64,000 bases of DNA, taken from contig CALRHC010000001.1 in the NCBI GenBank assembly GCA_943359335.1, positions 22,466 to 86,465 of the forward strand, read 5' to 3'. Both the position numbers and the translations under genes were made by a program. Of this stretch, positions 1-64,000 are shown one piece after another. Every line of letters begins with the position of its first letter. Within the stretch, counting starts at the first letter, position 1. The notes under the pieces are model-generated. The model did not search any database and was not told the origin of the DNA. It was given only the letters and a program-made list of their open reading frames with translations. This DNA comes from Candidatus Yanofskybacteria bacterium (lineage in GTDB: Bacteria; Patescibacteriota; Minisyncoccia; JACQLN01).

Positions 1-866
1 ACCCTTACTTTGTTTCTTCTGGTTTGAGTGGTCGCTATATCGAAAAGGCTAGCTTGGCTTTTGATCCTCAAACGTCTCGCCCCGAGGTTTTATTAGAATT
101 TGATTCTGAAGGTAAAGAGCTTTTTGCTCAAATAACTAAAAAGAATGTAGGCAAACAATTAGCTATTTATTTAGACGGCTTACCAATTTCGGCTCCAGTT
201 GTTCAACAAGAAATTTTAGATGGCAGTGCTCAAATAACAGGAAAATTTTCTATAGATGAAGCCAAAACATTGGTAGAGCGTTTAAATTCTGGTGCTTTGC
301 CTGTGCCTATTGAATTAATTTCTCAACAAAGTGTAGGCGCAACGCTTGGCCAAGTTTCTTTAGAGAAAAGTTTAACAGCAGGTATTATAGGTTTTATTTT
401 AGTGGTTATATTTATGATTGTTTGGTACAGAATGGCCGGCATCATGGCGGTTATTGCTTTAATAATTTATACAATAATTTCTCTTTCTATTTTTAAACTT
501 ATTCCGGTTACATTAACCTTGGCCGGTATTACAGGCTTTATTCTTTCTATAGGTATGGCGGTGGATGCTAACGTTTTAATATTTGAAAGAGTGAAAGAGG
601 AATTAAGAAGTGGTAAATCTTTTGGATTATCTTTAAGAGAAGGTTTTACTAGGGCATGGACATCTATTCGCGATTCCAATGTTTCCAGTTTAATAACGGC
701 TTTTGTGCTTTATATATTTGGTTCTAGTTTGGTTAGGGGTTTTGCGTTAACACTTATTATTGGTATTTTGGTTTCTATGTTTTCCGCTATTACATTAACC
801 AGAACATTTTTAAGGGCTTTCGAAGGCACAAGGTTAGAAAAAATAAAGTTTTTGTGGAGACAATAA
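1..866 (+). CDS. secD: protein-export membrane protein SecD, C-terminal part (frame open to the 5' window edge; the TTG at 24 is an internal codon)
   Basis: Translation has the SecD periplasmic-head motif (LAFDPQ..LLEFDSEGKELFAQIT..LDGLPISAPVV) followed by 6 TM helices; lies directly upstream of secF with a 1-nt spacer. Confidence 0.8.
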   Translation, partial: PYFVSSGLSGRYIEKASLAFDPQTSRPEVLLEFDSEGKELFAQITKKNVGKQLAIYLDGLPISAPVVQQEILDGSAQITGKFSIDEAKTLVERLNSGALPVPIELISQQSVGATLGQVSLEKSLTAGIIGFILVVIFMIVWYRMAGIMAVIALIIYTIISLSIFKLIPVTLTLAGITGFILSIGMAVDANVLIFERVKEELRSGKSFGLSLREGFTRAWTSIRDSNVSSLITAFVLYIFGSSLVRGFALTLIIGILVSMFSAITLTRTFLRAFEGTRLEKIKFLWRQ

Positions 867-867
867 T

Positions 868-1755
868 ATGATATCTATAATTCCTAACAGAAAATTTTAT
901 TTAACTATTTCGGCAATATTGGTTGTTGTTAGTATTTTGCCCGTTGTTTTTTGGGGTTTAAAGCTCGGTATAGATTTTACTGGTGGTTCACAATGGGAAG
1001 TAGAGTTTAAAGATAATCGACCTGCCAACGAAGAAGTTTTAAAATCTTTAGATTTTTATAAATTAGAAAATTCTGTTTTACAACCAACAGGAGACAGGGG
1101 TTTAATTTTAAAGTTTAGATCTGTTAACGAAAATACACACGAAGCAATGAAGCAAGATTTAAATTCTGTCTTTCCAATAGAAGAGAAAAAGTTTGATTCT
1201 ATAGGGCCAGTTATAGGCAAAGAACTTCAGAAAAAATCTTTAAAAGCGGTTATATATGTTCTAACTTTAATAGTTATTTATATTGCTTGGGCGTTTAGAA
1301 AAGTTTCTAAACCTGTTTCTTCTTGGAAATACGGAATAATTGCGATTATTGCTTTAGTGCACGACGTAACAATTCCAATGGGTGTATTTGCTACTCTTGG
1401 TCATTTTTATGGGGTAGAAATCGATGCTTATTTTATTACAGCTATTCTTACAATTTTAGGTTTTTCGGTTCACGATACCATTGTAGTTTTCGATAGAATA
1501 AGAGAAAACCTAAGAAAGAATCCTTCTGAAGGCTTTTCTGTAACTATAAATAACAGTGTTAACCAAACCCTTGCTCGTTCTATTAATACATCCCTTACCG
1601 TATTCTTAGTGCTTTTGGCTAGCTACCTATTAGGAGGGGAAAGTACGAAAAATCTATCACTTGTTCTGCTTATAGGGGTCTTTTTTGGGACTTATTCCTC
1701 TATATTTTTGGCGAGCCCTATTTTAAGCCTTTGGGCAGGTTCCAAGCATAAATAG
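868..1755 (+). CDS. secF: protein-export membrane protein SecF
   Basis: 295 aa with N-terminal TM, periplasmic domain and C-terminal 5-TM SecDF-type domain (HDVTIPMGVFA, FDRIREN); gene order secD-secF. Confidence 0.85.
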   Translation: MISIIPNRKFYLTISAILVVVSILPVVFWGLKLGIDFTGGSQWEVEFKDNRPANEEVLKSLDFYKLENSVLQPTGDRGLILKFRSVNENTHEAMKQDLNSVFPIEEKKFDSIGPVIGKELQKKSLKAVIYVLTLIVIYIAWAFRKVSKPVSSWKYGIIAIIALVHDVTIPMGVFATLGHFYGVEIDAYFITAILTILGFSVHDTIVVFDRIRENLRKNPSEGFSVTINNSVNQTLARSINTSLTVFLVLLASYLLGGESTKNLSLVLLIGVFFGTYSSIFLASPILSLWAGSKHK

Positions 1756-1782
1756 CATATTTCCTTGGGGTACGTAGGGTAT

Positions 1783-1811
1783 TTGACATATATTTTAGGT
1801 AGTGATAGTAT
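1783..1811 (+). promoter_or_regulatory. sigma-70-type promoter (TTGACA-17-TAGTAT) upstream of 1843 gene
   Basis: Consensus -35 hexamer and 17-nt spacer; core ATTTGACATATA is shared with the promoter at 3459. Confidence 0.5.
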
Positions 1812-1842
1812 ATAAAAGCTTAAAAGTTAATACTTAATCAAA

Positions 1843-2874
1843 ATGGTCAAGTTTGATATCAAAAAAATTGTTAGCCGATTAGTAGATAACCTATCGGACC
1901 GCTCAAAGGACATAATCTTGTCCCGATTTGGCATTGGTAAAGATGACTACGATACCCTAGAAGCTATAGGGCAACGCTATGGCATTACTCGTGAAAGGGT
2001 TAGACAGATAGAAGCCGACGCTTTAAAGCATATTAAAAGTGCTTCTAATGAATCTATTATAAAACCGGTAATAACTGTTTTAAATGAATTCATAAAATCT
2101 AACGGTGGTGTTATGGATGAAAATGATCTAAAAGCTAGTTTTGCTTCTAATCATTTTGAAACAAAGCCAGAACCTACAAATAAGTACGAAGGCGCTACAA
2201 TGTTTTTCTTAAACTTGGCGGGTTCATTTGTTAGAACAAAAGAAGACGAAAATTTTTGGCCTCGCTGGGCATTAGAAAATTCTTATGTAAAAAACCAAGA
2301 AGCTTTGGTTGCTCATTTAACTGGTCAATTAAAAAAAGAAAAGAAAGTTGTTGGTTTTGAAGAAATGATTAATTGGGCCAAAAAACATAATACTGTTTTA
2401 AACAAAGATATTGTTTTGGCTTACTTAGCTTCTGCTAAAAATATTTCTAAAAATTCTTTTAGTGAATGGGGAATGATTTCTTGGGCAGAAGTTTCTCCTC
2501 GCGGTGTTCGTGACAAAGCCTACTTGGTAATGAAGCGCACGCAAAAGCCTATGCACTTTACAGAAGTTGCAGGCGAAATTAACAAAGCCAGTTTTTCTAA
2601 ACGCGTAGCTTTGCCTCAAACAGTTCACAATGAACTTATTAAAGATGGTAGATTCGTTTTGGTTGGCCGTGGTTTGTATGCTCTAAAAGATTGGGGTTAC
2701 GAAGCTGGCACAGTTAAAGATGTAATCAAAAGCGTACTTGCAGCCAAGGGTCCAATGAACCGAGAAGATGTTGTAAAATCTGTTTTGGCTAAGCGTATGG
2801 TAAAACCAAGTACAATTATTTTAAATTTAAACGGTTTTAAAAAGAAAGACGATAACAAGTATTATTTACTCTAA
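1843..2874 (+). CDS. sigma-70 region-4-like HTH domain protein, C-terminal 270 aa of unknown function
   Basis: N-terminus ILSRFGIGKDDYDTLEAIGQRYGITRERVRQIEADALKHIK matches the sigma-70 region 4.2 HTH; rest has no recognisable motif. Confidence 0.5.
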   Translation: MVKFDIKKIVSRLVDNLSDRSKDIILSRFGIGKDDYDTLEAIGQRYGITRERVRQIEADALKHIKSASNESIIKPVITVLNEFIKSNGGVMDENDLKASFASNHFETKPEPTNKYEGATMFFLNLAGSFVRTKEDENFWPRWALENSYVKNQEALVAHLTGQLKKEKKVVGFEEMINWAKKHNTVLNKDIVLAYLASAKNISKNSFSEWGMISWAEVSPRGVRDKAYLVMKRTQKPMHFTEVAGEINKASFSKRVALPQTVHNELIKDGRFVLVGRGLYALKDWGYEAGTVKDVIKSVLAAKGPMNREDVVKSVLAKRMVKPSTIILNLNGFKKKDDNKYYLL

Positions 2875-2895
2875 TAAAGTTTAACTAAACTTTCA

Positions 2896-2928
2896 AAAAC
2901 AGCTCCGATCTTGTATCGGAGCTGTTTT
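2896..2928 (+). terminator. intrinsic terminator hairpin (ACAGCTCCGAT-loop-ATCGGAGCTGT + T-run)
   Basis: Perfect 11-bp inverted repeat followed by TTTTGT; near-identical copy at 18309. Confidence 0.7.
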
Positions 2929-2987
2929 GTATTGTAGGCTTATGCTTAAGAATCTGTTCTTTAACTTTTAACTTCGAAAGGATAATT

Positions 2988-3374
2988 ATGGAAACTCCTT
3001 CCGTTGTAATGAATGAAGTTCAGGGGGAATTGTTTTTATTGAAAATGCTATTGAGTAATCTTAAGGCGGCGGAATTATTTATTTCTGCCGGTGTTGAAAT
3101 GGCGGATGCGTTAGTTGATTTATATCCTGCTGCCGATACAGTAGTTACAGAAAAGATGCGGCCCAAGACAATAGAATTTTTTAGATCGTTCGATAGGTCT
3201 ATGAATGCTCTTTCTAAGGATTTTCCAAAAGACTTAATCAAACAAGTCGAGAGTAGAGTAACTATTTTGGAAAAAACAACTACAGAAGGTTTGATAGATC
3301 AATCATCTAATGTTGGCACAGTACAAGGATCCGGAACTAATATTCATGATCCCGACCATACTGCAGAGTTGTAG
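2988..3374 (+). CDS. hypothetical protein (128 aa)
   Basis: ORF with ATG start 7 nt after an A-rich/GGA region; no recognisable motif; moderately elevated GC. Confidence 0.35.
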   Translation: METPSVVMNEVQGELFLLKMLLSNLKAAELFISAGVEMADALVDLYPAADTVVTEKMRPKTIEFFRSFDRSMNALSKDFPKDLIKQVESRVTILEKTTTEGLIDQSSNVGTVQGSGTNIHDPDHTAEL

Positions 3375-3458
3375 TTACTGTTTCGTCCCTAATAAAATGG
3401 GGACGATTTTTTTGTCTTCAAAAATTAGCCCGAGTAAAATCTAAAAATCACATTATAT

Positions 3459-3487
3459 TTGACATATAGTCAAATATTTGCTTTAAT
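3459..3487 (+). promoter_or_regulatory. sigma-70-type promoter (TTGACA-17-TTTAAT) upstream of lipoprotein gene
   Basis: TATATTTGACATATAG shares a 12-nt core with the promoter at 1783. Confidence 0.4.
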
Positions 3488-3539
3488 TTACACTCGTGTT
3501 CCTTGATTTTTTACTTTAATACCTTAAGTGGAGGTTGCA

Positions 3540-5474
3540 ATGATTCGTCGTCTGCTTTGTCTTTTTGCTATTTTGCTAGGCTTAAACGCCTGCGATAGCA
3601 AACGTGATGCGAACAAGATTTTGTCGCCAAATGTGGATGAAGAAGTGGTGGTCGCCCAAACGGAAAAAGAAGATACATCTTCTTGGGATTTAACCAAGGA
3701 TGTGTCTCTAGATTCTGTGCTGGCTATGCCAGTAGGTACAAAGATGTATTTTCGTACGGCTTTCGTCGGTAAGGTTTTGGAAGATTTCGAAGTCACTTTA
3801 GGTTATGGCAAAGTCGTATATGACCTCACTGCGCCGATGCCAGTGATACACTTGATAGCTTCCGACTCGAGGCTAATCGCTTTGGGTGGAGTATCTCACG
3901 GTATGAGTGGATCCCCAGTTTTTACCAAGGACGGCAAGGTCGGTGCGTTATCCATGAGTTTCGATGAGCAGACTGAGGACAAGAACATTGCTTTTTTTGC
4001 GACGTCGATTGAATGGATGAGGAAGGAAATTCCCAACAAGGAAATCAGGCTGGGTAAGCCGGTGGTTTGGAGGGGGTACATTGTAAGGCCATTGGCTCTT
4101 CCTCTGCTGATGTCTGGCGTTAACAATCATCTGATGAATGCGGCCATTCTCGAATACGCCGACAAACTGGGCGACGGCAATCTCAATATGTTATCGGCAT
4201 CAGGTTCGGCCGGAGCCGGTGGTAATATTGAACAGAAGTTTGAAGATGGTAGCCCGTTGACCGGAGTATTATTTACGGGAGACGAGGTGATCATCGGTGC
4301 CACAGGAACGGCAACCGATGTCCGAGGCAATAACATTTTCGGTTTCGGCCATCCCTGGTGGGGTAACGGGCAGACTTCGTTAGCCATGGTGGCCACCGAA
4401 ATTCTGGCCGAGGTTAGTGGTCCGTCGCCGTTCAAGTTAGCCAGGTTGGGCAATAAGGTTCTTGGGGAAATTATTTACGACCGTATGCCTGGAGTTGGGG
4501 GAGTTTTGGGCCAAATGCCCGAAATGATTCCCTTGGTTTTTAACGCTTCAATTTTTGGCGAGAAGGCGTTAAGCATGAATCATCAAATGTCTCCGGTAGT
4601 TTTATCCGGTTTCGACATGTTCATGCAGGCCATAATGGCCGGTACCACACTTCTTTCTCCTCTGGCCAATAGGCTAGACAATGCCAACGACAAAAGTTTG
4701 ATAGTTCGGACCAAAATCGACTTTAAGGGTTCTAACTTGAAGGTTGATTTTGAAAGGACTTATGCCCAGCCTCATGCTGGTGTATTGGATTTGATGAATG
4801 GTCCTTTGTTTGGTTTTGTTAATGCCTATTTAGGTTCTGTGGGTAACGATTATGCTGATCTGAAAGTTAGCAACATCCAAATGAATGTGGATGTTGTGGA
4901 CGAACCTTTGTTCGCAATCATACAAGGCTTCGAGGCGGATAGTGTCGTTACCGCTGGTAGTGATTTGCCAGTTAAGATCAGTTTAAGGGTTGGAGCAACT
5001 AAAGACGTCGATCTTAACTTGGCTTTTGCTGTGCCGGATAGTTTTGAGGCCGGCATCTATAGCCTGACGGTGGGTTCACTCGCAGCTTTGGAATATTCTT
5101 CCTATGAACCTTCCGATCCGAGCAAGTTTAAAAATCTGGAAGATGTGTTTGAAGACATCAACGAGGTTGATGGTAGTACCACTTTAAAGCTGGTTTTGTC
5201 TTTCAACGAGCCTTTGCCAGTGGAGGCCCCAGATAGCTTGGTGATTGTTGTGCCTGATACAGTAGTTGTGCCTGCTGATACAGTAAAGGTGGATTCACTG
5301 ATGCCTGTGCCACCACCAGTGATGGGTGGTGGTTCGATTGTGTCCTCACCAGGATTGCTACCTCCTTATCAAGAATCTATTGTCTATAACGATAAAGCCA
5401 GTATGGAAAAAAAGATAGACTGGGTTTTGCAGTATGATACAGGTACGGTTAAGGTGAAGGCGATGAAGAAGTAA
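3540..5474 (+). CDS. exported lipoprotein with SpoIVB/S55-like serine-peptidase motif (GMSGSP...GK.GA) and C-terminal Pro/Val-rich repeats
   Basis: ATG at 3540 preceded by GGAGG (the ORF-track start at 3528 is a GTG inside the SD); signal peptide MIRRLLCLFAILLGLNAC with a lipobox Cys; motif GGVSHGMSGSPVFTKDGKVGALSMSF resembles the catalytic-Ser region of peptidase S55; GC about 45-50% versus about 34% genome. Confidence 0.45.
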   Translation: MIRRLLCLFAILLGLNACDSKRDANKILSPNVDEEVVVAQTEKEDTSSWDLTKDVSLDSVLAMPVGTKMYFRTAFVGKVLEDFEVTLGYGKVVYDLTAPMPVIHLIASDSRLIALGGVSHGMSGSPVFTKDGKVGALSMSFDEQTEDKNIAFFATSIEWMRKEIPNKEIRLGKPVVWRGYIVRPLALPLLMSGVNNHLMNAAILEYADKLGDGNLNMLSASGSAGAGGNIEQKFEDGSPLTGVLFTGDEVIIGATGTATDVRGNNIFGFGHPWWGNGQTSLAMVATEILAEVSGPSPFKLARLGNKVLGEIIYDRMPGVGGVLGQMPEMIPLVFNASIFGEKALSMNHQMSPVVLSGFDMFMQAIMAGTTLLSPLANRLDNANDKSLIVRTKIDFKGSNLKVDFERTYAQPHAGVLDLMNGPLFGFVNAYLGSVGNDYADLKVSNIQMNVDVVDEPLFAIIQGFEADSVVTAGSDLPVKISLRVGATKDVDLNLAFAVPDSFEAGIYSLTVGSLAALEYSSYEPSDPSKFKNLEDVFEDINEVDGSTTLKLVLSFNEPLPVEAPDSLVIVVPDTVVVPADTVKVDSLMPVPPPVMGGGSIVSSPGLLPPYQESIVYNDKASMEKKIDWVLQYDTGTVKVKAMKK

Positions 5475-5481
5475 GCTCTTT

Positions 5482-5516
5482 AGAGCGAAGCGGAAAAACC
5501 GCTTCGCTCTTTTTAT
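5482..5516 (+). terminator. intrinsic terminator (AGAGCGAAGCGG-AAAAA-CCGCTTCGCTCT + TTTTT)
   Basis: 12-bp perfect stem followed by a T-run immediately after the stop at 5474. Confidence 0.75.
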
Positions 5517-5554
5517 TTTATTAAGATAATAAAAGTGATAAAATATAATATAAG

Positions 5555-6871
5555 ATGTTGCAAAATCCGTTTAGTTTAATATTCGATATTTTGGGAGTAG
5601 TCTCACACCATATTTGGTTATGGGGTTGGGTTTTTTTGCCGATTCTTTTGGCACCATTTTTATGGGATGCCTATATGTACCACATTCGTATTAAAACTTT
5701 AAAAAAATTTAAATGGCAGATGTTGGAATTTCGCTTACCGCCAGATGTGGAAAAAAGCCCATTGGCAATGGAACAGGTTTTAGCAATCTTACAAAGCACT
5801 CTTTTTAAAGGTGGTTGGTGGAAACGCTATGTGGAAGGGCGCGTTCAAGAATGGTTTAGTTTAGAAATAACTTCTTTCGAAGGCGAATTACATTTTTATA
5901 TTCGAACACTTGGGCAATTTAGAAATTTAGTTGAGGCGGCAATTTATGCACAATATCCACAAGCCGAAATTTTTGATGCTGAAGATTATACGGCAAACGT
6001 TCCAGCAATAATCCCAAACGAAACCCACGACCTTTTTGGTTGCGAACTTAAATTGGCACGTGAAGATGGTTACCCAATACGCACCTATAAAGATTTCGAA
6101 TTAAAGACCGAAAGTAGCAAAGAAGGTGGTTCTAATATTTCTTTGGTGGATCCTTTGGCGGGCATAGCCGAAACAATGACGCGTTTAAAAAAAGGTGAAC
6201 AAGCTTGGATTCAAATCGCTATAAGACCAACCGATGACGGTTGGAAAAAAGTAGCAATGGAGACGGTTTTAAAATTAGTCGGGCGCCCTAAAAAAGAAGT
6301 GCCACAGGGTTCTTATATGTGGGCGTTACTTAAAAAAGAATTATCCGATTTTGCTAAGGGAGCAGTGCAAGCGCCTTTTAAAACTCCGGAATTTGAACCT
6401 TTTGAATGGGGTTCACCAAAAAGTGATAAGCCTCACTCATTAATGCAGTTTCTTACTTCGGGTGAAAAAGAAATTATAGAGGCAATAGAAAGAAAAACCT
6501 CTAAAGTGGGTTTTGAGACAGTTATTAGAGTTGTGTATATAGGTACTAAAGAAGCTTTTTATATACCAACATTTTTTCAGGTGGCTTCCGGTTTTAACCA
6601 GTTTAGTACACAAAATTTAAATTCTATAAAAAGAGATGGCGCCACATTAACTGCAGGAAAATTTCCTTTTAAAAAATTTAAAGAAATGCAAAAGAAGAAG
6701 TGGATGTTATATAAATATAGAATTCGCGGCCGACCAGATACTATGTTTGTAATGAATACAGAAGAACTGGCAACACTTTACCACTTCCCAGGACGAGTTG
6801 TTATGGCGCCAAGCTTGCCTAGAGTTCAAGCTAAAAAAGGCGAACCACCAGCAGGATTACCCAGTTATTAG
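5555..6871 (+). CDS. hypothetical membrane protein (2 N-terminal TM segments plus large soluble domain), putative partner of the downstream ATPase
   Basis: 438 aa; hydrophobic N-terminus LIFDILGVVSHHIWLWGWVFLPILLAPFLW; no catalytic motif recognised. Confidence 0.5.
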   Translation: MLQNPFSLIFDILGVVSHHIWLWGWVFLPILLAPFLWDAYMYHIRIKTLKKFKWQMLEFRLPPDVEKSPLAMEQVLAILQSTLFKGGWWKRYVEGRVQEWFSLEITSFEGELHFYIRTLGQFRNLVEAAIYAQYPQAEIFDAEDYTANVPAIIPNETHDLFGCELKLAREDGYPIRTYKDFELKTESSKEGGSNISLVDPLAGIAETMTRLKKGEQAWIQIAIRPTDDGWKKVAMETVLKLVGRPKKEVPQGSYMWALLKKELSDFAKGAVQAPFKTPEFEPFEWGSPKSDKPHSLMQFLTSGEKEIIEAIERKTSKVGFETVIRVVYIGTKEAFYIPTFFQVASGFNQFSTQNLNSIKRDGATLTAGKFPFKKFKEMQKKKWMLYKYRIRGRPDTMFVMNTEELATLYHFPGRVVMAPSLPRVQAKKGEPPAGLPSY

Positions 6872-6896
6872 CTTCATTAGCTTTCAGCTTCTTTAG
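6868..6896 (+). repeat. left arm (AGCTTCATTAGC type) of the intergenic palindromic repeat family
   Basis: TTAGCTTCATTAGCTTTCAGCTTCTTTAG; its complementary arm lies at 7258..7289, beyond the four-helix-bundle gene. Confidence 0.6.
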
Positions 6897-6903
6897 ATAT
6901 TAG

Positions 6904-7266
6904 ATGATAAATTCTTACAAAGATTTAATTGTTTGGCAAAAATCATTGAAGTTATCATTGTTGGCTTATGAACTTACCGAAAAATTTCCAAAAGAAGAAA
7001 TCTATGGCTTAACATCGCAAATAAGAAGATCGGCAGTATCAATACCGTCTAATATAGCTGAAGGAAGATATAGAGGGACAAAAAATGATTTTACTCAGTT
7101 TTTAAGAATAGCTTATTCTTCGGGCGCAGAATTAGAGACACAAATAGAAATAGCTAGAAATTTATCAAAGACAAAAGATTTAGATTATTCAAAAATAGAT
7201 ATTTTAATAGTAGAGGTTATGAAGATGTTAAATGTTATGATAAGAAATATAAATCCTAAAAGCTAA
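6904..7266 (+). CDS. four-helix-bundle protein (23S rRNA intervening-sequence protein family)
   Basis: 120 aa, LIVWQKSLKLSLLAYELTEKFPKEE...QIRRSAVSIPSNIAEG..F..IAYSSGAELETQIEIA is the signature of this family. Confidence 0.75.
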   Translation: MINSYKDLIVWQKSLKLSLLAYELTEKFPKEEIYGLTSQIRRSAVSIPSNIAEGRYRGTKNDFTQFLRIAYSSGAELETQIEIARNLSKTKDLDYSKIDILIVEVMKMLNVMIRNINPKS

Positions 7267-7289
7267 AGAAGCTAGTGAAGCTAAAAGCT
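7258..7289 (+). repeat. right arm (GCTAATGAAGCT type) of the palindromic repeat family, ending at the ATG at 7290
   Basis: AGCTAAAGAAGCTAGTGAAGCTAAAAGCT|ATG; same arm precedes ATGs at 15601, 20835, 23430, 33591 and 36412(-). Confidence 0.6.
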
Positions 7290-9005
7290 ATGAATGACGA
7301 AATAACTTTATTTGCCGAAACAAATTTTAGAAACGAGAAGCGTCGTTTTGGTATTAAAAAAGACGATCGCCGCAGGCACACCTATATTATTGGAAAAACC
7401 GGTATGGGTAAAACGACCATGCTCGAAAACATGATTATTTCGGATATTATTCATGGCAAGGGTTTAGGTTTTATAGACCCACACGGGGATTCGGCCGAGA
7501 AAATTTTAGAATTTGTTCCACCAGAACGCATAAACGATGTAATTTATTTCGATCCTTCCGATTTAGAAATGCCTATAGCTTTTAATGCTATAGAAAATGT
7601 TGAAGCCGAAAAAAAGCATTTAGTAGCTTCGGGTTTGATGGGTGTGTTTAAAAAAATCTGGCCCGATGTATGGTCGGCCAGAATGGAATATATTTTAAAC
7701 AATACTATTTTAGCTTTGCTAGATTACCCTGGCGCCACTATTTTGGGTATTATGCGAATGCTTTCTAATAAAGAATACCGCAAGCAAGTGGTGGATGAAA
7801 TTAAGGATCCAATGGTTAAATCTTTCTGGGTAGATGAATTTGCTAAGTATACAGATAGATTTGCGGCCGAAGCCACTCCAGCTATTCAAAACAAAGTTGG
7901 GCAGTTTTTATCGGCTGCGGTTATTCGTAATATTGTAGGCCAAGTAAATAGTGCTATGGATATGCGCAAGGTTATGGACGAAGGCAAGATTTTAATTATG
8001 AACCTTTCCAAGGGCAAAATCGGCGAAGATAATTCTAAACTTTTGGGTGGTTTGCTGGTTACAAAATTACAGTTAGCAGCTATGAGCCGTGTAGATATTC
8101 CCGAAGAAGACCGTAAAGATTTCTTTTTATACGTAGACGAGTTTCAGAATTTTGCGACAGAATCTTTTGGTAATATTCTTTCCGAAGCTCGCAAATATCG
8201 CTTAGCCCTTATTTTGGCTAATCAGTACATTGCTCAATTAGTGCAAAGCGTGGGTGGTTCTAAAAGCACAGCGGTGCGAGACGCAATATTTGGTAACGTT
8301 GGTACCCTAATTTCTTTTAGGGTAGGCGCCGAAGATGCCGAATATTTAGAAAAAGAATTTGCACCAGAATTTGTGGCAACCGATATTGTTAATTTAGCCA
8401 AATACAATGTTTACTTAAAACTTATGATAGACGGCGCAGCTTCGCGGGCTTTTTCGGCCACAACTTTAGCTCCATACCCAAAACCAGCTGTTAATAATCG
8501 CGATGCCATTATTAAACATTCTAGGGAAACTTATGGCACACCTCGCGAAGACGTAGAAAATGAAATAGCCGATTGGGCTGGTGTTAGAGATTTAATGCCA
8601 TCTAGTATAAAAGCAGCAAAAGCAGAAAGTGATGCTGCTTTTCGTGATGGTTACGATACAGAAGCCGCACCAGCGGTTTCTGCTTCCAAGCCAAAAAGCG
8701 ACAAAGATCTTTTTGAAGCTGTTTGTTGGGAGGGTGGGGAAAAAGTTTGGGTGCCATTTAAACCAGATGGAGTCCGCCCAATTTATTGTAAAAACCATTT
8801 ATATAAATTAAACGAAGTTAAACAGCAAGTTATTTTTGAACAGTTTAAACCAGTAAGTTTGAAAGATGCTTTGCAGAAGGGCGGCATAGTTAATCACATA
8901 GGTAATAATCCTCGTCCAAATAAAAAGAAAAATAAACCTAAAGAACCTCCAGCCGATATAGAAGGTTTGCGTTCGCTGCTTTCCGATATCAAGCCAACTA
9001 CTTAA
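7290..9005 (+). CDS. P-loop ATPase of the TraD/VirD4/HerA-FtsK-like superfamily (T4SS DNA-binding-domain type) with C-terminal Cys/His zinc-ribbon-like motif
   Basis: Walker A IIGKTGMGKTT, Walker B LYVDEFQNF; C-terminus CWEGGEKVWVPFKPDGVRPIYCKNH; start set at ATG 7290 (ORF-track GTG 7275 lies inside the repeat arm) by analogy with the other repeat copies. Confidence 0.6.
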   Translation: MNDEITLFAETNFRNEKRRFGIKKDDRRRHTYIIGKTGMGKTTMLENMIISDIIHGKGLGFIDPHGDSAEKILEFVPPERINDVIYFDPSDLEMPIAFNAIENVEAEKKHLVASGLMGVFKKIWPDVWSARMEYILNNTILALLDYPGATILGIMRMLSNKEYRKQVVDEIKDPMVKSFWVDEFAKYTDRFAAEATPAIQNKVGQFLSAAVIRNIVGQVNSAMDMRKVMDEGKILIMNLSKGKIGEDNSKLLGGLLVTKLQLAAMSRVDIPEEDRKDFFLYVDEFQNFATESFGNILSEARKYRLALILANQYIAQLVQSVGGSKSTAVRDAIFGNVGTLISFRVGAEDAEYLEKEFAPEFVATDIVNLAKYNVYLKLMIDGAASRAFSATTLAPYPKPAVNNRDAIIKHSRETYGTPREDVENEIADWAGVRDLMPSSIKAAKAESDAAFRDGYDTEAAPAVSASKPKSDKDLFEAVCWEGGEKVWVPFKPDGVRPIYCKNHLYKLNEVKQQVIFEQFKPVSLKDALQKGGIVNHIGNNPRPNKKKNKPKEPPADIEGLRSLLSDIKPTT

Positions 9006-9456
9006 ACTTTATAGGTATTTCTATTTTATCGTCGTGTTCGGGCAATCCGGATGGATTGTCTTTTTTTAGTATTAAAAAACCAGTGCTTGTTGTTGGTTCT
9101 TTTTCAAAATAAAATTCTTGAGAAAACGGAACAAAATCTGTGGTCATCCATTCTGCTTTTGCTTGAATTGGTTCTAAAAGTAAAACATTTTCATCTGCAT
9201 CTTTAAGTTCTATTGGAAACGAAGCTTCGAAATACCAATTGCCTCTGGCTTCGCCTTCTATTACAAATGGATTTGTTATAATATCCCCAGCTTTAATATT
9301 ATTAACTTTAATTAAATCTTTTTTAGCATCTATTTTTTCTTGGTAACTAGAAATAAATTCTTTAGAAAAAACCGGAGCATATTTTTTATAAACAAATAGT
9401 CCTAGTATAGAAATGGCTGTTACGAAGCAGATAAATATAAGTAATTTTTTAAGCAT
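8998..9456 (-). CDS. hypothetical N-terminally anchored or exported protein (152 aa)
   Basis: Single N-terminal hydrophobic helix LLIFICFVTAISILGLFVY; no motif. Confidence 0.4.
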   Translation of the reverse strand: MLKKLLIFICFVTAISILGLFVYKKYAPVFSKEFISSYQEKIDAKKDLIKVNNIKAGDIITNPFVIEGEARGNWYFEASFPIELKDADENVLLLEPIQAKAEWMTTDFVPFSQEFYFEKEPTTSTGFLILKKDNPSGLPEHDDKIEIPIKFK

Positions 9457-9512
9457 AGATTAAGTTTAAACCAGATGTGACAAAATATCCAAAAAATGAT
9501 ATTTATTAATTT

Positions 9513-10616
9513 ATGTCAAATAGTGTTGATCGAAAGGTATACATAGGAATGTCGGGCGGGGTTGATAGCTCTGTTGCCGCTTTGTTGTTAAAAAACGAAG
9601 GCTATAATGTAACCGGTGTTTTTATGAAAAACTGGAGCGATCCAGCTTGGCCTTGCCCATGGGAAGAAGATCGCGCCGATGCTATGCGAGTTTGTTTAAA
9701 ACTTGGTATACCTTTCGAAACTTGGGATTTTACTAAAGAATACAAAGAAAAAGTTGTAGATTATATGATCCGCGAATACGCGGCCGGCCGAACGCCAAAC
9801 CCAGATGTAATGTGCAATAAAGAAATTAAGTTTGGTTTATTTTTTAATAAAGCCATAGAACTTGGTGCAGATTTTATTGCAACGGGACACTATGTGAGAA
9901 AAATCAAAAATCAAAAATCAAATCTCAAAAATTATGTACTCGCTCGCGCTCGCTATTTAGATAAGGATCAGTCTTACTTTCTTTGGACGCTCAAGCAGGG
10001 TCAGATAGAAAAATGTTTGTTTCCAATAGGCGAAATAGAATCTAAAGCCGAGGTTAGAAAAATTGCAGAAGGAGCAAGCCTGCCTACGGCAGGTAAAAAA
10101 GATTCGCAGGGAATTTGTTTTATGGGACCGGTAGATATAAAAGAATTTATAAAACCATTTGTTAAAAAAGAAATTGGCGATATTGTTACAACTTCTGGCC
10201 CTGGTCGGGCAAGCCAAAAAGTTGGCACGCATGGCGGTTTAGATTTTTATACTATCGGCCAACGCAAAGGTGTCGGCATTGGCGGCACGGGACCATATTA
10301 TGTTGCTAAAAAAGATTACGAAACTAATACACTAATTGTTTCACCTGTTACAGATATGCAATCATTGGAATCCAAATCGCTTACAGCTTCCGATATAAAT
10401 TTTATAGATGAGCGATTTGTCCCGAGTGCAGCCGAGGGAATCCAAATTCAAGCTTCTATTCGTTATCGCCAAGAACCAGTCTCGGCAGTATTGTCGAAAT
10501 TAGAAAACAATAAATACAAGGTAGAATTTGAAAAACCAGTTCGTGCCGTATCTTCCGGCCAATCAGTTGTGTTTTATAATGGAGACGAAATGTTGGGTGG
10601 TGGCGTGATAGAATAA
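9513..10616 (+). CDS. mnmA: tRNA-specific 2-thiouridylase MnmA
   Basis: PP-loop SGGVDSSVAA, catalytic Cys region, C-terminal barrel; contains a low-complexity insert KIKNQKSNLKN encoded by (ATCAAAA)3. Confidence 0.85.
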   Translation: MSNSVDRKVYIGMSGGVDSSVAALLLKNEGYNVTGVFMKNWSDPAWPCPWEEDRADAMRVCLKLGIPFETWDFTKEYKEKVVDYMIREYAAGRTPNPDVMCNKEIKFGLFFNKAIELGADFIATGHYVRKIKNQKSNLKNYVLARARYLDKDQSYFLWTLKQGQIEKCLFPIGEIESKAEVRKIAEGASLPTAGKKDSQGICFMGPVDIKEFIKPFVKKEIGDIVTTSGPGRASQKVGTHGGLDFYTIGQRKGVGIGGTGPYYVAKKDYETNTLIVSPVTDMQSLESKSLTASDINFIDERFVPSAAEGIQIQASIRYRQEPVSAVLSKLENNKYKVEFEKPVRAVSSGQSVVFYNGDEMLGGGVIE

Positions 10617-10656
10617 TTTTGATTTTATTACCCATTTTCCGTTACAATAAAGCCAC

Positions 10657-12375
10657 ATGAATTCTCAAGAAATAAGACAGAGGTTTCTTAAATTTTTCCA
10701 AGAACAGGGGCATAAGGCTGTGCCGTCTAGTTCGCTTGTCCCAACCGATCCCTCGGTTCTTTTAACAACTGCAGGAATGCAGCAGTTTAAACCGTACTTT
10801 GTTGGTCAAAAAGATCCGCTAGCCGATTTTGGTTCTAAAAATACTGTGTCTGTTCAAAAATCTTTCCGCACTTCGGATATTGATGAGGTGGGCGATGAAA
10901 CCCACCTAACATTTTTCGAAATGTTAGGGAACTTTAGTTTTGGCGGGTATTTTAAAAAAGAAGCTATCCATTATGGTTATGAATTTATAACCAAAGAAAT
11001 GGGTCTCACTATCGATTACGTTAGTGTTTTTGAAGGAGACTCGGAAGTCCCAGCCGATACGGAATCGGAAGAAATTTGGAGATCTTTAGGAATTACAAAA
11101 ATAGAAAGATTCGGCAGAAAAGATAATTTTTGGGGTCCAACTGGTGCCGAAGGCCCATGTGGCCCAACCACAGAAATTTATGTTAACGGTGTAGAGGTTT
11201 GGAATATAGTTTTTAATGAATACTATATGAAGCCAGATAAAACTTTAGAACCCTTAAAACAAAAAGGCGTAGATACCGGTATGGGTTTAGATCGTTTAGC
11301 GGTTATGGTACAAGGTAAAAAAAATGTTTTTGAAACAGACTTATTAGAACCAATTTTAAAAATTTTGCCAGAGAGTATGGATTCTCGGCACAAGCGAATA
11401 ATAGCCGATCACTTACGTGCTTCTGTCTTTCTTTTAGCCGACGGTGTAATGCCTTCTAATAAGGATAGGGGTTATATTTTGCGCCGATTGTTGCGCCGAG
11501 CATTTACATACGAACATATATATAAATTTTCACCTCAAACTGGCGAATCTTTAATTATAGAAGTTATAAAAAAATATGGTGATTTTTATCCCGAACTACA
11601 AAATCAAAAAAATAATATTATAGATATATATTTTGGCGAGTGGCAAGGTTTTAAATCGGCTTTAGAACGCGGTTTAAAGGTTTTAGAAAAAGAGAATAGT
11701 ATAGATGCCGAAAAAGCTTTTAATTTTTATGAAACATATGGTTTGCCTTACGATATTATAAAAGAAATTGCCGGTGTTAAAGCAGAAAGTTTAACATTAG
11801 AGGGTTTTGATGAAGAGTTTAAAAAACACCAAGAAATTTCTCGTGCTGGGGCCGAAAAAAAGTTTGGCGGGCATGGCATGGTGGAAGGTGATTTGACTGC
11901 GTTAGATGCGGCCGAGATGAAAGTAAAAACCGGTTTGCATACAGTTACACATTTGTTGAATGCGGCGTTGCACAAAGTTTTGGGCGAAGAAGTTTCTCAG
12001 CGTGGATCCGATATAACCGCAGAAAGAACTCGTTTTGATTTTGTTTTTAATAGGAAACTAACCGATGAAGAAATTAAAAAAGTAGAAGATTTGGTAAACG
12101 AAGCTATCTCAGCCAACTACCCAGTTAAAATAGAAACCATGCCACTGGAGGATGCTAAAAAATCTGGCGCTTTATATTTTTATAAAGGTAATTTTCCAGA
12201 AATGGTTAAGGTTTATTCTTTCGGTCCTTCGGCAGACTCAGGATCTCCTTTCAGTCGAGAAATATGTGGTGGTCCACATGTTTCAAGTACTGGAGAAATT
12301 GTAGGAAAATTTAGAATAATCAAAGAGGAAAGTTCAAGCGCAGGTATTCGCAGGATTAGAGCTACTGTGGAATAG
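10657..12375 (+). CDS. alaS: alanine--tRNA ligase, compact 572-aa form lacking the C-Ala domain
   Basis: N-terminal FLKFFQEQGHKAVPSSSLVP...TTAGMQQFKPYF class-II AlaRS motifs; editing-site HTVTHLLNAALH and CGGPHV present. Confidence 0.8.
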   Translation: MNSQEIRQRFLKFFQEQGHKAVPSSSLVPTDPSVLLTTAGMQQFKPYFVGQKDPLADFGSKNTVSVQKSFRTSDIDEVGDETHLTFFEMLGNFSFGGYFKKEAIHYGYEFITKEMGLTIDYVSVFEGDSEVPADTESEEIWRSLGITKIERFGRKDNFWGPTGAEGPCGPTTEIYVNGVEVWNIVFNEYYMKPDKTLEPLKQKGVDTGMGLDRLAVMVQGKKNVFETDLLEPILKILPESMDSRHKRIIADHLRASVFLLADGVMPSNKDRGYILRRLLRRAFTYEHIYKFSPQTGESLIIEVIKKYGDFYPELQNQKNNIIDIYFGEWQGFKSALERGLKVLEKENSIDAEKAFNFYETYGLPYDIIKEIAGVKAESLTLEGFDEEFKKHQEISRAGAEKKFGGHGMVEGDLTALDAAEMKVKTGLHTVTHLLNAALHKVLGEEVSQRGSDITAERTRFDFVFNRKLTDEEIKKVEDLVNEAISANYPVKIETMPLEDAKKSGALYFYKGNFPEMVKVYSFGPSADSGSPFSREICGGPHVSSTGEIVGKFRIIKEESSSAGIRRIRATVE

Positions 12376-12409
12376 ATTTTGTTTAAATGTAGTATAATAT
12401 AAGGCAAAC

Positions 12410-14113
12410 ATGTCAAAAGAAAATATATATATAGAACTCCACGAAGATATTCAATCGGCAGTTGAAAAAATACAATCTTCCGAAGCCGACACAATAGACC
12501 TAGTAATTCCAACAGGCGCTAGAATATTACAAAATATAGTAGATGCCCATTTAATAAAAGATGTTGCCGATGAATGTGACAAAGATTTAACCGTGATTAC
12601 AAGTGATCTTATGGGTAAAATTTTTGCAGAACGTGCTGGGTTAGCCGTTACTGGTTTAAATGGTGCCGAGGAATCGGGTGTAGTAGTTTCTCAGGCAATA
12701 TCATCTACCGGTAGAATTAGCGATATTATTCCAAGAAAAAGAGGAATACCAATAGGAATATCTTCCGAAAAAAAACAACAAGCAGTTTTAACCGCTAGAA
12801 CAAAAACCGTGGCAAGGTCTTCTGGTGGTTCTAGATCTAACGATAAAAAAGCAGAAGATTTTTATTTAAAGAAAAATAAAGGTGAAAATGGTGCGAGTTT
12901 TTTAAAATCATACAGAGAAGAACGTTCCAAAGCGAATGTTTTTGGTAATTTAAGTAAAATAAATCATAAAAAGTTTTTAAGCCCTAGTTCTTTTGTAGGG
13001 CTTATTGTTTTTGTAGCACTAGCAGTTTCTTTTGTTGTATTTAGCCAAGTTTTACCAAAGGCAGATATTTTGGTATATCCAGCACGTGAAGCAAAAAATG
13101 GAAGCATAGAAGTTTTTATTTCTGGGAAAGATTCTAAAACAGATTTAGAAAAAGGTATAATCCCTGGCGAACTTTTAACGAGCGAAAAAATGGAAAGTAT
13201 CGAATCTCCAGCAACAGGTACCCAAAGTTCTTCTGGTAAGGCACGAGGCAAGATAACTATATATAATACTTATTCAACACAGGCTCAAAAATTTGTATCT
13301 TCGAGATTTCAATCGGAAAGTGGAAAAATATTTTGGACAGTATCTAGTGTTAGTGTTCCTGGGTACACCACAAAGAGCGGGAAAATAGTTCCCGGAGAAA
13401 TTACAACCGATGTTGTAGCAGCCGAAGGTGGGGATTCTTATAATATTGCCTCTTCCAAATTTACAATGCCCGCATTTAAAGGTACTGCTAAGGGAGATAA
13501 AATTTATGCTGTATCTAAAGAAGCTATGACAGGTGGCGGAGCCAATGGAGCCAAAATTGTTTCAACTAATGACGCTACAAATGCATACGATAGCTTAAAA
13601 GAAGAAATAAAACCTCAGTTTGATTCTTTTAAACAAAATTTACCACAAGGTTTTAGTTTTTGGCCCGAAGCCTATAACGAAGAATTGGCTTCGAGTTCTG
13701 TTTCTCCGGAAGTTGGTTCGGTTGCCGAAAAATTTACAGCTACTGTAAAAATGGTGGCTAGAACGATTGTATTTAAAAACGACGATCTAGATTTATACAT
13801 AAACAAAAGAATCTCTAAAGATATAGACGAAAATAAAACATTGTTAACTAGTTCTAAAGATGTTTCTTTCTTAAAACAACCACTTGTCGATTACCAAAAA
13901 GGTACGGTTTCTGCGACTCTAAATGTTAAATACGATGTAATGGATGACTTTAATATAGATTCTTTCAAGAAAAGTATATTAAATAAAAAGAAAACAAACA
14001 TCGATATCGCCGATTATAAAGCCGACCGCATAGAAGTTAACCTTTGGCCGTTCTGGGTGAGGTCTATTCCATCTAATCCGGATAGGGTAAATGTGACCAT
14101 TGTAGGGCTTTAA
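12410..14113 (+). CDS. hypothetical membrane-anchored protein (567 aa; cytoplasmic N-domain, one TM, large Ser/Thr-rich extracytoplasmic part)
   Basis: TM at about residue 190 (FVGLIVFVALAVSFVVF); no recognised motif. Confidence 0.45.
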   Translation: MSKENIYIELHEDIQSAVEKIQSSEADTIDLVIPTGARILQNIVDAHLIKDVADECDKDLTVITSDLMGKIFAERAGLAVTGLNGAEESGVVVSQAISSTGRISDIIPRKRGIPIGISSEKKQQAVLTARTKTVARSSGGSRSNDKKAEDFYLKKNKGENGASFLKSYREERSKANVFGNLSKINHKKFLSPSSFVGLIVFVALAVSFVVFSQVLPKADILVYPAREAKNGSIEVFISGKDSKTDLEKGIIPGELLTSEKMESIESPATGTQSSSGKARGKITIYNTYSTQAQKFVSSRFQSESGKIFWTVSSVSVPGYTTKSGKIVPGEITTDVVAAEGGDSYNIASSKFTMPAFKGTAKGDKIYAVSKEAMTGGGANGAKIVSTNDATNAYDSLKEEIKPQFDSFKQNLPQGFSFWPEAYNEELASSSVSPEVGSVAEKFTATVKMVARTIVFKNDDLDLYINKRISKDIDENKTLLTSSKDVSFLKQPLVDYQKGTVSATLNVKYDVMDDFNIDSFKKSILNKKKTNIDIADYKADRIEVNLWPFWVRSIPSNPDRVNVTIVGL

Positions 14114-14143
14114 ATACCCTTGTTTTAAGCCATTATTTTATTG

Positions 14144-14172
14144 TTGACGCCACTGTTTCTATTTGTTATACT
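14144..14172 (+). promoter_or_regulatory. sigma-70-type promoter TTGACG-17-TATACT upstream of infA
   Basis: Good -35/-10 hexamers with 17-nt spacer 18 nt upstream of the infA ATG. Confidence 0.55.
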
Positions 14173-14189
14173 CTTGCAGTTACTAAATA

Positions 14190-14405
14190 ATGAAAAAGGA
14201 TGCTATCCGAAAGGAAGGAGTCGTATTAGAGGCTCTTCCAAGTGCCATGTTTAAGGTTCAATTAGACGATGGTACGGAGGTATTAGCCCATCTTTCAGGA
14301 AAGATGAGGTTGAATTTTATTCGTATTCTCCCTGGAGATAAAGTTGCTATGGAATTCTCTCCATACGACCCAAAAAGAGGTAGAATAGTGTATAGAGGAA
14401 GATAG
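14190..14405 (+). CDS. infA: translation initiation factor IF-1
   Basis: 71 aa S1-like fold, [31 protein letters not shown]...I.PGDKV. Confidence 0.9.
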
Positions 14406-14479
14406 ATTTATTTACACTGTAATTAAGATGATCTTTATTAAAAGATAAGGATTGTTTCTTTGCTGTTTGCAAATTAAAA

Positions 14480-14596
14480 ATGAAAGTTCAACCATCAGTT
14501 AAAAAAATATGCAATAAGTGTAAGACCGTTCGACGTAAGGGTAGAATTTACGTTATTTGTTCTAATCCTAAACATAAACAGCGTCAAGGCGCTTAG
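14480..14596 (+). CDS. rpmJ: 50S ribosomal protein L36
   Basis: Not in the ORF track (below its length cutoff); manual translation gives [38 protein letters not shown] (38 aa, zinc-ribbon L36). Confidence 0.85.
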
Positions 14597-14597
14597 T

Positions 14598-14655
14598 CTT
14601 GAAACTCGCAACTTGTAGCTTGTAACTCAAAAAGTTTCAAGCTTCAGGTTACAAG
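14598..14655 (+). promoter_or_regulatory. H-type pseudoknot in the rpmJ-rpsM leader (candidate S4-type autoregulatory element)
   Basis: Helix 1 CTTGAAACT(14598-14606)/AGTTTCAAG(14633-14641); helix 2 CTTGTAAC(14619-14626, inside loop 1)/GTTACAAG(14648-14655); 3' strand overlaps the AAGG just upstream of the rpsM ATG. Confidence 0.45.
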
Positions 14656-14668
14656 GTATAAGATTTAT

Positions 14669-15055
14669 ATGAGAATTGCAGGTATAAACATTCCAGATAA
14701 CAAAAGAGTAGAAGTCGCTTTGACTTATATTTTTGGCGTTGGTTTAACACTTTCTAAAGGTATTTTAAAAGCTACAAAAATAGATCCAGATAAAAGAGCT
14801 AAAGATTTAACTTCGGACGAAGCTAATAAGATTAAAGAATACGTTGAAAAGAATTTTAAAATAGAAGGAGAATTAAAAAGAGAAATAACTCAGAATATAA
14901 AAAGAAAGAAAGATATTGGTTCGTATCAGGGAATAAGGCATATGCGTGGTTTGCCAGTTCGTGGCCAGCAAACAAAAACAAATAACAGAACCAGAAGAGG
15001 GAATACAAGAAAGACTATGGGTTCTGGCAGAAAACCATCAGCACAGAAAACATAG
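14669..15055 (+). CDS. rpsM: 30S ribosomal protein S13
   Basis: [25 protein letters not shown]...; canonical S13. Confidence 0.9.
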
Positions 15056-15082
15056 ACCTAGCTTTAATATATAAATATTCAA

Positions 15083-15520
15083 ATGGGTAAAAAAAGAATT
15101 ATAGAAAAAGAGGAAAAGACAGGTGAAGCTTCAGAGGCTAAAGCTGCTCCAGCACAGAGCCGTAAGGTTGGTGCTGTAGAAAAGGGTAGGGTTTATATTC
15201 AGGCTAGCTATAACAATACTTTAATTAGTTTCACAGATGATGGAGGAAACTTGATTGCTCAGTCTTCAGCTGGAGCCTTAGGTTTTAAAGGACCAAGAAA
15301 AGCTACTCCATATGCTGCTAATAGAATAATCGAAACTTTGGGAGAAAAAATGAAGAAGGTTGGTTTAAGGGATGTAGTGGTTTTTGTAAAAGGCATTGGC
15401 TCTGGTAGAGAAGCTGCAGTTAGAGCTTTAGTAGGACAAGGTTTAAATGTTACTTCTATAAAAGATGTAACCCCTGTACCGCATAATGGCCCTAAGCCAC
15501 CTAAACCAAGAAGGGTATAA
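15083..15520 (+). CDS. rpsK: 30S ribosomal protein S11
   Basis: YIQASYNNTLISFTDDGGN...GFKGPRKATPYAA. Confidence 0.9.
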   Translation: MGKKRIIEKEEKTGEASEAKAAPAQSRKVGAVEKGRVYIQASYNNTLISFTDDGGNLIAQSSAGALGFKGPRKATPYAANRIIETLGEKMKKVGLRDVVVFVKGIGSGREAAVRALVGQGLNVTSIKDVTPVPHNGPKPPKPRRV

Positions 15521-15600
15521 ATCATCAGCTTCACTAGCTTCATTAGCTTATTAGGATATCAAACCTAAAAACTAAAGAAGCTAAAAGCTAAAAGCTAAAC
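15521..15600 (+). repeat. intergenic palindromic repeat (AGCTTCACTAGCTTCATTAGC ... GAAGCTAAAAGCTAAAAGCTAAAC|ATG)
   Basis: Member of the six-copy family; fills the whole rpsK-rpsD spacer and ends at the rpsD ATG. Confidence 0.6.
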
Positions 15601-16206
15601 ATGTATCAATCAACTTGTAAAAAATGCAGAAGACTAGGTTATAAGGTGTGTGATTCCGCTAAATGCGGTATGGTTCGCAAACCTTATCCACCAGGACAGC
15701 ACGGAAAAAATATTCGTCGCCGTCTTTCTGAATATGGAACCCAGCAAGCCGAAAAACAAAAGCTTAAACTTATTTATGGTTTAAGAGAAAAACAATTTAA
15801 AAAATATTTTGATACGGCTTCTAAAAAAAGCGGTATTACTCCTCAAATAATGATGGAGCTTTTAGAACGAAGATTAGACAATGTTATTTTTAGATTAGGA
15901 CTTGCTCCAACCAGACGTGCCTCAAGGCAATTAGTTGGGCATGGTCATATCACAATAAATAGCAAAAAGGTTAGCTCACCGTCTTATTCTGTGAGCCCAG
16001 GGGAATTAATAGATATTAAAGAATCCAGCAAAGCTAAAAAGACTTTTTCTGAAACCAAAACAATTTTAAAGAAATTTAATCCACCAAGATGGTTAGAGTT
16101 AGATAAAGAAAATCTTTCCGGAAAAGTGATTAGCGTACCAGATAAAGAATTTTTAGCTGGATTACCGGTAGAGGTTTCAAAAGTTTTGGAATATTATTCA
16201 AGATAA
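15601..16206 (+). CDS. rpsD: 30S ribosomal protein S4
   Basis: N-terminal Cys cluster CKKCRRLG..C..C, YPPGQHG, S4 domain. Confidence 0.9.
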   Translation: MYQSTCKKCRRLGYKVCDSAKCGMVRKPYPPGQHGKNIRRRLSEYGTQQAEKQKLKLIYGLREKQFKKYFDTASKKSGITPQIMMELLERRLDNVIFRLGLAPTRRASRQLVGHGHITINSKKVSSPSYSVSPGELIDIKESSKAKKTFSETKTILKKFNPPRWLELDKENLSGKVISVPDKEFLAGLPVEVSKVLEYYSR

Positions 16207-16269
16207 TAAATTAATAAATAATTCCGATCTAGCTTTGCCAAGTGGCTAACCTGGACGGTTATAAAAAAC

Positions 16270-17016
16270 ATGCAAAAATTTTCACTACCACAGTCACCAA
16301 AGATAGTAAAAAAAGATGGTAATTCAGCAGTCATTGAAGTTGACTCTCTTTACCCAGGATACGGCACAACTTTAGGCAATGCTTTGCGTAGAGTTCTTTT
16401 GTCGTCTATTCCGGGAGCTGCTATTACAACCGTAAAAATAACTGGAGTCGATCATGAGTTTTCTACTATCCCTAATGTAATGGAAGATGTTATTCATATT
16501 CTTTTAAATTTAAAACAGGTAAGATTTAAACTTTTTAAGGACGAAGCTATAACAATCAAATTATCTGTGAAAGGGGAAAAAAAGGTTACTGCAGCCGATT
16601 TTCAAACAATTGGCGGTGAGGTGGAAATCGTAAACACCGATGCTTATATTGCTACTCTTACCGATAAAAAAGCTAGCTTAGAAATAGAAGCTGAAATTAC
16701 TCCAGGCGTAGGTTACGAACCAATCGAAAGAAGAAAGAAAGATAAAATTGCTATTGGTAGTATTGCACTTGATGCTATCTATACTCCAGTTAGAAAGGTA
16801 ATGTTTAGCGCAGAAAATATGCGCGTAGGCGACAGGACAGATTTTAATAAATTAGTTTTTGAAATAGAAACAGACGGTTCTATAAGGCCGGAAGAAGCTT
16901 TTAAAAAAGCTGTAGATATTTTAGATGAACACATTAAAATTTTAGGTGAAATAGAAATTACCGAAGAAGAGGAAGTAAAGAAGGTGTCTAAGAAATCTAA
17001 AAAATCCGAAGAATAA
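16270..17016 (+). CDS. rpoA: DNA-directed RNA polymerase alpha subunit, N-terminal domain only (no alpha-CTD)
   Basis: 248 aa; alpha-NTD motifs (EVDSLYPGYGTTLGNALRRVLLSSIPGAAIT); ends in an acidic/Lys tail EEEEVKKVSKKSKKSEE instead of the usual 80-aa CTD. Confidence 0.8.
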   Translation: MQKFSLPQSPKIVKKDGNSAVIEVDSLYPGYGTTLGNALRRVLLSSIPGAAITTVKITGVDHEFSTIPNVMEDVIHILLNLKQVRFKLFKDEAITIKLSVKGEKKVTAADFQTIGGEVEIVNTDAYIATLTDKKASLEIEAEITPGVGYEPIERRKKDKIAIGSIALDAIYTPVRKVMFSAENMRVGDRTDFNKLVFEIETDGSIRPEEAFKKAVDILDEHIKILGEIEITEEEEVKKVSKKSKKSEE

Positions 17017-17021
17017 AAAAT

Positions 17022-17372
17022 ATGCGACACGTATCTAAGAAAGGCAGAAAATTCGGCAGGGTAAAGAAAGTAAGAAAGGCTTTGTTAAAGAGCTTGTGTT
17101 TAGCTTTGATTTTAAGAGGTAGAATCAGGACCACCGAAGCTAAAGCTAAAGAATTAGGTACGGTTATTTCACCATTTATCACTAAGGCTAGAAAAGGAGG
17201 ACTTGCCAATATAAAACTTATTGCTAAATTTTTACCAGAACAAGCTGTTAGTAAGTTAGTTAAAGAAATTGGTCCTAAGTATCAAGATAGAAACGGCGGA
17301 TACACCAGAATAATTAAATTGGGAGAAATGAGAAAAGACGGCGCTAGAATGTGTTTAATTGAATTTGTTTAG
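17022..17372 (+). CDS. rplQ: 50S ribosomal protein L17
   Basis: MRHVSKKGRKFGR...GGYTRIIKLG.R.GD. Confidence 0.9.
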   Translation: MRHVSKKGRKFGRVKKVRKALLKSLCLALILRGRIRTTEAKAKELGTVISPFITKARKGGLANIKLIAKFLPEQAVSKLVKEIGPKYQDRNGGYTRIIKLGEMRKDGARMCLIEFV

Positions 17373-17390
17373 ACCACGTAAAATACAAAC

Positions 17391-17765
17391 ATGAAAACAA
17401 ACAAAGAATACAAATTTGATGCAAAAGGAAAAATACTTGGTAGACTCGCTACCGAAGTGGCTTTGGTTTTGCGTGGCAAGGACGGTGCTGATTTTTCTCC
17501 TAATATGCCAGATCTAAGCAGAAAAGTAACTGTTTATAATACCGATGAATTAAAATTTACTGGTAATAAGCTGGAAGACAAAAAATATCATGTTTATTCT
17601 GGCTACCCAAGCGGTATTAGAACAAGAAGACTAGAAGAACAGATGGAAAGAGATTCCAGGGAAGTTTTAAAATTGGCGGTTTATGGTATGTTACCGAAAA
17701 ACAGATTAAGAAACAGATTTATTGCCAATTTAAAATTATTAAAAAAGGGATTAAAAGGCGAATAA
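17391..17765 (+). CDS. rplM: 50S ribosomal protein L13
   Basis: KILGRLATEVALVLRGKD..., canonical L13. Confidence 0.85.
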   Translation: MKTNKEYKFDAKGKILGRLATEVALVLRGKDGADFSPNMPDLSRKVTVYNTDELKFTGNKLEDKKYHVYSGYPSGIRTRRLEEQMERDSREVLKLAVYGMLPKNRLRNRFIANLKLLKKGLKGE

Positions 17766-17771
17766 AATAAT

Positions 17772-18287
17772 ATGGCTACAAAAGTACAAGAAAAAGAAAA
17801 AATCGAAGAGGTTGTTGAGGATTTAGATACCGAAAAGGAAGAGGCTACTGTTTTTAATACAGATAAAAAAGATTCTAAAAAATATTTTGAAGCAGTTGGC
17901 CGTAGAAAACGATCTATCGCTAGAGTCAGAATTTTTACAACTAACCCTAAAGAATCTGCTTCGCAAGGAGGTTTTGTTGTTAACGATAAAACATTAAAAG
18001 ATTATTTTGGTAGCACCCCAGCTTTTGTGGAAATGGCTTTAGAATCTTTGAACCGATTAAAAGCCTCCGATCATTTTAAAGTTTCGGTTAAGGTTAATGG
18101 TGGCGGAACAAATTCGCAAGCCGAAGCTATTCGTTTAGGTATTGCTCGGGCTTTGGTTAAATTCGATCTAAATTTTAGAAAGAAACTTAAAAAATCTGGA
18201 ATGTTACGCCGCGATCCACGTGAAAAAGAACGCCGCAAGTATGGTTTGAAGAAAGCTCGAAGAGCTCCGCAATTTTCAAAACGTTAA
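17772..18287 (+). CDS. rpsI: 30S ribosomal protein S9 (with about 40-aa acidic N-terminal extension)
   Basis: GRRKRSIARVRI...GGGTNSQAEAIRLGIARAL...RRDPREKERRKYGLKKARRAPQFSKR. Confidence 0.9.
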   Translation: MATKVQEKEKIEEVVEDLDTEKEEATVFNTDKKDSKKYFEAVGRRKRSIARVRIFTTNPKESASQGGFVVNDKTLKDYFGSTPAFVEMALESLNRLKASDHFKVSVKVNGGGTNSQAEAIRLGIARALVKFDLNFRKKLKKSGMLRRDPREKERRKYGLKKARRAPQFSKR

Positions 18288-18308
18288 GTCTATATACAAA
18301 AAAACAGC

Positions 18309-18345
18309 TCCGATCGATATCGGAGCTGTTTTTTATTACTTATTA
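18309..18345. terminator. bidirectional intrinsic terminator (ACAGCTCCGAT-CGAT-ATCGGAGCTGT flanked by A-run/T-run) between convergent rpsI and the 18343 gene
   Basis: Near-identical to the hairpin at 2896; A-run on the left and T-run on the right. Confidence 0.7.
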
Positions 18346-19659
18346 AAACTCCCCATCAAAAACTTTTACAGTAGAGTTTTCTAAAATATACAACTTAGAT
18401 TCTTTAGGTAAATAAATTACTTTATCAATTTTATTTTCTGGCCAAGAGGCGATATTTACATTGGAACGAGTGTCTATTTCTGCGGTTTTGAATAATTGTT
18501 CTTCGCTAAATAAAACATATTCGTCAAAGTGATGCCAAAACATTTCTCTTCTAATGGTTTCATTGCTTTGGTAAACTAACTCTTGATCGTTGGTTTTTTT
18601 AATTTGCCCGTTGGTTACTTCTTTTAACCAAATAACGCCAATATTTTTTCCGTTGGAATAAACAGCTTTGTCGCCTTCAAGGGAAAATTCTATAAAGTTT
18701 GGGTTTTCGAATTTAGTTTCACCCAAAGCCGAAATATTTTGTATGGCAGAATCCATCATTAAAAGTATGTTTGGGTTTTTAATAGCGATAATTTTGTTTT
18801 CAAATACATCGAAACTTTGAATGTTACTAAAGTTAAGATCGGTAACTTTTTCTTCTTTAACGTCTATTAAAAACAATTTAGCATCTATTAAGGCGATGAT
18901 GCTGTTTTTGCCAAACCATCTTAGTTCTGTTGGTAAAAACTTTGTAGGCAATGGTGTTGGGCTGGGGTTTTTTAATACTAGTTTTTTTTCGTATAGAGTT
19001 GTTAAGTTGGTAAACAAGTTACTAGTAGAATCGTAAAGATACCAGTTTTTAATAGCTCTTGTTGTTTCTCTTAAAACAATCAATTTTTGTGAATTCTTAG
19101 ACCAACCTTTATTGTTTTCTAAAAAGTTTACACTTTTATTTTTTAACTTATCTGGGAATTTTAATTCAGTCGAAGTGGCATTTATATTTGTTAAATCGCG
19201 CATTAAAATTTTTGCTGTATCTATTTTAATAGCAATAAGTTTTTTATCGTTAGAGATTGAAAAATCGTTTAAGCCTTGTGTTTCCGGCCAAACGATTTGG
19301 CTTTGTAATTGCTTAGGAAAGAGTATTACGTTTTCTGTGTTGGTTACTAAACCTGCGGTAACCTGAAATTCTTTTCCCCATGTTTGAAAAGTTTCTTTAG
19401 AAACATTAATAGTATATTTTTTTGAAGGTAAAAGATTTTTTATTAAAGCTGATCCTTTTTTATTGTAAACCTTACTGTTGTAAGTAATTTCTGTTTCTTT
19501 TGGATACGTTGATTTTACATAGATAGCTCCTGAAAGAACGAAGTTGTTATTTGAAAAATCCCAACGGTAACCTCGGGCGTACACAAGCAAGACAGAGCCT
19601 GCAGTTAAAAATATAACTACGGCTATGCCGAGCAAAATTCGTCTAATTCTTATAGTCAT
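18343..19659 (-). CDS. hypothetical membrane-anchored protein (438 aa, single N-terminal TM, probably beta-rich extracytoplasmic domain)
   Basis: N-terminal LLGIAVVIFLTAGSVLLVYA anchor; no catalytic motif. Confidence 0.4.
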   Translation of the reverse strand: MTIRIRRILLGIAVVIFLTAGSVLLVYARGYRWDFSNNNFVLSGAIYVKSTYPKETEITYNSKVYNKKGSALIKNLLPSKKYTINVSKETFQTWGKEFQVTAGLVTNTENVILFPKQLQSQIVWPETQGLNDFSISNDKKLIAIKIDTAKILMRDLTNINATSTELKFPDKLKNKSVNFLENNKGWSKNSQKLIVLRETTRAIKNWYLYDSTSNLFTNLTTLYEKKLVLKNPSPTPLPTKFLPTELRWFGKNSIIALIDAKLFLIDVKEEKVTDLNFSNIQSFDVFENKIIAIKNPNILLMMDSAIQNISALGETKFENPNFIEFSLEGDKAVYSNGKNIGVIWLKEVTNGQIKKTNDQELVYQSNETIRREMFWHHFDEYVLFSEEQLFKTAEIDTRSNVNIASWPENKIDKVIYLPKESKLYILENSTVKVFDGEF

Positions 19660-19753
19660 TTTATCGACTTTAAGTTAGCACACTTTTCTTTATTTGAAAA
19701 ACTCCAAAGTGATGTTAGGATAAAGGCCAGATTAGAGTCTTATTTTTGTAAAC

Positions 19754-20758
19754 ATGTCGGTAAAAATTGGAATTGATTTGGGAACCGCTAATATTTTGGT
19801 GTTTGTCCCGTCAAAAGGGATAGTTATTAACGAGCCTTCAGTGGTAGCGGTTTCTTTAGATGAAAACAAAATTATGGCGGTTGGGCACGAGGCTAAAGAG
19901 ATGATTGGTAGAACACACGAAGGTATTATAGCTGTTCGGCCCGTTAAAGATGGAGTTATTGCGGATTATCGTATAACCGAAGCTATGATTCGGCACTTTA
20001 TTAAAAAAATAACCGGCAGGTTTAGCTTTTTTAGGCCTGAAGTTATGGTGGCAGTTCCGGCTGGTGTAACATCAACCGAAAGACGGGCTGTTATAGAAGC
20101 TACACTTAAAGCAGGGGCTAAGGCAGCATATGTTGTTAAGGAACCAATTCTTGCTGCTTTAGGCGCTGGCATACCTATAAACGAAGCTTCGGGTAATATG
20201 ATAATAGATATAGGCGGAGGCACTACAGAGGTGGCTGTAATATCGTTAGGAGGGATTGTGGCGTGGGCATCGGCTCGTGTTGGGGGTAATGCAATTGATA
20301 CAGCTATTCAAAACTATATTCACAAGGTTCATAATTTAGCTGTAGGCGAGCGTACTGCCGAGCAAATTAAAATTGCAATAGGTTCTGCTGTGCCAAAAAA
20401 AGAAGAAGAAATTTTAGAGATTCGTGGCCGTGACCTCGTGGCTGGTTTGCCTAAAACCATAGAACTCCATTCCAACGAAATTCCTAAAGCCATAAAAGAT
20501 ACTTTGGCTGAAATTATAAAGACAGTAAAAATGGTTTTACAAGAAACTCCACCCGAGCTTTCCGCTGATATAATGGATAAAGGCATGATTATTTCTGGTG
20601 GTACAGCTTTATTGCGAAATTTGGATAGTTTAATAACTCAAGAAACTGGCGTGCCTTGTTATGTTGCCGATGATCCACTTTTCTGTGTGGTTAAAGGCAC
20701 AGGGATAGCTTTAGAAAATTTAGAATTATATAAAAGAGCGTTGTTTGCTAAGAGATAG
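19754..20758 (+). CDS. mreB: rod-shape-determining protein MreB (copy 1)
   Basis: Actin-fold motifs IGIDLGTANILV, VAVPAGVTSTERRAV, IIDIGGGTTEVAVISLGG. Confidence 0.85.
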   Translation: MSVKIGIDLGTANILVFVPSKGIVINEPSVVAVSLDENKIMAVGHEAKEMIGRTHEGIIAVRPVKDGVIADYRITEAMIRHFIKKITGRFSFFRPEVMVAVPAGVTSTERRAVIEATLKAGAKAAYVVKEPILAALGAGIPINEASGNMIIDIGGGTTEVAVISLGGIVAWASARVGGNAIDTAIQNYIHKVHNLAVGERTAEQIKIAIGSAVPKKEEEILEIRGRDLVAGLPKTIELHSNEIPKAIKDTLAEIIKTVKMVLQETPPELSADIMDKGMIISGGTALLRNLDSLITQETGVPCYVADDPLFCVVKGTGIALENLELYKRALFAKR

Positions 20759-20834
20759 CTTCAAAAGCTTGTTAGCTTCTTTAGCTTGGTTAGGAAAATC
20801 TAAAAGCTAATGCAGCTAATGAAGCTAAATTTTA
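20759..20834 (+). repeat. intergenic palindromic repeat (AGCTTGTTAGCTTCTTTAGCTT ... AAGCTAATGCAGCTAATGAAGCTAAATTTTA|ATG)
   Basis: Family member ending at the holB ATG. Confidence 0.6.
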
Positions 20835-21581
20835 ATGTATTCTCGTCAACTAAAATATTTAGATCTAGTTTTAAAGAACAACGCAGTGCCTCACGCTTTT
20901 CTTTTTTATGGTTCCGATTTTAATTATCAAGTTAATTTAGCCAAAGATTTTTTAATAAAAATAAACAAAGCCGAAGATAAAAAACAAATAATAAACGAAT
21001 CTCATCCCGATACTATTTTTATAAGCCGTGAAGATGAAAAAAAAGAAATAGGCATTGCTCAAATGAGGCGTCTTAAGGATTTTGCATCTTTAACCTCGAA
21101 CCACCTTAAATGTAAGGGTATTTTTATAAAGGAAGCTGAATATTTAAACGAAGAGTCTTGGAACGCGCTTTTAAAAACACTAGAAGAACCAATGGGTAAT
21201 AGTATTATCTTTATTCTTTCTAGTAACATTAAAAACATACCAAAAACTATTGTTTCTCGGGTTGTGAGCTTACCTTTTTATAATGAGGATATTTTAAACA
21301 AAGTCCATAGTCCAAAAGATGATATAATTATTACTAAGCTTTGCAGTATAGAAAAACTTGCTTTTGCAGAAAGAATTGATTTAGCAGAAGAAATAGCAAA
21401 AAAAGAAAATTTTTTTCCGTTATTAGACACTTGGCTAATTAAATTAAGATCAGATTTGCTAGTTAATAATAAAAAAGAAACAGCCGAGTTTATGGAAAGT
21501 TTGGCTAAAGCAAAAAATATTTTACTTTCGACCAACGTAAATACCCGTTTAGTTTTGGAGAATTTATTTTTTAGGGTTTAG
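20835..21581 (+). CDS. holB: DNA polymerase III delta-prime subunit (clamp-loader, AAA+ lid)
   Basis: VPHAFLFYGSDFNYQVNLAKDFL plus the sensor region; 248 aa. Confidence 0.6.
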   Translation: MYSRQLKYLDLVLKNNAVPHAFLFYGSDFNYQVNLAKDFLIKINKAEDKKQIINESHPDTIFISREDEKKEIGIAQMRRLKDFASLTSNHLKCKGIFIKEAEYLNEESWNALLKTLEEPMGNSIIFILSSNIKNIPKTIVSRVVSLPFYNEDILNKVHSPKDDIIITKLCSIEKLAFAERIDLAEEIAKKENFFPLLDTWLIKLRSDLLVNNKKETAEFMESLAKAKNILLSTNVNTRLVLENLFFRV

Positions 21582-21624
21582 TTTAGGATTTAAAAAGTTT
21601 TAAGTTATAGGTTACAAGATTTTT

Positions 21625-22761
21625 ATGGCTGGGTTATTAAAATTTATAATTTTCGCTGCTATCGTAGGTTCATTAGCCCTCTTTTTTGGGCAGATCTATT
21701 TTGGCCAATTTTTAAACCCACAAGGAGGTTTTTTTGTTAGCGCAGATAGAGGTACTACATGGAAAAAAATAGGTTTATTGGCCACAGGAGGGAGCATAAA
21801 TAGATTAAATATTTTAGAAATAAAATCTAACCCTAAAGATTCTAGAATCTTATACGCTATTACTTTAGGTGCCGGAGTTTTAAAAAGTGTAGATGGTGGA
21901 GAGGTTTGGTATAAATTAGGAGATAAAAATAATATTTTGATTCCTCGGGCAAATGTTCTTGCTTTAGCTACGGATTATCGTTACCCAGATTACAATAAAG
22001 ATATTCCGGATAAATTTTATTTAGCGGTTTATCAAAATAAATCTGGAAAAGTTTTAAAAACGGAAGATGGTGGTATTTCGTTTAAAGAAGTTTACATAAC
22101 CTCTCGTTCGGGTTTTCCTGTTTATGATGTAGCTTTGGACCCACGTAACCCAAATATTGTTTGGGTGGCTACGGGCGAGGGAAATTTATTAAAAAGCCCA
22201 GATGGTGGCGCAACTTGGAAGTTAGTGCAGGAATTTGGCAAAGCCATAAGTTTTTTGTTAATTAATCCTTCTAACCCAAGCTCAATGCTAGTTACTACTT
22301 TTACCGGAAGTATTTTTACTTCGCAAGATGGTGGTGCTACGTGGACAGACGATACCGAAGGAATTATATCTTTTAAAAATGCTCGTTTAATAGAAAAAGT
22401 TTTATATAACCCAACTGACGGTGGAGTTTATTTAACAAGTAAATTTGGTTTAATAAAATCTTATGATTTTGGCATAAACTGGCAGGCGATGGATGTTGTT
22501 ACCGCTAACGATATTTTACCTGCAACCGATGTTGCCTTTGGGCGGTTGTTAGGTTCGCAAAATGTTTATGTTTCTGCCAGCAACTTTATTTATTCTAGTA
22601 AAGATGGCGGAAAATTTTGGCAAATACGAAAACTTGGCACCGCTAGGCAAATTAGAACTTTATGGGTTGATCCTAAAAACCCAGATAAAATAATCGTTGG
22701 AACCAGTGGTTCTGGCAAGAAAGCTAAAAGTTCGTTGTTTATGTTTCCTACTGGGAAATAG
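21625..22761 (+). CDS. BNR/Asp-box repeat beta-propeller protein (Ycf48/sialidase-like), N-terminal TM anchor
   Basis: Six S/TxDGGxTW Asp-box repeats (SADRGTTW, SVDGGEVW, TEDGGISF, SPDGGATW, SQDGGATW, SKDGGKFW). Confidence 0.7.
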   Translation: MAGLLKFIIFAAIVGSLALFFGQIYFGQFLNPQGGFFVSADRGTTWKKIGLLATGGSINRLNILEIKSNPKDSRILYAITLGAGVLKSVDGGEVWYKLGDKNNILIPRANVLALATDYRYPDYNKDIPDKFYLAVYQNKSGKVLKTEDGGISFKEVYITSRSGFPVYDVALDPRNPNIVWVATGEGNLLKSPDGGATWKLVQEFGKAISFLLINPSNPSSMLVTTFTGSIFTSQDGGATWTDDTEGIISFKNARLIEKVLYNPTDGGVYLTSKFGLIKSYDFGINWQAMDVVTANDILPATDVAFGRLLGSQNVYVSASNFIYSSKDGGKFWQIRKLGTARQIRTLWVDPKNPDKIIVGTSGSGKKAKSSLFMFPTGK

Positions 22762-22827
22762 TAGAAATTTATCGAAGTTCCATGGTTTATACTAAAAACA
22801 TTTTCATGCTATGCTAATTTTATTAGT

Positions 22828-23358
22828 ATGGAGACACAAGAATTTAAAATTAAACTAAAAGAAGTCGCTACATTTTTGGCGAACGAACTATCAAAAGTGC
22901 GCAGTAACCGTGCTTCACCAGCTTTAGTGGAAGATATATCGGTAGATTATTTTGGCAATAAGACTCCAATAAAGGGTATTGCTAGCATAAGTTCATTAGA
23001 CGCTAGAACCTTGGTTATAGAACCTTGGGATAAAAGTGCCTTGGAACCAATTGCAAAGGCTATTGCCAATGCTAGTATTGGCGCGCAACCTATTGTAGAT
23101 AGCAAAAGCGTTAGATTAAGCTTGCCACAATTAACTCAAGAGCGTAGGCAAGAACTTATAAAATTGGTTTCTCAAAAAATGGAAGAAGCAAAAATAAGAG
23201 CTCGCAGATTGCGTGATGATGCCGTAAAAAGCGCCCAGCAAGAAAAATCCGAAGATATTAAGTTTAGAAAGAAAGACGAAATCGAAAAGGCGATGAAAGA
23301 AAATAATCAGGCTTTGGAAGATTTAAAAAGTAAAAAAGAGAAAGAGTTAATGAACTAG
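22828..23358 (+). CDS. frr: ribosome recycling factor
   Basis: LSKVRSNRASPALVEDISVDYFGNKTPIKGIASIS...LPQLTQERRQELIK. Confidence 0.9.
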   Translation: METQEFKIKLKEVATFLANELSKVRSNRASPALVEDISVDYFGNKTPIKGIASISSLDARTLVIEPWDKSALEPIAKAIANASIGAQPIVDSKSVRLSLPQLTQERRQELIKLVSQKMEEAKIRARRLRDDAVKSAQQEKSEDIKFRKKDEIEKAMKENNQALEDLKSKKEKELMN

Positions 23359-23429
23359 CTTTCAGCTTCATTAGCTTTTAGGAAACTACCTATAAGCTAA
23401 CGAAGCTAACGAAGCTAACGAAGCTAATC
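23359..23429 (+). repeat. intergenic palindromic repeat (AGCTTTCAGCTTCATTAGCTTTT ... (GCTAACGAA)x3 GCTAATC|ATG)
   Basis: Left arm complementary to the right arm; right arm is a 9-bp tandem repeat; ends at the rseP ATG. Confidence 0.65.
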
Positions 23430-24509
23430 ATGACAGTTTTAATATTTTTTATTGTATTATCTGTTCTAGTTCTGGCTCATGAATATGGCCATTACATAAC
23501 TGCTAAGCGCGCCGGCGCTAAGGTGGAGGAATTTGGTTTTGGTTTTCCGCCTAAAATTTTCTCTATAAAAAGGGGCGATACTGTTTTTTCTTTTAATTTA
23601 ATTCCCTTTGGCGGTTTTGTAAAAATATTTGGTGAATCTGGCGAACACAGAAACGAAGTTGGTAGTTTTTCGTCTTTAAAAATATCTAAACGAGCTAAAA
23701 TAGTTTGTGCCGGTGTTTTTATGAACTTGGTTTTAGCCTATGTGCTATTAAGTTTCGGAAATTTAATGGGCAGGCCAATGATTTTAGATGAAACAAATAG
23801 TGCTAAAGCTACTAATATTAAAATTCAAATAACTGCACTTTCCGAAAATTCTCCCGCATCAAGTAATGGTATTAAAGTGGGTGATTCTGTTATGGGTATA
23901 AAGTTAACCGATGGCACATTAAAAACATTTCCCGAAGTTTCCGAATTTAGATCTTTTGTAGAAAGCGAAGCCGGAAAAGAAATAAATTTAGTTTTATTGC
24001 GAGGCAAAGAAAATATAGATATTAAAATTACTCCACGTGTTAACCCGCCAGAAAACGAAGGTGCTTTGGGTGTGGCTCTAGCTAAAACTGGTTTGGTTAA
24101 ATCGCCGTGGTACTTATTTTTATGGAGCGGATTAAAAGATTTAGGCTTTATGGTTTGGATGATCGGATCCGCACTACTTTTATTTTTTAAAACTTTATTT
24201 ATTGAGGGCAGGGTAATGGGTGAAATTACAGGGCCAATAGGCATAGCTTCTTTAACGGGCGAGGCTTACAACATGGGTATAGTTTATTTGTTAAATTTAG
24301 TAGCCATACTTTCTGTTAATTTGGCTATACTAAACATAATGCCTTTTCCGGCGCTTGATGGTGGCAGGTTAGTGTTTTTAATCATAGAAAAAATAAAGGG
24401 CTCGCCTTTAAGCCAAAAATTTGAAAATACAGTAAACGTTGCTGGGTTTATTTTGTTACTTGCACTAATGTTTTTTGTAACTTGGAAAGATATAGTTAAA
24501 TTTTTCTAA
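23430..24509 (+). CDS. rseP: RIP site-2 zinc metalloprotease RseP (M50)
   Basis: HEYGHYITAKRAG (HExxH), PDZ insert, C-terminal LDGG motif (FPALDGGRLVF). Confidence 0.85.
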   Translation: MTVLIFFIVLSVLVLAHEYGHYITAKRAGAKVEEFGFGFPPKIFSIKRGDTVFSFNLIPFGGFVKIFGESGEHRNEVGSFSSLKISKRAKIVCAGVFMNLVLAYVLLSFGNLMGRPMILDETNSAKATNIKIQITALSENSPASSNGIKVGDSVMGIKLTDGTLKTFPEVSEFRSFVESEAGKEINLVLLRGKENIDIKITPRVNPPENEGALGVALAKTGLVKSPWYLFLWSGLKDLGFMVWMIGSALLLFFKTLFIEGRVMGEITGPIGIASLTGEAYNMGIVYLLNLVAILSVNLAILNIMPFPALDGGRLVFLIIEKIKGSPLSQKFENTVNVAGFILLLALMFFVTWKDIVKFF

Positions 24510-24516
24510 TACTTTA

Positions 24517-24604
24517 TCAAAATATCACTCCTCGCAGACGACACGGAGGCCTCTCAATTGTAGAATCGGTCATCTCCGTGATGCTACTCGGATTGATGTT
24601 TTGA
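24517..24604 (+). ncRNA. structured RNA-like element E1 (homolog of the element at 39787..39909), starts 8 nt after the rseP stop; strand inferred
   Basis: 15-nt terminal helix TCAAAATATCACTCC/GGATTGATGTTTTGA; inner helix ACGGAG/CTCCGT; conserved joining strands TCGCAGACGAC and GATGCTACTC identical or near-identical to E2 with compensatory changes in both helices. Confidence 0.5.
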
Positions 24605-24653
24605 TTTTCATGCTATATATAAAAAGCCCCGACAAAGGTCGAGGCTTACTCTT

Positions 24654-25073
24654 TTAACAACACAACTTGGTTTGAGATTTTTTTCTTAATATTATACTTG
24701 TTACTACATCTGAACTTGGAGATTTTGTTTCGTGGGGCATTAGTATTTGGCCCACACATACAGGCATAGTTATATCAATTCCCCCAATTTCTGTATTGTG
24801 TATATGAAGGGCTTTTATTGTAACTTCGCAAATACTCCAGATATTTCCAGTCTTACATAGTTTACAGAAGATCTCCGATTCAGCCGGCCAGTGTTCGGGA
24901 AAAATCTTTATTCTGGCTTCTTTGGTATGGCCATGGATCTTTTTCGGCTTCACATATTCCAGTTCAGCTTTTGCTATGGGCATCCAACCATCCAGTGTGC
25001 CTATAAACAAGTCGTCTAGTCTTACTAAGAGTCTGCAAATTTCTAGTGTCATAGAGCCGATTATATGCCTCAT
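24654..25073 (-). CDS. hypothetical Cys-rich protein (139 aa); weak HGHT-type metal-binding motif
   Basis: KIHGHTKE...HIHNTEIGG; GC slightly above background; no confident family. Confidence 0.35.
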   Translation of the reverse strand: MRHIIGSMTLEICRLLVRLDDLFIGTLDGWMPIAKAELEYVKPKKIHGHTKEARIKIFPEHWPAESEIFCKLCKTGNIWSICEVTIKALHIHNTEIGGIDITMPVCVGQILMPHETKSPSSDVVTSIILRKKSQTKLCC

Positions 25074-25211
25074 AACAATTTTCTCCCCGTTTAGTGTGTT
25101 TGAAAGAACTTTAATAAAATAACACTTAGTTTATTTTTTGTCAAAATAATTGTCAGGTGTCGAATGGAGTGTTAAAATCTATCAATTATTAGAATCTAGA
25201 CTATTTATTTT

Positions 25212-26462
25212 ATGCGTTACTCTCAATCGTTTATAAATACTCGTCGGGACGATCCAAAGGACGAAACAGCCACAAATGCTCGTTTGTTAATTCGTGGTGG
25301 TTTTATAGACAAGCTTATGGCTGGTTCTTACACCTTCCTGCCTTTAGGTTGGCGGGTTTATCAAAAAATAGAACAGATTGTTCGCGAAGAAATGAATGCT
25401 GTTGGTAGTGGCGAAATTTTAATGCCACTGCTTCATCCACGCGATGTTTGGAATGAGACTGGTCGCTGGGCGGATCCAAACGTTAAACAGATAATGTATC
25501 AGTTTAAATCCGTAGATGAAAAAGAATATGGACTTTCGTTTACACACGAAGAAATATTTTTAGATGTTGTTCGCAAAAATTCTTTAAGTTACAAGAATTT
25601 ACCAATAAAGCTTTATCATTTTTCTACCAAGTTTAGAAACGAACCTCGGGCGAAATCTGGTTTATTGCGTGGCCGTGAATTTATAATGAAAGATTTATAT
25701 AGCTTGCACGCTACTCAAGACGATTTAGATAAATTTTATTGGGAAGTTAAAGATGCATACTTACGTGTGTTTGATCGGGTTGGATTAAAAGATGTTAAGG
25801 TGGTTGAAGCTTCGGGTGGAGTTTTTACTTCTGGGCATACACACGAATTTCAGCTAGTAAGCCCAGTAGGTGAAGATAATATTTATTTTTGCGATAAATG
25901 TGATTGGGCACAAAACAAAGAAATTTATACACATAAAATTGGCGAAGCTTGCCCAAAGTGTGGCGGACAAGTTGAAGAAGCAAGCTCCATTGAAGTTGGA
26001 AATATTTTTAGATTTGGTACGGTATATTCCGAAAAAATGGGAATTAATTTTAAAGATTCCGATGGTAAAGATAATCCACCATATTTAGGTAGTTATGGTA
26101 TAGGTATGAGCCGTTTGGTTGGAGTTTTGGCCGAAGTATTTAATGATGAAGCTGGAATGAAGTGGCCAAAAAGTGTGGCTCCATTTTTGATCCACCTTAC
26201 TTTTTTGGGTGGCGCTAAAGATGAAGCCGAAAAATTATATAAATCTTTAGCCCAAAAGAATATGGATGTTTTATGGGATGATCGCGAAGAGTCTGCTGGA
26301 GTAAAGTTGTCGGATGCAGATTTAATTGGTATTCCTTATAGAGTAATTGTTAGCGATAAAACTTTGGCTAAAGATAGTGTAGAAATAAAAGAAAGAGGTA
26401 GTGATAAAGTAGAGATGGTTAAATTGGATGAATTGTCTTCTTGGTTGGAAAGGTTAGAGTAG
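25212..26462 (+). CDS. proS: proline--tRNA ligase, short form without the INS editing domain
   Basis: Class-II motifs (FRNEPRAKSGLLRGREF, GYGIGMSRL), anticodon-binding C-domain; CxxC-x18-CxxC insert CDKCDW...CPKCGG. Confidence 0.8.
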   Translation: MRYSQSFINTRRDDPKDETATNARLLIRGGFIDKLMAGSYTFLPLGWRVYQKIEQIVREEMNAVGSGEILMPLLHPRDVWNETGRWADPNVKQIMYQFKSVDEKEYGLSFTHEEIFLDVVRKNSLSYKNLPIKLYHFSTKFRNEPRAKSGLLRGREFIMKDLYSLHATQDDLDKFYWEVKDAYLRVFDRVGLKDVKVVEASGGVFTSGHTHEFQLVSPVGEDNIYFCDKCDWAQNKEIYTHKIGEACPKCGGQVEEASSIEVGNIFRFGTVYSEKMGINFKDSDGKDNPPYLGSYGIGMSRLVGVLAEVFNDEAGMKWPKSVAPFLIHLTFLGGAKDEAEKLYKSLAQKNMDVLWDDREESAGVKLSDADLIGIPYRVIVSDKTLAKDSVEIKERGSDKVEMVKLDELSSWLERLE

Positions 26463-26468
26463 ATTTTT

Positions 26469-27530
26469 ATGTATTTACTGAATAAATTTTTTGGTCATTT
26501 TGCTAAAGATATAGGTGTTGATCTGGGAACAGTCAACACCCTTATTTATGTTAAGGATAGAGGTATTGTTGTTAACGAACCTTCTTTAGTTGCGGTTAAT
26601 AAAAAAACAGGGCAAGTTTTGGCAATTGGTAGGGAAGCTAAAAAAATGTTGGGGCGAACTCCTAATCATATTATAGCTATTAAGCCTTTGGCTAACGGAG
26701 TAATTTCCGATTTTGAAGTGACAGAACAAATGCTTAAACATTTTTTCCAAAAAGTTCATGGAGAATCTTTTTATATGGTGCCTCGGCCAAGGGTTGTTAT
26801 TGGAATTCCATCGGGTGTAACCGAAGTAGAAAAAAGAGCTGTCGAGGAAGCTGCGCGCAACGCCGGCGCTAGAGAGGTTATGTTAGTAGAAGAACCCGTG
26901 GCTGCGGCATTAGGCGCTAGATTACCTGTACAGGAGGCACTTGGTAATATGATTGTAGATATTGGTGGCGGTACCACCGAAGTTGCTGTTATTTCTTTGG
27001 GTGGCTTAGTGGCTGGAAGAAGTTTAAGGGTAGCGGGAGAAAAATTAAACGAAGATATTATTCAGATGGCTCGGGACGATCATAGCTTGCTTTTGGGGCC
27101 TCGTTCAGCAGAAGAAATTAAAATAGCAGTTGGTAGTGTAGTAGATTTAAGCGAAAAATTGGAAACTGTTATGCGTGGCCGCGATTTAATAACTGGTTTA
27201 CCAAAAGAAGTTATAGTAACCTCAAAAGATGTAAAAAAAGCTATATCAAAATCGGTTAAAACTATTGTAGATATGGTTCGCGAAATTGTTGAAAAAACTC
27301 CGCCGGAACTTTTAGGTGATATTATGAAACGTGGAATTGTTTTGGCCGGTGGTGGTAGCTTGTTACGTGGTATAGATGAATTAATAAATAAAGAAACGGG
27401 AATTGTTGTTAAAGTTGCCGATGATCCCTTAACTGCCGTGGCTCGTGGCACGGGGATAATTTTAGAAGATACAGAAAAATACAAAGAACTTTTGGCTTCG
27501 AGGGATTATGTTACTGCGCCAAAAGATTAA
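26469..27530 (+). CDS. mreB: MreB paralog (copy 2), immediately upstream of mreC
   Basis: IGVDLGTVNTLIYV, IGIPSGVTEVEKRAV, IVDIGGGTTEVAVISLGG. Confidence 0.85.
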   Translation: MYLLNKFFGHFAKDIGVDLGTVNTLIYVKDRGIVVNEPSLVAVNKKTGQVLAIGREAKKMLGRTPNHIIAIKPLANGVISDFEVTEQMLKHFFQKVHGESFYMVPRPRVVIGIPSGVTEVEKRAVEEAARNAGAREVMLVEEPVAAALGARLPVQEALGNMIVDIGGGTTEVAVISLGGLVAGRSLRVAGEKLNEDIIQMARDDHSLLLGPRSAEEIKIAVGSVVDLSEKLETVMRGRDLITGLPKEVIVTSKDVKKAISKSVKTIVDMVREIVEKTPPELLGDIMKRGIVLAGGGSLLRGIDELINKETGIVVKVADDPLTAVARGTGIILEDTEKYKELLASRDYVTAPKD

Positions 27531-27532
27531 TT

Positions 27533-28327
27533 ATGTCTAATTGGCAGAAAATTGCTATAACCCTTTTTACAGCGACTATTTTATTTTTTTTAGATAAAGC
27601 TGGTTTTTTTAATTTTTCTGTAAATTTACTAAATCGTTTTGGAGTGGCTCCAATTACAAGATCGGTTTTTTATTTAGGCAAGGAAAGCAGTTTTTTATTT
27701 AAAAATATTTTTGGTGTAAGAGATTTAATAAAAGAAAATATCTTTTTAAAAAGTGAAAGAGATTTTTTTAGGGGAGAATATTTTAAAATTCTGCAGTTAA
27801 AAGAAGAAAACGATTTTTTGCGTAAAGCTTTAAGTTTGGGCCAAAAAGAATCTAAAAAAATAATTTTTGCAGACACTCTTTCGCTAGACCCATTCCAAGC
27901 TAGTGATTCTTTATTAGTAAATAAAGGTTTTAAAGATGGGGTTGGTGTGGGTGATTCGGTAATTCTTTCTGGAAATATTTTAGTTGGTCGGATAAAGGAA
28001 GTTTTTGCTAAAGAGAGTAGGGTTACCTTAGTAACATCAGCTCAAAATAAAGTTACGGTTGCTTCCGAAGACAGTGGGGTTAAGGGTGTAATAACGGGTT
28101 CTGCTAGTGGCGTGCTTAATTTAGATCTTGTTTTAAAAGAATCGGAATTAATAAGTGGGCAGATCCTCTTAAGTTCTGGGTTGGATGGTTTTTTTAAAGG
28201 TGGTTTTTTAGTAGGAGAGGTTGTTAAGGTTAGTAATAGCGATTCTGATCCTTTTAAAAAAGCTTTAGTGCGACCATTCTTTAATTCTAAGGATTTAAAA
28301 CAAGTTTTCATTATTGTTTCCGAATAG
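27533..28327 (+). CDS. mreC: rod-shape-determining protein MreC
   Basis: N-terminal TM, coiled-coil, two beta domains (GDSVILSGNILVGRIKEV; LLSSGLDGFFKGGFLVGEVVKV). Confidence 0.7.
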   Translation: MSNWQKIAITLFTATILFFLDKAGFFNFSVNLLNRFGVAPITRSVFYLGKESSFLFKNIFGVRDLIKENIFLKSERDFFRGEYFKILQLKEENDFLRKALSLGQKESKKIIFADTLSLDPFQASDSLLVNKGFKDGVGVGDSVILSGNILVGRIKEVFAKESRVTLVTSAQNKVTVASEDSGVKGVITGSASGVLNLDLVLKESELISGQILLSSGLDGFFKGGFLVGEVVKVSNSDSDPFKKALVRPFFNSKDLKQVFIIVSE

Positions 28328-28385
28328 TTGCTTATTTGTATTTTTTCTTGCTAAGATTCTTAAATAATTTAAATACCATTATCAA

Positions 28386-29075
28386 ATGGAACCACAACAA
28401 GAAACCACTCAATCTGTAAAAAGCTCTCTTTCGGTCCCGCTCTCTATTGTAGTAGCCGGCTTATTAATAGCGGGGGCTGTTTGGTTTAGGGGTACAGGAA
28501 ATATAGATACCACAGCTCAAGTTGGTACGAAGCCCGTTAAGGTTGATTTAGGTAACTTGCCTGTTTTAGGAGATGAAAATGCAAAAATAACCATAATAGA
28601 ATTTGCGGATTATCAATGTCCATATTGCGAAGCTTTTTTTACTCAAGTTGAACCAATACTAAGAGAAGAATATGTAAAAAAAGGGCTAGTTAAGGTGCAG
28701 TGGCGAGATTTTGCTTTTTTGGGTCCTGAATCTTTTTGGGCAGCCGAAGCAGCAAGGTGTGCTAACGATCAAGGAAAGTTTTGGCAATATCATGACTTGT
28801 TGTTAAATAGGCAAAAAGGAGAAAATGAAGGTGCTTTTAGTAAAGAAAATTTAAAAACCTTTGCCGGCGAACTTGGTTTAAATACAGCAGATTTTGATTC
28901 TTGTTTAGACACAGGCAAATATGTTCAAACTGTTAAGGATGACACCGATTATGGCCGTTCGGTTGGCGTTACTGGTACGCCAGGAACATTTATAAACGGC
29001 GAACAAGTTGTTGGTGTAGATAGAAATGATCCGTTTACTCAGTTTAAAGTTGTAATAGATAAATATTTAAAATAA
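28386..29075 (+). CDS. DsbA-family thioredoxin-fold thiol:disulfide oxidoreductase (membrane anchored)
   Basis: IIEFADYQCPYCEAFF (CPYC active site), N-terminal TM. Confidence 0.75.
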   Translation: MEPQQETTQSVKSSLSVPLSIVVAGLLIAGAVWFRGTGNIDTTAQVGTKPVKVDLGNLPVLGDENAKITIIEFADYQCPYCEAFFTQVEPILREEYVKKGLVKVQWRDFAFLGPESFWAAEAARCANDQGKFWQYHDLLLNRQKGENEGAFSKENLKTFAGELGLNTADFDSCLDTGKYVQTVKDDTDYGRSVGVTGTPGTFINGEQVVGVDRNDPFTQFKVVIDKYLK

Positions 29076-29079
29076 CTTA

Positions 29080-29550
29080 ATGAATAAAAAAAGAATAATA
29101 ATTTTAATAGTTATTTTAATAATTGCACTAGGTGCTTTTTGGTTTTTAAAATCGCCTTCGGAAAAACCAGGTGAAGCTGTGTCTATCCAACCTAATGAAA
29201 TTATAAAACCGGGCGATCCATTACCGGGATTATATCTTACAAATCCGCCAGTTTCTGGCTGGCATTATGCCGACAAAGCTAATTGGGGAATTTATACAGA
29301 AGAATTACCAGATCAAACGTTAATAGCTAATCTAGAAGATGGTGGTGTTTGGATTTCTTACCACCCAGATGCTCCACCAGAAATGGTTGAAAGTTTAAGC
29401 AAAATAGTTTCCAATTATAAAACCGGTGTAATTTTAACTCCCAGAACCAGTAGTGATAAATTAATTTCTTTGGCGGCTTGGGGCAGGTTAGATAAGTTTG
29501 ATTATTTTGACGAGGCAAGAATTTTAAAGTTTATAAAAGCATATAAATAA
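29080..29550 (+). CDS. hypothetical N-terminally anchored protein (possibly DUF3105-like) co-located with DsbA
   Basis: TM then PPVSGWHYADKANWGIY...GGVWISYHPDAPPE; family assignment tentative. Confidence 0.35.
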   Translation: MNKKRIIILIVILIIALGAFWFLKSPSEKPGEAVSIQPNEIIKPGDPLPGLYLTNPPVSGWHYADKANWGIYTEELPDQTLIANLEDGGVWISYHPDAPPEMVESLSKIVSNYKTGVILTPRTSSDKLISLAAWGRLDKFDYFDEARILKFIKAYK

Positions 29551-29578
29551 GTTTGCTCTTTAAAAAAGGAGGTTTAAA

Positions 29579-30001
29579 GTGCTAATAAAAGTTGATATAG
29601 AAATCAACAACGGTCATGAGGTTGGAACTTTTCTTGGTGAGGTTTTAATAACATTTCCAGAGATGAATATTTTTGGAAGGAGTTTTACTTTTTTTGTTGA
29701 AGAATCTGGAGGTGTTGTTTTTCTTACTATTTATAGAGACGGCGATGTTTACGCTAAAGCATTCTATAACAACAGCAGAAGTCCGACTATTTTACTAGCA
29801 GAGAATAATGGGTTTGGGCAACTTTGGTTGGTTAGGCATATCTGTAACCTTATTAGCGTTGCGGCAATGTTTTTAGAAACTAACACTTTTTCATCCGATT
29901 GTTTTATTTATCAAAATACTCTTAAGACACCTTTAACAGAAATTGACGATCGTATTTGTGGTGTTGTCTCTATGATGTGCCGCCAAACCGTTCCAAAATA
30001 A
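29579..30001 (+). CDS. hypothetical protein (140 aa), GTG start preceded by AAGGAGG
   Basis: Strong SD 7 nt upstream of GTG; no motif. Confidence 0.4.
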   Translation: MLIKVDIEINNGHEVGTFLGEVLITFPEMNIFGRSFTFFVEESGGVVFLTIYRDGDVYAKAFYNNSRSPTILLAENNGFGQLWLVRHICNLISVAAMFLETNTFSSDCFIYQNTLKTPLTEIDDRICGVVSMMCRQTVPK

Positions 30002-30002
30002 A

Positions 30003-30037
30003 AATCCCGCTTAGCGTTTTTGCCTAGCGGGATTTGT
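30003..30037. terminator. bidirectional terminator hairpin AAATCCCGCTTAGCG-TTTTT-GCCTAGCGGGATTT
   Basis: Imperfect 12-bp stem with flanking A/T runs between convergent transcripts. Confidence 0.6.
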
Positions 30038-30041
30038 TTGT

Positions 30042-30158
30042 GGCGACAGAGCTGTGTAGCAGTGACCCGACGTTTCCGTCAACGCCTAAGGTGGGCTGAG
30101 CACTGAACTACAAGAAATTCCTACTTATGGAATTTCTCCTTTCGGCAACTCTGCCGCC
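30042..30158 (-). ncRNA. unassigned structured small RNA (about 117 nt, three stems)
   Basis: On the minus strand: 10-bp closing helix GGCGGCAGAG/CUCUGUCGCC (G·U on minus, A-C mismatch on plus), perfect 9-bp hairpin AGAAAUUCC-AUAAGUA-GGAAUUUCU, third arm UGUAG..CAGUG..GACG-GAAA-CGUC..CACUG..CUACA with a GNRA loop; no ORF; lies 3' of the two tRNAs. Confidence 0.45.
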
Positions 30159-30169
30159 GGTATAATTTT

Positions 30170-30250
30170 TGGTGGGGGCAGCGGGATTTGAACCCACGAC
30201 CTACCGATTGGCAATCGGTAGCTCTTCCTACATATCTGAGCTATGCCCCC
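30170..30250 (-). tRNA. tRNA-Gly (anticodon GCC), CCA encoded, unusually long 13-nt D-loop
   Basis: Hand fold: acceptor GGGGGCA/UGCCCCC, anticodon arm ACCGA-UUGCCAA-UCGGU, T-arm GUGGG-UUCAAAU-CCCGC, 3' ACCA. Confidence 0.7.
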
Positions 30251-30260
30251 ACGCAAAATT

Positions 30261-30336
30261 TGGCTGTGCCCCAGGGAGTCGAACCCCGATAGCCTCCTCG
30301 TTTAGAGGTGGTGTCCTGCCATTGAACGAGGGCACA
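30261..30336 (-). tRNA. tRNA of unresolved identity with non-canonical anticodon arm (19 nt in place of 17)
   Basis: Acceptor UGUGCCC/GGGCACA (U1-A72), D-arm GUUC-AAUGGCA-GGAC, T-arm CGGGG-UUCGACU-CCCUG, encoded GCCA; anticodon region CCACCUCUAAACGAGGAGG folds only as an imperfect stem with a 5-, 7- (CUAAACG) or 9-nt loop. Confidence 0.5.
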
Positions 30337-30412
30337 GCACAGAAAAGATCTGGGTAGTAATTTAGCAATTACCTAAAAAACTGTCAATTCTTCTTTTGTA
30401 AGCTATTTTTCT

Positions 30413-32734
30413 GTGTTATTATTTTCTAGTAATATACTCAACCTAATGCCAGCTGAAAAAGAAAAAGAGGATATTAAAAATCCTAAAAAACCTCAAACAA
30501 AAAAGCTAAAAAAGGAAACTTCTTGGCTTCATTTAGAATCAGGCGTCAAAAGAAGCGTTGCAGGCGTTTTATTGTTAGCTGTGGCTCTGGTAACAACTTT
30601 AGCTTTTTTTGGCTTGTCTGGATCTTTTTCGGAAGCCATCACCAGTGGCGCCGATTATTTGTTTGGCTCCGGCAGTTTCTTTGTGCCCTTAACAATGTTT
30701 TTAATGTCGTTTTTTATTTTAACTTCCGATAAGAAAAAAATATTGGGTTCCACTATAATTGGTGGCAATCTTTTGATTTTAAGTTTTTTAGGAATGATGG
30801 AAGTTTTTTCTAATAACCATGCTGGTGGAAATATTGGATATTATTTTAGTTGGCCGTTTATGCAAATGTTTGGTTTTTGGGGTTCGCTAGTATTTTTTAT
30901 AGCATTTTTCTTTTCAGCCATGTTAATTGTTTTTCGCTTGCCACTTAAAGACCAAATAAAAGAAAAGGTTACGTTTAAGGCAGATGAAAACGGTGAAATG
31001 ATTTCAGAAAAGAAACTAGTTTTAGAAAAGGGTTTGGTAACAAAAATTGCAACATTGGCGAATAAAGCAAAATTACCACAAGTAGCTGTTAAAAAAGCAG
31101 AAGCCCCAAAACCTGCTGGTGATACTGTTACTATAAATTCTCCACAAGGTAACGCGCTTGCAGCAAAAACAGACGAAGCTCCAAAAAAGAAACAAGACAT
31201 GGCCAGCGGGTTTAGTGTTTTACCTTTGTCTGTTAATTACAAATTTCCACCACTCGATTTATTAGAAGACGAAGGTTCGATGCCGGTTACCGGTGACATT
31301 AAGGGTAATGCCATAATTATTCAAAAAACTTTAGAGAATTTTAATATTCCAGTAGAAATGTCGGAGGTTAATATTGGGCCTGCGGTTACACAATTTACCT
31401 TAAAGCCAGCAATGGGAGTTAAGCTTGCCAGTATTTTAGCTTTGCAAAAGGATTTATCTTTGGCTTTGGGTGGGGAGTCTTTAAGAATAGAGGCGCCGAT
31501 TCCAGGGAAGTCTTTGGTGGGTATAGAAATACCAAATCAAAAATCGATGGTTGTGCGTTTAAAGGCTTTGCTTCAAGGCTTTGAGGCATCGGAACATAAA
31601 AACTTTTTAAATATTGGTTTAGGTAAAGATGTTTCGGGTAGGTCAACTTGGTCGGCATTAACAAAAATGCCTCACTTACTTATTGCAGGAGCCACGGGTT
31701 CTGGTAAAAGTGTTGCCATAAATTCTTTAATAGTTAATTTACTGTATCAACATTCTCCAGAAATTTTACGTTTTATAATGGTGGATCCAAAAAGAGTTGA
31801 ATTAACTTTATATAATGGTATTCCTCATTTATTAACACCAGTTATTGTGGAACCTAAAAAAGCTGTATCTGCTTTAAAATGGGCAGTTTCCGAAATGGAA
31901 AGAAGGTATACAGTGCTATCGGAAAAAGGCGTAAGAGATATTGGTAGTTTTAATTCTCAAATAGATGGTAAAAAAGGCGACGATTTAATGCCTTATTTGG
32001 TTATTATAATAGATGAGCTTGCCGATTTAATGTCTACATATGGTAGAGAGATTGAAGCTACTGTTGTTCGTTTGGCTCAAATGGCTCGCGCAGTTGGAAT
32101 CCATTTGGTTTTAGCTACCCAGCGTCCATCGGTAGAAGTTATTACCGGATTAATTAAGGCTAACATTACTACACGCATAGCTTTTGCGGTGGCCTCGCAA
32201 ATAGATTCAAGAACAATTTTAGATTCTGCTGGTGCCGAAAAACTTTTGGGTATGGGCGACATGCTTTTTGTAACTTCCGATTCACCAAAGCCAAAACGTA
32301 TTCAAGGAACTTTCGTTTCGGAAAAAGAAGTTAAAAAAGTTGTTGGGTTTATAAAATCTAATTTACCCGAAGATGCGCCAGATACCAACCCAGACGAAGC
32401 TCTTGGTTTGGAAAAAGCTGTTTCCGATCATAAACCAATATTGGCTGGCGTAGATTTAAGTAGTATGGATTCTAATGGCGAAGATGATGACGAACTTTTG
32501 CCTCAAGCCAAAGAAGCTATTATGCAGGCAGGTAAAGCCTCGGCTTCGCTATTGCAGCGTCGATTACGCGTAGGTTATGCACGCGCTGCCAGATTACTCG
32601 ATATTCTAGAGGCTCAAGGTATGATTGGCCCAGGGGAAGGTGCTAAGCCAAGGGAAGTTTTGGTAAAAGCTGAAACATCTGCAGAAGATCAACAACTAGA
32701 TTCCGAACTTGATAAGTCAAGTGAAACTATTTAA
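30413..32734 (+). CDS. ftsK: DNA translocase FtsK/SpoIIIE
   Basis: N-terminal 4-5 TM, motor domain GATGSGKSVAINSLI, C-terminal gamma winged helix LLQRRLRVGYARAARLLDILEAQGMIGP. Confidence 0.85.
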   Translation: MLLFSSNILNLMPAEKEKEDIKNPKKPQTKKLKKETSWLHLESGVKRSVAGVLLLAVALVTTLAFFGLSGSFSEAITSGADYLFGSGSFFVPLTMFLMSFFILTSDKKKILGSTIIGGNLLILSFLGMMEVFSNNHAGGNIGYYFSWPFMQMFGFWGSLVFFIAFFFSAMLIVFRLPLKDQIKEKVTFKADENGEMISEKKLVLEKGLVTKIATLANKAKLPQVAVKKAEAPKPAGDTVTINSPQGNALAAKTDEAPKKKQDMASGFSVLPLSVNYKFPPLDLLEDEGSMPVTGDIKGNAIIIQKTLENFNIPVEMSEVNIGPAVTQFTLKPAMGVKLASILALQKDLSLALGGESLRIEAPIPGKSLVGIEIPNQKSMVVRLKALLQGFEASEHKNFLNIGLGKDVSGRSTWSALTKMPHLLIAGATGSGKSVAINSLIVNLLYQHSPEILRFIMVDPKRVELTLYNGIPHLLTPVIVEPKKAVSALKWAVSEMERRYTVLSEKGVRDIGSFNSQIDGKKGDDLMPYLVIIIDELADLMSTYGREIEATVVRLAQMARAVGIHLVLATQRPSVEVITGLIKANITTRIAFAVASQIDSRTILDSAGAEKLLGMGDMLFVTSDSPKPKRIQGTFVSEKEVKKVVGFIKSNLPEDAPDTNPDEALGLEKAVSDHKPILAGVDLSSMDSNGEDDDELLPQAKEAIMQAGKASASLLQRRLRVGYARAARLLDILEAQGMIGPGEGAKPREVLVKAETSAEDQQLDSELDKSSETI

Positions 32735-32846
32735 CTAATATCAAGGTTAAACCTTGATATGTTTAAAATCACCCAACGCGGGTGGTTTTTTCTTGCTTAC
32801 AAAATATTGCGGTGTTAATCTAAAGTAAATATTTTTACATACTATC

Positions 32847-33506
32847 GTGCCCATAGCTCAAACTAAAGACAATTTAAAGCTCAATGATTATTTAACAGAA
32901 AGAAGAAAATTTTTAAAGATTTCTTTCGGGGATTTGGTTACAAAAACAGGAATTCCGGCGAAGCATTTAAAAAAAATTGAAAAAGGTGAGTGGTGCGATC
33001 TGCCCTCGGGGGTTTATGTTAAAGGTTTTTTAAAAAAATATGCCGGAGTGGTTGGCTTAGACGAAAACGAATTAGCTTTAAGATATGAAAACGAATGGCA
33101 GCAGATTTGCAAAATTGATTTACCCAAACAAGGTAATAAAACCTTAAATAAAATAAATTTTCTAAAACAATTTTCTTTCAGGTGGGTTGTTTTGGGAGTT
33201 ATCGGAGTTTTTGTGCTATTTTATATCGGTTGGCAGTTTAAAGTTATTTTAGAAAAACCAGATTTAAATTTGAATTATCCTATTGGAAGCGATACTATTG
33301 TGGATAATCCTAAGATGGAGTTTAAAGGAAAAGTTTCGGAAGATTCAGTCTTAACTATAAATAATGAAATAGTCTTGATGACAGAGGATGGATCTTTTAT
33401 TAAGGAAGTGGAATTACTTAATGGAATCAATACATTCGAGATAAAGGCAGTAAGTAGATTTGGTAAAGAAAATAAAATAATTAGACGGGTAACATATAAT
33501 CCATAA
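32847..33506 (+). CDS. rodZ: RodZ-like HTH/TM cytoskeleton protein (GTG start)
   Basis: N-terminal XRE-type HTH with YVKGFLKKYAGVVGLDENEL (RodZ signature), single TM, C-terminal beta domain. Confidence 0.5.
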   Translation: MPIAQTKDNLKLNDYLTERRKFLKISFGDLVTKTGIPAKHLKKIEKGEWCDLPSGVYVKGFLKKYAGVVGLDENELALRYENEWQQICKIDLPKQGNKTLNKINFLKQFSFRWVVLGVIGVFVLFYIGWQFKVILEKPDLNLNYPIGSDTIVDNPKMEFKGKVSEDSVLTINNEIVLMTEDGSFIKEVELLNGINTFEIKAVSRFGKENKIIRRVTYNP

Positions 33507-33587
33507 ACACAGCTTCGTTAGTTGTTAGCTTCGTTAGCTTTTAGTAAATTTTGAAAGCTAGTGAAGCTAGAAGCTAAAAGCTAAATA
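33507..33587 (+). repeat. intergenic palindromic repeat (CAGCTTCGTTAGTTGTTAGCTTCGTTAGC ... GCTAGTGAAGCTAGAAGCTAAAAGCTAAATATTG|ATG)
   Basis: Family member ending at the recA ATG (33591). Confidence 0.6.
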
Positions 33588-33590
33588 TTG

Positions 33591-34634
33591 ATGGCTAAAA
33601 AAAATATAGTTCCAGAAGAAAAATTTCCTGTAAAATCAAATAGTAAGGGTTTACAAGAAACCGTAAAAGAAATCAGAGAACGTTTTGGAGAAGGTTCCAT
33701 AATGGCTTTGGGCGATGCACCAAAAGTAGATGTTGATGCGATTCCAACAGGATCAATTTCTTTGGATCTGGCTTTGGGTGTGGGTGGAATACCAAAAGGA
33801 AGGGTAGTAGAAATATATGGCCCGGAAAGCTCTGGTAAAACAACTCTAACTTTGCATATTGTAGCCGAAGCACAGCGACGTGGTAGTTTAGCTGCTTTCG
33901 TTGATGCTGAACACGCACTTGATCCAGACTATGCTAAAAAGATTGGTGTTAACATAGATGATCTTTTGGTTTCACAACCAGATAATGGTGAACAAGCATT
34001 AGACATTGTGGAGGCCTTGGTAAAATCTGGTAGGGTCGGTGTTGTGGTTGTAGATTCTGTAGCAGCATTAACTCCTCAAGCCGAAATAGATGGCGAGATG
34101 GGCGATATGCAAATGGGTTTGCAAGCAAGATTAATGTCTAAGGCGCTTCGAAAACTTACAAACATTGCTTCTAAAAGCGGAACAACAGTTATATTTACAA
34201 ACCAAATAAGAATGAAACTTGGTGTTATGTTTGGCAACCCAGAAACTACTCCGGGTGGAAATGCTTTAAAGTTTTTTTCTTCGGTAAGAATGGATATTCG
34301 CCGCATCGCGCAATTAAAAAGCAAAGAAGAAATTGTTGGAAACCGTGTCCGTGTAAAAGTTGTAAAAAATAAAGTAGCCGCGCCTTTTAGGCAAGCAGAG
34401 TTTGATATTATGTATAACCAAGGTATTGCATCGCTCGCGGATATTTTGCAAACAGGTGTGCGCTTGGGTGTGCTAGATAAATCTGGTTCTTGGTATCAAT
34501 ACTCTGGGCAGAAAATAGGGCAGGGCACAGAAGCCACAGTAGCCTATTTAAAAGAAAACGTTAAAACATCTTTACAGATATTAGAAGAAATAAAAAAGAA
34601 ATCTATAGACGCTCAAACAGCTTTAACAGCCTAA
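33591..34634 (+). CDS. recA: recombinase RecA
   Basis: [13 protein letters not shown] Walker A, L1/L2 loops; ATG 33591 preferred over TTG 33588. Confidence 0.9.
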
Positions 34635-34636
34635 AC

Positions 34637-34668
34637 AAAAACCCTCCGACCAATATCGGAGGGTTTTT
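34637..34668 (+). terminator. intrinsic terminator ACCCTCCGA-CCAATA-TCGGAGGGT + TTTTT
   Basis: CTCCGA-family hairpin; sibling at 35617. Confidence 0.7.
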
Positions 34669-34738
34669 GACTATATGGGGTTTTTGTTTTAATATTCAAA
34701 AATTGTTATACAAGGTTCTTTAATAAAAGGAGGTTCGT

Positions 34739-35614
34739 ATGCCTCGTAAACGTCAGGCTGCCGAATTAGTTTTTGATGATGAGTCTGAATTGTTAATTTA
34801 TTTTAATGATATAGAAAATTCAAGAGGTCTCTCAGCAGAGATAGAACAAGTACTTTCAAGGGATATAAAAAATGGAGACGAGGAAGCTCTAAAAAGACTT
34901 GTTTCGAAAAACCTTCGCTTTGTTGTTAGTATTGCTAAAGAATATGTGGGTAATGGTGTATCTCTCCCTGATCTAATTCAAGCCGGTAATATGGGTCTTA
35001 TTGTGGCAGCTAAGAGATTTGATGGAACAAAGGGTTTTAAACTTATTTCATATGCTGTCTGGTGGATAAGGCAAGGAATTCTTCAGACTTTAGCGGAACA
35101 TTCTCGTATAGTTCGTTTGCCAACAAATAAAGTTGGTGAACTGATTAGATTGGGTAAGATAGATAAAAAAATGACTCAAGTCTTGGGACGCGCTCCAACT
35201 ACAAAAGAAATTACTGAGGCATACAAAGAGATTGATAATATTGAAGATCTTAGGATGATATCACAAAAGCCGGTTTCTTTAGACGAAAGGCTTGAAGACG
35301 ACAGTCTGAATACTTTTTTAGATTATTTAACGGATAACAGTCAGTCTGTAGAAGAATCTATAGAAGTTAGCGAGATACGTACTATTATTTCCGATGGTAT
35401 AAAACTCCGTTTGGATGATAGAGAAGCTAGGGTTATAAGGCGTTATTTTGGTTTAGATGGAGCTCCTCCTCAAACCTTAGAACAAATAGCTACAGAGTTG
35501 AAAGATAAAAAAGGAACTAGAAAACTAACAAGAGAAAGAGTTCGTCAAATAAAGGAAAGGGCTTTGCCCAAGTTGCGTGCCTATATTAGAAGTAGAATGG
35601 TTGATGTTCTTTAA
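34739..35614 (+). CDS. RNA polymerase sigma factor, sigma-70 family (alternative; regions 2-4 only), strong SD AAAGGAGG
   Basis: Region 2 LVSKNLRFVVSIAKEYVGNGVSLPDLIQAGNMGL..YAVWWIRQ, region 4.2 TLEQIATELKDKKGTRKLTRERVRQIKERAL. Confidence 0.75.
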   Translation: MPRKRQAAELVFDDESELLIYFNDIENSRGLSAEIEQVLSRDIKNGDEEALKRLVSKNLRFVVSIAKEYVGNGVSLPDLIQAGNMGLIVAAKRFDGTKGFKLISYAVWWIRQGILQTLAEHSRIVRLPTNKVGELIRLGKIDKKMTQVLGRAPTTKEITEAYKEIDNIEDLRMISQKPVSLDERLEDDSLNTFLDYLTDNSQSVEESIEVSEIRTIISDGIKLRLDDREARVIRRYFGLDGAPPQTLEQIATELKDKKGTRKLTRERVRQIKERALPKLRAYIRSRMVDVL

Positions 35615-35616
35615 AC

Positions 35617-35650
35617 AAAAACCCTCCGATATTGTTCGGAGGGTTTTTTA
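35617..35650. terminator. bidirectional terminator ACCCTCCGAT-ATTGT-TCGGAGGGT between convergent sigma gene and rpsR
   Basis: A-run upstream, T-run downstream. Confidence 0.7.
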
Positions 35651-35651
35651 T

Positions 35652-35897
35652 TTATCTTACGTGTTGTGTAAACGGTAGCAAGCCGGCAATGCGGGATCGC
35701 TTTATAGCGTTAGCCACTCGGCGTTGGTGTTTAGAACAATTGCCAGTACGAGTTCTAGAAGCGATTTTATATTGGTGGGTTAAAAAGCTTTTAAGCCCAG
35801 CTGCTTCTTTAAAATCGACAACGTCAATATCGTTCGTGCAAAAATAGCACTGCTTTTTTTCTACCTTTGCTTTTTTATGTGTTGGTTTATATGCCAT
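35652..35897 (-). CDS. rpsR: 30S ribosomal protein S18
   Basis: CYFC..IDVVDFK....LK.F.....KI..RTRTGNCSKHQRRVANAIKRSRIAGLLPF. Confidence 0.85.
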   Translation of the reverse strand: MAYKPTHKKAKVEKKQCYFCTNDIDVVDFKEAAGLKSFLTHQYKIASRTRTGNCSKHQRRVANAIKRSRIAGLLPFTQHVR

Positions 35898-35929
35898 GTT
35901 TTTCTATGAATTTCTTAGTATAGACAATA

Positions 35930-36412
35930 TTAGAAGGGAATGTCCGAAATGTCAACTTCCTCGGCATCTTGTTCTATTATTGGTATGTTTTCTTCTTTTT
36001 GATTTTGACTTCTTTCTTGGGGTTTATTTGCTACTGGAGTATTTGGTCTGCTAGATGTAAAACTTGCTCCGCTTGTCTCACCAGCTGTTCTGGGTCCTAA
36101 CTGTATAGCTTCGGCGACAACTTCGGTTCTGTATTTTTTTGTGCCATCGGCTGCGTCCCAGCTTCGGTTTTGAATTCTACCTTCTACTAAAACCATTTTG
36201 CCCTTGTTTAAATATTTGGCACAGGTTTCAGCCATTCTGCCAAAAACAACAACATTATGAAACTGAGTATCTTGTTGTTTTTGTCCGCTTTTGTCGTTCC
36301 ATACTCTGTTGGTAGCAACTGCAAAGCTTGCGACAGTTCCGCCTGATGGTAGCGAACGCACTTCTGGGTCTCGGGTTAAATTACCAAGAACAAATATTTT
36401 GTTAAGATTCAT
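35930..36412 (-). CDS. ssb: single-stranded DNA-binding protein
   Basis: OB fold NKIFVLGNLTRDPEVR...FHNVVVFGRMAE..YL.KG..V.VEGR; acidic tail ending DISDIPF. Confidence 0.9.
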   Translation of the reverse strand: MNLNKIFVLGNLTRDPEVRSLPSGGTVASFAVATNRVWNDKSGQKQQDTQFHNVVVFGRMAETCAKYLNKGKMVLVEGRIQNRSWDAADGTKKYRTEVVAEAIQLGPRTAGETSGASFTSSRPNTPVANKPQERSQNQKEENIPIIEQDAEEVDISDIPF

Positions 36413-36497
36413 TAATTAGCTTTTAGCTTTTAGCTTTTAGCTTTTAGCTTTTTAGAAAATTCCTAACAAGCTAATGAAGCTAATGAAGCTAGTTTTA
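36413..36497 (-). repeat. intergenic palindromic repeat (minus-strand reading: TAGCTTCATTAGCTTCATTAGC ... (AGCTAAA)x5 AGCTAA|ATG of ssb)
   Basis: Five 7-bp tandem AGCTTTT units on plus; same family and same placement immediately 5' of a start codon. Confidence 0.65.
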
Positions 36498-36959
36498 CTA
36501 CTTAAGTAATTCTTCTAATTTTTTATCAACTTCTTCTGTATTCATTTCTACAACTTCTGGTTTTTGTTCAACTACAGGAGCGGTCTCGAAAACAGGAGCA
36601 GGTTTTCTTTCTGTTCTATATTGGCGAGGTTCAAATACAGGTAACGATTTTGTCTTCTTTAACATTTTTTCTGTCTTGGCAATAAGCATATAGCGCAAAA
36701 CATTTTCGCCGTGGCGTAATTGAGTTTCAACTTCTTTAGGAAAGATAGCTTCTTCTCCACCAGAAAGTTCTAAATCTACAGTGTTACCCTGCATAGAATG
36801 TTTAATAGGGTATGGTAAATATTCTCCTAATTTTATTTTAGAGTATGTGATCCCAAAACCACTTTTTGCTAAAGTATCGGTTGTTTCGGAAACAAATTTA
36901 TTAACGCCTTCTTCGTTTAAAGTTGGCTTTAAAACAATATATAGTTCGTACAATCTCAT
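36498..36959 (-). CDS. rpsF: 30S ribosomal protein S6
   Basis: MRLYELYIVLKPTLNEE...; start moved to the internal Met (36959) because S6 begins MR.YE..; rpsF-ssb-rpsR order conserved. Confidence 0.85.
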   Translation of the reverse strand: MRLYELYIVLKPTLNEEGVNKFVSETTDTLAKSGFGITYSKIKLGEYLPYPIKHSMQGNTVDLELSGGEEAIFPKEVETQLRHGENVLRYMLIAKTEKMLKKTKSLPVFEPRQYRTERKPAPVFETAPVVEQKPEVVEMNTEEVDKKLEELLK

Positions 36960-37124
36960 AGACCCGAGTTTATCAGGTTTTACTTGCCAAAACAAGAGGT
37001 TTAGGTTGACTATTGACAATACCTTTAATATAGACTATACTATAACCATAGTTCATTTTTTATAAAATAGGCGGCGACGGCCTATGACGGTCGCTATTTA
37101 AATGTTTTTCAATGGGAGGTTCCT

Positions 37125-37946
37125 ATGAGTTCTTCGAGGCAGTTGGTTGAGAGGTTGGAGAAGGCGGAAGTTCAAAGAAACACCCGTCTCAATCCGATGA
37201 CGGTCATCGGGAAAGAAGAGATCATGCTCCGGTGGAGCAAACAGCAGATCGCGATCCTTATCCCTGGGGACAAGATCATGACTGACCTCTACGAAGAGGC
37301 TCTGGAAGCTGATCCCTGCATGGTGCTCCGCGACGGCGATTCGTTCGAGTACGAGGGTGTCGACGAACACGGACGAAAAATAAAGTACTGGGTGACCTGC
37401 TACCTAAACGAACATGGCTTGGCTCGTTACAGCCGTGACGACGAGACCAAGAAAAACACTCGAGAGAGGTACCAGACAGAGGCTGCAGAGATCGCCAAGC
37501 TGAAGGACACCTATGGTTTCGATGGTGTCGCCATCAACAAGTTGAGAGCGGCATCCCGAGTAGGGCTTCTGCTTTCCCCTGTGGTTTGGCTCGAGAATGC
37601 TTTGAAGATGCAGGGTGAGGCAGATGTGGTGAGGAATCTTCTCGCAACTCTCTTCAAGGGTGCTGAGAATTTTCCGGAGAAAGAATTCCGGAGCATCCTG
37701 AATCACATCGGCTTCGAACCCCCCGTTGAAACTGGCAGGGACTTTGTCTCCGTATGCTTCGGGGTGAGGGCTTTGCTGGTGAACATCGACTTTGGCAAGA
37801 AGGTTGTTGAGCCCGAGACCAATGGTCACGCGAAGATCAACGGCAACGGTTACCACAATCCCTCCGAAGACGGGCCTGCCATCGGTCCAGAACACGCCAA
37901 ACGGGCGGCTGGCATCAGCGAAACGTTCGCGCCGGTCGTCCAGTAA
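37125..37946 (+). CDS. hypothetical protein (273 aa) in a GC-rich (about 55%) laterally acquired insert; own SD GGGAGG and terminator
   Basis: Sharp compositional break versus flanking about 34% GC; many antisense ORFs typical of high-GC coding DNA; no motif recognised. Confidence 0.55.
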   Translation: MSSSRQLVERLEKAEVQRNTRLNPMTVIGKEEIMLRWSKQQIAILIPGDKIMTDLYEEALEADPCMVLRDGDSFEYEGVDEHGRKIKYWVTCYLNEHGLARYSRDDETKKNTRERYQTEAAEIAKLKDTYGFDGVAINKLRAASRVGLLLSPVVWLENALKMQGEADVVRNLLATLFKGAENFPEKEFRSILNHIGFEPPVETGRDFVSVCFGVRALLVNIDFGKKVVEPETNGHAKINGNGYHNPSEDGPAIGPEHAKRAAGISETFAPVVQ

Positions 37947-37970
37947 TAGCTACAAGTAAGCAGTACCTTA

Positions 37971-38000
37971 AGAGGTTCCTAAACAGGAACCTCTTTTTTA
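37971..38000 (+). terminator. intrinsic terminator AGAGGTTCCT-AAAC-AGGAACCTCT + TTTTTTA
   Basis: Perfect 10-bp stem and T-run 25 nt after the stop. Confidence 0.8.
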
Positions 38001-38033
38001 TTTTTGCTTACTGATACATAATGCAAATATAAT

Positions 38034-39785
38034 ATGAATTCTCAAGTAGAAGATATTAAAAATCGCTTAGATATCGCCGAAGTTATTCAGGGCTATTTAA
38101 AATTGCAAAAAGCTGGTGCCAACTGGAAAGGCTCGTGCCCGTTTCATCACGAAAAGACCCCTTCTTTTGTGGTAACACCTGCTAGGCAAATTTGGCATTG
38201 TTTTGGTTGTGGTGAAGGTGGTGATGTTTTTTCGTTTGTGCAAAAAATGGAGGGTTTGGAATTTTATGATGTTTTAAAAATGTTGGCCGAAAAAGCTGGA
38301 GTTAAATTAATAAAACGCGACCAAGATGTAGAGTTGGGTTCGCAGAGAAAAAGAATTTACGAAATTTCGGAACTTGCTACAAAATTTTTTGAACGCCAGT
38401 TGTTATCAAAGCAGGGTCAGCTAGCTGGAGAATATTTAAAAGATAGAGGTGTAACCAAAGAATCTTTAATTAGTTTTAGAATTGGTTGGGCACCCGATAC
38501 TTGGCAATCATTGCATAACTTTTTAAGTAGTGAGGGTTATACCGATGATGAAATAGATAAATCGGGACTTGCAGTAAAAAGCGAAACAACGGGCGAATAT
38601 CACGATAGGTTTAGACACAGAATAATGTTTCCCATAGCCGATAGCCAAGGGCAGGTGATTGGTTTTACCGGAAGAATTTTTGAAAAAGTAAAAGGTAAAA
38701 CTGTGCACGAAGATGCGGGAAAATATGTTAATACTCCAAGTACAATTTTATACGATAAATCGCAGGCACTTTATGGTTTAGATAAATCTAGAACATATAT
38801 TAGAAACGAGGGCTGTATTTTGCTGGAAGGTACAATGGATGTTTTAATGTCGCACCAAGCTGGTGTAAAAAATGTTGCGGCAACTTGTGGTACGGCTTTT
38901 GGTGTGGGGCATGCCAGAATAATTAAAAGATACACAGAAAAATTAATGCTAGCGTTTGATGCCGATGATGCAGGAGATTCTGCTTTAAAAAAAGGTGTGA
39001 ACATGGCAATTGCTTCGGGGCTTAATGTTTCGGTAATTTCTATTCCCTCGGGTAAAGATACGGCGGACGCTGTAAAAGAAGATCCAAAACTTTGGAGCGA
39101 GTCGGTTTCAAAACCCGTGCCATACTTAGCTCATATTATAAATAGATCGCTAAAAGATTTTTCTGGAACATTGGAATCTAAAAAGAATGTTTTAGTAAAT
39201 GTTTTGCCGTTTATAAAAAGTATTGTTTCTCCGTTAGATAAAGATTATTGGTTAGAAGAACTTTCGCATAGAGTTGGTGTAGCAAGGGATGTTTTAAATT
39301 TGGAATTAAAACAATTACCTGTTCAGGATTTTAACTCCACATTACAGGCTCCCAGTATACTTTCTTCTAAGGTTATTGCTTCTCCAAAAGATTTGCCGGG
39401 TTTACGTCAAGAAGAGTATCTGCTATCTTTACTATTAAGATATCCAGACTTAAAAGGCCGCCTTGGCAATGAGGAGCTAGAATTATTCTCCCAGCCAAAC
39501 TTATTTTCGCTGGCCCAAAGTCTACTGGCAAATGACGGAACCAAAATTCCGGATTCGGCTGATTCTCGCTTGATTGCTATGAGCGAACTAATAGCCGATT
39601 TTAATATTGATCCGGAAGACGAATTTGCTAGAACTCTTGTTAGTTTAAAAAAACAAAGTTTGCAGTCTAAGCTTAAAGTTATTCAAGCCGATATTAAAAA
39701 AGCTGAAGCCGATGGCGACAGCCAAGCTTTGAATCTTTTGCTTAAGGAATTTGGCGAACTTTCTCAAAAATTATTAAATATATAA
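38034..39785 (+). CDS. dnaG: DNA primase
   Basis: Zinc-binding CPFHHEKTPSF..WHCFGCGEGGDV, TOPRIM domain (EGTMDV, LAFDADDAG). Confidence 0.9.
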   Translation: MNSQVEDIKNRLDIAEVIQGYLKLQKAGANWKGSCPFHHEKTPSFVVTPARQIWHCFGCGEGGDVFSFVQKMEGLEFYDVLKMLAEKAGVKLIKRDQDVELGSQRKRIYEISELATKFFERQLLSKQGQLAGEYLKDRGVTKESLISFRIGWAPDTWQSLHNFLSSEGYTDDEIDKSGLAVKSETTGEYHDRFRHRIMFPIADSQGQVIGFTGRIFEKVKGKTVHEDAGKYVNTPSTILYDKSQALYGLDKSRTYIRNEGCILLEGTMDVLMSHQAGVKNVAATCGTAFGVGHARIIKRYTEKLMLAFDADDAGDSALKKGVNMAIASGLNVSVISIPSGKDTADAVKEDPKLWSESVSKPVPYLAHIINRSLKDFSGTLESKKNVLVNVLPFIKSIVSPLDKDYWLEELSHRVGVARDVLNLELKQLPVQDFNSTLQAPSILSSKVIASPKDLPGLRQEEYLLSLLLRYPDLKGRLGNEELELFSQPNLFSLAQSLLANDGTKIPDSADSRLIAMSELIADFNIDPEDEFARTLVSLKKQSLQSKLKVIQADIKKAEADGDSQALNLLLKEFGELSQKLLNI

Positions 39786-39786
39786 A

Positions 39787-39909
39787 ATAAAATATCGTTC
39801 TTCGTAGACGATATGGAGCCTCTTTATTGTATCAAAAGTCTTCCTGCCTACGGCAGGTAAACTCCATACCTGCCCGCCTCTGGCGGGATGCTACTCAGAA
39901 CGATATTTT
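39787..39909 (+). ncRNA. structured RNA-like element E2 in the dnaG-rpoD spacer, homolog of E1 (24517..24604); strand inferred
   Basis: Perfect 13-bp terminal helix AAAATATCGTTCT/AGAACGATATTTT; inner helix ATGGAG/CTCCAT; extra hairpins CCTGCC-TAC-GGCAGG and CCCGCC-TCT-GGCGGG; joining strands TCGTAGACGAT and GATGCTACTC; begins 2 nt after the dnaG stop. Confidence 0.5.
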
Positions 39910-39924
39910 CTCGTAAATTTTTCT

Positions 39925-41103
39925 ATGCCAAAAAAGAAAAAGATAAAAAAAATAAAGAAATCTAAACCAAAAAAGGTTTCTAAAAAAACCTCTAAAGTTA
40001 AAAAGGCTAAGCCAAGCCATAAAGCTAAAACTCCGGTTGTTACCGAAGAAAAATTAGCCGATTTAGTTAGACGTGGTAAAAGCAGGGGTTTTATTACTGA
40101 ATCAGAAATTATTCAAACTTTTCCAAATATCGAACAAGATATTTCTGGTTTGGAGTATTTGTATACTCACTTAGAATCTATAAATATAAAAATAATTAGT
40201 GCGCAGGAGAGACTTAAAACTTTAGAACCTGGCAAAGAAAAAACAAAGAAATCGGATCATGTGGGTTTAGGACCTTTGTTTGATTCTGTTCAAATATATT
40301 TACGCGAAATTGGCAGAGTGCCGCTTTTGCGTGGTCCAGAAGAAGTTGAACTTGCTAAAAGAATAGAAAAAGGTGATGCGGAAGCTAGGCAAAAACTAAC
40401 CCAAGCAAATTTGCGTTTGGTGGTTTCGATTGCTAAAAAATATGTTGGTAGAAGTTCGCATTTAACACTGCTCGATTTAATTCAAGAAGGAAATATTGGT
40501 TTAACCAAAGCCGTAGAAAAATTTGATTACACCAAAGGTTATAAATTTTCTACTTATGCCACTTGGTGGATTCGCCAAGCAGTAACTCGCGCTTTAGCCG
40601 ACCAAGCCAGAACAATTCGTATTCCGGTACACATGGTGGAAACGATTTCTAAATACACACAGGTAAAAAGGAGATTGCTTCAAGATCTTGGCCGAGAACC
40701 TTTAGCCGAAGAAATTGCTCAAGAAATGGATATGGATGTAACCAAAGTTAGGCACATTCAAAAAATTACACAAGAAGCAGTATCGTTAGAATCTCCAGTG
40801 GGCGATAGTGACGAAGACAGTACACTTGGCGAACTTATAGAAGACGAAAAAACTTTATTGCCTTCGCAAGTAGCGGCTCAACAATTATTACGCGATCAAA
40901 TTAAAATGATAATAGACGATCTTTCGCCACGCGAACAAAAAATATTGCAGATGCGTTTTGGTTTGGAAGATGGCGCCACACACACTTTAGAAGAAGTGGG
41001 TAAAGAGTTTGGTGTAACTCGCGAACGTATTAGGCAGATCGAAGCCAAAGCTTTAGACAAAATACGTGGCCACGAGAGGATTCATAAATTGAGGGAGTAT
41101 TAA
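39925..41103 (+). CDS. rpoD: primary RNA polymerase sigma factor RpoD (Lys-rich N-terminus replacing region 1.1)
   Basis: Region 1.2 [12 protein letters not shown], 2.x [34 protein letters not shown], 3.0 [13 protein letters not shown], 4.2 [24 protein letters not shown]; dnaG-rpoD synteny. Confidence 0.9.
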
Positions 41104-41112
41104 TTTTGTATA

Positions 41113-41148
41113 AAAAAAATCCACGCACTGTTTTTGGTGCGTGGAGTG
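41113..41148. terminator. bidirectional terminator ATCCACGCAC-TGTTTTTG-GTGCGTGGA between rpoD and the convergent helicase
   Basis: 9-bp stem with A-run/T-run. Confidence 0.65.
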
Positions 41149-41163
41149 AAGGCAAGGTATTAT

Positions 41164-43254
41164 TTACTCTTTGCCAAGGAATTTTTTCCAGCCAGGGAAA
41201 TCCTTATAGAAATAATATGGATTACCCGGAAGTTTTGGATCATTTCTATATGATCTTGTATACATAGGTCCTGAGATGATGTTCAGCTTTATCGCCGCTC
41301 TAGAAGCTTCTTTCCATGTTTTGTACTTAATGGATCCACCCAAGAATATAATCCAGCCAGGGAAATCTTTATAAGTCTCATCCGGATTACTTGGGAGTCT
41401 CTCATCTTTTTTGTAGTATCTTTGATACTTGGGTCCAGATGTGATGCCTAGAGATATGGCCGCTACTCCTGCCTCTTGCCAAGTCGGATATCTAACAGTT
41501 CTGTCTAAGAATACTGACCATCCCGGAAAGTTTTGGTAAGTAATTCTAGGTATTGATGGTAGCTTTCTATCTTTTTTATATTCTCCACTTTTATAACCAG
41601 ATGATGTTTTGATGCTCAACTTTACCGCCGCTCTAGAAGCTTCTTGCCAAGTTGGGTAAAAAATATTTTGTAAGAATTCTCCATATCCAGGAAAATCAGG
41701 ATAGGTACTGTTTGGATTTGATGGTAGCCTAGGGTCTTCCTTGTATCTCTCGTTCTTCTTGTAGTCTGTCGTATCTCTAATACCCAACTTTATCGCCGCT
41801 CTAGAAGCTTCTTGCCATGTCGGATACACATTTTCAGCAGTACGCTTGGGACCGCCCTTTCCTAAAAAAACATTCCAACTAGGAAAGTTTTTATAGGTAT
41901 ATGATGGATCTGGTGGTAACTTGTTATCTTTGCGATACATCTCTCGGTATTCGGATACTTTTTTAAGACCAAGTTTTTGTGTGGCTTGTGACGCTTCTTC
42001 CCATGTAGTATAGAATTCTCTTTCGCAATGATCTAGAACTTTCATTAAATCCACTACCTCATCAGAGAAAGTGAACTCAAATCCCTTTCCAGACACTTCA
42101 AACTTTTGTCTAGTATAACCTTCATGTTCTATCTCTTTTTTAGAAGTGTATTCTTCGTGAAGATTGGAAATTTTGTTCATCATCTCAAGTACTAGCTGAA
42201 TACGCTCAAGATTTCCCACAAAGTCTAGAACTATGAGCTTATCTTTTCCAGGACGAAGTCCGCGGCCAAGTTGTTGCCGAAAGACAGTCAAAACTCCAGT
42301 AACTCGGCAGAATGCAACCAATCCAACAGATGGAACATTAACTCCTTCGTTGAAAGCATTTACTGCACATACCCTGCGAACCGTTCCGTTATGCAAAGCT
42401 CCGAGAACTTTTTGGTTCTTACTCCAAGAGTCGTTCTTGTCTTTGCCTTTGCGTGAATGAAATGTTTCTGAAAGTTCAAGTGATTTACTGAGTCTTTCAG
42501 CGTGGGTAATTGAGTCGCAAAATACAACTGCTTTTTCAAGATAACCATTTATGATTCTCGTGATTTCTTCGTCACGTTTCCTTATAAAGATTCGGCGGTT
42601 AACTTCTGCCATGGTAAAACGTTTCTTGCCTTCATGGATTTCAGCTGTAATTTCTTGAAGTACTTTATCGTCCAAACTCTGGTCGGTAATAACGTGATAC
42701 TCAATTCTAGGAAGCCAACTACGGGCAATAGCTTCTTCTAGAGTTATGTTAATCACTTCGGGACCAAAGATGCTACGAATGTCTGCTCCATCTTCGCGGT
42801 CAGGTGTAGCAGTAAGACCGAGCTTAGCTCCGGTGAAGTAATTAGTTACTGGTCGATACGTTTCAGCTTCCGAGTGATGGGCTTCGTCTACGATGATCAA
42901 ACCAAAATGATTTCGTGACCATTGTTTAAGATTGTTTCTCATGGTCTGCCAAGTGGCAAAAACAATATCTCCTTCTTTTGCTCCGTTCTTTGACATGCCA
43001 TTATATATAACCATTCTAGTTTTTCTTTCATCAAAAACTAGGCCGAATTCATCAAGGGCGTGTTTCAGAATATGGTTGTTATGAACCAAAAACAAGGTTT
43101 TTTTGGGACGAAATTTCTTTGTAACAAATATAGCTGTTAGGGTTTTGCCCAAACCAGTAGCCATTACAACCAATGCTCTTTTAGAGTGACTACGTAATTC
43201 TTTCAGAGCGGCTTTAGTGGCTAGCTCTTGGTAAACACGAGGTTCTATCTTCAA
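41164..43254 (-). CDS. SF2 DEAD/DEAH-box (ResIII-type) helicase with five C-terminal tandem repeats of about 55 aa
   Basis: Walker A MATGLGKT, DEAH box IVDEAHH, helicase-C QQLGRGLR; repeats YPTWQEASRAAIKLGI...YK.D.RLPSNP..TY.DFPGW..FLG x5; GC about 41%. Confidence 0.65.
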   Translation of the reverse strand: MKIEPRVYQELATKAALKELRSHSKRALVVMATGLGKTLTAIFVTKKFRPKKTLFLVHNNHILKHALDEFGLVFDERKTRMVIYNGMSKNGAKEGDIVFATWQTMRNNLKQWSRNHFGLIIVDEAHHSEAETYRPVTNYFTGAKLGLTATPDREDGADIRSIFGPEVINITLEEAIARSWLPRIEYHVITDQSLDDKVLQEITAEIHEGKKRFTMAEVNRRIFIRKRDEEITRIINGYLEKAVVFCDSITHAERLSKSLELSETFHSRKGKDKNDSWSKNQKVLGALHNGTVRRVCAVNAFNEGVNVPSVGLVAFCRVTGVLTVFRQQLGRGLRPGKDKLIVLDFVGNLERIQLVLEMMNKISNLHEEYTSKKEIEHEGYTRQKFEVSGKGFEFTFSDEVVDLMKVLDHCEREFYTTWEEASQATQKLGLKKVSEYREMYRKDNKLPPDPSYTYKNFPSWNVFLGKGGPKRTAENVYPTWQEASRAAIKLGIRDTTDYKKNERYKEDPRLPSNPNSTYPDFPGYGEFLQNIFYPTWQEASRAAVKLSIKTSSGYKSGEYKKDRKLPSIPRITYQNFPGWSVFLDRTVRYPTWQEAGVAAISLGITSGPKYQRYYKKDERLPSNPDETYKDFPGWIIFLGGSIKYKTWKEASRAAIKLNIISGPMYTRSYRNDPKLPGNPYYFYKDFPGWKKFLGKE

Positions 43255-43364
43255 TTTAGACCACCTTTCTTTTCGGTAGGTATTTAATTTTTAAGGATCA
43301 AAAAGCATTTTATGCTTTGGCAACGATTATAACAATAATTATAGTTTTGTCAAGATTTTATTAG

Positions 43365-43415
43365 CTTTCTTAGTTCGCAATCTTTTTCGCCGCAGAATTT
43401 GTTCCAAAACCTTAA
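43365..43415. repeat. direct repeat DR1: degenerate copy of the last about 22 codons of the 43993..46866 gene
   Basis: CTTTCTTAGTTCGCAATCTTTTTCGCCGCAGAATTTGTTCCAAAACCTTAA matches 44006..44065 (about 85% identity, 9-nt deletion); minus-strand translation gives LRFWNKFCGEKDCELRKLIKS* versus LKFWNKFCGEKDCEYCELRKLIS*. Confidence 0.7.
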
Positions 43416-43441
43416 GTTTCACTGTTACTGTGGATAGAGTG

Positions 43442-43470
43442 TTGACTTCGCTTAAGTGTGTGAGTATAAT
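43442..43470 (+). promoter_or_regulatory. sigma-70 promoter TTGACT-17-TATAAT for the toxin-antitoxin cassette
   Basis: Consensus hexamers 40 nt upstream of 43510. Confidence 0.6.
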
Positions 43471-43509
43471 TGTAACATAATTTGTTACAATTAATTTTTT
43501 AATAAAAAC

Positions 43510-43725
43510 ATGCGTAATATAGTTAATATATCTTTACCTAAAGAGATGGTTCAAGCAGTAGAAGAAAGTATGAAGAAGAATAATTTTGCTACCAAAAGCG
43601 AATTTTTTAGGGCTATTTTGAGAACTTGGTTGGAAGATAAATTAGCTAAAGAACTAGAGGAGAGTAGAAAAGAATTACAGCAAGGTAAGGGTAAAATTTT
43701 AAAATCTCTTAAAACTCTTAGGTAA
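43510..43725 (+). CDS. ribbon-helix-helix (CopG/ParD-like) antitoxin
   Basis: 71 aa; ISLPKEMVQAVEESMKKNNFATKSEFFRAILRTWL is a RHH motif; directly upstream of a RelE/ParE-like ORF. Confidence 0.65.
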   Translation: MRNIVNISLPKEMVQAVEESMKKNNFATKSEFFRAILRTWLEDKLAKELEESRKELQQGKGKILKSLKTLR

Positions 43726-43734
43726 ACTTACCCA

Positions 43735-43992
43735 ATGCAGATTTACTATTCCACCAAGTTTAAGAGGGAATATAAAAAACTGCCAAAACAAGTAAAACTT
43801 TTAGCGGAAGAAAAAGAACAAATTTTCAGAAAAGATCTTTTTGATAAAAGGCTAGATACTCATAAATTACACGGTAAGCTAAAAGAATATTGGGCTTTTA
43901 GTATAGATGGTAAAAATAGAATAGTTTTTGAGTTTGCCAAGAAAAATGCTATTTGGTTTCATTCAGTTGGCGATCATTCTATTTATTATTAA
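43735..43992 (+). CDS. RelE/ParE-family type II toxin
   Basis: 85 aa; YSTKFKREYKKLPKQVK..L..HKLHGKLKEYWAFSIDGKNRIVFEF.....I.FHSVGDH fits the RelE/ParE fold signature. Confidence 0.65.
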   Translation: MQIYYSTKFKREYKKLPKQVKLLAEEKEQIFRKDLFDKRLDTHKLHGKLKEYWAFSIDGKNRIVFEFAKKNAIWFHSVGDHSIYY

Positions 43993-46866
43993 TTAGGAAA
44001 TTAACTTCCTTAGTTCGCAATATTCACAGTCTTTTTCACCGCAGAATTTATTCCAGAACTTTAAATTTAAAATTTCATCGGTACATTTTACGATAGTTTC
44101 TTTTAGCTCTTTGGTATGTTCGTTAGAAATTTCAAAAACCTCTCTTTTAAATCTGTTTTTATCGTCAGGCTCGGTAAAATCAATTGCACCTGCCATCATA
44201 TTATATTTTTTATTTGGCAATGAATCTAAAAGTAATTTGTAAAAAACCAATTGCCTAAAGTAATTACCGTCGGCGTTTTTTGTGTTGCCTAAAATTTCGT
44301 TACGGCTTTTGGCCGCACCTGTTTTGTAATCAACTACAGTTACAGCTGGGCTATTTGGTTTTAACTCAAGTCTATCTAGTTTTCCGCTTAGCTTAATTTC
44401 ATGTTTGCCTAAGTTTAAACTAACGCCTTTTATATTAAGCTCGTTAACTGTTTTTTGCGGTAAAGAGTCTTTATAAAAATTATAATAAGCCGTTAAACTT
44501 TCTATTCCTTTTTTAAGCAGGGCTTCGTGATCTTTCGGCATTAAAGGGTAATTTCGCAAATCTTCTATAAATTTTTCTATTATAAATTTATAAGTTATTT
44601 TTTTGTTTTTTTCTCTTTCGTCAAAGAATAACTGCAAAGCCTTGTGTTTGGCATTGCCGTAAATTAAATAATTAGCTTGGGCTTTAGGTATACGCAGTAA
44701 ATTGTTGTAGAAAAAATTCCAAGGGCAATCTAAGTAGTTGTTTAGAGAAGTAGGCGAGAAGCCGCGGTGTAAAAAGAGATCAATCACAAAAGATTTTTCA
44801 TTTATTTTTGGTTTTTCGTTATTAGAAGTTGAAACTAAAACAATCTTTTTAATTTCCGAGTTTGGTTTAGCAACAATTTCTTCTTTTAAAGATGGGTTAA
44901 TTTCGTTTATAAATTGGCTAGGGACTTGTTCTTTGCCATCGAACGAAGTTGTTGAGTAGGTAATAAAAGCTTCTTTTTTGGCGCGAGTTATGGCCATATA
45001 GAATAATCTGCGCTCGTCCTCGTTTTTTTCTATTTTACTAGCATCAAAGCTGGTTTTAATTGGTAGTTTAATATGGCTCATGTTTCGTTTATTGCCCCAG
45101 TGGCCGTTGTAGGCGCCAATAATAAAAACATAATCAAATTCTAAGCCTTTGGCTCGATGGGCTGTCATAAGCCGAATATTTTCCGGCAGGGTTTTTGTTT
45201 TAATTTGTATAGGTAGGTTGTGTTCTTTTAAAATTTCTAAATGGTTTATGTAATCTGGTAAAGAGAAGTTATGGTTAGCAAAATTTATTTTTTTAACTTC
45301 ACTAAAAAGAGTATGAAGCTTATTTAGTTTATCGTTGTAATTTTGCCCCGCTAGTAAATTTTTTAAATAACCAGATTCATTTATTACTTTTTCGAAAAAC
45401 TTAACAAATATATTGTTATGGCTATATTTTTTCCACTCGCCGATCTTTTTAAATAAATTAGAAACAGTAGGCGAACTATTAGGATTTTTTGATTCTATGG
45501 TTTGGAAAGTTTCAAGTGGATTAATATTTAAAAAATCTAAATGAAGTGCTGGGGCTAAAAACTCTAACGAGGGAAAGTTTTCTATAGCCTTAAAAAGTAT
45601 ATTTAATTTTTTAATATCTATGTCTTCTAGAATATTTTCATCGGATTCTACACCATGAGTTATATTTTGTTTGGTTAAAAAATCAGATAAAGAAAAAGCA
45701 TCTTTGTTTTCTCTGTATAAAATGGCAATTTTATGCGCCTCAACTTTTTGTTTTAGTAATTCTTTTATTTTTTGAGTTATAAAAAGATATTCAGATTCTG
45801 GAGATTCAAAAGAAATAACTTTAATATTGCTACCAGTGGTTTTTTGGTTTGCTTTCAATTGTACTGCAGCAAGTATGGTTTGGTTTTTTTCTATTAAACT
45901 ATGCGAAGCATCTAATATTTTTTGAGTAGAACGATAGTTTTGTTTAAGCTCTACTAATTTGGCTTTTTTAAATTTTTCTTTAAAATATAAAAAGTTTTCC
46001 AAACTAGCACCTTGAAACCTATATATAGCTTGTTTTTCGTCGCCTACAACGAACAGGTTTGGGTTTGTATCATAACTAGTTAAAAGTTCTAAAGCTTTGT
46101 TTTGGGCGCCGTTTGTATCTTGGTGTTCGTCTACTAATATGTACTGGTACTTTTCCTGAAGATCTAACAAAAAATCTTTATTCTTTTTAAGTGAATCTAT
46201 GGTTTCTAAAATCATATCTTCAAAGTCGTATAATTTTTTCTTTGAAAGTTCGTCTTGGTATTTTTTATAAACCAAAGATAATTCCTTTAAACGTTCAGTG
46301 TTCTTTTCCTCTTTAATATCTTCGGTGTTTATTTTTGAAGTTATATTTTTAAATTCTAAAGGATTAATACCTTCGCTTTTTAGTTGGCGGATATTTTTTA
46401 AAATTTCGGTAACATAATAATATTTATTGCCGAATGGTTTTAAGTTTTTAAAATTATTTTCGTCTATAATTTTTCTAACAATTTGAATTTGATCTACTTG
46501 GTTGGCATTATTGGAACCAATTATTTTTGGAAAATTTTCTGGGTAGTCTTGAATAATTTTGTTACAAAAGCCATGGAAGGTATGGATATTAATATAGTAG
46601 CTAGGCGTCCCTATCAAACTAGTCAAACGTCGCCTCATATTAGCAGTGGCGGATTCAGTAAATGTTAAAGCTAAAATATTTTCTGGGTTGGTATCGGTTT
46701 TGTTTAAGATATTAGCAATGCGCAAAGTTAAAATTTGAGTTTTACCTGTGCCAGGCCCAGCAATAACCATAACCGGGCCATCTATAGTTTCCACCGCTTG
46801 GCGCTGTTCGGGGTTTAAAGAAGTTAATTCTTTTTTGAATTTAGAGATGTCCATATTGGTTACCAT
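43993..46866 (-). CDS. UvrD/PcrA-type SF1 helicase fused to a C-terminal RecB/Cas4-like PD-(D/E)xK nuclease with Fe-S Cys cluster
   Basis: Walker A AGPGTGKTQ, UvrD motifs; C-terminus CPWNFF...DRLELK...VVDYKTG...CGEKDCEYC (4-Cys cluster plus DYK nuclease motif). Confidence 0.75.
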   Translation of the reverse strand: MVTNMDISKFKKELTSLNPEQRQAVETIDGPVMVIAGPGTGKTQILTLRIANILNKTDTNPENILALTFTESATANMRRRLTSLIGTPSYYINIHTFHGFCNKIIQDYPENFPKIIGSNNANQVDQIQIVRKIIDENNFKNLKPFGNKYYYVTEILKNIRQLKSEGINPLEFKNITSKINTEDIKEEKNTERLKELSLVYKKYQDELSKKKLYDFEDMILETIDSLKKNKDFLLDLQEKYQYILVDEHQDTNGAQNKALELLTSYDTNPNLFVVGDEKQAIYRFQGASLENFLYFKEKFKKAKLVELKQNYRSTQKILDASHSLIEKNQTILAAVQLKANQKTTGSNIKVISFESPESEYLFITQKIKELLKQKVEAHKIAILYRENKDAFSLSDFLTKQNITHGVESDENILEDIDIKKLNILFKAIENFPSLEFLAPALHLDFLNINPLETFQTIESKNPNSSPTVSNLFKKIGEWKKYSHNNIFVKFFEKVINESGYLKNLLAGQNYNDKLNKLHTLFSEVKKINFANHNFSLPDYINHLEILKEHNLPIQIKTKTLPENIRLMTAHRAKGLEFDYVFIIGAYNGHWGNKRNMSHIKLPIKTSFDASKIEKNEDERRLFYMAITRAKKEAFITYSTTSFDGKEQVPSQFINEINPSLKEEIVAKPNSEIKKIVLVSTSNNEKPKINEKSFVIDLFLHRGFSPTSLNNYLDCPWNFFYNNLLRIPKAQANYLIYGNAKHKALQLFFDEREKNKKITYKFIIEKFIEDLRNYPLMPKDHEALLKKGIESLTAYYNFYKDSLPQKTVNELNIKGVSLNLGKHEIKLSGKLDRLELKPNSPAVTVVDYKTGAAKSRNEILGNTKNADGNYFRQLVFYKLLLDSLPNKKYNMMAGAIDFTEPDDKNRFKREVFEISNEHTKELKETIVKCTDEILNLKFWNKFCGEKDCEYCELRKLIS
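44006..44065. repeat. direct repeat DR2 (authentic 3' coding end of the helicase-nuclease gene), partner of DR1
   Basis: See DR1; the two copies bracket the 43510..43992 toxin-antitoxin cassette and its promoter. Confidence 0.7.
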
Positions 46867-46901
46867 TTAATCATTTTTAGATGTTTGCTACAATCTAATT
46901 A

Positions 46902-47471
46902 ATGAATTCTAAAACCATAATTGTTTTAGGTAGGTCGGGGTCGGGTAAAGGTACACAGGTTGAGCTTTTAAAAAAACTTATAGAACCTTGTCTTTATATT
47001 TACGCCGGCGATCTTTTTCGTGAACTTTCTGAATTCGATACAGTGGCTGGCAAAAAAATAAAAGCCGATTTAGCAACTGGTGGTTTACCACCAGAATGGA
47101 TCGCCGCTTTTTTGTGGCAAAAAGAACTAGTTTATGGTGTTCATGGGCTAGAAAATATTATTATTGATGGTTCACCTCGCCGTTTAGACGAAGCCAAAGA
47201 AATAGACAAAGTTTTAAGTTGGCTAGGTAGAACCGATATTAAAGTTATTTTAATAGATATTACAGAAGATGAAGCTGTTAAGCGTTTGCTTAAACGTGGC
47301 CGCGCCGATGACACCGAAGAATCAATTCGCTCGCGTTTAAGTTGGTTTAATACAGATGCTATGCCTGCGATTGAATATTACGAAAAATCGAATAGGTTGA
47401 TTAAAGTTGATGGTATGGGTAGTATAGACGAAATCCATGAGCGTATAAAAACAGCTCTAGAAATTGAATGA
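46902..47471 (+). CDS. adk: adenylate kinase-like nucleoside monophosphate kinase
   Basis: P-loop LGRSGSGKGTQ, NMP-binding and LID-less short form (189 aa). Confidence 0.7.
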   Translation: MNSKTIIVLGRSGSGKGTQVELLKKLIEPCLYIYAGDLFRELSEFDTVAGKKIKADLATGGLPPEWIAAFLWQKELVYGVHGLENIIIDGSPRRLDEAKEIDKVLSWLGRTDIKVILIDITEDEAVKRLLKRGRADDTEESIRSRLSWFNTDAMPAIEYYEKSNRLIKVDGMGSIDEIHERIKTALEIE

Positions 47472-48229
47472 TAGCCATAAAGACACCAGAAGAAATAGAA
47501 ATCATGCGCCAAGGAGGAAAAATCCTGGCGCGTGTTTTACAGGAGCTCGCTTTAGAAGTAAAGGTGGGCGTTAGTTTGAATTACCTAGACGATTTAGCCG
47601 AAAAACTTGTTTTAGGTTATGGAGCTAAGCCTTCTTTTAAAGGTTATAAACCCGCTGGAGCTAAGAAAGCTTATCCGGCTACTTTGTGTGCTTCGTTAAA
47701 CTACGAAGTTGTTCATGGTGTGCCCGACGATAGAGTTTTAAAAAATGGAGATATTATTAGTTTAGATTTGGGAGTTTTTTATAATGGTTATCATACAGAT
47801 AGCGCTGTAACTTTTGGTGTGGGCGAAATTTCTGAAAAAGCTACGCAACTTTTATTGGTAACCGAAGGTGATTTGGATTTAGCTATAACTTTAATAAAAC
47901 CAAATGTTTATTGGGGTGATATCGCTTACGAAATGCAGCGTCATGTGGAGGCTGCAAGATTTTCCGTGGTAAAAGATTTAACGGGGCATGGTGTTGGAAA
48001 AAATTTACAAGAAGAACCGTTTTTGCCTAATTACGGCAGTAAAGGCGACGAACCAATGTTAAAAGAAGGAATGGTTATTGCAATTGAACCTATGGTGGCT
48101 GTTGGTAAATCTGCGGTAGAATTAGGTTTGGATGGTTTTGTGTATCAAACAAAAGATAAAAGTTTAGCTGCACACTTTGAACATACAATTGTTGTTACCA
48201 AAAAGGGTGCCGAGGTTTTAACGAAATAA
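47468..48229 (+). CDS. map: methionine aminopeptidase type I
   Basis: pita-bread fold metal ligands (D..D..H..E..E context: VHGVPDD, DLGVFYNGYHTDSA, HGVGK, IAIEPM). Confidence 0.85.
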   Translation: MIAIKTPEEIEIMRQGGKILARVLQELALEVKVGVSLNYLDDLAEKLVLGYGAKPSFKGYKPAGAKKAYPATLCASLNYEVVHGVPDDRVLKNGDIISLDLGVFYNGYHTDSAVTFGVGEISEKATQLLLVTEGDLDLAITLIKPNVYWGDIAYEMQRHVEAARFSVVKDLTGHGVGKNLQEEPFLPNYGSKGDEPMLKEGMVIAIEPMVAVGKSAVELGLDGFVYQTKDKSLAAHFEHTIVVTKKGAEVLTK

Positions 48230-48240
48230 TATTAGTCCTT

Positions 48241-48798
48241 ATGACTTTAGATATCGGTTTAGGTATTTTATTTTCGATTTTAGTTTCTAAAATATTCAAT
48301 ATAGAATTAACGCCACAACTTATAATGATTGGTGCTGGTTTTTCTTTGTTGCCAGATTTAGATGTTTTTGTAGAATTAGCAAAGCGAGGACGAATAGGTG
48401 GTAGGGTTCAAGGGCATCATCGCGAATTAACACATTTTCCTTTAACTTTTTTGATAGTTGCTGTACTAGTTTATATATATTTTGGAGGGGTTTGGTTTTC
48501 TCTTTTTTCTTTAACTATTTTGGCTCATTTTCTACACGATAGTTTCGGAATGGGTTGGGGGATACAATGGTTATGGCCTTTTACTAATAGGGCTTACAAA
48601 TTTTTTTCTAATAAAGACGGCAGCTTTTCGAAAAACTTTATTGTTTCTTGGAAACCCAATGAATTAAAAGAGACAATAAAAAAATATGGAGATGATCATT
48701 GGCTTAGGAATTACTATTTAAAATTGCACCCAATAGCCATTTTCGAATTTTTGTTTTTGGTTTTTTCTCTAATAGTGCTATATATAAGTTTACAATGA
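48241..48798 (+). CDS. membrane-bound metal-dependent hydrolase, YdjM/DUF457-like
   Basis: 5 TM; His-rich motifs HHRELTHFPL and HFLHDSFGMGWGIQWLWPF. Confidence 0.5.
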   Translation: MTLDIGLGILFSILVSKIFNIELTPQLIMIGAGFSLLPDLDVFVELAKRGRIGGRVQGHHRELTHFPLTFLIVAVLVYIYFGGVWFSLFSLTILAHFLHDSFGMGWGIQWLWPFTNRAYKFFSNKDGSFSKNFIVSWKPNELKETIKKYGDDHWLRNYYLKLHPIAIFEFLFLVFSLIVLYISLQ

Positions 48799-49166
48799 TT
48801 TACTTAGGAATTGATTACGGCGAAAAGAGAATAGGTTTGGCTAAGGGTGATAGTTTATTGAAAATAGCCACACCTTTAAAAACTATTTTAAATGGTGAAG
48901 GTGTTTTAAATGAACTCGCGCACATTGTTAATACAGAAGTTGTAGAAAAGATAATTGTAGGCATACCCGTAAGTTTTAATGGCGAAGTAAACGAATTTGC
49001 TGAAAAGATAATAGAATTTTCCGAAGATTTGGAAGCCAGAACCGATATTCCAGTTGAAACTATCAATGAAATTTTTTCTTCTAAAATGGCTGGTCAAAAT
49101 TCTACTAAAATAGATGAATCTTCCGCGGCCTTAATTTTGCAAACATACCTTGACAAAAGGGTATAA
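48795..49166 (+). CDS. ruvX: Holliday-junction resolvase-like nuclease RuvX/YqgF
   Basis: MIYLGIDYGEKRIGLAKGD N-terminal RNase H-like motif, 123 aa. Confidence 0.75.
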   Translation: MIYLGIDYGEKRIGLAKGDSLLKIATPLKTILNGEGVLNELAHIVNTEVVEKIIVGIPVSFNGEVNEFAEKIIEFSEDLEARTDIPVETINEIFSSKMAGQNSTKIDESSAALILQTYLDKRV

Positions 49167-49401
49167 ATTTTGTAAGTTATTGTTTATAAATTTGTTCTTT
49201 TCACCATCAAATAGAAAGGATGGTTGGTTATGCTAGGTTTGCAAGAGATTGTGAGCTTTTTAACTCCGTCAAGTTGGAAGAGTTTCTTATACGGAGGTGT
49301 TGCTTGCCCAGTAATTTTATGTATATTTTTTGTTATAGTACTTCTTTGTTTTTGGGTGGTGGGCGATTTGCGGTCAAGGCGACGCGTAAGGAGAGGTTAA
49401 T

Positions 49402-49704
49402 ATGACAGAAAAAGTTCCTTTTAAATGTGCGGTTTGTGGAAACACAAGTTATGAATCAATAGGTCACTCTTCAAGAGAGTCTAGGGTGGGTATAGTAGGT
49501 ACTTTCAGAGCTGTAAATCTTTTCGCTTGTACAAGATGCACCAATGTTTTTACAGATCCAAAAAAATTCACTTCCATCATTGGTATAATGCCGCTCTTAA
49601 GCAATCAAGAAGAAGAGCTCGAGAGGGATATGGAGTTTATCGATAAAACTGGTGAAGAAATCCAAGCCTTAGGAGTAATAGGAGGAGAATCGGCGTTCCA
49701 TTAA
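49402..49704 (+). CDS. hypothetical zinc-ribbon protein (100 aa), strong SD AAGGAGAGG
   Basis: CAVCGN...CTRCTN four-Cys ribbon; terminator hairpin AAAACGGAGCCGTTTTT follows. Confidence 0.4.
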   Translation: MTEKVPFKCAVCGNTSYESIGHSSRESRVGIVGTFRAVNLFACTRCTNVFTDPKKFTSIIGIMPLLSNQEEELERDMEFIDKTGEEIQALGVIGGESAFH

Positions 49705-49814
49705 AAAACTCCGAGCTGAACGTCTATGTATATGTCGGCGATTACGGTTCCGTATAAAAACGGAGCCGTTTTTATTTGGCTTTAAATGTTGTAGAGTGAT
49801 AAAATTAAAATATT

Positions 49815-50552
49815 ATGAATCCCTATATCTCTGTCGTTATTCCTTCTTATAACGAGGAAAAAAGAATAGCTAAAACCTTGCAAAGGTTTAAAGAATATTT
49901 ATCGGTTCAAGATTACACTTACGAAGTTTTGGTTGTAGTGGATGGTGCTCGCGATAATACCGCCGAAGTTGCCGAAAAATTTAGTTTAGATTGGACGCAA
50001 TTAAAAGTTGTTAATAATAAACAAAATCATGGTAAAGGTTTTGTGGTTAAGCAGGGAATGCTAGAAGCTAAGGGCGAATATAGAGTTTTTACCGATGCCG
50101 ATAACTCTACCGATATTAAACATTTGGAAAAAATGATTCCAAAGTTTAAAGAAGGTTTTAAAGTTGTTATTGGTTCACGCGATTATAAAGATGCGATTGG
50201 TGCTAAACAGGCAATTCCACAATCTGGTTTTAAACGTTTACTGGGTAATATGGGTAATATTTTTATTCAAGTTGTGGCAGTTTTTGGTATATGGGATACC
50301 CAAGCTGGTTTTAAGGGTTTTTCGGCTGAGGCCGCAGAGAAAATATTTTCTAAGGCAACAATTGAACGCTGGGGTTTCGACATCGAGGTTTTGGCCCTTG
50401 CCCGCAAGTTTGGTTATAAAATTGCAAAAATTCCTTTGTATTGGGAAAACGATACAGAGAGTCATGTAAAGTTATCTAGTTATTTGGGTGTTTTACGTGA
50501 CACTGTGAAAGTAAGGATTAACTTATGGAGTGGAAAATATAATGCAAAATAA
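49815..50552 (+). CDS. family-2 glycosyltransferase (dolichyl/polyprenyl-phosphate sugar synthase-like)
   Basis: VVIPSYNEE, VVVDGARDNT (DxD-like), QAGFKGF motifs. Confidence 0.75.
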   Translation: MNPYISVVIPSYNEEKRIAKTLQRFKEYLSVQDYTYEVLVVVDGARDNTAEVAEKFSLDWTQLKVVNNKQNHGKGFVVKQGMLEAKGEYRVFTDADNSTDIKHLEKMIPKFKEGFKVVIGSRDYKDAIGAKQAIPQSGFKRLLGNMGNIFIQVVAVFGIWDTQAGFKGFSAEAAEKIFSKATIERWGFDIEVLALARKFGYKIAKIPLYWENDTESHVKLSSYLGVLRDTVKVRINLWSGKYNAK

Positions 50553-51537
50553 AAAAGATATTTCAGAACTTCGCCAAGATCCAGTTAGCCGTGATTGGAT
50601 TATAATTTCTTCTGGCAGATCTAAAAAGCCGGATTTTTTTGGGTCGAACAAAAATCTCCACGAAGAAACGCCCATTAATCTTTGTCCTTTCGAAGACCCC
50701 AAAGCTCACGGTAATGAAATTGTAAAAAATTATTCATCGGGTATAAAAGTGGTTAATAATAAATTTCCCATAATAAGGGGCGAGGTTTGTAATTCAGAAA
50801 AAAGATATGGTCCGTATTTAATAAAAGATTCAGCAGGTTATCATGAAGTTGTAATTTTTAAAGATCATAAAAAAGGTATAGCCGAATTAGATAGCGAAAG
50901 CGTTTGGCAAATTGTTTCGGCTTATCACGATAGATATAACAATCTTAAAAATAAAGAATGCGCTAATTATATTTTAATAATTCATAATCATGGACGTGAG
51001 GCTGGGGCTTCGGTTTCTCATCCGCATTCCCAAATATTAGCCATACCTTTTATACCGTCGGATATTAGCCGGAGTTTATCTGGTTCGGCTATATATAAGA
51101 TGGAAAGAAAGCGTTGCGTCCATTGCGATATTATAGAATGGGAACTTAAAGAACAAAAAAGAGTAATATTCGAAAATGATAGTTTTGTAGCGTTGGTGCC
51201 TTATGTACCAAGATTTTCGTACGAAATAAGAATTTTTCCTAAAAAACATCAAGTCTTTTTTGAAGAAGCGGATAATTTAGAATTAAAAGATTTTGCCGAA
51301 GCCTTAAGAGTTTCTTTAGCCAAGATTTTTCATGGCTTAAATAATCCTGCCTATAATTTTTTTATACATACTCCGTCCACCGATGCCGAACATGATTACG
51401 GTTTTTACCATTGGCATTTAGAAATAAACCCAAGATTAGGCGTTTGGGGCGGTTTTGAATTAGGTACGGGCGGTGAAGTTATAAATACTGACCCAGATGA
51501 AGCAGCGGAATACCTTAGGAGGGTGAATTACGAATAA
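50530..51537 (+). CDS. galactose-1-phosphate uridylyltransferase-family (HIT-like) nucleotidyltransferase
   Basis: HIT-type HPHSQ active-site motif (SVSHPHSQILAIPF) and second-half YHWHLEI; overlaps upstream gene by 23 nt. Confidence 0.55.
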   Translation: MENIMQNKKDISELRQDPVSRDWIIISSGRSKKPDFFGSNKNLHEETPINLCPFEDPKAHGNEIVKNYSSGIKVVNNKFPIIRGEVCNSEKRYGPYLIKDSAGYHEVVIFKDHKKGIAELDSESVWQIVSAYHDRYNNLKNKECANYILIIHNHGREAGASVSHPHSQILAIPFIPSDISRSLSGSAIYKMERKRCVHCDIIEWELKEQKRVIFENDSFVALVPYVPRFSYEIRIFPKKHQVFFEEADNLELKDFAEALRVSLAKIFHGLNNPAYNFFIHTPSTDAEHDYGFYHWHLEINPRLGVWGGFELGTGGEVINTDPDEAAEYLRRVNYE

Positions 51538-51602
51538 AGAATTAAGAATTATGATAAGAAAGTTTTTTCTTAATTCATAATTCCTGATTCATAATTCTTT
51601 TT

Positions 51603-52340
51603 ATGAAACTTATTATTGCCAATTGGAAATTAAATCCAACGACATTAAACGAGGCTATTGCTTTAGTTTCTGGTTTAGCTCATTTAATGAAAGTAGAAGA
51701 ATTTGAAAGGATTGTTATTTTGCCGCCATTTATTTTTTTAGAAGAATTAGTAAAACGTTTTAAGCATTTTAAATGGGGAGCCCAAAATGTTTTTTGGGAA
51801 AAGATAGGCGCTTATACCGGTGAAGTTTCTTTGCCGATGCTAAAGGGCGTTGGCGCGGAATGGGTTTTAGTGGGTCATTCCGAGCGTCGTTTAATTTTTG
51901 GTGAAACCGATGAAGATATTAATAAAAAAATGAATACAGCTTTAGAAGCTGGTTTTAATGTAATAGTTGCTGTAGGCGAACTTCAGAAAGATGATCACTC
52001 GGATGAAGTTATAAAAAGTTTTAAAAAAAGTATTACGGGCGCTGATAAATCAAAATTAGAAAAATTAATTGTGGCTTACGAACCTGTATGGGCTATAAGT
52101 ACTACACCCAATGCTAAGCCAGATAACCCAGCGCGGTCTAACCAAATAATAGGGGAACTTAAACATACTGCATTTAAAATGTTTGGCGAAGATTCTAAAA
52201 AGATAAAGTTTTTGTATGGCGGTTCGGTTAATGCAGAAAATGCAAGTAAGTTTTTAAGTGAACCATATATTGACGGCGCTTTGGTGGGTGGAGCTTCTTT
52301 AAAAAGTGATGAATTTTACGAAATAATAAAAAAATCATAA
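51603..52340 (+). CDS. tpiA: triosephosphate isomerase
   Basis: IANWKLN, VGHSERR, AYEPVWAIST, GGSV motifs. Confidence 0.9.
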   Translation: MKLIIANWKLNPTTLNEAIALVSGLAHLMKVEEFERIVILPPFIFLEELVKRFKHFKWGAQNVFWEKIGAYTGEVSLPMLKGVGAEWVLVGHSERRLIFGETDEDINKKMNTALEAGFNVIVAVGELQKDDHSDEVIKSFKKSITGADKSKLEKLIVAYEPVWAISTTPNAKPDNPARSNQIIGELKHTAFKMFGEDSKKIKFLYGGSVNAENASKFLSEPYIDGALVGGASLKSDEFYEIIKKS

Positions 52341-52343
52341 CCA

Positions 52344-53525
52344 ATGTTACCTAGTTTAAAAAAAATAACCGATCTAAATGGAAAAAAAGTTATTTTAAGA
52401 GCCGATGTTAATGTACCTATTGTTGATGGCGAAGTAGCAGTGGGGGCGGATTGGCGGATTCGCGCGATTTTGCCCACTTTAAATTATCTTTCCAATGCTG
52501 GAGCAAAAATAATAATAATTGCTCATTTAGGCAGACCAAAAGGGCATGATATGCATTTTAGTTTGTACCCAGTTTTTTCTAGGTTAAAAGAGCTGTGGCA
52601 CAAGGATAAAATATTTTTTAGTACTGAAGTTATTGGTAAGGAAACAGAAAATAAAATAGCTAAATTAAATGAAGGTGAGGTCTTAATGTTGGAAAATTTA
52701 AGGTTTCACAAAGAAGAAGAATCTAACGAAGAAAATTTTTCTAAAAAATTGGCTAGTTACGGCGAAATTTTTGTAAACGATGCTTTTGCCGCTTCGCATA
52801 GGGCACATGCCTCCATTGTGGGTTTGCCAAAATTTTTAAAATCTTACGCCGGTTTTCTTTTAGAGAAAGAGGTTTCTATTTTAGGAATGATTAGGGCTAA
52901 ACCTCGTCACCCGTTAGTTTTTATAATGGGTGGAGCCAAGGCTGATACAAAACTAAAATTGATTAAGGAATTTTTAAATAAATCCGAAGCAATTTTACTA
53001 GGCGGTATTTTAGCTAACACCGTTCTTAACGCTAAAGGTTTAAGCGTGGGCCAGTCTTTAGTAGAAGAAAAATTGTTAGCCGAGGCCAAAAGAATTAGTT
53101 CTGCTTCTAATAATTTATTTTTGCCAACAGATGTTTCTGTTACAGAATCTTTAGCCAGAGCTAAAAATATAGCTACAAGAAAAATAAAAGATGTTAAACC
53201 CGAAGAATTTGTGGTTGATATCGGGCCGGAAACAATTTTTTCTTTTAAAAAAATAATTAAAACAGCCAAGATGATTGTTTGGAATGGTCCGGTAGGCTAT
53301 GTTGAATTGCCCGATTTTAGAAAGGGTTCGTTAGAAATTGCTAAAGCCGTAGCCGAAAACAGTGGAGAGAAAATAATAGGTGGGGGAGACTTGATTGGTT
53401 TTTTAGCCGAAGAAGGTTTAACGGATAAAATGACATATATTTCCACAGGCGGAGGTGCGATGTTAGAATTTTTGGCAGGAGATGAACTGCCTGGGGTAAA
53501 AGTGTTAGAATCATGGAGTAAATAA
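52344..53525 (+). CDS. pgk: phosphoglycerate kinase
   Basis: ILRADVNVP, IAHLGRPKG, GGGA...FLAG C-terminal motifs. Confidence 0.9.
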   Translation: MLPSLKKITDLNGKKVILRADVNVPIVDGEVAVGADWRIRAILPTLNYLSNAGAKIIIIAHLGRPKGHDMHFSLYPVFSRLKELWHKDKIFFSTEVIGKETENKIAKLNEGEVLMLENLRFHKEEESNEENFSKKLASYGEIFVNDAFAASHRAHASIVGLPKFLKSYAGFLLEKEVSILGMIRAKPRHPLVFIMGGAKADTKLKLIKEFLNKSEAILLGGILANTVLNAKGLSVGQSLVEEKLLAEAKRISSASNNLFLPTDVSVTESLARAKNIATRKIKDVKPEEFVVDIGPETIFSFKKIIKTAKMIVWNGPVGYVELPDFRKGSLEIAKAVAENSGEKIIGGGDLIGFLAEEGLTDKMTYISTGGGAMLEFLAGDELPGVKVLESWSK

Positions 53526-53532
53526 AATTGAC

Positions 53533-55248
53533 ATGAAATATAAATGGATTTTTAATGATCAGGCCGAGCCTGATTTTTTATCTAAAGCGCCGGAATATTC
53601 AGAAATAATATCTGCACTGCTTTTGGATAGAGGTTTAGATTCTAAAGAAAAAATAGAAAGTTTTTTTAATCCGGAATATTCTACCGGTTTGCACGATCCT
53701 TTTTTACTTAAAGATATGGATAAAGCTTGCGAGCGTGTCAAACGCGCTATAGCTAACAAGGAAAAAATTGTTATCTATTCCGATTACGATGTAGATGGCG
53801 TTTGTTCGGCTACAGTTTTAGGAGAATATTTTAAAAGCATAGATTATCCAATAGAGGTGTATATGCCCGATCGGCAAAAAGAAGGTCACGGTGTTAATCA
53901 AACTGCTTTAGAATCAATTATAGCTAATGGAGCTAAACTTATAATAACTTTGGATTGCGGTACTACTAACATTAAAGAAATAGAGTGGGCGAAAAATAAT
54001 GGGGTAGATATGATCGTGGTAGATCACCATCAAACCGTGGCAGGAAATCCAGCGACAGTGGCTTTTGTAAATCCCTATCAAGAAGGCGACACATATCCGT
54101 TTAAGGGTTTGTGTGGCACGGGACTCGCTTTTAAATTACACTGCGCTCTTAAGGGTGGAGATAGTTCTTCGCCGAAATGGCTTTTAGATTTAGTGGCTAT
54201 GGCTACTGTAGCCGATATGATGCCACTTTTGGATGAGAATAGGATGTTGGTTAAATATGGTTTATTTGTTTTAGCTAAAACAAAAAGAGTTGGTTTAAGA
54301 AAATTAATGGAATCAGCTGGAGTTGAGGCTAAATATAATTTAGAAACCATTAGCACTAATCTAGATAGCTTTACTTTGGGCTTTACTTTAGGCCCACGCA
54401 TAAATGCGGCAAGCCGTATGGCTCATGCCAATTTAGCTTACGAACTTTTAACCAGTAACGATGAATCTAAAATAGATGAATTAGTTTTATCTCTTAACGA
54501 TAATAATCGTAAACGTCAGCAAGTTGTAGATAAAGTTTTAAAAGATGTTCGTTCCAGAATAGACGCTTATTCAGAATTACCTAGTTTTATAGTGGAGGGT
54601 TCATCTGATTGGTCTATTAATCTTTTGGGTTTAGTAGCTTCAAAAATTACAGAGCGTTATCAAAGGCCAGTGTTGTTGTATCAAAACAAAGATGAGACTA
54701 AGGCCAAAGGCTCGCTTCGTAGTATAGACGGTTTTAATTTAATTGATGCCTTAGGATCGATTAGCAATTTACTTATTCAATATGGTGGGCATACTGCTGC
54801 GGGCGGTTGCACCTTCGAAATTTCTAATGCAGAAAAAGTAAAACTAGGTTTAGATGCTTATGCTAAAAATATTTTAACTCCAGAATTATTACAAAAAAAG
54901 TTAAAAATTAGCGCAGAAATAAATTTGGCTAAAATAGATTGGCCACTAATGGAAACACTCAAAAAATTTGAACCATTTGGCATGGCAAATCCTAAGCCAA
55001 AGTTTTTAAGTAGAGATATCGAAGTTACAAAACTGGTATTACTAGGGCAGAAAGCGGAACATTTAAAAATTTTTATAACCGATAAAAAAATAAATAAAAC
55101 TTTTCCAGTTTTGTTTTTTAGACATAATGGACTTGCCGAAGATTTTAAAATCGGCGACACTTTAGATGTTGTTTACGAGTTAGATATTAACGAATGGAAC
55201 GGGAATAGGGAAATACAATTAAAATTAATAGATTATGCCAAAAAATAA
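53533..55248 (+). CDS. recJ: single-stranded-DNA-specific exonuclease RecJ
   Basis: DHH motifs (YSDYDVDGV, DCGT, VVDHHQ) and DHHA1 YGGHTAAGG. Confidence 0.85.
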   Translation: MKYKWIFNDQAEPDFLSKAPEYSEIISALLLDRGLDSKEKIESFFNPEYSTGLHDPFLLKDMDKACERVKRAIANKEKIVIYSDYDVDGVCSATVLGEYFKSIDYPIEVYMPDRQKEGHGVNQTALESIIANGAKLIITLDCGTTNIKEIEWAKNNGVDMIVVDHHQTVAGNPATVAFVNPYQEGDTYPFKGLCGTGLAFKLHCALKGGDSSSPKWLLDLVAMATVADMMPLLDENRMLVKYGLFVLAKTKRVGLRKLMESAGVEAKYNLETISTNLDSFTLGFTLGPRINAASRMAHANLAYELLTSNDESKIDELVLSLNDNNRKRQQVVDKVLKDVRSRIDAYSELPSFIVEGSSDWSINLLGLVASKITERYQRPVLLYQNKDETKAKGSLRSIDGFNLIDALGSISNLLIQYGGHTAAGGCTFEISNAEKVKLGLDAYAKNILTPELLQKKLKISAEINLAKIDWPLMETLKKFEPFGMANPKPKFLSRDIEVTKLVLLGQKAEHLKIFITDKKINKTFPVLFFRHNGLAEDFKIGDTLDVVYELDINEWNGNREIQLKLIDYAKK

Positions 55249-55684
55249 TAAAGTAGTTGTTTATACAGACGGTGGTTCTAGGGGTAATCCTGGCCCATCG
55301 GCGGTTGGAGTGGTGGTTTACGATGAATCGGAGAAAATAGTAAAAGAATATAATCAGGTTCTAGAAGTTTCTACCAATAATGAAGCTGAATACGAAGCGG
55401 TTATTTTTGCTTTAAAAAAACTAAAACAGCTTTTCGGTAAGGATGGCACTAAAAATTTAGATATAGAATTTAGAATGGATAGCCAGCTTATTGCTTCGCA
55501 ATTAGGTGGTAAATTTAAAATAAACGAAGAAAGAATGCAGGCACTTTTTATTAAGGTTTGGAATTTAAAATTTGAATTTGGAAATATAATCTTTAAATAT
55601 ATTCCACGCGAACAAAACAAACGCGCTGATCAATTAGTAAACGATGCGCTTGACGGCAAAGGAAAAAACGATAAATTACTCTAA
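55235..55684 (+). CDS. rnhA: ribonuclease H (type 1)
   Basis: VVVYTDGGSRGNPGPSAVGVVVYD, NNEAEY, catalytic D/E/D spacing; overlaps recJ by 14 nt. Confidence 0.8.
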   Translation: MPKNNKVVVYTDGGSRGNPGPSAVGVVVYDESEKIVKEYNQVLEVSTNNEAEYEAVIFALKKLKQLFGKDGTKNLDIEFRMDSQLIASQLGGKFKINEERMQALFIKVWNLKFEFGNIIFKYIPREQNKRADQLVNDALDGKGKNDKLL

Positions 55685-55687
55685 AAA

Positions 55688-55727
55688 CAAAACATCCAGC
55701 TCGCCTAGAGAGCTGGATGTTTTTGTT
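55688..55727. terminator. bidirectional terminator AACATCCAGCTC-GCCTAGA-GAGCTGGATGTT with A-run/T-run; 3' end of both rnhA (+) and rnpB (-)
   Basis: 12-bp perfect stem; core CCAGCT...CCTAGA...AGCTGG repeated at 56221. Confidence 0.7.
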
Positions 55728-56170
55728 AAGAAAGTCGTAAGCCGAATTCTGTCTTGCCTCAACGGCAAGGATAATCATCTGTCTGGGATTGTTATTGCTA
55801 ACAACCTCTGGCGACTCTTCCTTAATAATTTAGATTACTAAGGACACGGTCTTGCACCAAGTGGGGTTTACAACTATTTAGTATTGCTACTAAACAGAAT
55901 CGCGTTTGACGCGACACTTTTCACCTTTAGACTCAATTTTTACATTGAGCTTAGTATAGTCTCTGTTGCATAGGCTCACGGAATCAGCTGTCATCAATGA
56001 ACCTATATCCAATAAAGGACACTTTCCCTGGGCTTGAACCTAATTTTCATTAGATCTGCTCCCGGTTGCATTTCGCAACCACTTGTTTCCTCCGTTTATT
56101 CAACGGATTCGGTGTTCGGACTTTCCTCAATCCATTTTTAGATGAATTGCGATTATCTCACTTTCTTAAC
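55725..56170 (-). ncRNA. rnpB: RNase P RNA (bacterial type)
   Basis: Minus strand carries the universal GAGGAAAGUCCGAACACC (P4 5' strand), ACAGAAUUCGGCUUAC (P4 3' strand) and a perfect P1 GUUAAGAAAGU/ACUUUCUUAAC; minus-strand promoter TTGACT-17-TATCAT at 56205..56177; no ORF of substance. Confidence 0.85.
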
Positions 56171-56220
56171 AATATAATGATAATGTTTTTGTTATATTTA
56201 GTCAATATTGAATTTGGCAT

Positions 56221-56257
56221 AACAATACCCAGCTTACCTAGAAAGCTGGGTATTGTT
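56221..56257. repeat. perfect 15-bp palindrome AACAATACCCAGCTT-ACCTAGA-AAGCTGGGTATTGTT between the rnpB promoter and the 56314 gene
   Basis: Same CCAGCT / CCTAGA-loop / AGCTGG core as the rnpB terminator hairpin at 55690. Confidence 0.6.
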
Positions 56258-56313
56258 ATTATCAAGGTGTTACTGATAAACTTAATAGATATTTCTTTTA
56301 TTTTTCTTACTAA

Positions 56314-58719
56314 ATGAGCTCGGATTTTGTTTTTATAGACCCTAATAAAATTCCTCCACGCAGATCGGTTAAACCAGCGAGGTCTGGTCGTTTTAAGGTT
56401 AAGAAAATATCATCTAAGGTTTGGGAAAATAATTATGAAGAAGAGGTAGAATCCCAAGAAGAAGTTCCCGAATTTAATTTACTCGATAGTGTTTTACCGC
56501 AAAATAATATTGCGGTTCAAGCCAGTAGCATTGACCCTTTGAGTCAAGCTATATTTACACCAGAAAAAGTTGTTTTTAGTTCTATAAATAATTATTTACC
56601 TCAAGCAGTTGTAAAAAATAATACAAAAACAAAAGAAGATTTTCGCAAAGAACTTTTAGCGGAAATAGAAAATATCTATGCAAAGGACGATGAACTTTCT
56701 AGAAGAATAAACGAAATGTCTTCTACTTCTCGTTCGGTTCCAATGCATCTAGTCAGCTCTTCTATAATAAATAAAGATATTGATGATAATGGTAATTTAA
56801 AAATTCATATTGCTCCTAAACAAGATTTTTATAAAAACTTTGGAGATAAAGAAAATAAAGATATTTATATTGCAGAGACTTTCATTAAAAAAGATTTGAC
56901 CGAACGTTATAGAGCGGAAAGCGATTGGTTTCAGGTTAGTTCGACAGCGCCTTCTAGGGTTTCTGATTTAAAAAAATACTATGAAGCTAAAGATAGACGT
57001 GGTTCTAATTCTCAACAGGTAAAGTTTGAATTATCTAAAAAAGATAATAGATTTAATTTAAAATCTATCGTTGGGTATATGTCGGTATTTTTAGTCCCTG
57101 TTTCCTTGGTGTATCTTTTTGTTTCCGGTCAGTTTTCTCTTTCTGGTTTTGTTTTAGGTAGTGGAAACTTTGTAAAAACTGCTTTGGGTGGGGTTAATTC
57201 TAAGTTATTAAGCACATCTAGCTTTACCTTGGTTAATTCTAAGGATAGTGAAATTTTTCCACAACTTACAGAATTTAGTTCACAAATTAAAGAGGCTGGT
57301 TTAGGTAAAGAGTTAAGCGATAGTATAGAAAGCTTTTTACAAAAGAATGCAGAATTTTCTTGGTTTAATCTTTTTAAGAGTAAATCTATAAACAATAATT
57401 TTTCTATAATCGAGACAGAAAGTTTAGCCAAAGTTAAAAATGCTTTAAACACTTTAAGTATTAATAATAAAAATTTAATTAGGCTTAGTTCGGAGTTTTC
57501 TAACTATCTTTCCATCATTTCTTTTTGGAATCAGGTTTTGTTGCCAGATAAAAATTATTTAATAGTAGTTTTAAATTCTGAACGTTCTTGGCCGGGTGGG
57601 GGTGAACCAAAAAATTATGTTGTTGTTAGTACCTCTAAAGAAGGTTTAGAAACAGTGTCATCTGGTAAATTTTCCGAACTAGATGCTGCATTCGATTTAA
57701 AAGTAGTTCCGCCCGATCCAATTAAAGTAGCTAGCACTTCCTGGTTACCATCGCAATCTTTTTGGTTTATGGATTTTAAAGAATCCGCCAAAACAATTAC
57801 AAACTTTTTTGAAAATACTTCTGGAAAAAGAATCGACGGCGTAATTGCGGTAAATGAAAGCTTTTTAAAAAATTTAAGTTTTAAAGAAAGTTTAACAATG
57901 GATACTTCTTCACCTAGTTGGTTTTATGGTTTTTACGAAGCTTTTGGTCGCAAGCCGGCTGGCAGATGGGTATCTTTAGCAAGTATTTTAAATAATGGTT
58001 TAAATTCTCACGATGTTCAGTTTTATTTTAAAGATTCTGCGTTAGAAAAATTTGTTGAAGGCTCTGGTTGGTCAACTAAAGTTGCTAGTGAAGACTCAAA
58101 AGATATTTTAGGTGTTTCTTGGGCTAGTATAAAGGGCGGATCTTTAAATTTGGAACTGGCTGAATATAGAACACAAATATTTCAAGATGGTTCGGTTATA
58201 GTAAAACTTAATTTAATGGTTCGTCAAAATATTGGAGATGAATCGTTAAGTTATTTAAAAGTATATTTGCCAAAAGGTGCTCAAGTTTTGAAAGCAGAAG
58301 GTTTTTCGGTTAAAGAAAAAATTCCAAAATTTAGTTATGCAGTTAAGGGTTTTTCTTCGGATAGAAGAATAAATAATTTTACAGATTCTAAGGCGGGCGA
58401 TATAGATATTTTTGATGAAGGCAATAACGCTGTTGTGGGTGGTTGGATTAACTTAAAAAGAAACGCAAGAAACACGGTTAATTTGGAATATATTTCTTCT
58501 ACAAAAATTTCGCGGGTAGATGGAAAAGGAGATTATTCTTTGAAAATTATTCGGCCAAGTCAAAAAGATAATGTCCCTTTTCGTTATGTGATTACTCCAC
58601 AAGAAGGTGTAATTATTGAATCTTTAGAACCAAATGGTTTTGTAAGCCAGAACCTGGGTGAATATCAGGGCAATATTTCGCAGGATCTAAATTTAATTTC
58701 ATCGTTTTTGTTTAAATAA
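56314..58719 (+). CDS. large hypothetical membrane-anchored protein (801 aa; TM near residue 250, Ser/Asn-rich extracytoplasmic region)
   Basis: Single internal TM YMSVFLVPVSLVYLFVSGQF; no recognised motif. Confidence 0.4.
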   Translation: MSSDFVFIDPNKIPPRRSVKPARSGRFKVKKISSKVWENNYEEEVESQEEVPEFNLLDSVLPQNNIAVQASSIDPLSQAIFTPEKVVFSSINNYLPQAVVKNNTKTKEDFRKELLAEIENIYAKDDELSRRINEMSSTSRSVPMHLVSSSIINKDIDDNGNLKIHIAPKQDFYKNFGDKENKDIYIAETFIKKDLTERYRAESDWFQVSSTAPSRVSDLKKYYEAKDRRGSNSQQVKFELSKKDNRFNLKSIVGYMSVFLVPVSLVYLFVSGQFSLSGFVLGSGNFVKTALGGVNSKLLSTSSFTLVNSKDSEIFPQLTEFSSQIKEAGLGKELSDSIESFLQKNAEFSWFNLFKSKSINNNFSIIETESLAKVKNALNTLSINNKNLIRLSSEFSNYLSIISFWNQVLLPDKNYLIVVLNSERSWPGGGEPKNYVVVSTSKEGLETVSSGKFSELDAAFDLKVVPPDPIKVASTSWLPSQSFWFMDFKESAKTITNFFENTSGKRIDGVIAVNESFLKNLSFKESLTMDTSSPSWFYGFYEAFGRKPAGRWVSLASILNNGLNSHDVQFYFKDSALEKFVEGSGWSTKVASEDSKDILGVSWASIKGGSLNLELAEYRTQIFQDGSVIVKLNLMVRQNIGDESLSYLKVYLPKGAQVLKAEGFSVKEKIPKFSYAVKGFSSDRRINNFTDSKAGDIDIFDEGNNAVVGGWINLKRNARNTVNLEYISSTKISRVDGKGDYSLKIIRPSQKDNVPFRYVITPQEGVIIESLEPNGFVSQNLGEYQGNISQDLNLISSFLFK

Positions 58720-58746
58720 AAAACCGACCCGTTTTGGGTCGGTTTG
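58720..58746. terminator. bidirectional terminator AAACCGACCC-GTTTTG-GGTCGGTTT
   Basis: Perfect 10-bp stem between convergent genes. Confidence 0.75.
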
Positions 58747-58768
58747 TGGTAACACTCTTAAGGAGATA

Positions 58769-59431
58769 TTATTCGGTTTCTATTTCCAGATTCTCCAATT
58801 CTTGTCTGATGGTATAGCGCGAGATACCTCTTGATCGACGTAGTTTTCCAACCAAGTTTACCGATACGCCTGCACATTCGGCTATGATCTTATCGCTCAA
58901 ATGTCCAAGAAATGGACCGACTTTATCTCTCCAATTGTTTTTATTTATTTCTGTAAAAGAATATTTTTTTCCGATTCTTTCAAAGGCCTGGGTAAGTCCT
59001 CCAAAGTGAACCACGGCCGAGTGGTAAATAGCTGGATGTTCCTTTAGCATCTCTTCCGGTGATAGACCTTCTTTGCCAAACAACTTAGGCAAAGTCTGAG
59101 CCGCACAGAAAAAAGGCAACTCTATATTGCTATATCTACCATGGCAAATAAGCTTGGGTTGAAAGCGATTGCCGCAACCAGAACAAGCTGTGGTGAAATC
59201 ATCTGGATCAGGTAAAAAACCTTTAATAATCTCTAGAGCCGTCATTTTACAACTACACTTGGGGCATGTTGCTTGGGGTTCGTACTTGTCGCCCCTCAAC
59301 GCTTCAACTAAATCCAAACGCATCTGAAGTTGTGCTTGCTGGATATATATACGTTGCTCAACATTCAATGATAGAGTGATTCTTTGCATATTTCTCAAAC
59401 TCTGCGAAAGTGACACTTCTTGCATCAACAT
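58769..59431 (-). CDS. hypothetical zinc-ribbon plus C-terminal HTH protein (220 aa), GC about 42%
   Basis: CPKCSC...CSGCGNRF ribbon; C-terminal LVGKLRRSRGISRYTIRQEL resembles an HTH. Confidence 0.4.
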   Translation of the reverse strand: MLMQEVSLSQSLRNMQRITLSLNVEQRIYIQQAQLQMRLDLVEALRGDKYEPQATCPKCSCKMTALEIIKGFLPDPDDFTTACSGCGNRFQPKLICHGRYSNIELPFFCAAQTLPKLFGKEGLSPEEMLKEHPAIYHSAVVHFGGLTQAFERIGKKYSFTEINKNNWRDKVGPFLGHLSDKIIAECAGVSVNLVGKLRRSRGISRYTIRQELENLEIETE

Positions 59432-59580
59432 CTTTTCTCTCCTCTTAAGGGGTTTAAATGAGCTTTTTTTATTTTACTTAATATTATATATTTGTCAAGT
59501 GACAACCTCTTTAGTCCGCAGTTTAATTTGGAATGAATGTTTTTATTTGTACTCTCTATTTATGCTAATATCTAGTAACA

Positions 59581-61200
59581 ATGGCTCTAGACAGATTTAA
59601 CGGCTTTTTAAGCCAAAAAACAAAAGGTGTTTTGGCTGCAGCAAGTATATTGGCTTTGGCTGGTCTTTTGAGCCGTTTGCTTGGCTTTGGCAGAAACGCA
59701 TTGCTGGCTTACTACTTTGGAGCAGGCGATGTTTTGGATGCTTATTTTTTAGCTTTTAGATTACCTGATTTCTTTTTTAATCTATTATTTTTTGGTGCTT
59801 TTTCAGCTGGTTTTGTTCCGGTGTTTATAAAAATTAAAAACGAAAATGCAGAGCGTGCTTGGAAGTTGGCTAGCGATGTTTTAAGTATTACACTTGTGAT
59901 ATTTGCAGTGTTTGGCGCTTTATTTTTTGTAGCGGCTCCATGGATTTTAAAACTAATTGCCCCCGGTTTTGAAGGCGAAAAATTGGACCTTGCTGTAAAA
60001 TTAAGCAGAGTAATGTTTTTACAGCCCATGTTTTTAGGTGTGTCGGTTGTGTTTTCGGGAATACTACAATCAACACATAGATTTTTGGCTTATGCTTTTG
60101 CTCCAATTTTTTATAACATCGGGATAATAATTGGTATTTTATTTTTTGCTACTAGACTCGGTCCCATTGGTTTAGCTTGGGGTGTTGTTTTGGGTGCTTT
60201 GCTACATATGTTAGTACAGTATCCAGCAGCTAAGCATAGTGGTTTTAATTACAAACCTTCTTTTTCTTTTAAGGAAAATTCTATAAGGGATATTTTTCAT
60301 ATAATAATTCCACGTTCTTTGAGTTTGATTTTGGCTCAACTTAATTTAGTTGTTTTGGCCGGAGTAGCTTCTTTTTTAGGTTCGGGCAGAGTTTCTATTT
60401 TTAGTTTTGCAAACGATTTAAACGGTTTAATTTTGGGTGTGGTAGCAGTGCCGCTTGGTGTGGCCGTGTTTCCGGTTTTTGCTAGCGAAATATCTAAAAA
60501 AAGATTCGAAGAGTTTTCTGCTATTTTTATAAAAACATTGCGCCAGCTTTTATTTGTAATGATACCAGCCACTGCTTTGTTTTTTGTTTTGCGTGCACAA
60601 ATAGTGCGTTTAACTTTAGGCTATGGCCAGTTTGACTGGCTTGATACTGTTTTAACGATAGATACCTTAGGATTATTTTTGATAGGTTTAATTTTTCAAG
60701 GAATGCTCGCTATTATTCTTAGAGCATTTTTTGCTTTGGAAGACGCCAAGACAACTTTTTGGGTTCTATTATTTGGTGTTTTAATAAGCGTAGTTAGCGC
60801 TCTGTCTTTGGGACCAATTATGGATGTTCCGGCTTTGGCGCTTGCAATGAGCATAGCTTCTGTGTTTAATACAGTTGTTTTATTTATATTTTTAACAAAA
60901 AGAATTAAGACTATTTCTTTAAAACTTTTATTAAAACCAGTTAGTGTCTTTATTCTTGGAGCCTTAGTTGCTGGTTTTTTGGCTCACTATACACTTTATT
61001 TTATAGATAGATTTATAGATACGCACAAAGTTTTACATTTAATTATACAGGGGTTATTATCGGGTCTTGTTGGGTTAGTAGCGTACTTTGTTGTTTTGGG
61101 TTTTTCTGGAATAGAGGAATACAAGTTTATTGTTGAAAAAATTAAATCTAGTAAAAAAATTATTTTACCGAACTTAGACGAAGAAACACATCAAAGCTAG
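59581..61200 (+). CDS. murJ: lipid II flippase MurJ (MviN)
   Basis: 14-TM MOP-family; N-terminal LLSRLLGFGRNALLAYYFGAGDVLDAYFLAFRLPDFF. Confidence 0.85.
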   Translation: MALDRFNGFLSQKTKGVLAAASILALAGLLSRLLGFGRNALLAYYFGAGDVLDAYFLAFRLPDFFFNLLFFGAFSAGFVPVFIKIKNENAERAWKLASDVLSITLVIFAVFGALFFVAAPWILKLIAPGFEGEKLDLAVKLSRVMFLQPMFLGVSVVFSGILQSTHRFLAYAFAPIFYNIGIIIGILFFATRLGPIGLAWGVVLGALLHMLVQYPAAKHSGFNYKPSFSFKENSIRDIFHIIIPRSLSLILAQLNLVVLAGVASFLGSGRVSIFSFANDLNGLILGVVAVPLGVAVFPVFASEISKKRFEEFSAIFIKTLRQLLFVMIPATALFFVLRAQIVRLTLGYGQFDWLDTVLTIDTLGLFLIGLIFQGMLAIILRAFFALEDAKTTFWVLLFGVLISVVSALSLGPIMDVPALALAMSIASVFNTVVLFIFLTKRIKTISLKLLLKPVSVFILGALVAGFLAHYTLYFIDRFIDTHKVLHLIIQGLLSGLVGLVAYFVVLGFSGIEEYKFIVEKIKSSKKIILPNLDEETHQS

Positions 61201-61230
61201 TATTTAGAATAGAGACAAGAAAAAACAAAG

Positions 61231-63030
61231 ATGAAACCAGAAACTCAAAATATAAGAAACTTTTCAATAATTGCCCATATCGATCACGGCAAGTCTACTT
61301 TGGCCGATAGGCTTTTAGAATTAACGAAAACCGTAGAAGTGCGCCAGATGCATTCGCAGTATCTAGATATGATGGATTTAGAACAGGAACGTGGCATAAC
61401 CATTAAAATGCAGCCGGTTAGAATGCAATACAATGGTTATATTTTAAATTTAATAGATACACCAGGGCATGTAGATTTTTCCTACGAAGTTTCCCGTTCT
61501 TTGGCTGCAGTAGAAGGCGTTATTTTATTAGTAGATGGAACTAAAGGTATACAAGCGCAAACCTTGGCGCATTTGAGCCAGGCTCAAAAGCAAAATAAAG
61601 TTATAATTGCGGCGGTAAATAAAATAGATTTACCTAATGCTCGCCCAGAAGAAATAGAAGAAGAGTTAAAAAATCTTTTAGGTCAAGATGTAGAAATTTT
61701 TAAAATATCGGCTAAAGACGGCACCAATGTAGATAAGCTTTTAGATACAGTTATAGAAAGAGTGCCTTCACCTAAAAATTCACCAAGCTCTTTAGATAGA
61801 GCTTTGATTTTTGATTCCACTTACGATTCTTACAAAGGAGTTTTAGCATATGTACGTGTTTTTAACGGTAGTTTTAGGGGTGATCAAAAAATAAAATTAA
61901 TCGCTCAAAATAAAGAAGCAGGAATTATGGAAGTTGGGCATTTTAAACCCCAGCTTTCGGTTCAAAAAGAAATCAAAGAAGGGGAAATAGGTTTTATTGC
62001 CACAGGCTTAAAAGACCCTTCACTTATAAGAGTGGGTGACACCGCAGTTATTTTAAATTCGGAATCTCAATTTTTAGATTTAAAAAACTTTGCCCTAGAA
62101 GGTTACAAAGATCCTCGTCCAGTTGTATTTGCCAGTATGTTTCCAAAGGATGGTGCGGAGTTTGCTATGTTAAAAGATTCCTTACTTAAACTTAAACTTT
62201 CCGATGCGGCTTTAACTTTCGAACTAGATTCACAAGAAGTTTTAGGACGAGGTTTTAGATGTGGGTTTTTGGGTTCCTTGCATATGGAAATTGTTTTAGA
62301 ACGCTTGGAACGGGAATATAATTTATCTTTAATAACAACGACACCTTCGGTAAGTTACGAAATAATTTTAAGAGATGGAACAATTCAGAATATTTTCTCG
62401 GCGGCTGATTTGCCAACTTCTGATAGATATTCAGAAGTTCGTGAACCTTGGGTTTCTTTAACTTTGCTTTCACCTTCAAAATATATTGGAGGTATTTTAG
62501 AACTTTTAGCTCACCGCCGCGGAATTTCTAAACACACTGAATATATTTCGGAAGACAGGGTAGAAATTTTTTATGAAATACCCCTTGCCGAAATTATTGT
62601 AGATTTTCACGATAAGTTAAAAAGCGTTTCTTCGGGCTATGCTTCGCTAAGTTACGAATTTTTAGAACTTAGAAAAGGCGATTTAATTAAATTAGATATT
62701 TTAGTAGCAGGTGAACTAGTTGATGCTTTAAGCCGAATTGTGCCGAGCGATCAAGCCCAAGACGAAGGCAAAAGAATTGTAGAAAGATTAAAAGAACTTT
62801 TACCAAGGCAGTGGTTCGAAGTAATGTTACAAGCCGCCATTGGTGGAAAAATAATTGCTCGCGAAAATATCGCCGCTTTAAAGAAAGATGTAACTAGCCA
62901 TATGTATGGAGGCGATATTACACGCAAAATGAAGCTTAGGGAAAAGCAAAAAAAGGGTAAGAAAAAAATGAAAGAAAGGGGAAGAGTAGACATTCCAAAC
63001 TCTGTTTTTTTCGAATTATTAAAGCGCTAG
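61231..63030 (+). CDS. lepA: elongation factor 4 (LepA)
   Basis: G domain AHIDHGKST, DTPGHVDF, NKID; LepA C-terminal domain. Confidence 0.9.
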   Translation: MKPETQNIRNFSIIAHIDHGKSTLADRLLELTKTVEVRQMHSQYLDMMDLEQERGITIKMQPVRMQYNGYILNLIDTPGHVDFSYEVSRSLAAVEGVILLVDGTKGIQAQTLAHLSQAQKQNKVIIAAVNKIDLPNARPEEIEEELKNLLGQDVEIFKISAKDGTNVDKLLDTVIERVPSPKNSPSSLDRALIFDSTYDSYKGVLAYVRVFNGSFRGDQKIKLIAQNKEAGIMEVGHFKPQLSVQKEIKEGEIGFIATGLKDPSLIRVGDTAVILNSESQFLDLKNFALEGYKDPRPVVFASMFPKDGAEFAMLKDSLLKLKLSDAALTFELDSQEVLGRGFRCGFLGSLHMEIVLERLEREYNLSLITTTPSVSYEIILRDGTIQNIFSAADLPTSDRYSEVREPWVSLTLLSPSKYIGGILELLAHRRGISKHTEYISEDRVEIFYEIPLAEIIVDFHDKLKSVSSGYASLSYEFLELRKGDLIKLDILVAGELVDALSRIVPSDQAQDEGKRIVERLKELLPRQWFEVMLQAAIGGKIIARENIAALKKDVTSHMYGGDITRKMKLREKQKKGKKKMKERGRVDIPNSVFFELLKR

Positions 63031-63087
63031 AAAATGGCTTAAAACCGAGTTTTTCTAGCAATATTTACGGTTTTTGGGTTGTAGGAC

Positions 63088-63115
63088 TTGACAGGATTTA
63101 TGGCTATGGTATACT
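63088..63115 (+). promoter_or_regulatory. sigma-70 promoter TTGACA-16-TATACT driving the GC-rich locus
   Basis: Consensus hexamers immediately upstream of the compositional jump. Confidence 0.55.
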
Positions 63116-63118
63116 GGA

Positions 63119-63787
63119 AACATCATTGATCGTTAGCGGTTTCCCTCCCCGAGGGCCACTAGCTGATCATAGTTCATTCATTTTCAAAGAAAGAAAGGAA
63201 GGTGCCAAGTGGACGAGAGCCGTGGACAGCCGTCTGGGTTCACCCTATTCCAAATTTCTCGCTCCGGCTAACCTGGTCCTCGACGACCTGGTCGCCAACT
63301 TCTCCGCCGGCGCTGGCCATACCGAATAGGTTCTGGCCGCAGCCCGCGCGAAGGTGAGTGTAAGTCGACTCAATAGCGAGTCGCTGCTCGCGATGCTCGG
63401 CAACTGCGAAAGTTGCCGAGTCTGCCCGAACGCTCTGGAGACGCCAGATGCGTTATTGTCCGATGGATCGCCCCCGTAACGCGGAGGCTCTACCGTGCCA
63501 AGAAGGCGCTGCGGAATTCCAGGTCCTATTTAGGACGAGGGTTCAGGGAATAAGATTCTCCTAGTGTTGTCTAACTGTTTAGATGATGTCTTCGCTCAAA
63601 TTGTTTCTAGCGAGACAGCCGATCTGGCAGTTCAATGCATAGGATAAAAGAATCTTAACAATCCTCGTCCTGTGTCACCTTTTGGAGTTAGTTAGATGGC
63701 CCTCCGCCTCCTTTCTTTGTTGTTTTAATGAAATTGGGAGCGGACACCCCGATTTCACCCCCGACACTACGGTGTCGGGGCTTTTTA
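63119..63787 (+). other. GC-rich (about 52-55%) promoter- and terminator-bounded locus without a convincing ORF: candidate large structured RNA or decayed foreign gene
   Basis: About 670 nt between the promoter and hairpin CCCCGACAC-TAC-GGTGTCGGGG+TTTTT; only a 67-codon ORF (63126..63329) interrupted by in-frame TAG; GNRA hairpin GGCAAC-UGCGAAAG-UUGCC; sharp GC break from neighbours. Confidence 0.4.
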
Positions 63788-63867
63788 TTTATTTAACACT
63801 AAGTGTTGAACAAATATCCTGAGTGAGTAAAACGAATCGAAGGATTTAAGATGGGTTTTATTTATTA

Positions 63868-63905
63868 AAAAACTCCTTCGATTTGGTATCGGAGGAGTTT
63901 TAGTT
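63868..63905. terminator. CTCCGA-family hairpin AACTCCTTCGA-TTTGGTA-TCGGAGGAGTT
   Basis: 11-bp stem with one G·U; A-run/T-run flanks. Confidence 0.55.
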
Positions 63906-64000
63906 TTCTTGAGGTTCGGTTTCTGCTTTAGCAAAGCTTTTTATTATAGGGTCCATATTGCCATCTAAAACTTTATCTATTTGGCTCCAACTTTTTTTAA

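Follow-up and report, generated by a model that had tools for sequence, protein, structure and literature searches.

The window, by which we mean the whole 64-kb stretch of DNA that was analyzed, carries a helicase-nuclease gene on its minus strand at positions 43993..46866. The encoded protein of 957 aa matched UvrD-helicase, UvrD_C and PDDEXK_1 in profile searches, and combines a UvrD-family helicase with a PD-(D/E)XK nuclease (Cas4/AddB-like, with a Cys-cluster) at its C-terminus. A self-contained type II toxin-antitoxin (TA) operon of about 580 bp (0.58 kb) is located inside the 3′ end of this gene, and consists of a promoter, an operator, a ribbon-helix-helix (RHH) antitoxin and a RelE/YafQ toxin. 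The operon is bracketed by two copies of the gene end in direct orientation, termed DR1 and DR2. RecA, SSB and RecJ are also encoded within the window. The same TA layout is present in independent assemblies (ENA ERZ27280297 and ERZ27280327; Logan ERR3719144 and ERR5863107), and is therefore not an assembly artefact. All sequences compared here come from metagenome assemblies at the contig level.

The toxin-antitoxin operon

The TA promoter (43442..43470, plus strand) matches the consensus at 11 of 12 positions, with a −35 element TTGACT at 43442-43447, a 17-nt spacer and a −10 element TATAAT at 43465-43470. The TTGAC of the −35 element and the spacing are kept in 10 of the 11 genomic contexts of this TA family, the sole exception being the copy in relative L012, which has no TTGAC. 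Right behind the −10 element, at 43471..43489 on the plus strand, the sequence reads as an operator-like palindrome, TGTAACA-TAATT-TGTTACA, whose consensus TGTAAYAYAAWTTRTTACA is broadly kept in all 11 contexts. It is presumed to be a candidate binding site for the RHH antitoxin.

The antitoxin (43510..43725, plus strand) matches Pfam RHH_1 with 35.2 bits (cut-off 20.5; E 1.1e-8). The toxin (43735..43992, plus strand), an mRNA interferase of RelE/YafQ type, scores 31.2 bits against NCBIfam RelE_StbE TIGR02385, above the cut-off of 27.9, and 28.5 bits (E 1.9e-6) against Pfam YafQ_toxin, slightly below the cut-off of 30. Homologues of the toxin number 129 at E<=0.001; their size is 84-89 aa in nearly all of 120 among the matches listed, and 15 residues are invariant in an alignment of 20 sequences. 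The pair has the hallmarks of a type II system, namely co-oriented ORFs with the antitoxin (71 aa) preceding the toxin (85 aa) by a gap of 9 nt, a toxin of the RelE/ParE superfamily, an antitoxin with a DNA-binding domain and a palindrome at its own promoter. The first-pass annotation had placed an RHH antitoxin and a RelE-like toxin with their own promoter between DR2 and DR1, and the profile matches together with TTGACT-17-TATAAT bear this out. By analogy with the family, the antitoxin would be expected to repress the promoter via the palindrome and to neutralise the toxin, and the free toxin would be expected to cleave mRNA on the ribosome. The stop codon of the toxin directly abuts that of the helicase gene, with 0 nt between them.

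The direct repeats

DR2 (43993..44068, minus strand) comprises the functional last 24 codons and the stop of the helicase-nuclease gene, reading NLKFWNKFCGEKDCEYCELRKLIS*, and was rightly recognized at first pass as the real end of that gene. DR1 (43350..43419, minus strand) comprises 22 codons and a TGA stop, and its minus-strand translation, NLRFWNKFCGEKDCELRKLIKS*, agrees with what had been claimed. The features thus lie where they had been placed, except that the repeats are slightly longer than was then thought. Local alignment pairs 43360-43419 with 44000-44068, with 53 of 60 positions identical and one 9-nt in-frame gap, and homology can be followed codon by codon on the minus strand over 43350-43419 and 43993-44068, covering both stop codons. 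The alignment score is 72, compared with a mean of 18.2 (sd 2.7) and a maximum of 31 in 2000 shuffles of the intergenic region, and the next-best match of DR2 in the rest of the window scores 28; the similarity is real, and an explanation by chance resemblance fails.

Relative to DR2, DR1 lacks 9 nt, with one Cys ligand codon. It is detached from any ORF, with in-frame stop codons directly upstream. The longest exact match between the two repeats is 13 nt, and the differences are scattered along the whole repeat. Between DR1 and the TA promoter lies the left edge of the inserted DNA, 22 nt at 43420..43441 (plus strand), for which sequence comparison gave no similarity to the empty sites described below or to other cassettes. 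On the other side of DR1, the promoter of the downstream SNF2/ResIII gene (43326..43353, minus strand; TTGACA-16-TGnTATAAT) matches the consensus at 12 of 12 positions, and its −35 hexamer shares bases with the displaced TGA stop of DR1.

Empty sites in relatives

Sites free of the TA operon were found in four relatives (L001, L011 and L009/L010). In these the helicase-nuclease gene ends ...CEYCELRKLIKS (...KLIKS), and AAATCTTGACA or AAGTCTTGAYA is conserved at the gene end. In L001 and L011 the helicase gene, ending ...IKS*, is followed by an 83-nt spacer and the SNF2 gene; in L009/L010 it also ends ...IKS*, but other genes come next. DR1 and its flank can be aligned continuously with the helicase gene end and the spacer behind it in L001, L011 and L009, and the alignment starts exactly at 43419, the edge of the cassette. 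The gene end is single-copy in L001, L011 and L009, and two helicase ends occur only in the lineage of the window. The first-pass annotation had proposed that a cassette entered a protein-coding gene at its 3′ end, which it restored in doing so, and had held that a lack of empty sites in relatives would speak against this; with the orthologous ends at hand in relatives free of the TA operon, the proposal stands. Among the relatives found there is no donor genome, and no TA-free relative closer to the window lineage.

Which end is native

Which of the two copies belongs to the recipient? DR1 had been regarded as a decayed copy of DR2, and this has to be reversed, as it is DR1 that is colinear with the empty-site ends and the differences are almost all synonymous. 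DR1 is evidently the displaced native gene end, still joined to its original downstream spacer and promoter, because both the empty-site end ...KLIKS* and the promoter downstream are colinear with it. DR2, whose tail reads IS* as against IKS* in every empty site, we infer to be a foreign orthologous end that came with the cassette. Between DR1 and DR2 there are 8-10 synonymous changes, a single non-synonymous one (a conservative K/R exchange) and two indels that both keep the frame. Had the copies been identical at first and the displaced one then decayed neutrally, 6.6-8.2 non-synonymous differences would be expected where 1 was observed (P<=0.0004, simulation), and the synonymous-dominated divergence rejects a history of duplication and subsequent decay of DR1. 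Both gene ends probably diverged as working ends in different genomes. In an outgroup comparison the functional copy, DR2, has more unique changes than DR1.

DR1 and DR2 share 3-4 derived bases relative to all other genomes, which would require a rather closely related donor, or else a degree of gene conversion after the insertion. Eleven alleles specific to the window are clustered at positions 2754-2859 of the helicase gene, after 122 nt with none; the cluster is only suggestive of an imported tract upstream of DR2.

Movement of the operon and the helicase/rpoD hotspot

The tree of the TA operon conflicts with that of the helicase gene. Between the window and L012 the TA operon is 78.5% identical and the helicase gene 87.6%, and between L012 and L021 the values are 77% and 63%, respectively. 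This conflict points to horizontal movement of the TA operon. The TA family repeatedly adjoins the helicase 3′ end, in several lineages, some of which are only 60-65% identical in the helicase gene, and with three junction types (IS*, LTTNQS* and MPKN*/LPNS*). In L012, L021/22/24 and L052 the operon abuts or overlaps the helicase stop without a repeat, and these arrangements can be taken as donor-type layouts.

The stretch between the helicase gene and rpoD is, on comparison of the relatives, evidently a variable hotspot with different cargo: an SNF2/INT_rpt helicase in the window, L001 and L011, an HNH_repeat protein and a ParB-like protein in L009/L010, and the TA operon with an 81-aa ORF in L012. 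L012, which has the TA operon, and L009, which does not, are 100% identical over 688 nt, after which there are 5 mismatches in 77 nt, and homology stops 26 nt before the helicase stop codon. Homologous exchange at the helicase gene end is seen directly in this pair.

Signs of a dedicated mobility apparatus were also sought. The cassette contains only the two TA genes, no integrase turned up in the Pfam-checked genes from 30.4 to 59.4 kb of the window, and none was seen in any context; a recombinase encoded elsewhere in the genome could still act in trans. DR1 and DR2 have no identical core that could serve as an att core. In the 11 contexts there are no inverted repeats at the cassette ends, and nothing is conserved beyond the segment that begins with the TA promoter and ends at the toxin stop. 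Contigs from the same population gave no excised or polymorphic state. The lack of terminal inverted repeats and of conserved ends in the 11 contexts speaks against a transposon, insertion sequence (IS) or MITE, and the operon's own promoter and the 0 nt left between the toxin and helicase stops for an attC speak against an integron gene cassette. An IS does lie near the homologue in L029; it has its own 27-bp inverted repeats, and the TA operon is outside them.

A second insertion at a different gene end

A related TA operon is found in L025/L026, in a cassette of the same size bracketed by 61-nt repeats, which derive from the last 20 codons of a UDP-glucose dehydrogenase-like gene. A search for the same TA pair elsewhere beside other gene ends had been suggested at first pass, and this case is of that kind. 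The repeats are identical at 53 of 61 positions (score 82, compared with a shuffle maximum of 28), with a longest identical run of 20 nt; 6 of the changes are synonymous and 2 non-synonymous (P=0.014 against the duplication-decay null). There is also a relative, L050, without the TA operon. By this evidence L025 is a second, independent, repeat-bracketed TA insertion at the end of a different gene. The helicase and the UDP-glucose dehydrogenase-like gene ends have no motif in common. The repeat lengths are similar in the two cases (61 and 69-75 nt) and the repeats of both end at a stop codon, which could hint at a mechanism more defined than an arbitrary joint.

How the operon may have been installed

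We favor, with a probability of roughly 60%, an import by host recombination at the helicase/rpoD hotspot, through one homologous exchange and one illegitimate joint and with no dedicated enzyme. The source of the TA operon would have been a related Patescibacteria genome where the operon was already directly next to the orthologous helicase gene, and the host recombination functions of the recipient, rather than a dedicated integrase or transposase, would have installed it. The homologous exchange would lie within the helicase gene, either at DR2 or upstream of it, while at the non-homologous joint the DNA just upstream of the TA promoter would have been fused to position −69 of the recipient gene. 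Such a process would be homology-facilitated illegitimate recombination (HFIR); a single crossover by a circularised fragment is a close alternative. Selections for HFIR in E. coli mostly gave duplications of the gene-end homology, of 109-950 bp (PMC3240628). The two gene ends would already have been some 12-17% diverged before the event, with no identical run longer than 13 bases, and the flanking repeats would thus be poor substrates for excision; an addictive TA pair would also select against its own loss.

That the exact structure observed, with a repeat ending at the stop codon, would also follow from Campbell-type single crossover of a circle, formed of the TA operon and one gene end, makes it necessary to weigh an integrase-free, self-propagating cassette, which we hold to be unlikely. 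The circle would arise when recombination between the repeats excises it or when a fragment circularises, the crossover would fall within about 70 nt of homology, and the conserved gene end would act as a portable attachment site. The recurrence of the TA family beside the helicase 3′ end with its three junction types speaks for such a cassette, as does the second repeat-flanked case with its similar repeat length; in E. coli, the most frequent outcome, in 56 of 60 clones, was a single crossover by a recircularised molecule whose gene-end homology had been shortened, with 109-950 bp duplicated (PMC3240628). The homology available here, however, is only 69-75 nt at about 85% identity, with identical runs of at most 13 bases (20 in L025). 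Crossing-over mediated by RecA usually requires more than 69-75 nt at such an identity. Moreover, DR2 looks foreign over its whole length, which would put the crossover at the extreme edge of the homology, an illegitimate event would be needed all the same for the change of target gene in L025, and the population contigs have no excised or polymorphic state. A remnant or satellite of a site-specific integrative element, comparable to a cis-mobilisable element, is improbable. DR1 and DR2 would then be attL and attR, and a tyrosine or serine recombinase would have acted in trans or been deleted since. Integrative elements often carry TA modules at their ends, and the outcome (stop-ended direct repeats, a regenerated gene, empty sites) is that of integrase insertion at gene 3′ ends; to this extent the likeness to integrative elements drawn at first pass holds, but for the enzymology it is not supported, with no integrase, att core or inverted repeats seen in any context. 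The longest exact match of 13 nt, the use of two unrelated gene ends without a common motif by related cassettes of the same size, and the lack of conservation outside the promoter-to-toxin-stop stretch all count against such a remnant, and two independent deletions would have been needed to leave both elements at one minimal size. Where a remnant of a larger element or a small TA cassette had been left as alternatives, the small cassette fits better than a larger integrase-bearing remnant in view of the same-size case in L025.

A true long target-site duplication, in which a staggered break of about 60-70 nt was filled in to give copies identical at birth, with DR1 decaying thereafter, is more improbable again. 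It would resemble the insertions with long target duplication known for restriction-modification complexes (PMC2853133), and the repeat lengths are similar in the window and L025; the differences are nevertheless nearly all synonymous (P<=0.0004 for the window and 0.014 for L025 by simulation), the functional copy has more unique changes than the supposedly decaying one, and both repeats stop at the stop codon, which is not expected from a staggered cut. As to there having been no insertion at all, but an ancestral TA operon with an old local duplication and drift, or a chance resemblance, the presence of the operon beside the helicase gene in several lineages, some at 60-65% helicase identity, makes an old association conceivable. 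With a repeat similarity far above chance, four relatives whose empty sites are colinear with DR1, two helicase ends in the window lineage only and discordant TA and helicase trees, this reading is extremely improbable.

A wider proposal, which we put forward only tentatively and consider doubtful, is that the TA family is a minimal enzyme-free mobile element, for which the conserved stretch of ~20 codons at the end of a core gene serves as a homology arm that it carries along, a coding "att site". If so, an enzyme-free TA element would invade the orthologous gene in other Patescibacteria via host recombination, each invasion swapping the gene end for the element's copy and leaving the native end as a fossil, and gene-end divergence and the addiction function would lock the element in place.

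Comparison with known systems

Insertion by an integrase at gene 3′ ends is exemplified by e14 and phage 21 in icd and by ICESt1/ICESt3 with their integrase-less CIME derivatives in fda. Such elements carry a diverged substitute 3′ end and displace the native end to the far side. Here, too, a foreign end would complete the gene, the native end is displaced, and the direct repeats end at the stop codon; in contrast, this locus has no integrase, identical att core or conserved ends but only a bare operon of about 0.58 kb, and one cassette family uses two unrelated gene ends. A small TA unit forms a discrete exchangeable module in the TA cassettes of chromosomal integrons and in the pdif (Xer) modules of Acinetobacter plasmids, and the TA operon of the window behaves as a discrete small module as well. 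Unlike integron cassettes, it leaves no room for an attC-like site, as the toxin stop abuts the helicase stop, and unlike pdif modules it has no inverted 28-bp Xer-type sites, its repeats being direct and derived from the target gene.

TA "islets" are gained by homologous recombination at flanking core genes, and transformation or transduction, with subsequent homologous recombination, is proposed as their means of spread (PMC13617665, Mol Biol Evol 2026). They resemble the present operon in being compact TA-only loci between core genes, without mobile-element genes and patchy among close relatives, and the comparison of L012 with L009 gives the same kind of exchange at the helicase locus. The words "direct repeat", "target site" and "insertion site" are absent from that paper, and its sole "duplication" is a recent duplication of a TA system rather than a gene end; in the window, unlike in the islets, one of the two joints is evidently non-homologous. 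With HFIR and insertion-duplication (PMC3240628) the locus shares the integration of DNA with one-sided homology and a gene-end duplication flanking the insert. Those are laboratory constructs of E. coli, whereas the sequence here points to a natural event, and its repeat is shorter and has diverged further.

Of the systems known, the locus comes nearest to the "insertion with long target duplication" of restriction-modification genes (Nobusato et al. 2000; Furuta, Abe & Kobayashi 2010, PMC2853133), the mechanism of which is unknown and most examples of which come from naturally competent species. That class comprises inserts of <20 kb without mobility genes and with repeats of >30 bp, and the insert here is 580 bp with repeats of 60-75 nt. 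In both cases the insert is a small addiction-type unit with no integrase, transposase or inverted repeats, the direct repeats on either side of it exceed 30 bp, and a relative's empty site has a single copy of the repeat. Some repeats of the restriction-modification insertions overlap the 3′ end of a neighboring gene, e.g. a 46-bp one in H. influenzae (PMC2853133). The cargo here is instead a type II TA operon, the host is a Patescibacteria (CPR) bacterium, and the repeat is wholly coding and ends at the stop codon. Whereas the repeats of restriction-modification insertions are near-identical and read as target duplications (PMC2853133), the copies here differ by synonymous changes, a divergence that rejects an origin of both repeats as duplicates of the recipient's own target and suggests that one copy was imported rather than duplicated in place.

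Organization of the toxin-antitoxin locus

The gene layout described in the first-pass annotation, with ORFs of 71 and 85 aa on the plus strand and one of 957 aa on the minus strand, was confirmed. The 71-aa ORF (43510–43725, +) matches the ribbon-helix-helix family RHH_1 of Pfam with 35.2 bits. The 85-aa ORF (43735–43992, +) is of the RelE/YafQ type, with its 28.5 bits for Pfam YafQ_toxin being slightly below the cut-off and its 31.2 bits for NCBIfam RelE_StbE exceeding the cut-off of 27.9. Judged from these profile matches, the two proteins are a putative antitoxin and a putative toxin. Their toxin-antitoxin (TA) operon is preceded by a near-consensus promoter, TTGACT-17-TATAAT (43442–43470, +), located 5′ of the antitoxin gene and followed immediately by the palindrome TGTAACA-N5-TGTTACA (43471–43489, +).

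The 957-aa ORF (43993–46866, −) was assigned by Pfam and NCBIfam to a UvrD-family helicase with a C-terminal PD-(D/E)XK nuclease, and it meets the toxin ORF end to end at their stops. These two genes are convergent without a terminator between them, so that each transcript should read antisense into the other. In the junction region, no known RNA family or terminator was found by Rfam or by folding against shuffles (z = 0.77), the only Rfam matches in the window being RNase P and one tRNA, both away from the repeats and the junction. A near-palindrome, TTAGGAA-ATTAAC-TTCCTTA (43993–44013), composed of the new helicase tail and the preceding codons, lies at the junction with the toxin gene. On the other side of the operon is a 696-aa ResIII/SNF2-type helicase gene (41164–43254, −, start at 43254; Pfam/NCBIfam) with four C-terminal INT_rpt (‘integrase repeat unit’) repeats, which are encoded by 165–168-nt tandem DNA repeats at 41255–41826.

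Elsewhere in the window, ARAGORN reports a tRNA-Phe with the unusual anticodon AAA at 30261–30336 (−), adjoining a tRNA-Gly(GCC); at the gathering threshold, Rfam reports only the tRNA-Gly there. A family of intergenic palindromic repeats of ~65–80 nt with TAGCTTCA/TGAAGCTA-like units occurs in both orientations (7247–7290, 15527–15603, 20756–20829, 23353–23432, 33511–33588 and 36422–36494), and one copy folds as a long hairpin (−21 kcal/mol, z = −4.6). They could represent either REP-like elements or terminators acting in both directions.

Comparison of the two flanking repeats

The TA cassette is bracketed by a left repeat, DR1, and a right repeat, DR2, both made of the 3′ end of the helicase-nuclease gene. 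The repeat noticed in the first-pass annotation is real: a gapped local alignment of 43360–43419 with 44000–44068 gives 53/60 identities with one 9-nt gap and a score of 72, compared with a mean of 18.2, an sd of 2.7 and a maximum of 31 for shuffled controls (n = 2000) and with 28 for the best other match of DR2 within the window. On the minus strand, the codon-level homology includes the stop codons (43350–43419 and 43993–44068), with DR2 translated as NLKFWNKFCGEKDCEYCELRKLIS-stop and DR1 as NLRFWNKFCGEKDCELRKLIKS-stop. The structure was recovered in four independent assemblies, ENA ERZ27280297 and ERZ27280327 and Logan ERR3719144 and ERR5863107, among which the repeats are identical.

DR1 and DR2 differ by 8–10 synonymous substitutions, the count being set by the placement of the 9-nt gap, and by one conservative K/R replacement, and their indels of 9 nt and 3 nt are both in frame. 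In a null simulation, two copies identical at the start were allowed to diverge, the functional one by synonymous changes only and the displaced one freely; 6.6–8.2 non-synonymous differences are expected, and 1 was observed (P ≤ 0.0004). Divergence of a synonymous type with a single non-synonymous change excludes an origin of DR1 and DR2 by identical duplication, and thus rules out the simple form of a target duplication by staggered cuts. Compared with four relatives, the majority of the unique changes fall on DR2 and are all synonymous, and only about two fall on DR1 together with its 9-nt deletion, which costs one Cys ligand codon and is the sole clear sign of decay, though the polarity (which copy changed) is read from few sites. 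The foreign origin of one copy is established by this comparison. The codon pattern argues that the two copies diverged as working gene ends in separate genomes, with DR2 probably being the imported end that arrived with the cassette.

Empty sites and the native end of the helicase gene

Relatives were found by scanning genome and metagenome collections with the helicase. The insertion proposed in the first-pass annotation called for comparison with relatives lacking the TA pair, and such relatives with an empty helicase 3′ end do exist. In contigs L001 (90% aa identity) and L011, the helicase ends with CEYCELR(K/R)LIKS-stop, followed by an 83-nt spacer and the SNF2-type gene, with the TA pair absent; in contigs L009 and L010, it likewise ends with LIKS-stop, but the downstream genes are different. 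DR1 and its left flank are colinear with the empty sites, unbroken from the cassette edge at 43419 to the SNF2 gene start. This interval holds the sigma-70 promoter of the SNF2-type gene, a perfect consensus TTGACA-16-TATAAT with TG (43326–43353, −), of which the −35 hexamer overlaps the native helicase tail AAA TCT TGA CA, including the native TGA stop. The overlap motif is kept in the empty sites and may be the reason why the KS-stop tail is conserved there.

The unbroken alignment and the conserved tail/promoter motif together establish an insertion that pushed the native end aside, and by the same alignments DR1, taken at first for a decayed copy of DR2, is the original gene end. DR2 completes the helicase gene today, with a tail, IS-stop, that is unlike the native one and is joined directly to the toxin stop codon. 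As to a presence/absence polymorphism in the window's own population, exact look-ups with the toxin and adenylate kinase gave cassette-bearing contigs only, identical across the repeat region. All compared sequences are metagenome assemblies, and the relatives recovered include neither the donor nor a very close cassette-free genome.

A second case at a dehydrogenase-like gene

At E ≤ 0.001, 129 homologues of the toxin were found. Among the 120 listed, nearly all are 84–89 aa long and, setting aside the exact self-match, 54–81% identical; where a source is named, it is mostly a Parcubacteria-type member of the Patescibacteria. The first-pass annotation had suggested a search for the TA pair at other gene ends, and one such case was found: in contigs L025 and L026, a related TA operon (toxin 77% identical) lies between 61-nt direct repeats (L025, 3130–3190 and 3775–3835; L026, 204–264 and 849–909), which are 53/61 identical and score 82, where shuffles reach at most 28. 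On the right, the copy consists of the final 20 codons and the stop of a UDP-glucose/GDP-mannose-dehydrogenase-like gene in convergent orientation, ending in KQVSDHSHKLALKPKKIRA-stop, and the left copy remains readable as NQVSDHSHKLALKPKKIRD-stop. Six of the eight differences are synonymous (P = 0.014, same null simulation), and the inter-repeat DNA is ~584 nt, compared with ~580 nt in the window. The repeats of the two loci have nothing in common. In a relative, L050/L051, the dehydrogenase gene has no TA behind it. The same geometry has thus arisen twice, at unrelated genes.

No flanking repeats were found in the toxin-homologue contexts L027, L034 and L038, nor did the remaining lineages with the TA pair (L012, L021–L024 and L052) show a displaced helicase end. 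Contigs L029, L042 and L047 were rejected as further cases, their repeats not being gene ends. In the Sungbacteria-type L029, a ~2-kb block of a 61-aa ORF, the TA pair and a 250-aa ORF lies between gapped, non-coding direct repeats of ~130 nt (2697–2825 and 4683–4809) and adjoins an insertion sequence of the DDE_Tnp_1_4 type whose 27-bp inverted repeats (1151–1177 and 2633–2659) are perfect; this block may be another long-repeat insertion. The TA-containing segment of L047 lies between 42-nt repeats with an internal palindrome (41/42 identical; 2057–2098 and 3321–3362), and that of L042 between 34-nt terminator-like hairpins (2508–2541 and 3591–3625). Either may represent insertion footprints or dispersed repeats.

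Exchange of cargo between the helicase gene and rpoD

The window and its close relatives differ in what they carry from the helicase gene to rpoD: the window, L001 and L011 have the SNF2/INT_rpt helicase, L009/L010 have an HNH_repeat protein and a ParB-like protein, and L012 has a TA pair with an 81-aa ORF. The SNF2/INT_rpt helicase looks like variable cargo of a recombination hotspot, possibly with a defence-related role. L012 and L009/L010 come from near-identical groundwater populations with different cargo in this interval (L012, 1–791; L009, 4005–4769; L010, 868–1632). The helicase genes of the TA-bearing L012 and the TA-free L009 are 100% identical for 688 nt and then have 5 mismatches in 77 nt, with homology stopping 26 nt upstream of the helicase stop. 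This pattern is a homologous exchange with its breakpoint ~100 nt before the end of the helicase gene.

In L012, L021–L024 and L052, a repeat-less TA operon abuts the helicase stop or overlaps it by 4–10 nt. The helicase tails at these junctions are of three kinds (LTTNQS-stop, MPKN-stop and LPNS-stop), and the helicase genes of these lineages are only 60–65% identical in DNA. The association of TA and helicase recurs, and simple vertical descent fails to explain it. The TA and helicase trees conflict, with close genomes sharing 78.5% identity in TA versus 87.6% in the helicase and distant ones 77% versus 63%, which indicates that the TA operon moves horizontally. Its G+C content is 3–9 points lower than that of each host context, except in L012, where the gap is ~1 point. 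As markers of how far the imported tract reaches upstream of DR2, window-specific alleles in the helicase gene from about −120 form a weak cluster that is not significant and suggestive only.

Mechanism of insertion

Among the Pfam-checked genes at 30.4–59.4 kb, no integrase or transposase was found, and the surrounding genes serve housekeeping functions (dnaG, rpoD, adk, map, ruvX, tpi, pgk, recJ, recA, ssb and ftsK). Across 11 contexts, conservation starts at the −35 hexamer and stops at the toxin stop codon, with nothing in common outside and with no terminal inverted repeats or common att-like motif, which argues against a transposon or MITE. An IS1634-type long target duplication by a transposase acting in trans was considered in view of L029, but the transposase there belongs to an insertion sequence of its own, bounded by 27-bp inverted repeats that leave the TA operon outside. 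A Xer/dif-like site in DR2, judged by eye, is not supported by the L025 repeats, which have no motif in common with it, and scanning viral contigs with the toxin profile gave zero matches for carriage by phage. RecA (33588–34634), SSB (35930–36412) and RecJ (53533–55248) are encoded in the window, and the host thus possesses homologous recombination functions; a bacterial class A RNase P RNA is at 55723–56168.

We propose that a cell of the L001/L011 type received DNA from a related donor genome that already had the TA operon directly beside its helicase gene. The first joint would have been made by homologous recombination inside the helicase gene, and the second, we infer, by illegitimate joining to the recipient gene 69 nt upstream of its stop, since the cargo past the TA operon differed and offered no homologous partner for that side. 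The resulting order would be gene body, foreign end (DR2), TA operon, native end (DR1) and native flank. Such an import, homologous on one side and illegitimate on the other, is the most economical account, as it would explain why the repeat ends at the stop codon, why the copies diverged synonymously, why a recombinase is lacking and why relatives carry repeat-less, donor-type arrangements. In a close variant, which we rank lower, a circularised fragment with the TA operon and the gene end entered by one single crossover. Single crossovers were the majority outcome in E. coli tests designed for homology-facilitated illegitimate recombination, where they duplicated 109–950 bp of gene-end homology (PMC3240628). 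Here, however, such a crossover would have only ~70 nt of ~85% identity to use, in which no identical stretch exceeds 13 bases, and DR2 appears foreign along its entire length. That the TA family is an enzyme-free mobile element, with a conserved gene end serving it systematically as a portable homology arm, is unlikely.

Comparison with known systems

The movement of chromosomal TA operons without mobility genes is poorly understood, and this locus is an unusually readable footprint. Comparing the stranded with the imported end by codon indicates that the cassette arrived with a piece of the orthologous gene of a neighbour, and such a comparison tells recombinational import from true target duplication. 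The dN/dS between flanking repeats is reusable and could be extended to the ‘long target duplications’ that surround restriction-modification genes and have so far lacked an explanation. In addition, the locus provides a record of gene flow and of a helicase-to-rpoD cargo hotspot in groundwater Patescibacteria, which are not yet genetically manipulable, and it warns annotators that the last codons of a gene may differ in origin from the remainder. The finding is solid and instructive, but not categorically new.

Integration into a gene 3′ end with its regeneration, as first read from the sequence, holds; the integrase-like mechanism is not supported, and a recombinational one is proposed in its place. 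Integrase-driven integration into the 3′ ends of protein genes is known from e14 and phage 21 at icd and from the ICESt elements at fda. The outcome in the window is alike, but the integrase and att core that define those systems were tested for here and not found. The closest described phenomenon is the ‘insertion with long target duplication’ of restriction-modification gene complexes, small addiction-type units without mobility genes that insert by an unknown mechanism; their flanking repeats measure 46 to >400 bp, occur once in the empty site and in some cases overlap gene 3′ ends (PMC2853133). The window differs from these in cargo, in host and chiefly in the evidence for import, rather than duplication, of one copy. 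A 2026 study proposed homologous recombination at flanking core genes as the means by which TA-only islets spread (PMC13617665). The comparison of L012 with L009 fits this proposal, to which the window would add a non-homologous joint that left a fossil.

What the first reader, a model, noticed from the sequence alone, without database searches (positions are those of the whole stretch)
63088..63787. Promoter-to-terminator GC-rich unit with no credible ORF at the end of the window
A consensus promoter (TTGACA-16-TATACT) is followed by about 670 nt of 52-55% GC sequence and a strong terminator. The best ORF is 67 codons and is followed in the same frame, after a single TAG, by another 57 sense codons (...MLGNCESCRVCPNALETPDALLSDGSPP). 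A GNRA-capped hairpin (GGCAAC-UGCGAAAG-UUGCC) and many GC helices are visible. I considered tmRNA because a GUCGCCAAC resume-like motif is present, but I could not find a GGGG...UCCACCA tRNA-like domain. I could not recognise 6S, cobalamin or T-box signatures either. Two options remain: a large structured ncRNA (ornate ROOL/GOLLD-like, or an intron-containing RNA gene), or a recently acquired and already pseudogenised high-GC gene.
Basis: partly seen in the sequence, partly recalled or inferred. Interest (0 to 1): 0.6.

Follow-up and report, generated by a model that had tools for sequence, protein, structure and literature searches.

The report
Structured small-ORF RNA of groundwater Parcubacteria
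The GC-rich unit is a real, separately transcribed, heavily folded RNA found only in a few related groundwater CPR bacteria; in relatives it carries a tiny fast-evolving protein gene plus a 10-13-codon mini-gene, and the copy in this window has lost the first by a frameshift.

Summary
A near-consensus promoter (63088-63115), a 51-62% GC island in a 36% GC genome, a strong terminator (63759-63786) and an exceptionally stable fold (z = -11) sit between lepA and a convergent RF1 gene. No Rfam family, tmRNA, Pfam domain, phage or plasmid matches.

Homologous units occupy the same lepA-RF1 gap in eight related Parcubacteria-type contigs. Two further relatives keep only remnants, and two lack it.

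Conserved parts are:
- the promoter
- a covarying 5' hairpin
- a purine tract (extended Shine-Dalgarno) with a start codon
- ORF1 of 38-57 codons, where 9 of 9 indels keep the frame
- a second SD-led mini-ORF of 10-13 codons that always stops at the UAG at the foot of a covarying helix
- a 3' tract, CCUCCGCCUCCUUUCUUUG, resembling the 16S 3' end, which pairs back to the purine tracts

The window's allele is atypical: ORF1 is frameshifted to a 20-codon stub, one domain is deleted, and the interior cannot be aligned with a relative whose LepA is 98% identical.

Best reading: an undescribed, clade-restricted small-ORF mRNA embedded in a large RNA fold, probably translationally gated by long-range SD/anti-SD pairing and possibly dual-function. 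The function is inferred, not shown.

The parts
63088..63115 (+). Promoter: -35 TTGACA, 16-nt spacer, TG-extended -10 TATACT. The transcription start near 63122 is inferred.
   Evidence: 11 of 12 matches. The same promoter is found in L102, L004 and L010, and it aligns in all seven members that retain a 5' end.
63127..63169 (+). 5' hairpin H1. Its apex carries CCUCC.
   Evidence: MFE. RNAalifold on 7 members gives 15 pairs, 7 of them with changes on both sides.
63172..63207 (+). mRNA-type leader (AGTTCATTC...) and purine tract A, CAAAGAAAGAAAGGAAGGUGCCA. Tract A is an extended Shine-Dalgarno. It is the 5' strand of the long-range closing helix (63190-63207 pairs with 63697-63718).
   Evidence: The leader motif is also seen upstream of ordinary genes.
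63209..63271 (+). ORF1 stub: GTG start, 20 codons (VDESRGQPSGFTLFQISRSG), TAA stop. It is the N-terminal remnant of the family's 38-57-aa ORF1. An 8-nt deficit shifts the rest of the homologous sequence into the +1 frame, which runs to the TAG at 63327-63329.
   Evidence: Intact ORF1s in relatives.
63272..63482 (+). Variable GC-rich interior of about 62% GC. It includes the 10-bp hairpin with a GCGAA loop at 63397-63421. It cannot be aligned with other members.
63483..63533 (+). Second Shine-Dalgarno (GGAGG, 63483-63487), a 7-nt spacer, and mini-ORF2 from GTG 63495 (VPRRRCGIPGPI), stopping at UAG 63531-63533.
   Evidence: The same arrangement occurs in all 7 members that can be tested. The chance expectation is 0.1-0.4% per sequence.
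63531..63672 (+). Domain C. Helix C (63531-63543, UAGGACGAGGGUU) pairs with C' (63660-63672, AAUCCUCGUCCUG). They enclose a long hairpin that is specific to this allele.
   Evidence: Pair counts: 94.9% of cells paired against 32-49% when the partner is slid, and 5 pairs changed on both sides.
63697..63719 (+). 3' pyrimidine tract UGGCCCUCCGCCUCCUUUCUUUG. It is a doubled anti-Shine-Dalgarno that resembles the 16S rRNA 3' end. It is the 3' strand of the closing helix. In relatives its left half pairs with purine tract B, which is missing here.
63729..63757 (+). Penultimate hairpin Ht. A hairpin is kept at this position in every member, but with unrelated sequences.
63759..63786 (+). Intrinsic terminator.

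Best explanation
The unit is one allele of an undescribed RNA/small-gene family. The family is restricted to a narrow clade of groundwater Parcubacteria-type CPR bacteria and is always placed just downstream of lepA.

The transcript runs about 450-850 nt from promoter to terminator and is a small-ORF mRNA built into a large conserved fold. In order it contains:
- a 5' hairpin
- an extended Shine-Dalgarno with ORF1, a 38-57-aa fast-evolving protein with an N-terminal RGxP(F) motif
- variable GC-rich domains
- a second SD with a 10-13-codon mini-ORF that always terminates at the UAG forming the first base pairs of helix C
- a purine tract B
- a 3' tract, CCUCC-R-CCUCCUUUCUU, that looks like the 16S 3' end. 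It pairs back over 200-750 nt with tract B and with the ORF1 SD tract, closing the molecule.

Inferred mechanism: ORF1 translation is gated by competition between the ribosome's anti-SD and these internal anti-SD tracts. This is a 5'-3' long-distance interaction like that of hok and aapA mRNAs. A ribosome finishing the mini-ORF must melt helix C and could reset the fold. The RNA body may also act on its own, as a dual-function RNA.

The window's copy is a derived allele: ORF1 is frameshifted to a 20-codon stub and the whole B..B' domain is deleted. It is still driven by an intact promoter and still folds very stably.

Shown: the family exists, its synteny, the conserved helices, frame conservation in ORF1, and the mini-ORF arrangement.
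Inferred: transcription, translation, gating, and any trans activity.
For: **Family and synteny**
- LepA relatives and their contigs.
- nhmmer and blastn matches of the unit lie only in the lepA-RF1 gap.

**Structure**
- z = -11.2.
- H1 has 7 of 15 pairs with double changes.
- C/C' is 94.9% paired against 49% or less in slid controls, with 5 compensatory pairs; 6 of 500 shuffles reach that number.
- B/B' is 83% paired against 48-62% in slid controls, and one pair splits CG:4 / UA:3 with none broken.
- Long-range A/A' and B/B' helices recur in independent MFE folds.

**ORF1 is coding**
- An SD and a start codon sit at 5-9 nt spacing in every member with a 5' end.
- Indels inside ORF1 are 6; 3, 3, 3, 30; and 3, 18, 30, 3 nt, so 9 of 9 are in frame. 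In the rest of the unit only 21 of 93 are multiples of 3.
- Gene callers predicted 38-57-aa products in other assemblies. Two further homologs, P0124 and P0128, are about 50% identical to their nearest relatives.

**Mini-ORF2**
- It is present in 7 of 7 testable members and always ends at the UAG at the foot of the helix. The chance expectation is 0.001-0.004 per sequence.
- L008 and L018 encode the same peptide, MPLGANPPFG, with 4 third-position differences and 0 replacements.

**Window allele**
- An 8-nt deficit against L101 causes the frameshift.
- The B..B' domain is absent.
- The sequence is identical in independent assemblies: full length in two, and the first 224 nt in a third contig that ends there.

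**Design parallel**
- SD sequestered by a distant 3' anti-SD in hok and aapA mRNAs (PMC6733600).
Against: - There are no expression, ribosome-profiling or probing data.
- Partition-function folding does not consistently pair the ORF1 SD with the 3' tract. It does so in the window and L018; in the other members the partners are local or elsewhere. Removing the 3' tract in silico does not consistently open the SD. Gating therefore rests on conserved complementarity, not on thermodynamic prediction.
- The ORF1 amino-acid sequence is poorly conserved and replacements outnumber silent changes.
- ORF1 GC3 is 0.80-0.89 against a genome mean of 0.27, which is odd for an expressed native gene.
- ORF1 has been lost twice without loss of the RNA: by frameshift in the window and by deletion in L008. 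The RNA body therefore cannot exist only to control ORF1.
- Only 6-7 sequences support the covariation, and the shuffle control for B/B' is not significant.
- No close homolog of the window's own interior exists, so its hairpins between 63272 and 63482 are supported by energy alone.
Confidence: 0.5

Rival explanations
1. The unit is primarily a trans-acting regulatory or ribosome-directed RNA. The doubled anti-SD tract, a look-alike of the 16S 3' end, would be the business end. It would bind SD regions of other mRNAs, or its purine tracts would titrate 30S subunits. The internal SD-like tracts would only mask it, and the ORFs would be secondary, as the hld ORF is in RNAIII.
For: - The 3' tract is the most conserved element. 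It survives in remnants that have lost its internal partners: L006 keeps CACCTCCGCCTCCTTTCTT with a hairpin and terminator, and L099 keeps the promoter fused to CACCTCCTCCTTTCC and a terminator.
- The RNA persists where ORF1 is destroyed.
- The neighbourhood is all translation genes: lepA, RF1, L31, S2 and Tsf.
- Dual-function RNAs with C-rich anti-SD motifs are known (reviews found).
Against: - In the full-length RNAs the tract is predicted to be paired, not exposed.
- No target was sought or found.
- In one subfamily the CCUCC at the apex of H1 is predicted to lie within a stem.
- Frame conservation in ORF1 shows that coding matters in most members.
Confidence: 0.2
2. The unit is a purely noncoding large structured RNA of a new class. 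The SD-start-ORF arrangements would be by-products of GGAGG/CCUCC-rich helices in GC-rich sequence, where stop codons are rare.
For: - The fold is extreme and the helices are conserved.
- Open frames of 40-60 codons are common by chance at 65% GC (my estimate of 0.2-0.4 per frame, from base composition).
- dN/dS is not visibly below 1 in ORF1.
- Some silent changes in ORF2 are also compensatory within a hairpin (GGGAG/CUCCC in L008 against GGGCG/CGCCC in L018).
Against: - 9 of 9 indels inside ORF1 are in frame, against 23% elsewhere in the unit.
- The mini-ORF arrangement has a chance probability of 0.001-0.004 per sequence yet occurs in 7 of 7.
- P0121 and P0128 share RG.PFGF.P ... ISDLA.GLP.PA at the protein level.
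- An ordinary mRNA leader motif precedes the SD.
Confidence: 0.13
3. The unit is a type I toxin-antitoxin-like locus. ORF1 would be a small toxin, kept silent by the 5'-3' long-distance interaction and activated by 3' processing. Frequent inactivation (window, L008, remnants) would reflect counter-selection.
For: [quoted passage not shown]
- ORF1 evolves fast and has been lost or decayed repeatedly.
- ORF1 of L004 has a membrane-like stretch, with a best 15-aa hydropathy of 1.71.
Against: - No conserved antisense promoter or terminator lies inside the unit.
- Most ORF1 products are not hydrophobic; the best windows score 0.35-1.33.
- It is a single syntenic copy with no second copy in 64 kb.
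- The transcript is 2-4 times longer than known toxin mRNAs and carries extra conserved domains.
Confidence: 0.1
4. The unit is the decaying remnant of a horizontally acquired high-GC protein gene, or it belongs to a known RNA family (tmRNA, intron, ROOL/GOLLD/OLE) too diverged for the models.
For: - GC and GC3 are far above the genome's.
- A frameshifted ORF is present.
Against: - The unit is syntenic and inherited vertically across genomes whose LepA is 75-98% identical.
- GC stays high and the fold stays stable, which neutral decay would not preserve.
- No Pfam hit, and no protein homolog beyond the tiny family among 5.8 billion non-redundant sequences and 1.84 billion cluster representatives.
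- No phage or plasmid similarity.
- No Rfam or ARAGORN match for the window or for six fuller members.
Confidence: 0.04

Closest known systems
hok/Sok and aapA/IsoA type I toxin mRNAs (5'-3' long-distance interaction)
   Same: - A small ORF whose Shine-Dalgarno region is complementary to an anti-SD tract at the extreme 3' end of the same transcript, which closes the molecule.
- Additional upstream or nearby anti-SD-like elements.
- A very stable fold.
- A rapidly evolving peptide.
   Different: - No antisense antitoxin signal.
- The peptides are mostly not hydrophobic.
- The transcript is 450-850 nt rather than about 200-400 nt, with several extra conserved domains and a second mini-ORF.
- It is a single syntenic chromosomal copy inherited vertically.
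- Thermodynamic models do not consistently show that the SD is released when the 3' end is removed.
Dual-function RNAs such as Staphylococcus RNAIII (hld), SgrS/SgrT, SR1/SR1P and VcdRP
   Same: - One promoter-to-terminator transcript combines a small ORF near the 5' end with a long, multi-hairpin body closed by long-range helices.
- It carries C/U-rich anti-SD-like motifs.
   Different: - No sequence or covariance-model homology.
- The anti-SD tract is predicted to be paired rather than displayed in loops.
- No target is known.
- The organism group (CPR) and the lepA-linked location are new.
Leader-peptide (ribosome-sensing) control elements such as erm, cat and trp-type leaders
   Same: An SD-led mini-ORF of 10-13 codons whose stop codon lies inside a conserved helix. 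A terminating or stalled ribosome must therefore remodel the downstream structure.
   Different: - No gene lies downstream in cis. The next element is the transcript's own terminator, followed by a convergent gene.
- The peptide sequence is not conserved beyond the first residues (MP..).
Large ornate bacterial ncRNAs (ROOL, GOLLD, OLE, raiA) and tmRNA
   Same: - Size of 0.5-0.9 kb.
- GC-rich island in an AT-rich genome.
- Own promoter and terminator.
- Multi-domain fold.
- Like tmRNA, it holds a short ORF whose stop codon lies in a helix, and some members have a T-arm.
   Different: - No covariance model matches, even at E<=10.
- It lacks a tRNA-like domain with an acceptor stem formed by the two ends and a CCA terminus.
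- Its ORFs have SD and start codons.
- Its taxonomic range is very narrow and its interior is highly variable.

Membership tests
tmRNA (ssrA) | A tRNA-like domain formed by the 5' and 3' ends (acceptor stem, T-arm, CCA), detectable by ARAGORN or the Rfam tmRNA models. | tested here: not met
   ARAGORN finds only two tRNAs elsewhere in the window. No tmRNA model matches at E<=10 in 62900-64000, or at E<=5 in six fuller relatives. The ends pair as purine and pyrimidine tracts, not as an acceptor stem.
tmRNA (ssrA) | A tag reading frame without SD or start codon that ends in a hydrophobic degron. | tested here: not met
   Both small ORFs have an SD and an ATG or GTG start. The peptides end in ..PI..RS..LR..PR..FG and ..IK.
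ROOL / GOLLD / OLE / raiA / HEARO and other Rfam large ncRNAs | A match to the family covariance model. | tested here: not met
   Searches give nothing at gathering score. The sub-threshold hits cover only the terminator or the adjacent 3'-end hairpins.
Group I / group II introns | The conserved catalytic core, detected by Rfam models, and insertion within a host gene. | tested here: not met
   No intron model hit. The unit has its own promoter and terminator in an intergenic gap.
Type I toxin-antitoxin | A small, usually hydrophobic, membrane-active toxin ORF. | tested here: inconclusive
   ORF1 is 38-57 aa and coding. Only the L004 product has a membrane-like segment (hydropathy 1.71); the others score 0.35-1.33. 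Toxicity cannot be tested here.
Type I toxin-antitoxin | A cis- or trans-encoded antisense RNA antitoxin. | tested here: not met
   No conserved minus-strand promoter or terminator lies within the unit in the window, L102, L004 or L010. The 9-of-12 minus-strand site at 63208-63180 is not conserved.
Type I toxin-antitoxin | SD sequestration by a 5'-3' long-distance interaction that 3' processing relieves. | tested here: inconclusive
   Conserved complementarity exists, and MFE helices join tract A to the 3' tract. Ensemble calculations give inconsistent SD partners and no consistent opening on truncation.
Dual-function (coding and regulatory) bacterial RNA | A translated small ORF within the transcript. 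| tested here: met
   This is met at the comparative level only: 9 of 9 indels are in frame against 23% elsewhere, the SD and start are conserved, and protein homologs exist. The window's own ORF1 is frameshifted.
Dual-function (coding and regulatory) bacterial RNA | A base-pairing or protein-binding regulatory activity of the RNA itself. | not testable with these tools
   The support is indirect only. The structured body and the 3' tract are conserved where ORF1 is lost.
Pseudogene of a known protein family | Significant similarity of any frame to a described protein family. | tested here: not met
   Pfam gives no hits for 7 ORF fragments at E<=1. Profile searches of 5.8 billion and 1.84 billion proteins return only the family's own 38-57-aa members plus repeat artefacts.

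The most novel reading that the evidence does not exclude
The RNA is a translation-state sensor or modulator specific to these CPR bacteria. It would be a transcript that mimics both partners of the SD/anti-SD interaction, with a doubled copy of the 16S 3' tail and super-SD tracts. It would use a UAG-terminated mini-ORF, where UAG is read only by RF1, to report termination or initiation capacity. The neighbouring RF1 gene is unusual in lacking domain 1. The RNA would act in trans on ribosomes or mRNAs rather than on its own ORF.
Probability: 0.1. Interest if true: 0.8.

Novelty: new variant of a known kind. Interest (0 to 1): 0.5.

Why it matters
CPR/Patescibacteria have tiny genomes with very little spare DNA, and few regulatory RNAs have been described in them. 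This is a 0.5-0.9 kb transcript with its own conserved promoter, kept at one chromosomal site across species. It combines a fast-evolving micro-protein, a ribosome-read mini-ORF and a fold built from Shine-Dalgarno/anti-Shine-Dalgarno look-alikes.

If the gating or trans-acting model is right, it would be the first riboregulatory module of this design in the CPR. It would also be a natural example of an RNA that imitates the 16S 3' tail.

The family's behaviour also suggests a locus under unusual selection. Its interior cannot be aligned between genomes that are 88% identical in flanking DNA. Whole domains are lost, and only remnants survive in some relatives.

It also shows that gene callers and 'no ORF' heuristics can miss, or only half-see, such hybrid genes.

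Tried and rejected
- **Rfam.** Searched at gathering score and at permissive E-values, on the window and on six relatives. Only terminator look-alikes came up.
- **ARAGORN for tmRNA**: none.
- **Pfam on all small ORF fragments**: none.
- **blastn against phages and plasmids**: none.
- **Metagenome pattern scan with the 5' leader motif**. It re-found only the L004-type allele (L015). The other four hits were chance, either ordinary gene leaders or an AT-rich eukaryote-like contig.
- **Viral-contig scans with the 3' tract and the leader motif**. The 3' tract is not specific (more than 120 hits), and nhmmer found no homolog among them.
- **Genome-collection scan with LepA**. It gave 80 loci, of which only L018 carries the unit. 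L019 and L020 end too close to lepA to tell.
- **Programmed frameshift in the window's ORF1.** Rejected because there is no slippery site at the frame junction, and an 8-nt deletion relative to L101 explains it.
- **UGA recoding as a cause of 'missing' ORFs.** Rejected because UGA terminates two genes and no gene needs read-through.
- **The other GC-rich islands in the window** (4051-4550 and 37101-38000). They lie inside long ORFs and are unrelated.
- **In-silico truncation as support for the gating model.** The result was inconsistent and is reported as evidence against.
- **Look-up limit.** Look-ups of encoding contigs were exhausted (12 of 12), so the contigs of P0124 and P0128 could not be fetched.
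Full report

Yes. The window comes from a Patescibacteria/CPR genome with 36% GC. Its LepA is closest to 'Patescibacteria group', 'Minisyncoccia' and 'Parcubacteria group' MAGs.

Downstream of murJ-lepA (lepA ends at 63030) lie four features:
- A near-consensus sigma-70 promoter, TTGACA-16-TGgTATACT, at 63088-63115. It matches 11 of 12 positions.
- A stretch whose 200-nt GC reaches 0.62.
- A 9-bp, 7-GC terminator stem at 63759-63780, followed by a T run.
- A convergent gene, beyond the terminator, whose own terminator lies at 63869-63901.

The plus-strand RNA folds at -274 kcal/mol, against -215 +/- 5 for dinucleotide shuffles (z = -11.2). The minus strand gives z = -4.5.

The 67-codon TTG ORF and the same-frame continuation after a TAG are there, but the continuation is 49 sense codons, not 57. 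The 'GNRA' hairpin is a 10-bp stem with a GCGAA pentaloop.

Nothing known matches:
- No Rfam family at gathering score, and only terminator look-alikes at E<=10.
- No tmRNA by ARAGORN.
- No Pfam hit for any ORF fragment.
- No similarity to phages or plasmids.

**2. Relatives**

Contigs encoding LepA proteins 67-100% identical to the window's were fetched. So were 80 LepA loci from GTDB species representatives.

The order murJ - lepA - [gap] - RF gene (convergent) - L31, followed by S2 - Tsf, is conserved. The gap varies in what it holds.

| State | Loci | LepA identity to window |
|---|---|---|
| Homologous unit | L102 | 98% |
| Homologous unit | L101 | 95% |
| Homologous unit | L004 (= L005 = L015) | 92% |
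| Homologous unit | L010 | 78% |
| Homologous unit | L008 | 77% |
| Homologous unit | L018 | 76% |
| Homologous unit, 5' part lost in an assembly gap | L098 | 75% |
| Remnant: 3' 200 nt only | L006 | 78% |
| Remnant: promoter fused to about 85 nt with CACCTCCTCCTTTCC, plus a terminator | L099 | 73% |
| Absent | L011/L012, L100 | 67-74% |

No other copy lies in the 64-kb window. No copy was found in the other 77 LepA loci, in the metagenome pattern scan, or in viral contigs.

The family is therefore real, inherited vertically at one site, and narrow in range.

**3. Anatomy shared by the members**

a. **Promoter.** It is conserved, with TG-extended -10 boxes. About 70 nt of A/T-rich upstream sequence is also conserved.

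b. **Hairpin H1.** RNAalifold on seven sequences gives 15 pairs. Seven of them show changes on both sides that keep the pair.

c. **Leader and tract A.**
- An mRNA-type leader motif, AGTTC(A/T)TT(C/A)A, comes first. The same motif is seen shortly after the -10 boxes of ordinary genes.
- It is followed by a purine tract, (C)AAAGAAAGGAGG(U), which is an extended Shine-Dalgarno.
- A start codon follows 5-9 nt later.

d. **ORF1.** See section 4.

e. **Variable GC-rich domains.**

f. **Second SD and mini-ORF.**
- A GGAGG is followed after 6-9 nt by ATG or GTG and then a mini-ORF of 10-13 codons.
- The mini-ORF ends, in all seven testable members, at the UAG that forms the first pairs of helix C.
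- The peptides are VPRRRCGIPGPI, MPRIGTNFLPKRS, MPRTGVYFQHNLR, MTKRRLFYLPNPR, MPLGANPPFG (twice) and MYLLQRYGIK.
- Shuffling the 75 nt upstream of each UAG reproduces such an arrangement in 0.09-0.4% of trials.
- L008 and L018 encode the identical decapeptide with four third-position differences and no replacement.

g. **Helix C/C'.**
- It reads UAGGRCGAGGGU / ACCCUCGUCCUG and encloses a hairpin.
- 94.9% of cells are paired, against 32-49% when the partner is slid.
- Five of 13 pairs have double changes, and only 6 of 500 shuffles reach that number.

h. **Purine tract B and the 3' tract.**
- Tract B, (AGGAG)-GYGGAGGYGC, pairs with the left half of the 3' tract GCGCCUCCRC|CUCCUUUCUU.
- B/B' is 83% paired against 48-62% for slid controls. 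One pair splits CG:4 / UA:3 with none broken. L018 carries two further C-G to U-A exchanges.
- The shuffle control for this helix is not significant with seven sequences.
- The right half of the 3' tract pairs with tract A over 500-750 nt in independent MFE folds.
- The tract as a whole reads like a duplicated 16S rRNA 3' end. From established knowledge, bacterial 16S ends in ...GAUCACCUCCUUUCU.

i. **Penultimate hairpin.** Its position is conserved but its sequences are unrelated.

j. **Terminator.**

**4. Is ORF1 a gene?**

Intact ORF1s are 38 aa (L101), 40 aa (L004), 49 aa (L102), 39 aa (L010) and 57 aa (L018). They share the N-terminal motif x(1-4)-R-G-x-P.

*Evidence that it is coding:*
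- In pairwise nucleotide alignments made without regard to codons, the indels inside ORF1 are 6; 3, 3, 3, 30; and 3, 18, 30, 3 nt. That is nine of nine multiples of three. In the rest of the same transcripts only 21 of 93 indels are multiples of three.
- Gene callers predicted these peptides in several assemblies.
- A profile search of 5.8 billion proteins and a full HMMER scan of 1.84 billion representatives add two further members, P0124 and P0128. Otherwise they return only repeat artefacts.
- P0128 shares RG.PFGF.P ... ASA.GR ... ISDLA.GLP.PA with the L102 product.

*What is unusual about it:*
- Replacements are at least as frequent as silent changes.
- Its GC3 is 0.80-0.89, against a genome mean of 0.27 +/- 0.08.
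- This suggests RNA-level constraints, or deliberately poor translation, dominate its codon choice.

*Is it a toxin?* Only one product (L004) has a membrane-like segment. No conserved antisense promoter exists within the unit. A classical type I toxin-antitoxin assignment is therefore not supported.

**5. The window's allele is derived**

- Against L101, the window lacks 8 nt between CAGCCG and TATTCCAAA. The SD-led frame (GTG at 63209) therefore stops after 20 codons at 63269-63271.
- The entire B..B' domain, about 200-260 nt in relatives, is missing. The apex of domain C is replaced by a different, longer hairpin.
- The flanking genes are 88.5% identical in DNA to L102. Within the unit only the first ~145 nt, the 26-nt 3' tract and the terminator still match.
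- By contrast, L102 and L004 keep an alignable interior even though each is only 84-88% identical to the window across lepA. I did not compare L102 and L004 directly across the flanks.
- The window's interior still has 62% GC, an extreme fold and the mini-ORF/helix C module. Replacement by a divergent allele is therefore more likely than neutral decay. This is an inference.
- The sequence is identical over the full unit in two independent assemblies. It is also identical over the first 224 nt in a third contig, which ends there. The frameshift is therefore not an assembly error.

**6. How it most likely works**

*Shown:*
- A conserved promoter-to-terminator unit.
- Conserved helices.
- A frame-conserved ORF1.
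- A mini-ORF whose stop codon lies in a helix.
- Complementary SD-like and anti-SD-like tracts that close the molecule.

*Inferred:*
- ORF1's ribosome-binding site competes with the internal anti-SD tracts: the 3' tract, possibly the CCUCC at the apex of H1, and a local U-rich strand.
- In several members the extended B tract (AGGAG...) can take the same 3' partner. The SD tract could therefore be either locked or released.
- A ribosome terminating at the mini-ORF's UAG must unwind helix C, which lies just upstream of B, and could shift that balance.
- This is the logic of hok/aapA mRNAs, where successive anti-SD elements and a final 5'-3' long-distance interaction keep a small ORF silent (PMC6733600).

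*Caveats:*
- Partition-function calculations do not give a consistent SD partner. Deleting the 3' tract in silico does not consistently open the SD.
- The RNA survives loss of ORF1 (window, L008), and the 3' tract survives loss of everything else (L006, L099). This argues that the RNA body, or the tract itself, has a function of its own. That would be a dual-function or trans-acting RNA, as in RNAIII-type molecules (reviews found).

*My estimates:*
- About 0.85 that this is a genuine, selected, structured small-ORF transcript family.
- About 0.35-0.4 for the specific gating mechanism.

**7. Comparison and novelty**

It works most like 5'-3'-closed small-ORF mRNAs (hok, aapA) and dual-function RNAs (RNAIII). 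It is a member of neither:
- No homology to either.
- No antitoxin.
- The peptides are mostly not hydrophobic.
- It is two to four times larger and has a second mini-ORF.

It fails every membership test for tmRNA, introns and the Rfam large ncRNAs.

I rate it a new variant of a known kind: an undescribed, CPR-restricted family. Interest is moderate at 0.5. The anatomy is unusual and clean. However, the range is a handful of species, the function is inferred, and the copy in this window is a partly degraded allele.

Noticed in passing
window 63900-64000 (cut by the window end); full gene in L001 12670-13416, minus strand: The release-factor gene convergent to the unit is RF1-type (..HRVQRVPRTEKSGRVHTS.., a PxT motif, with GGQ present). 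It is only 248 aa and begins where domain 2 normally starts, so it appears to lack the N-terminal domain 1. Most relatives have 239-250 aa versions; L098 has 308 aa.
   Followed up: partly
whole window: Stop-codon use among 46 non-overlapping ORFs of at least 150 aa is TAA 31, TAG 13, TGA 2. TGA still works as a stop, with no sign of recoding. All seven mini-ORFs and four of five intact ORF1s end in TAG.
   Followed up: partly
window 30261-30336 (-): ARAGORN calls a tRNA-Phe with anticodon AAA next to tRNA-Gly(GCC). The Rfam tRNA model reported only the Gly gene at gathering score. An AAA anticodon would be unusual, so this may be a miscall or an odd tRNA.
   Followed up: no
window 55723-56168 (-): RNase P RNA, bacterial class A (145 bits), with an insertion of about 75 nt in one hairpin.
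   Followed up: no
window 37125-37946 (+): A 273-aa ORF with no obvious family and a GC3 of about 0.67, against a genome mean of 0.27. It is a second compositional island and a possible foreign gene.
   Followed up: no
window 2956, 25109, 34715; also upstream of ORFs in L004, L102, L006, L098: The motif GTTCTTT(A/C)A recurs a few bases after -10 boxes and about 10-25 nt before the Shine-Dalgarno of ordinary genes. The count of 7 against 3.1 expected is not significant on its own. It may be a clade-specific leader or translation-enhancer element. The same motif precedes ORF1 in the unit.
   Followed up: partly
L102 5513-5556; L004 ~6608-6665: The B domain of two relatives holds a perfect T-arm (GGTGG-TTCGAAA-CCACC) stacked on a 7-bp stem (GCGGGTA/TACTCGC). 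This is a tRNA minihelix-like element that could be a processing site for RNase P or the CCA-adding enzyme. It is absent from the window's allele.
   Followed up: partly
L004 7077-7418; L101 6008-6349; L102 6021-6344; L006 3025-3339; L098 4594-4908: A 104-113-aa ORF of unknown function (no Pfam family) is inserted between the unit and RF1 in five relatives. It is absent from the window, L008, L010 and L018.
   Followed up: no
L016 reverse strand ~2477-2499: A chance hit of the pattern scan carries a hammerhead-ribozyme-like core, CTGATGAGTCCGAAAGGACGAAA, just upstream of an ORF.
   Followed up: no
L004 5900-5970; L101 4900-4965; L006 2483-2530: A long inverted repeat, GGTCAGACCTTGGAG...AAGGTCTGACC, sits between the lepA stop and the unit's promoter in some relatives but not in the window.
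   Followed up: no
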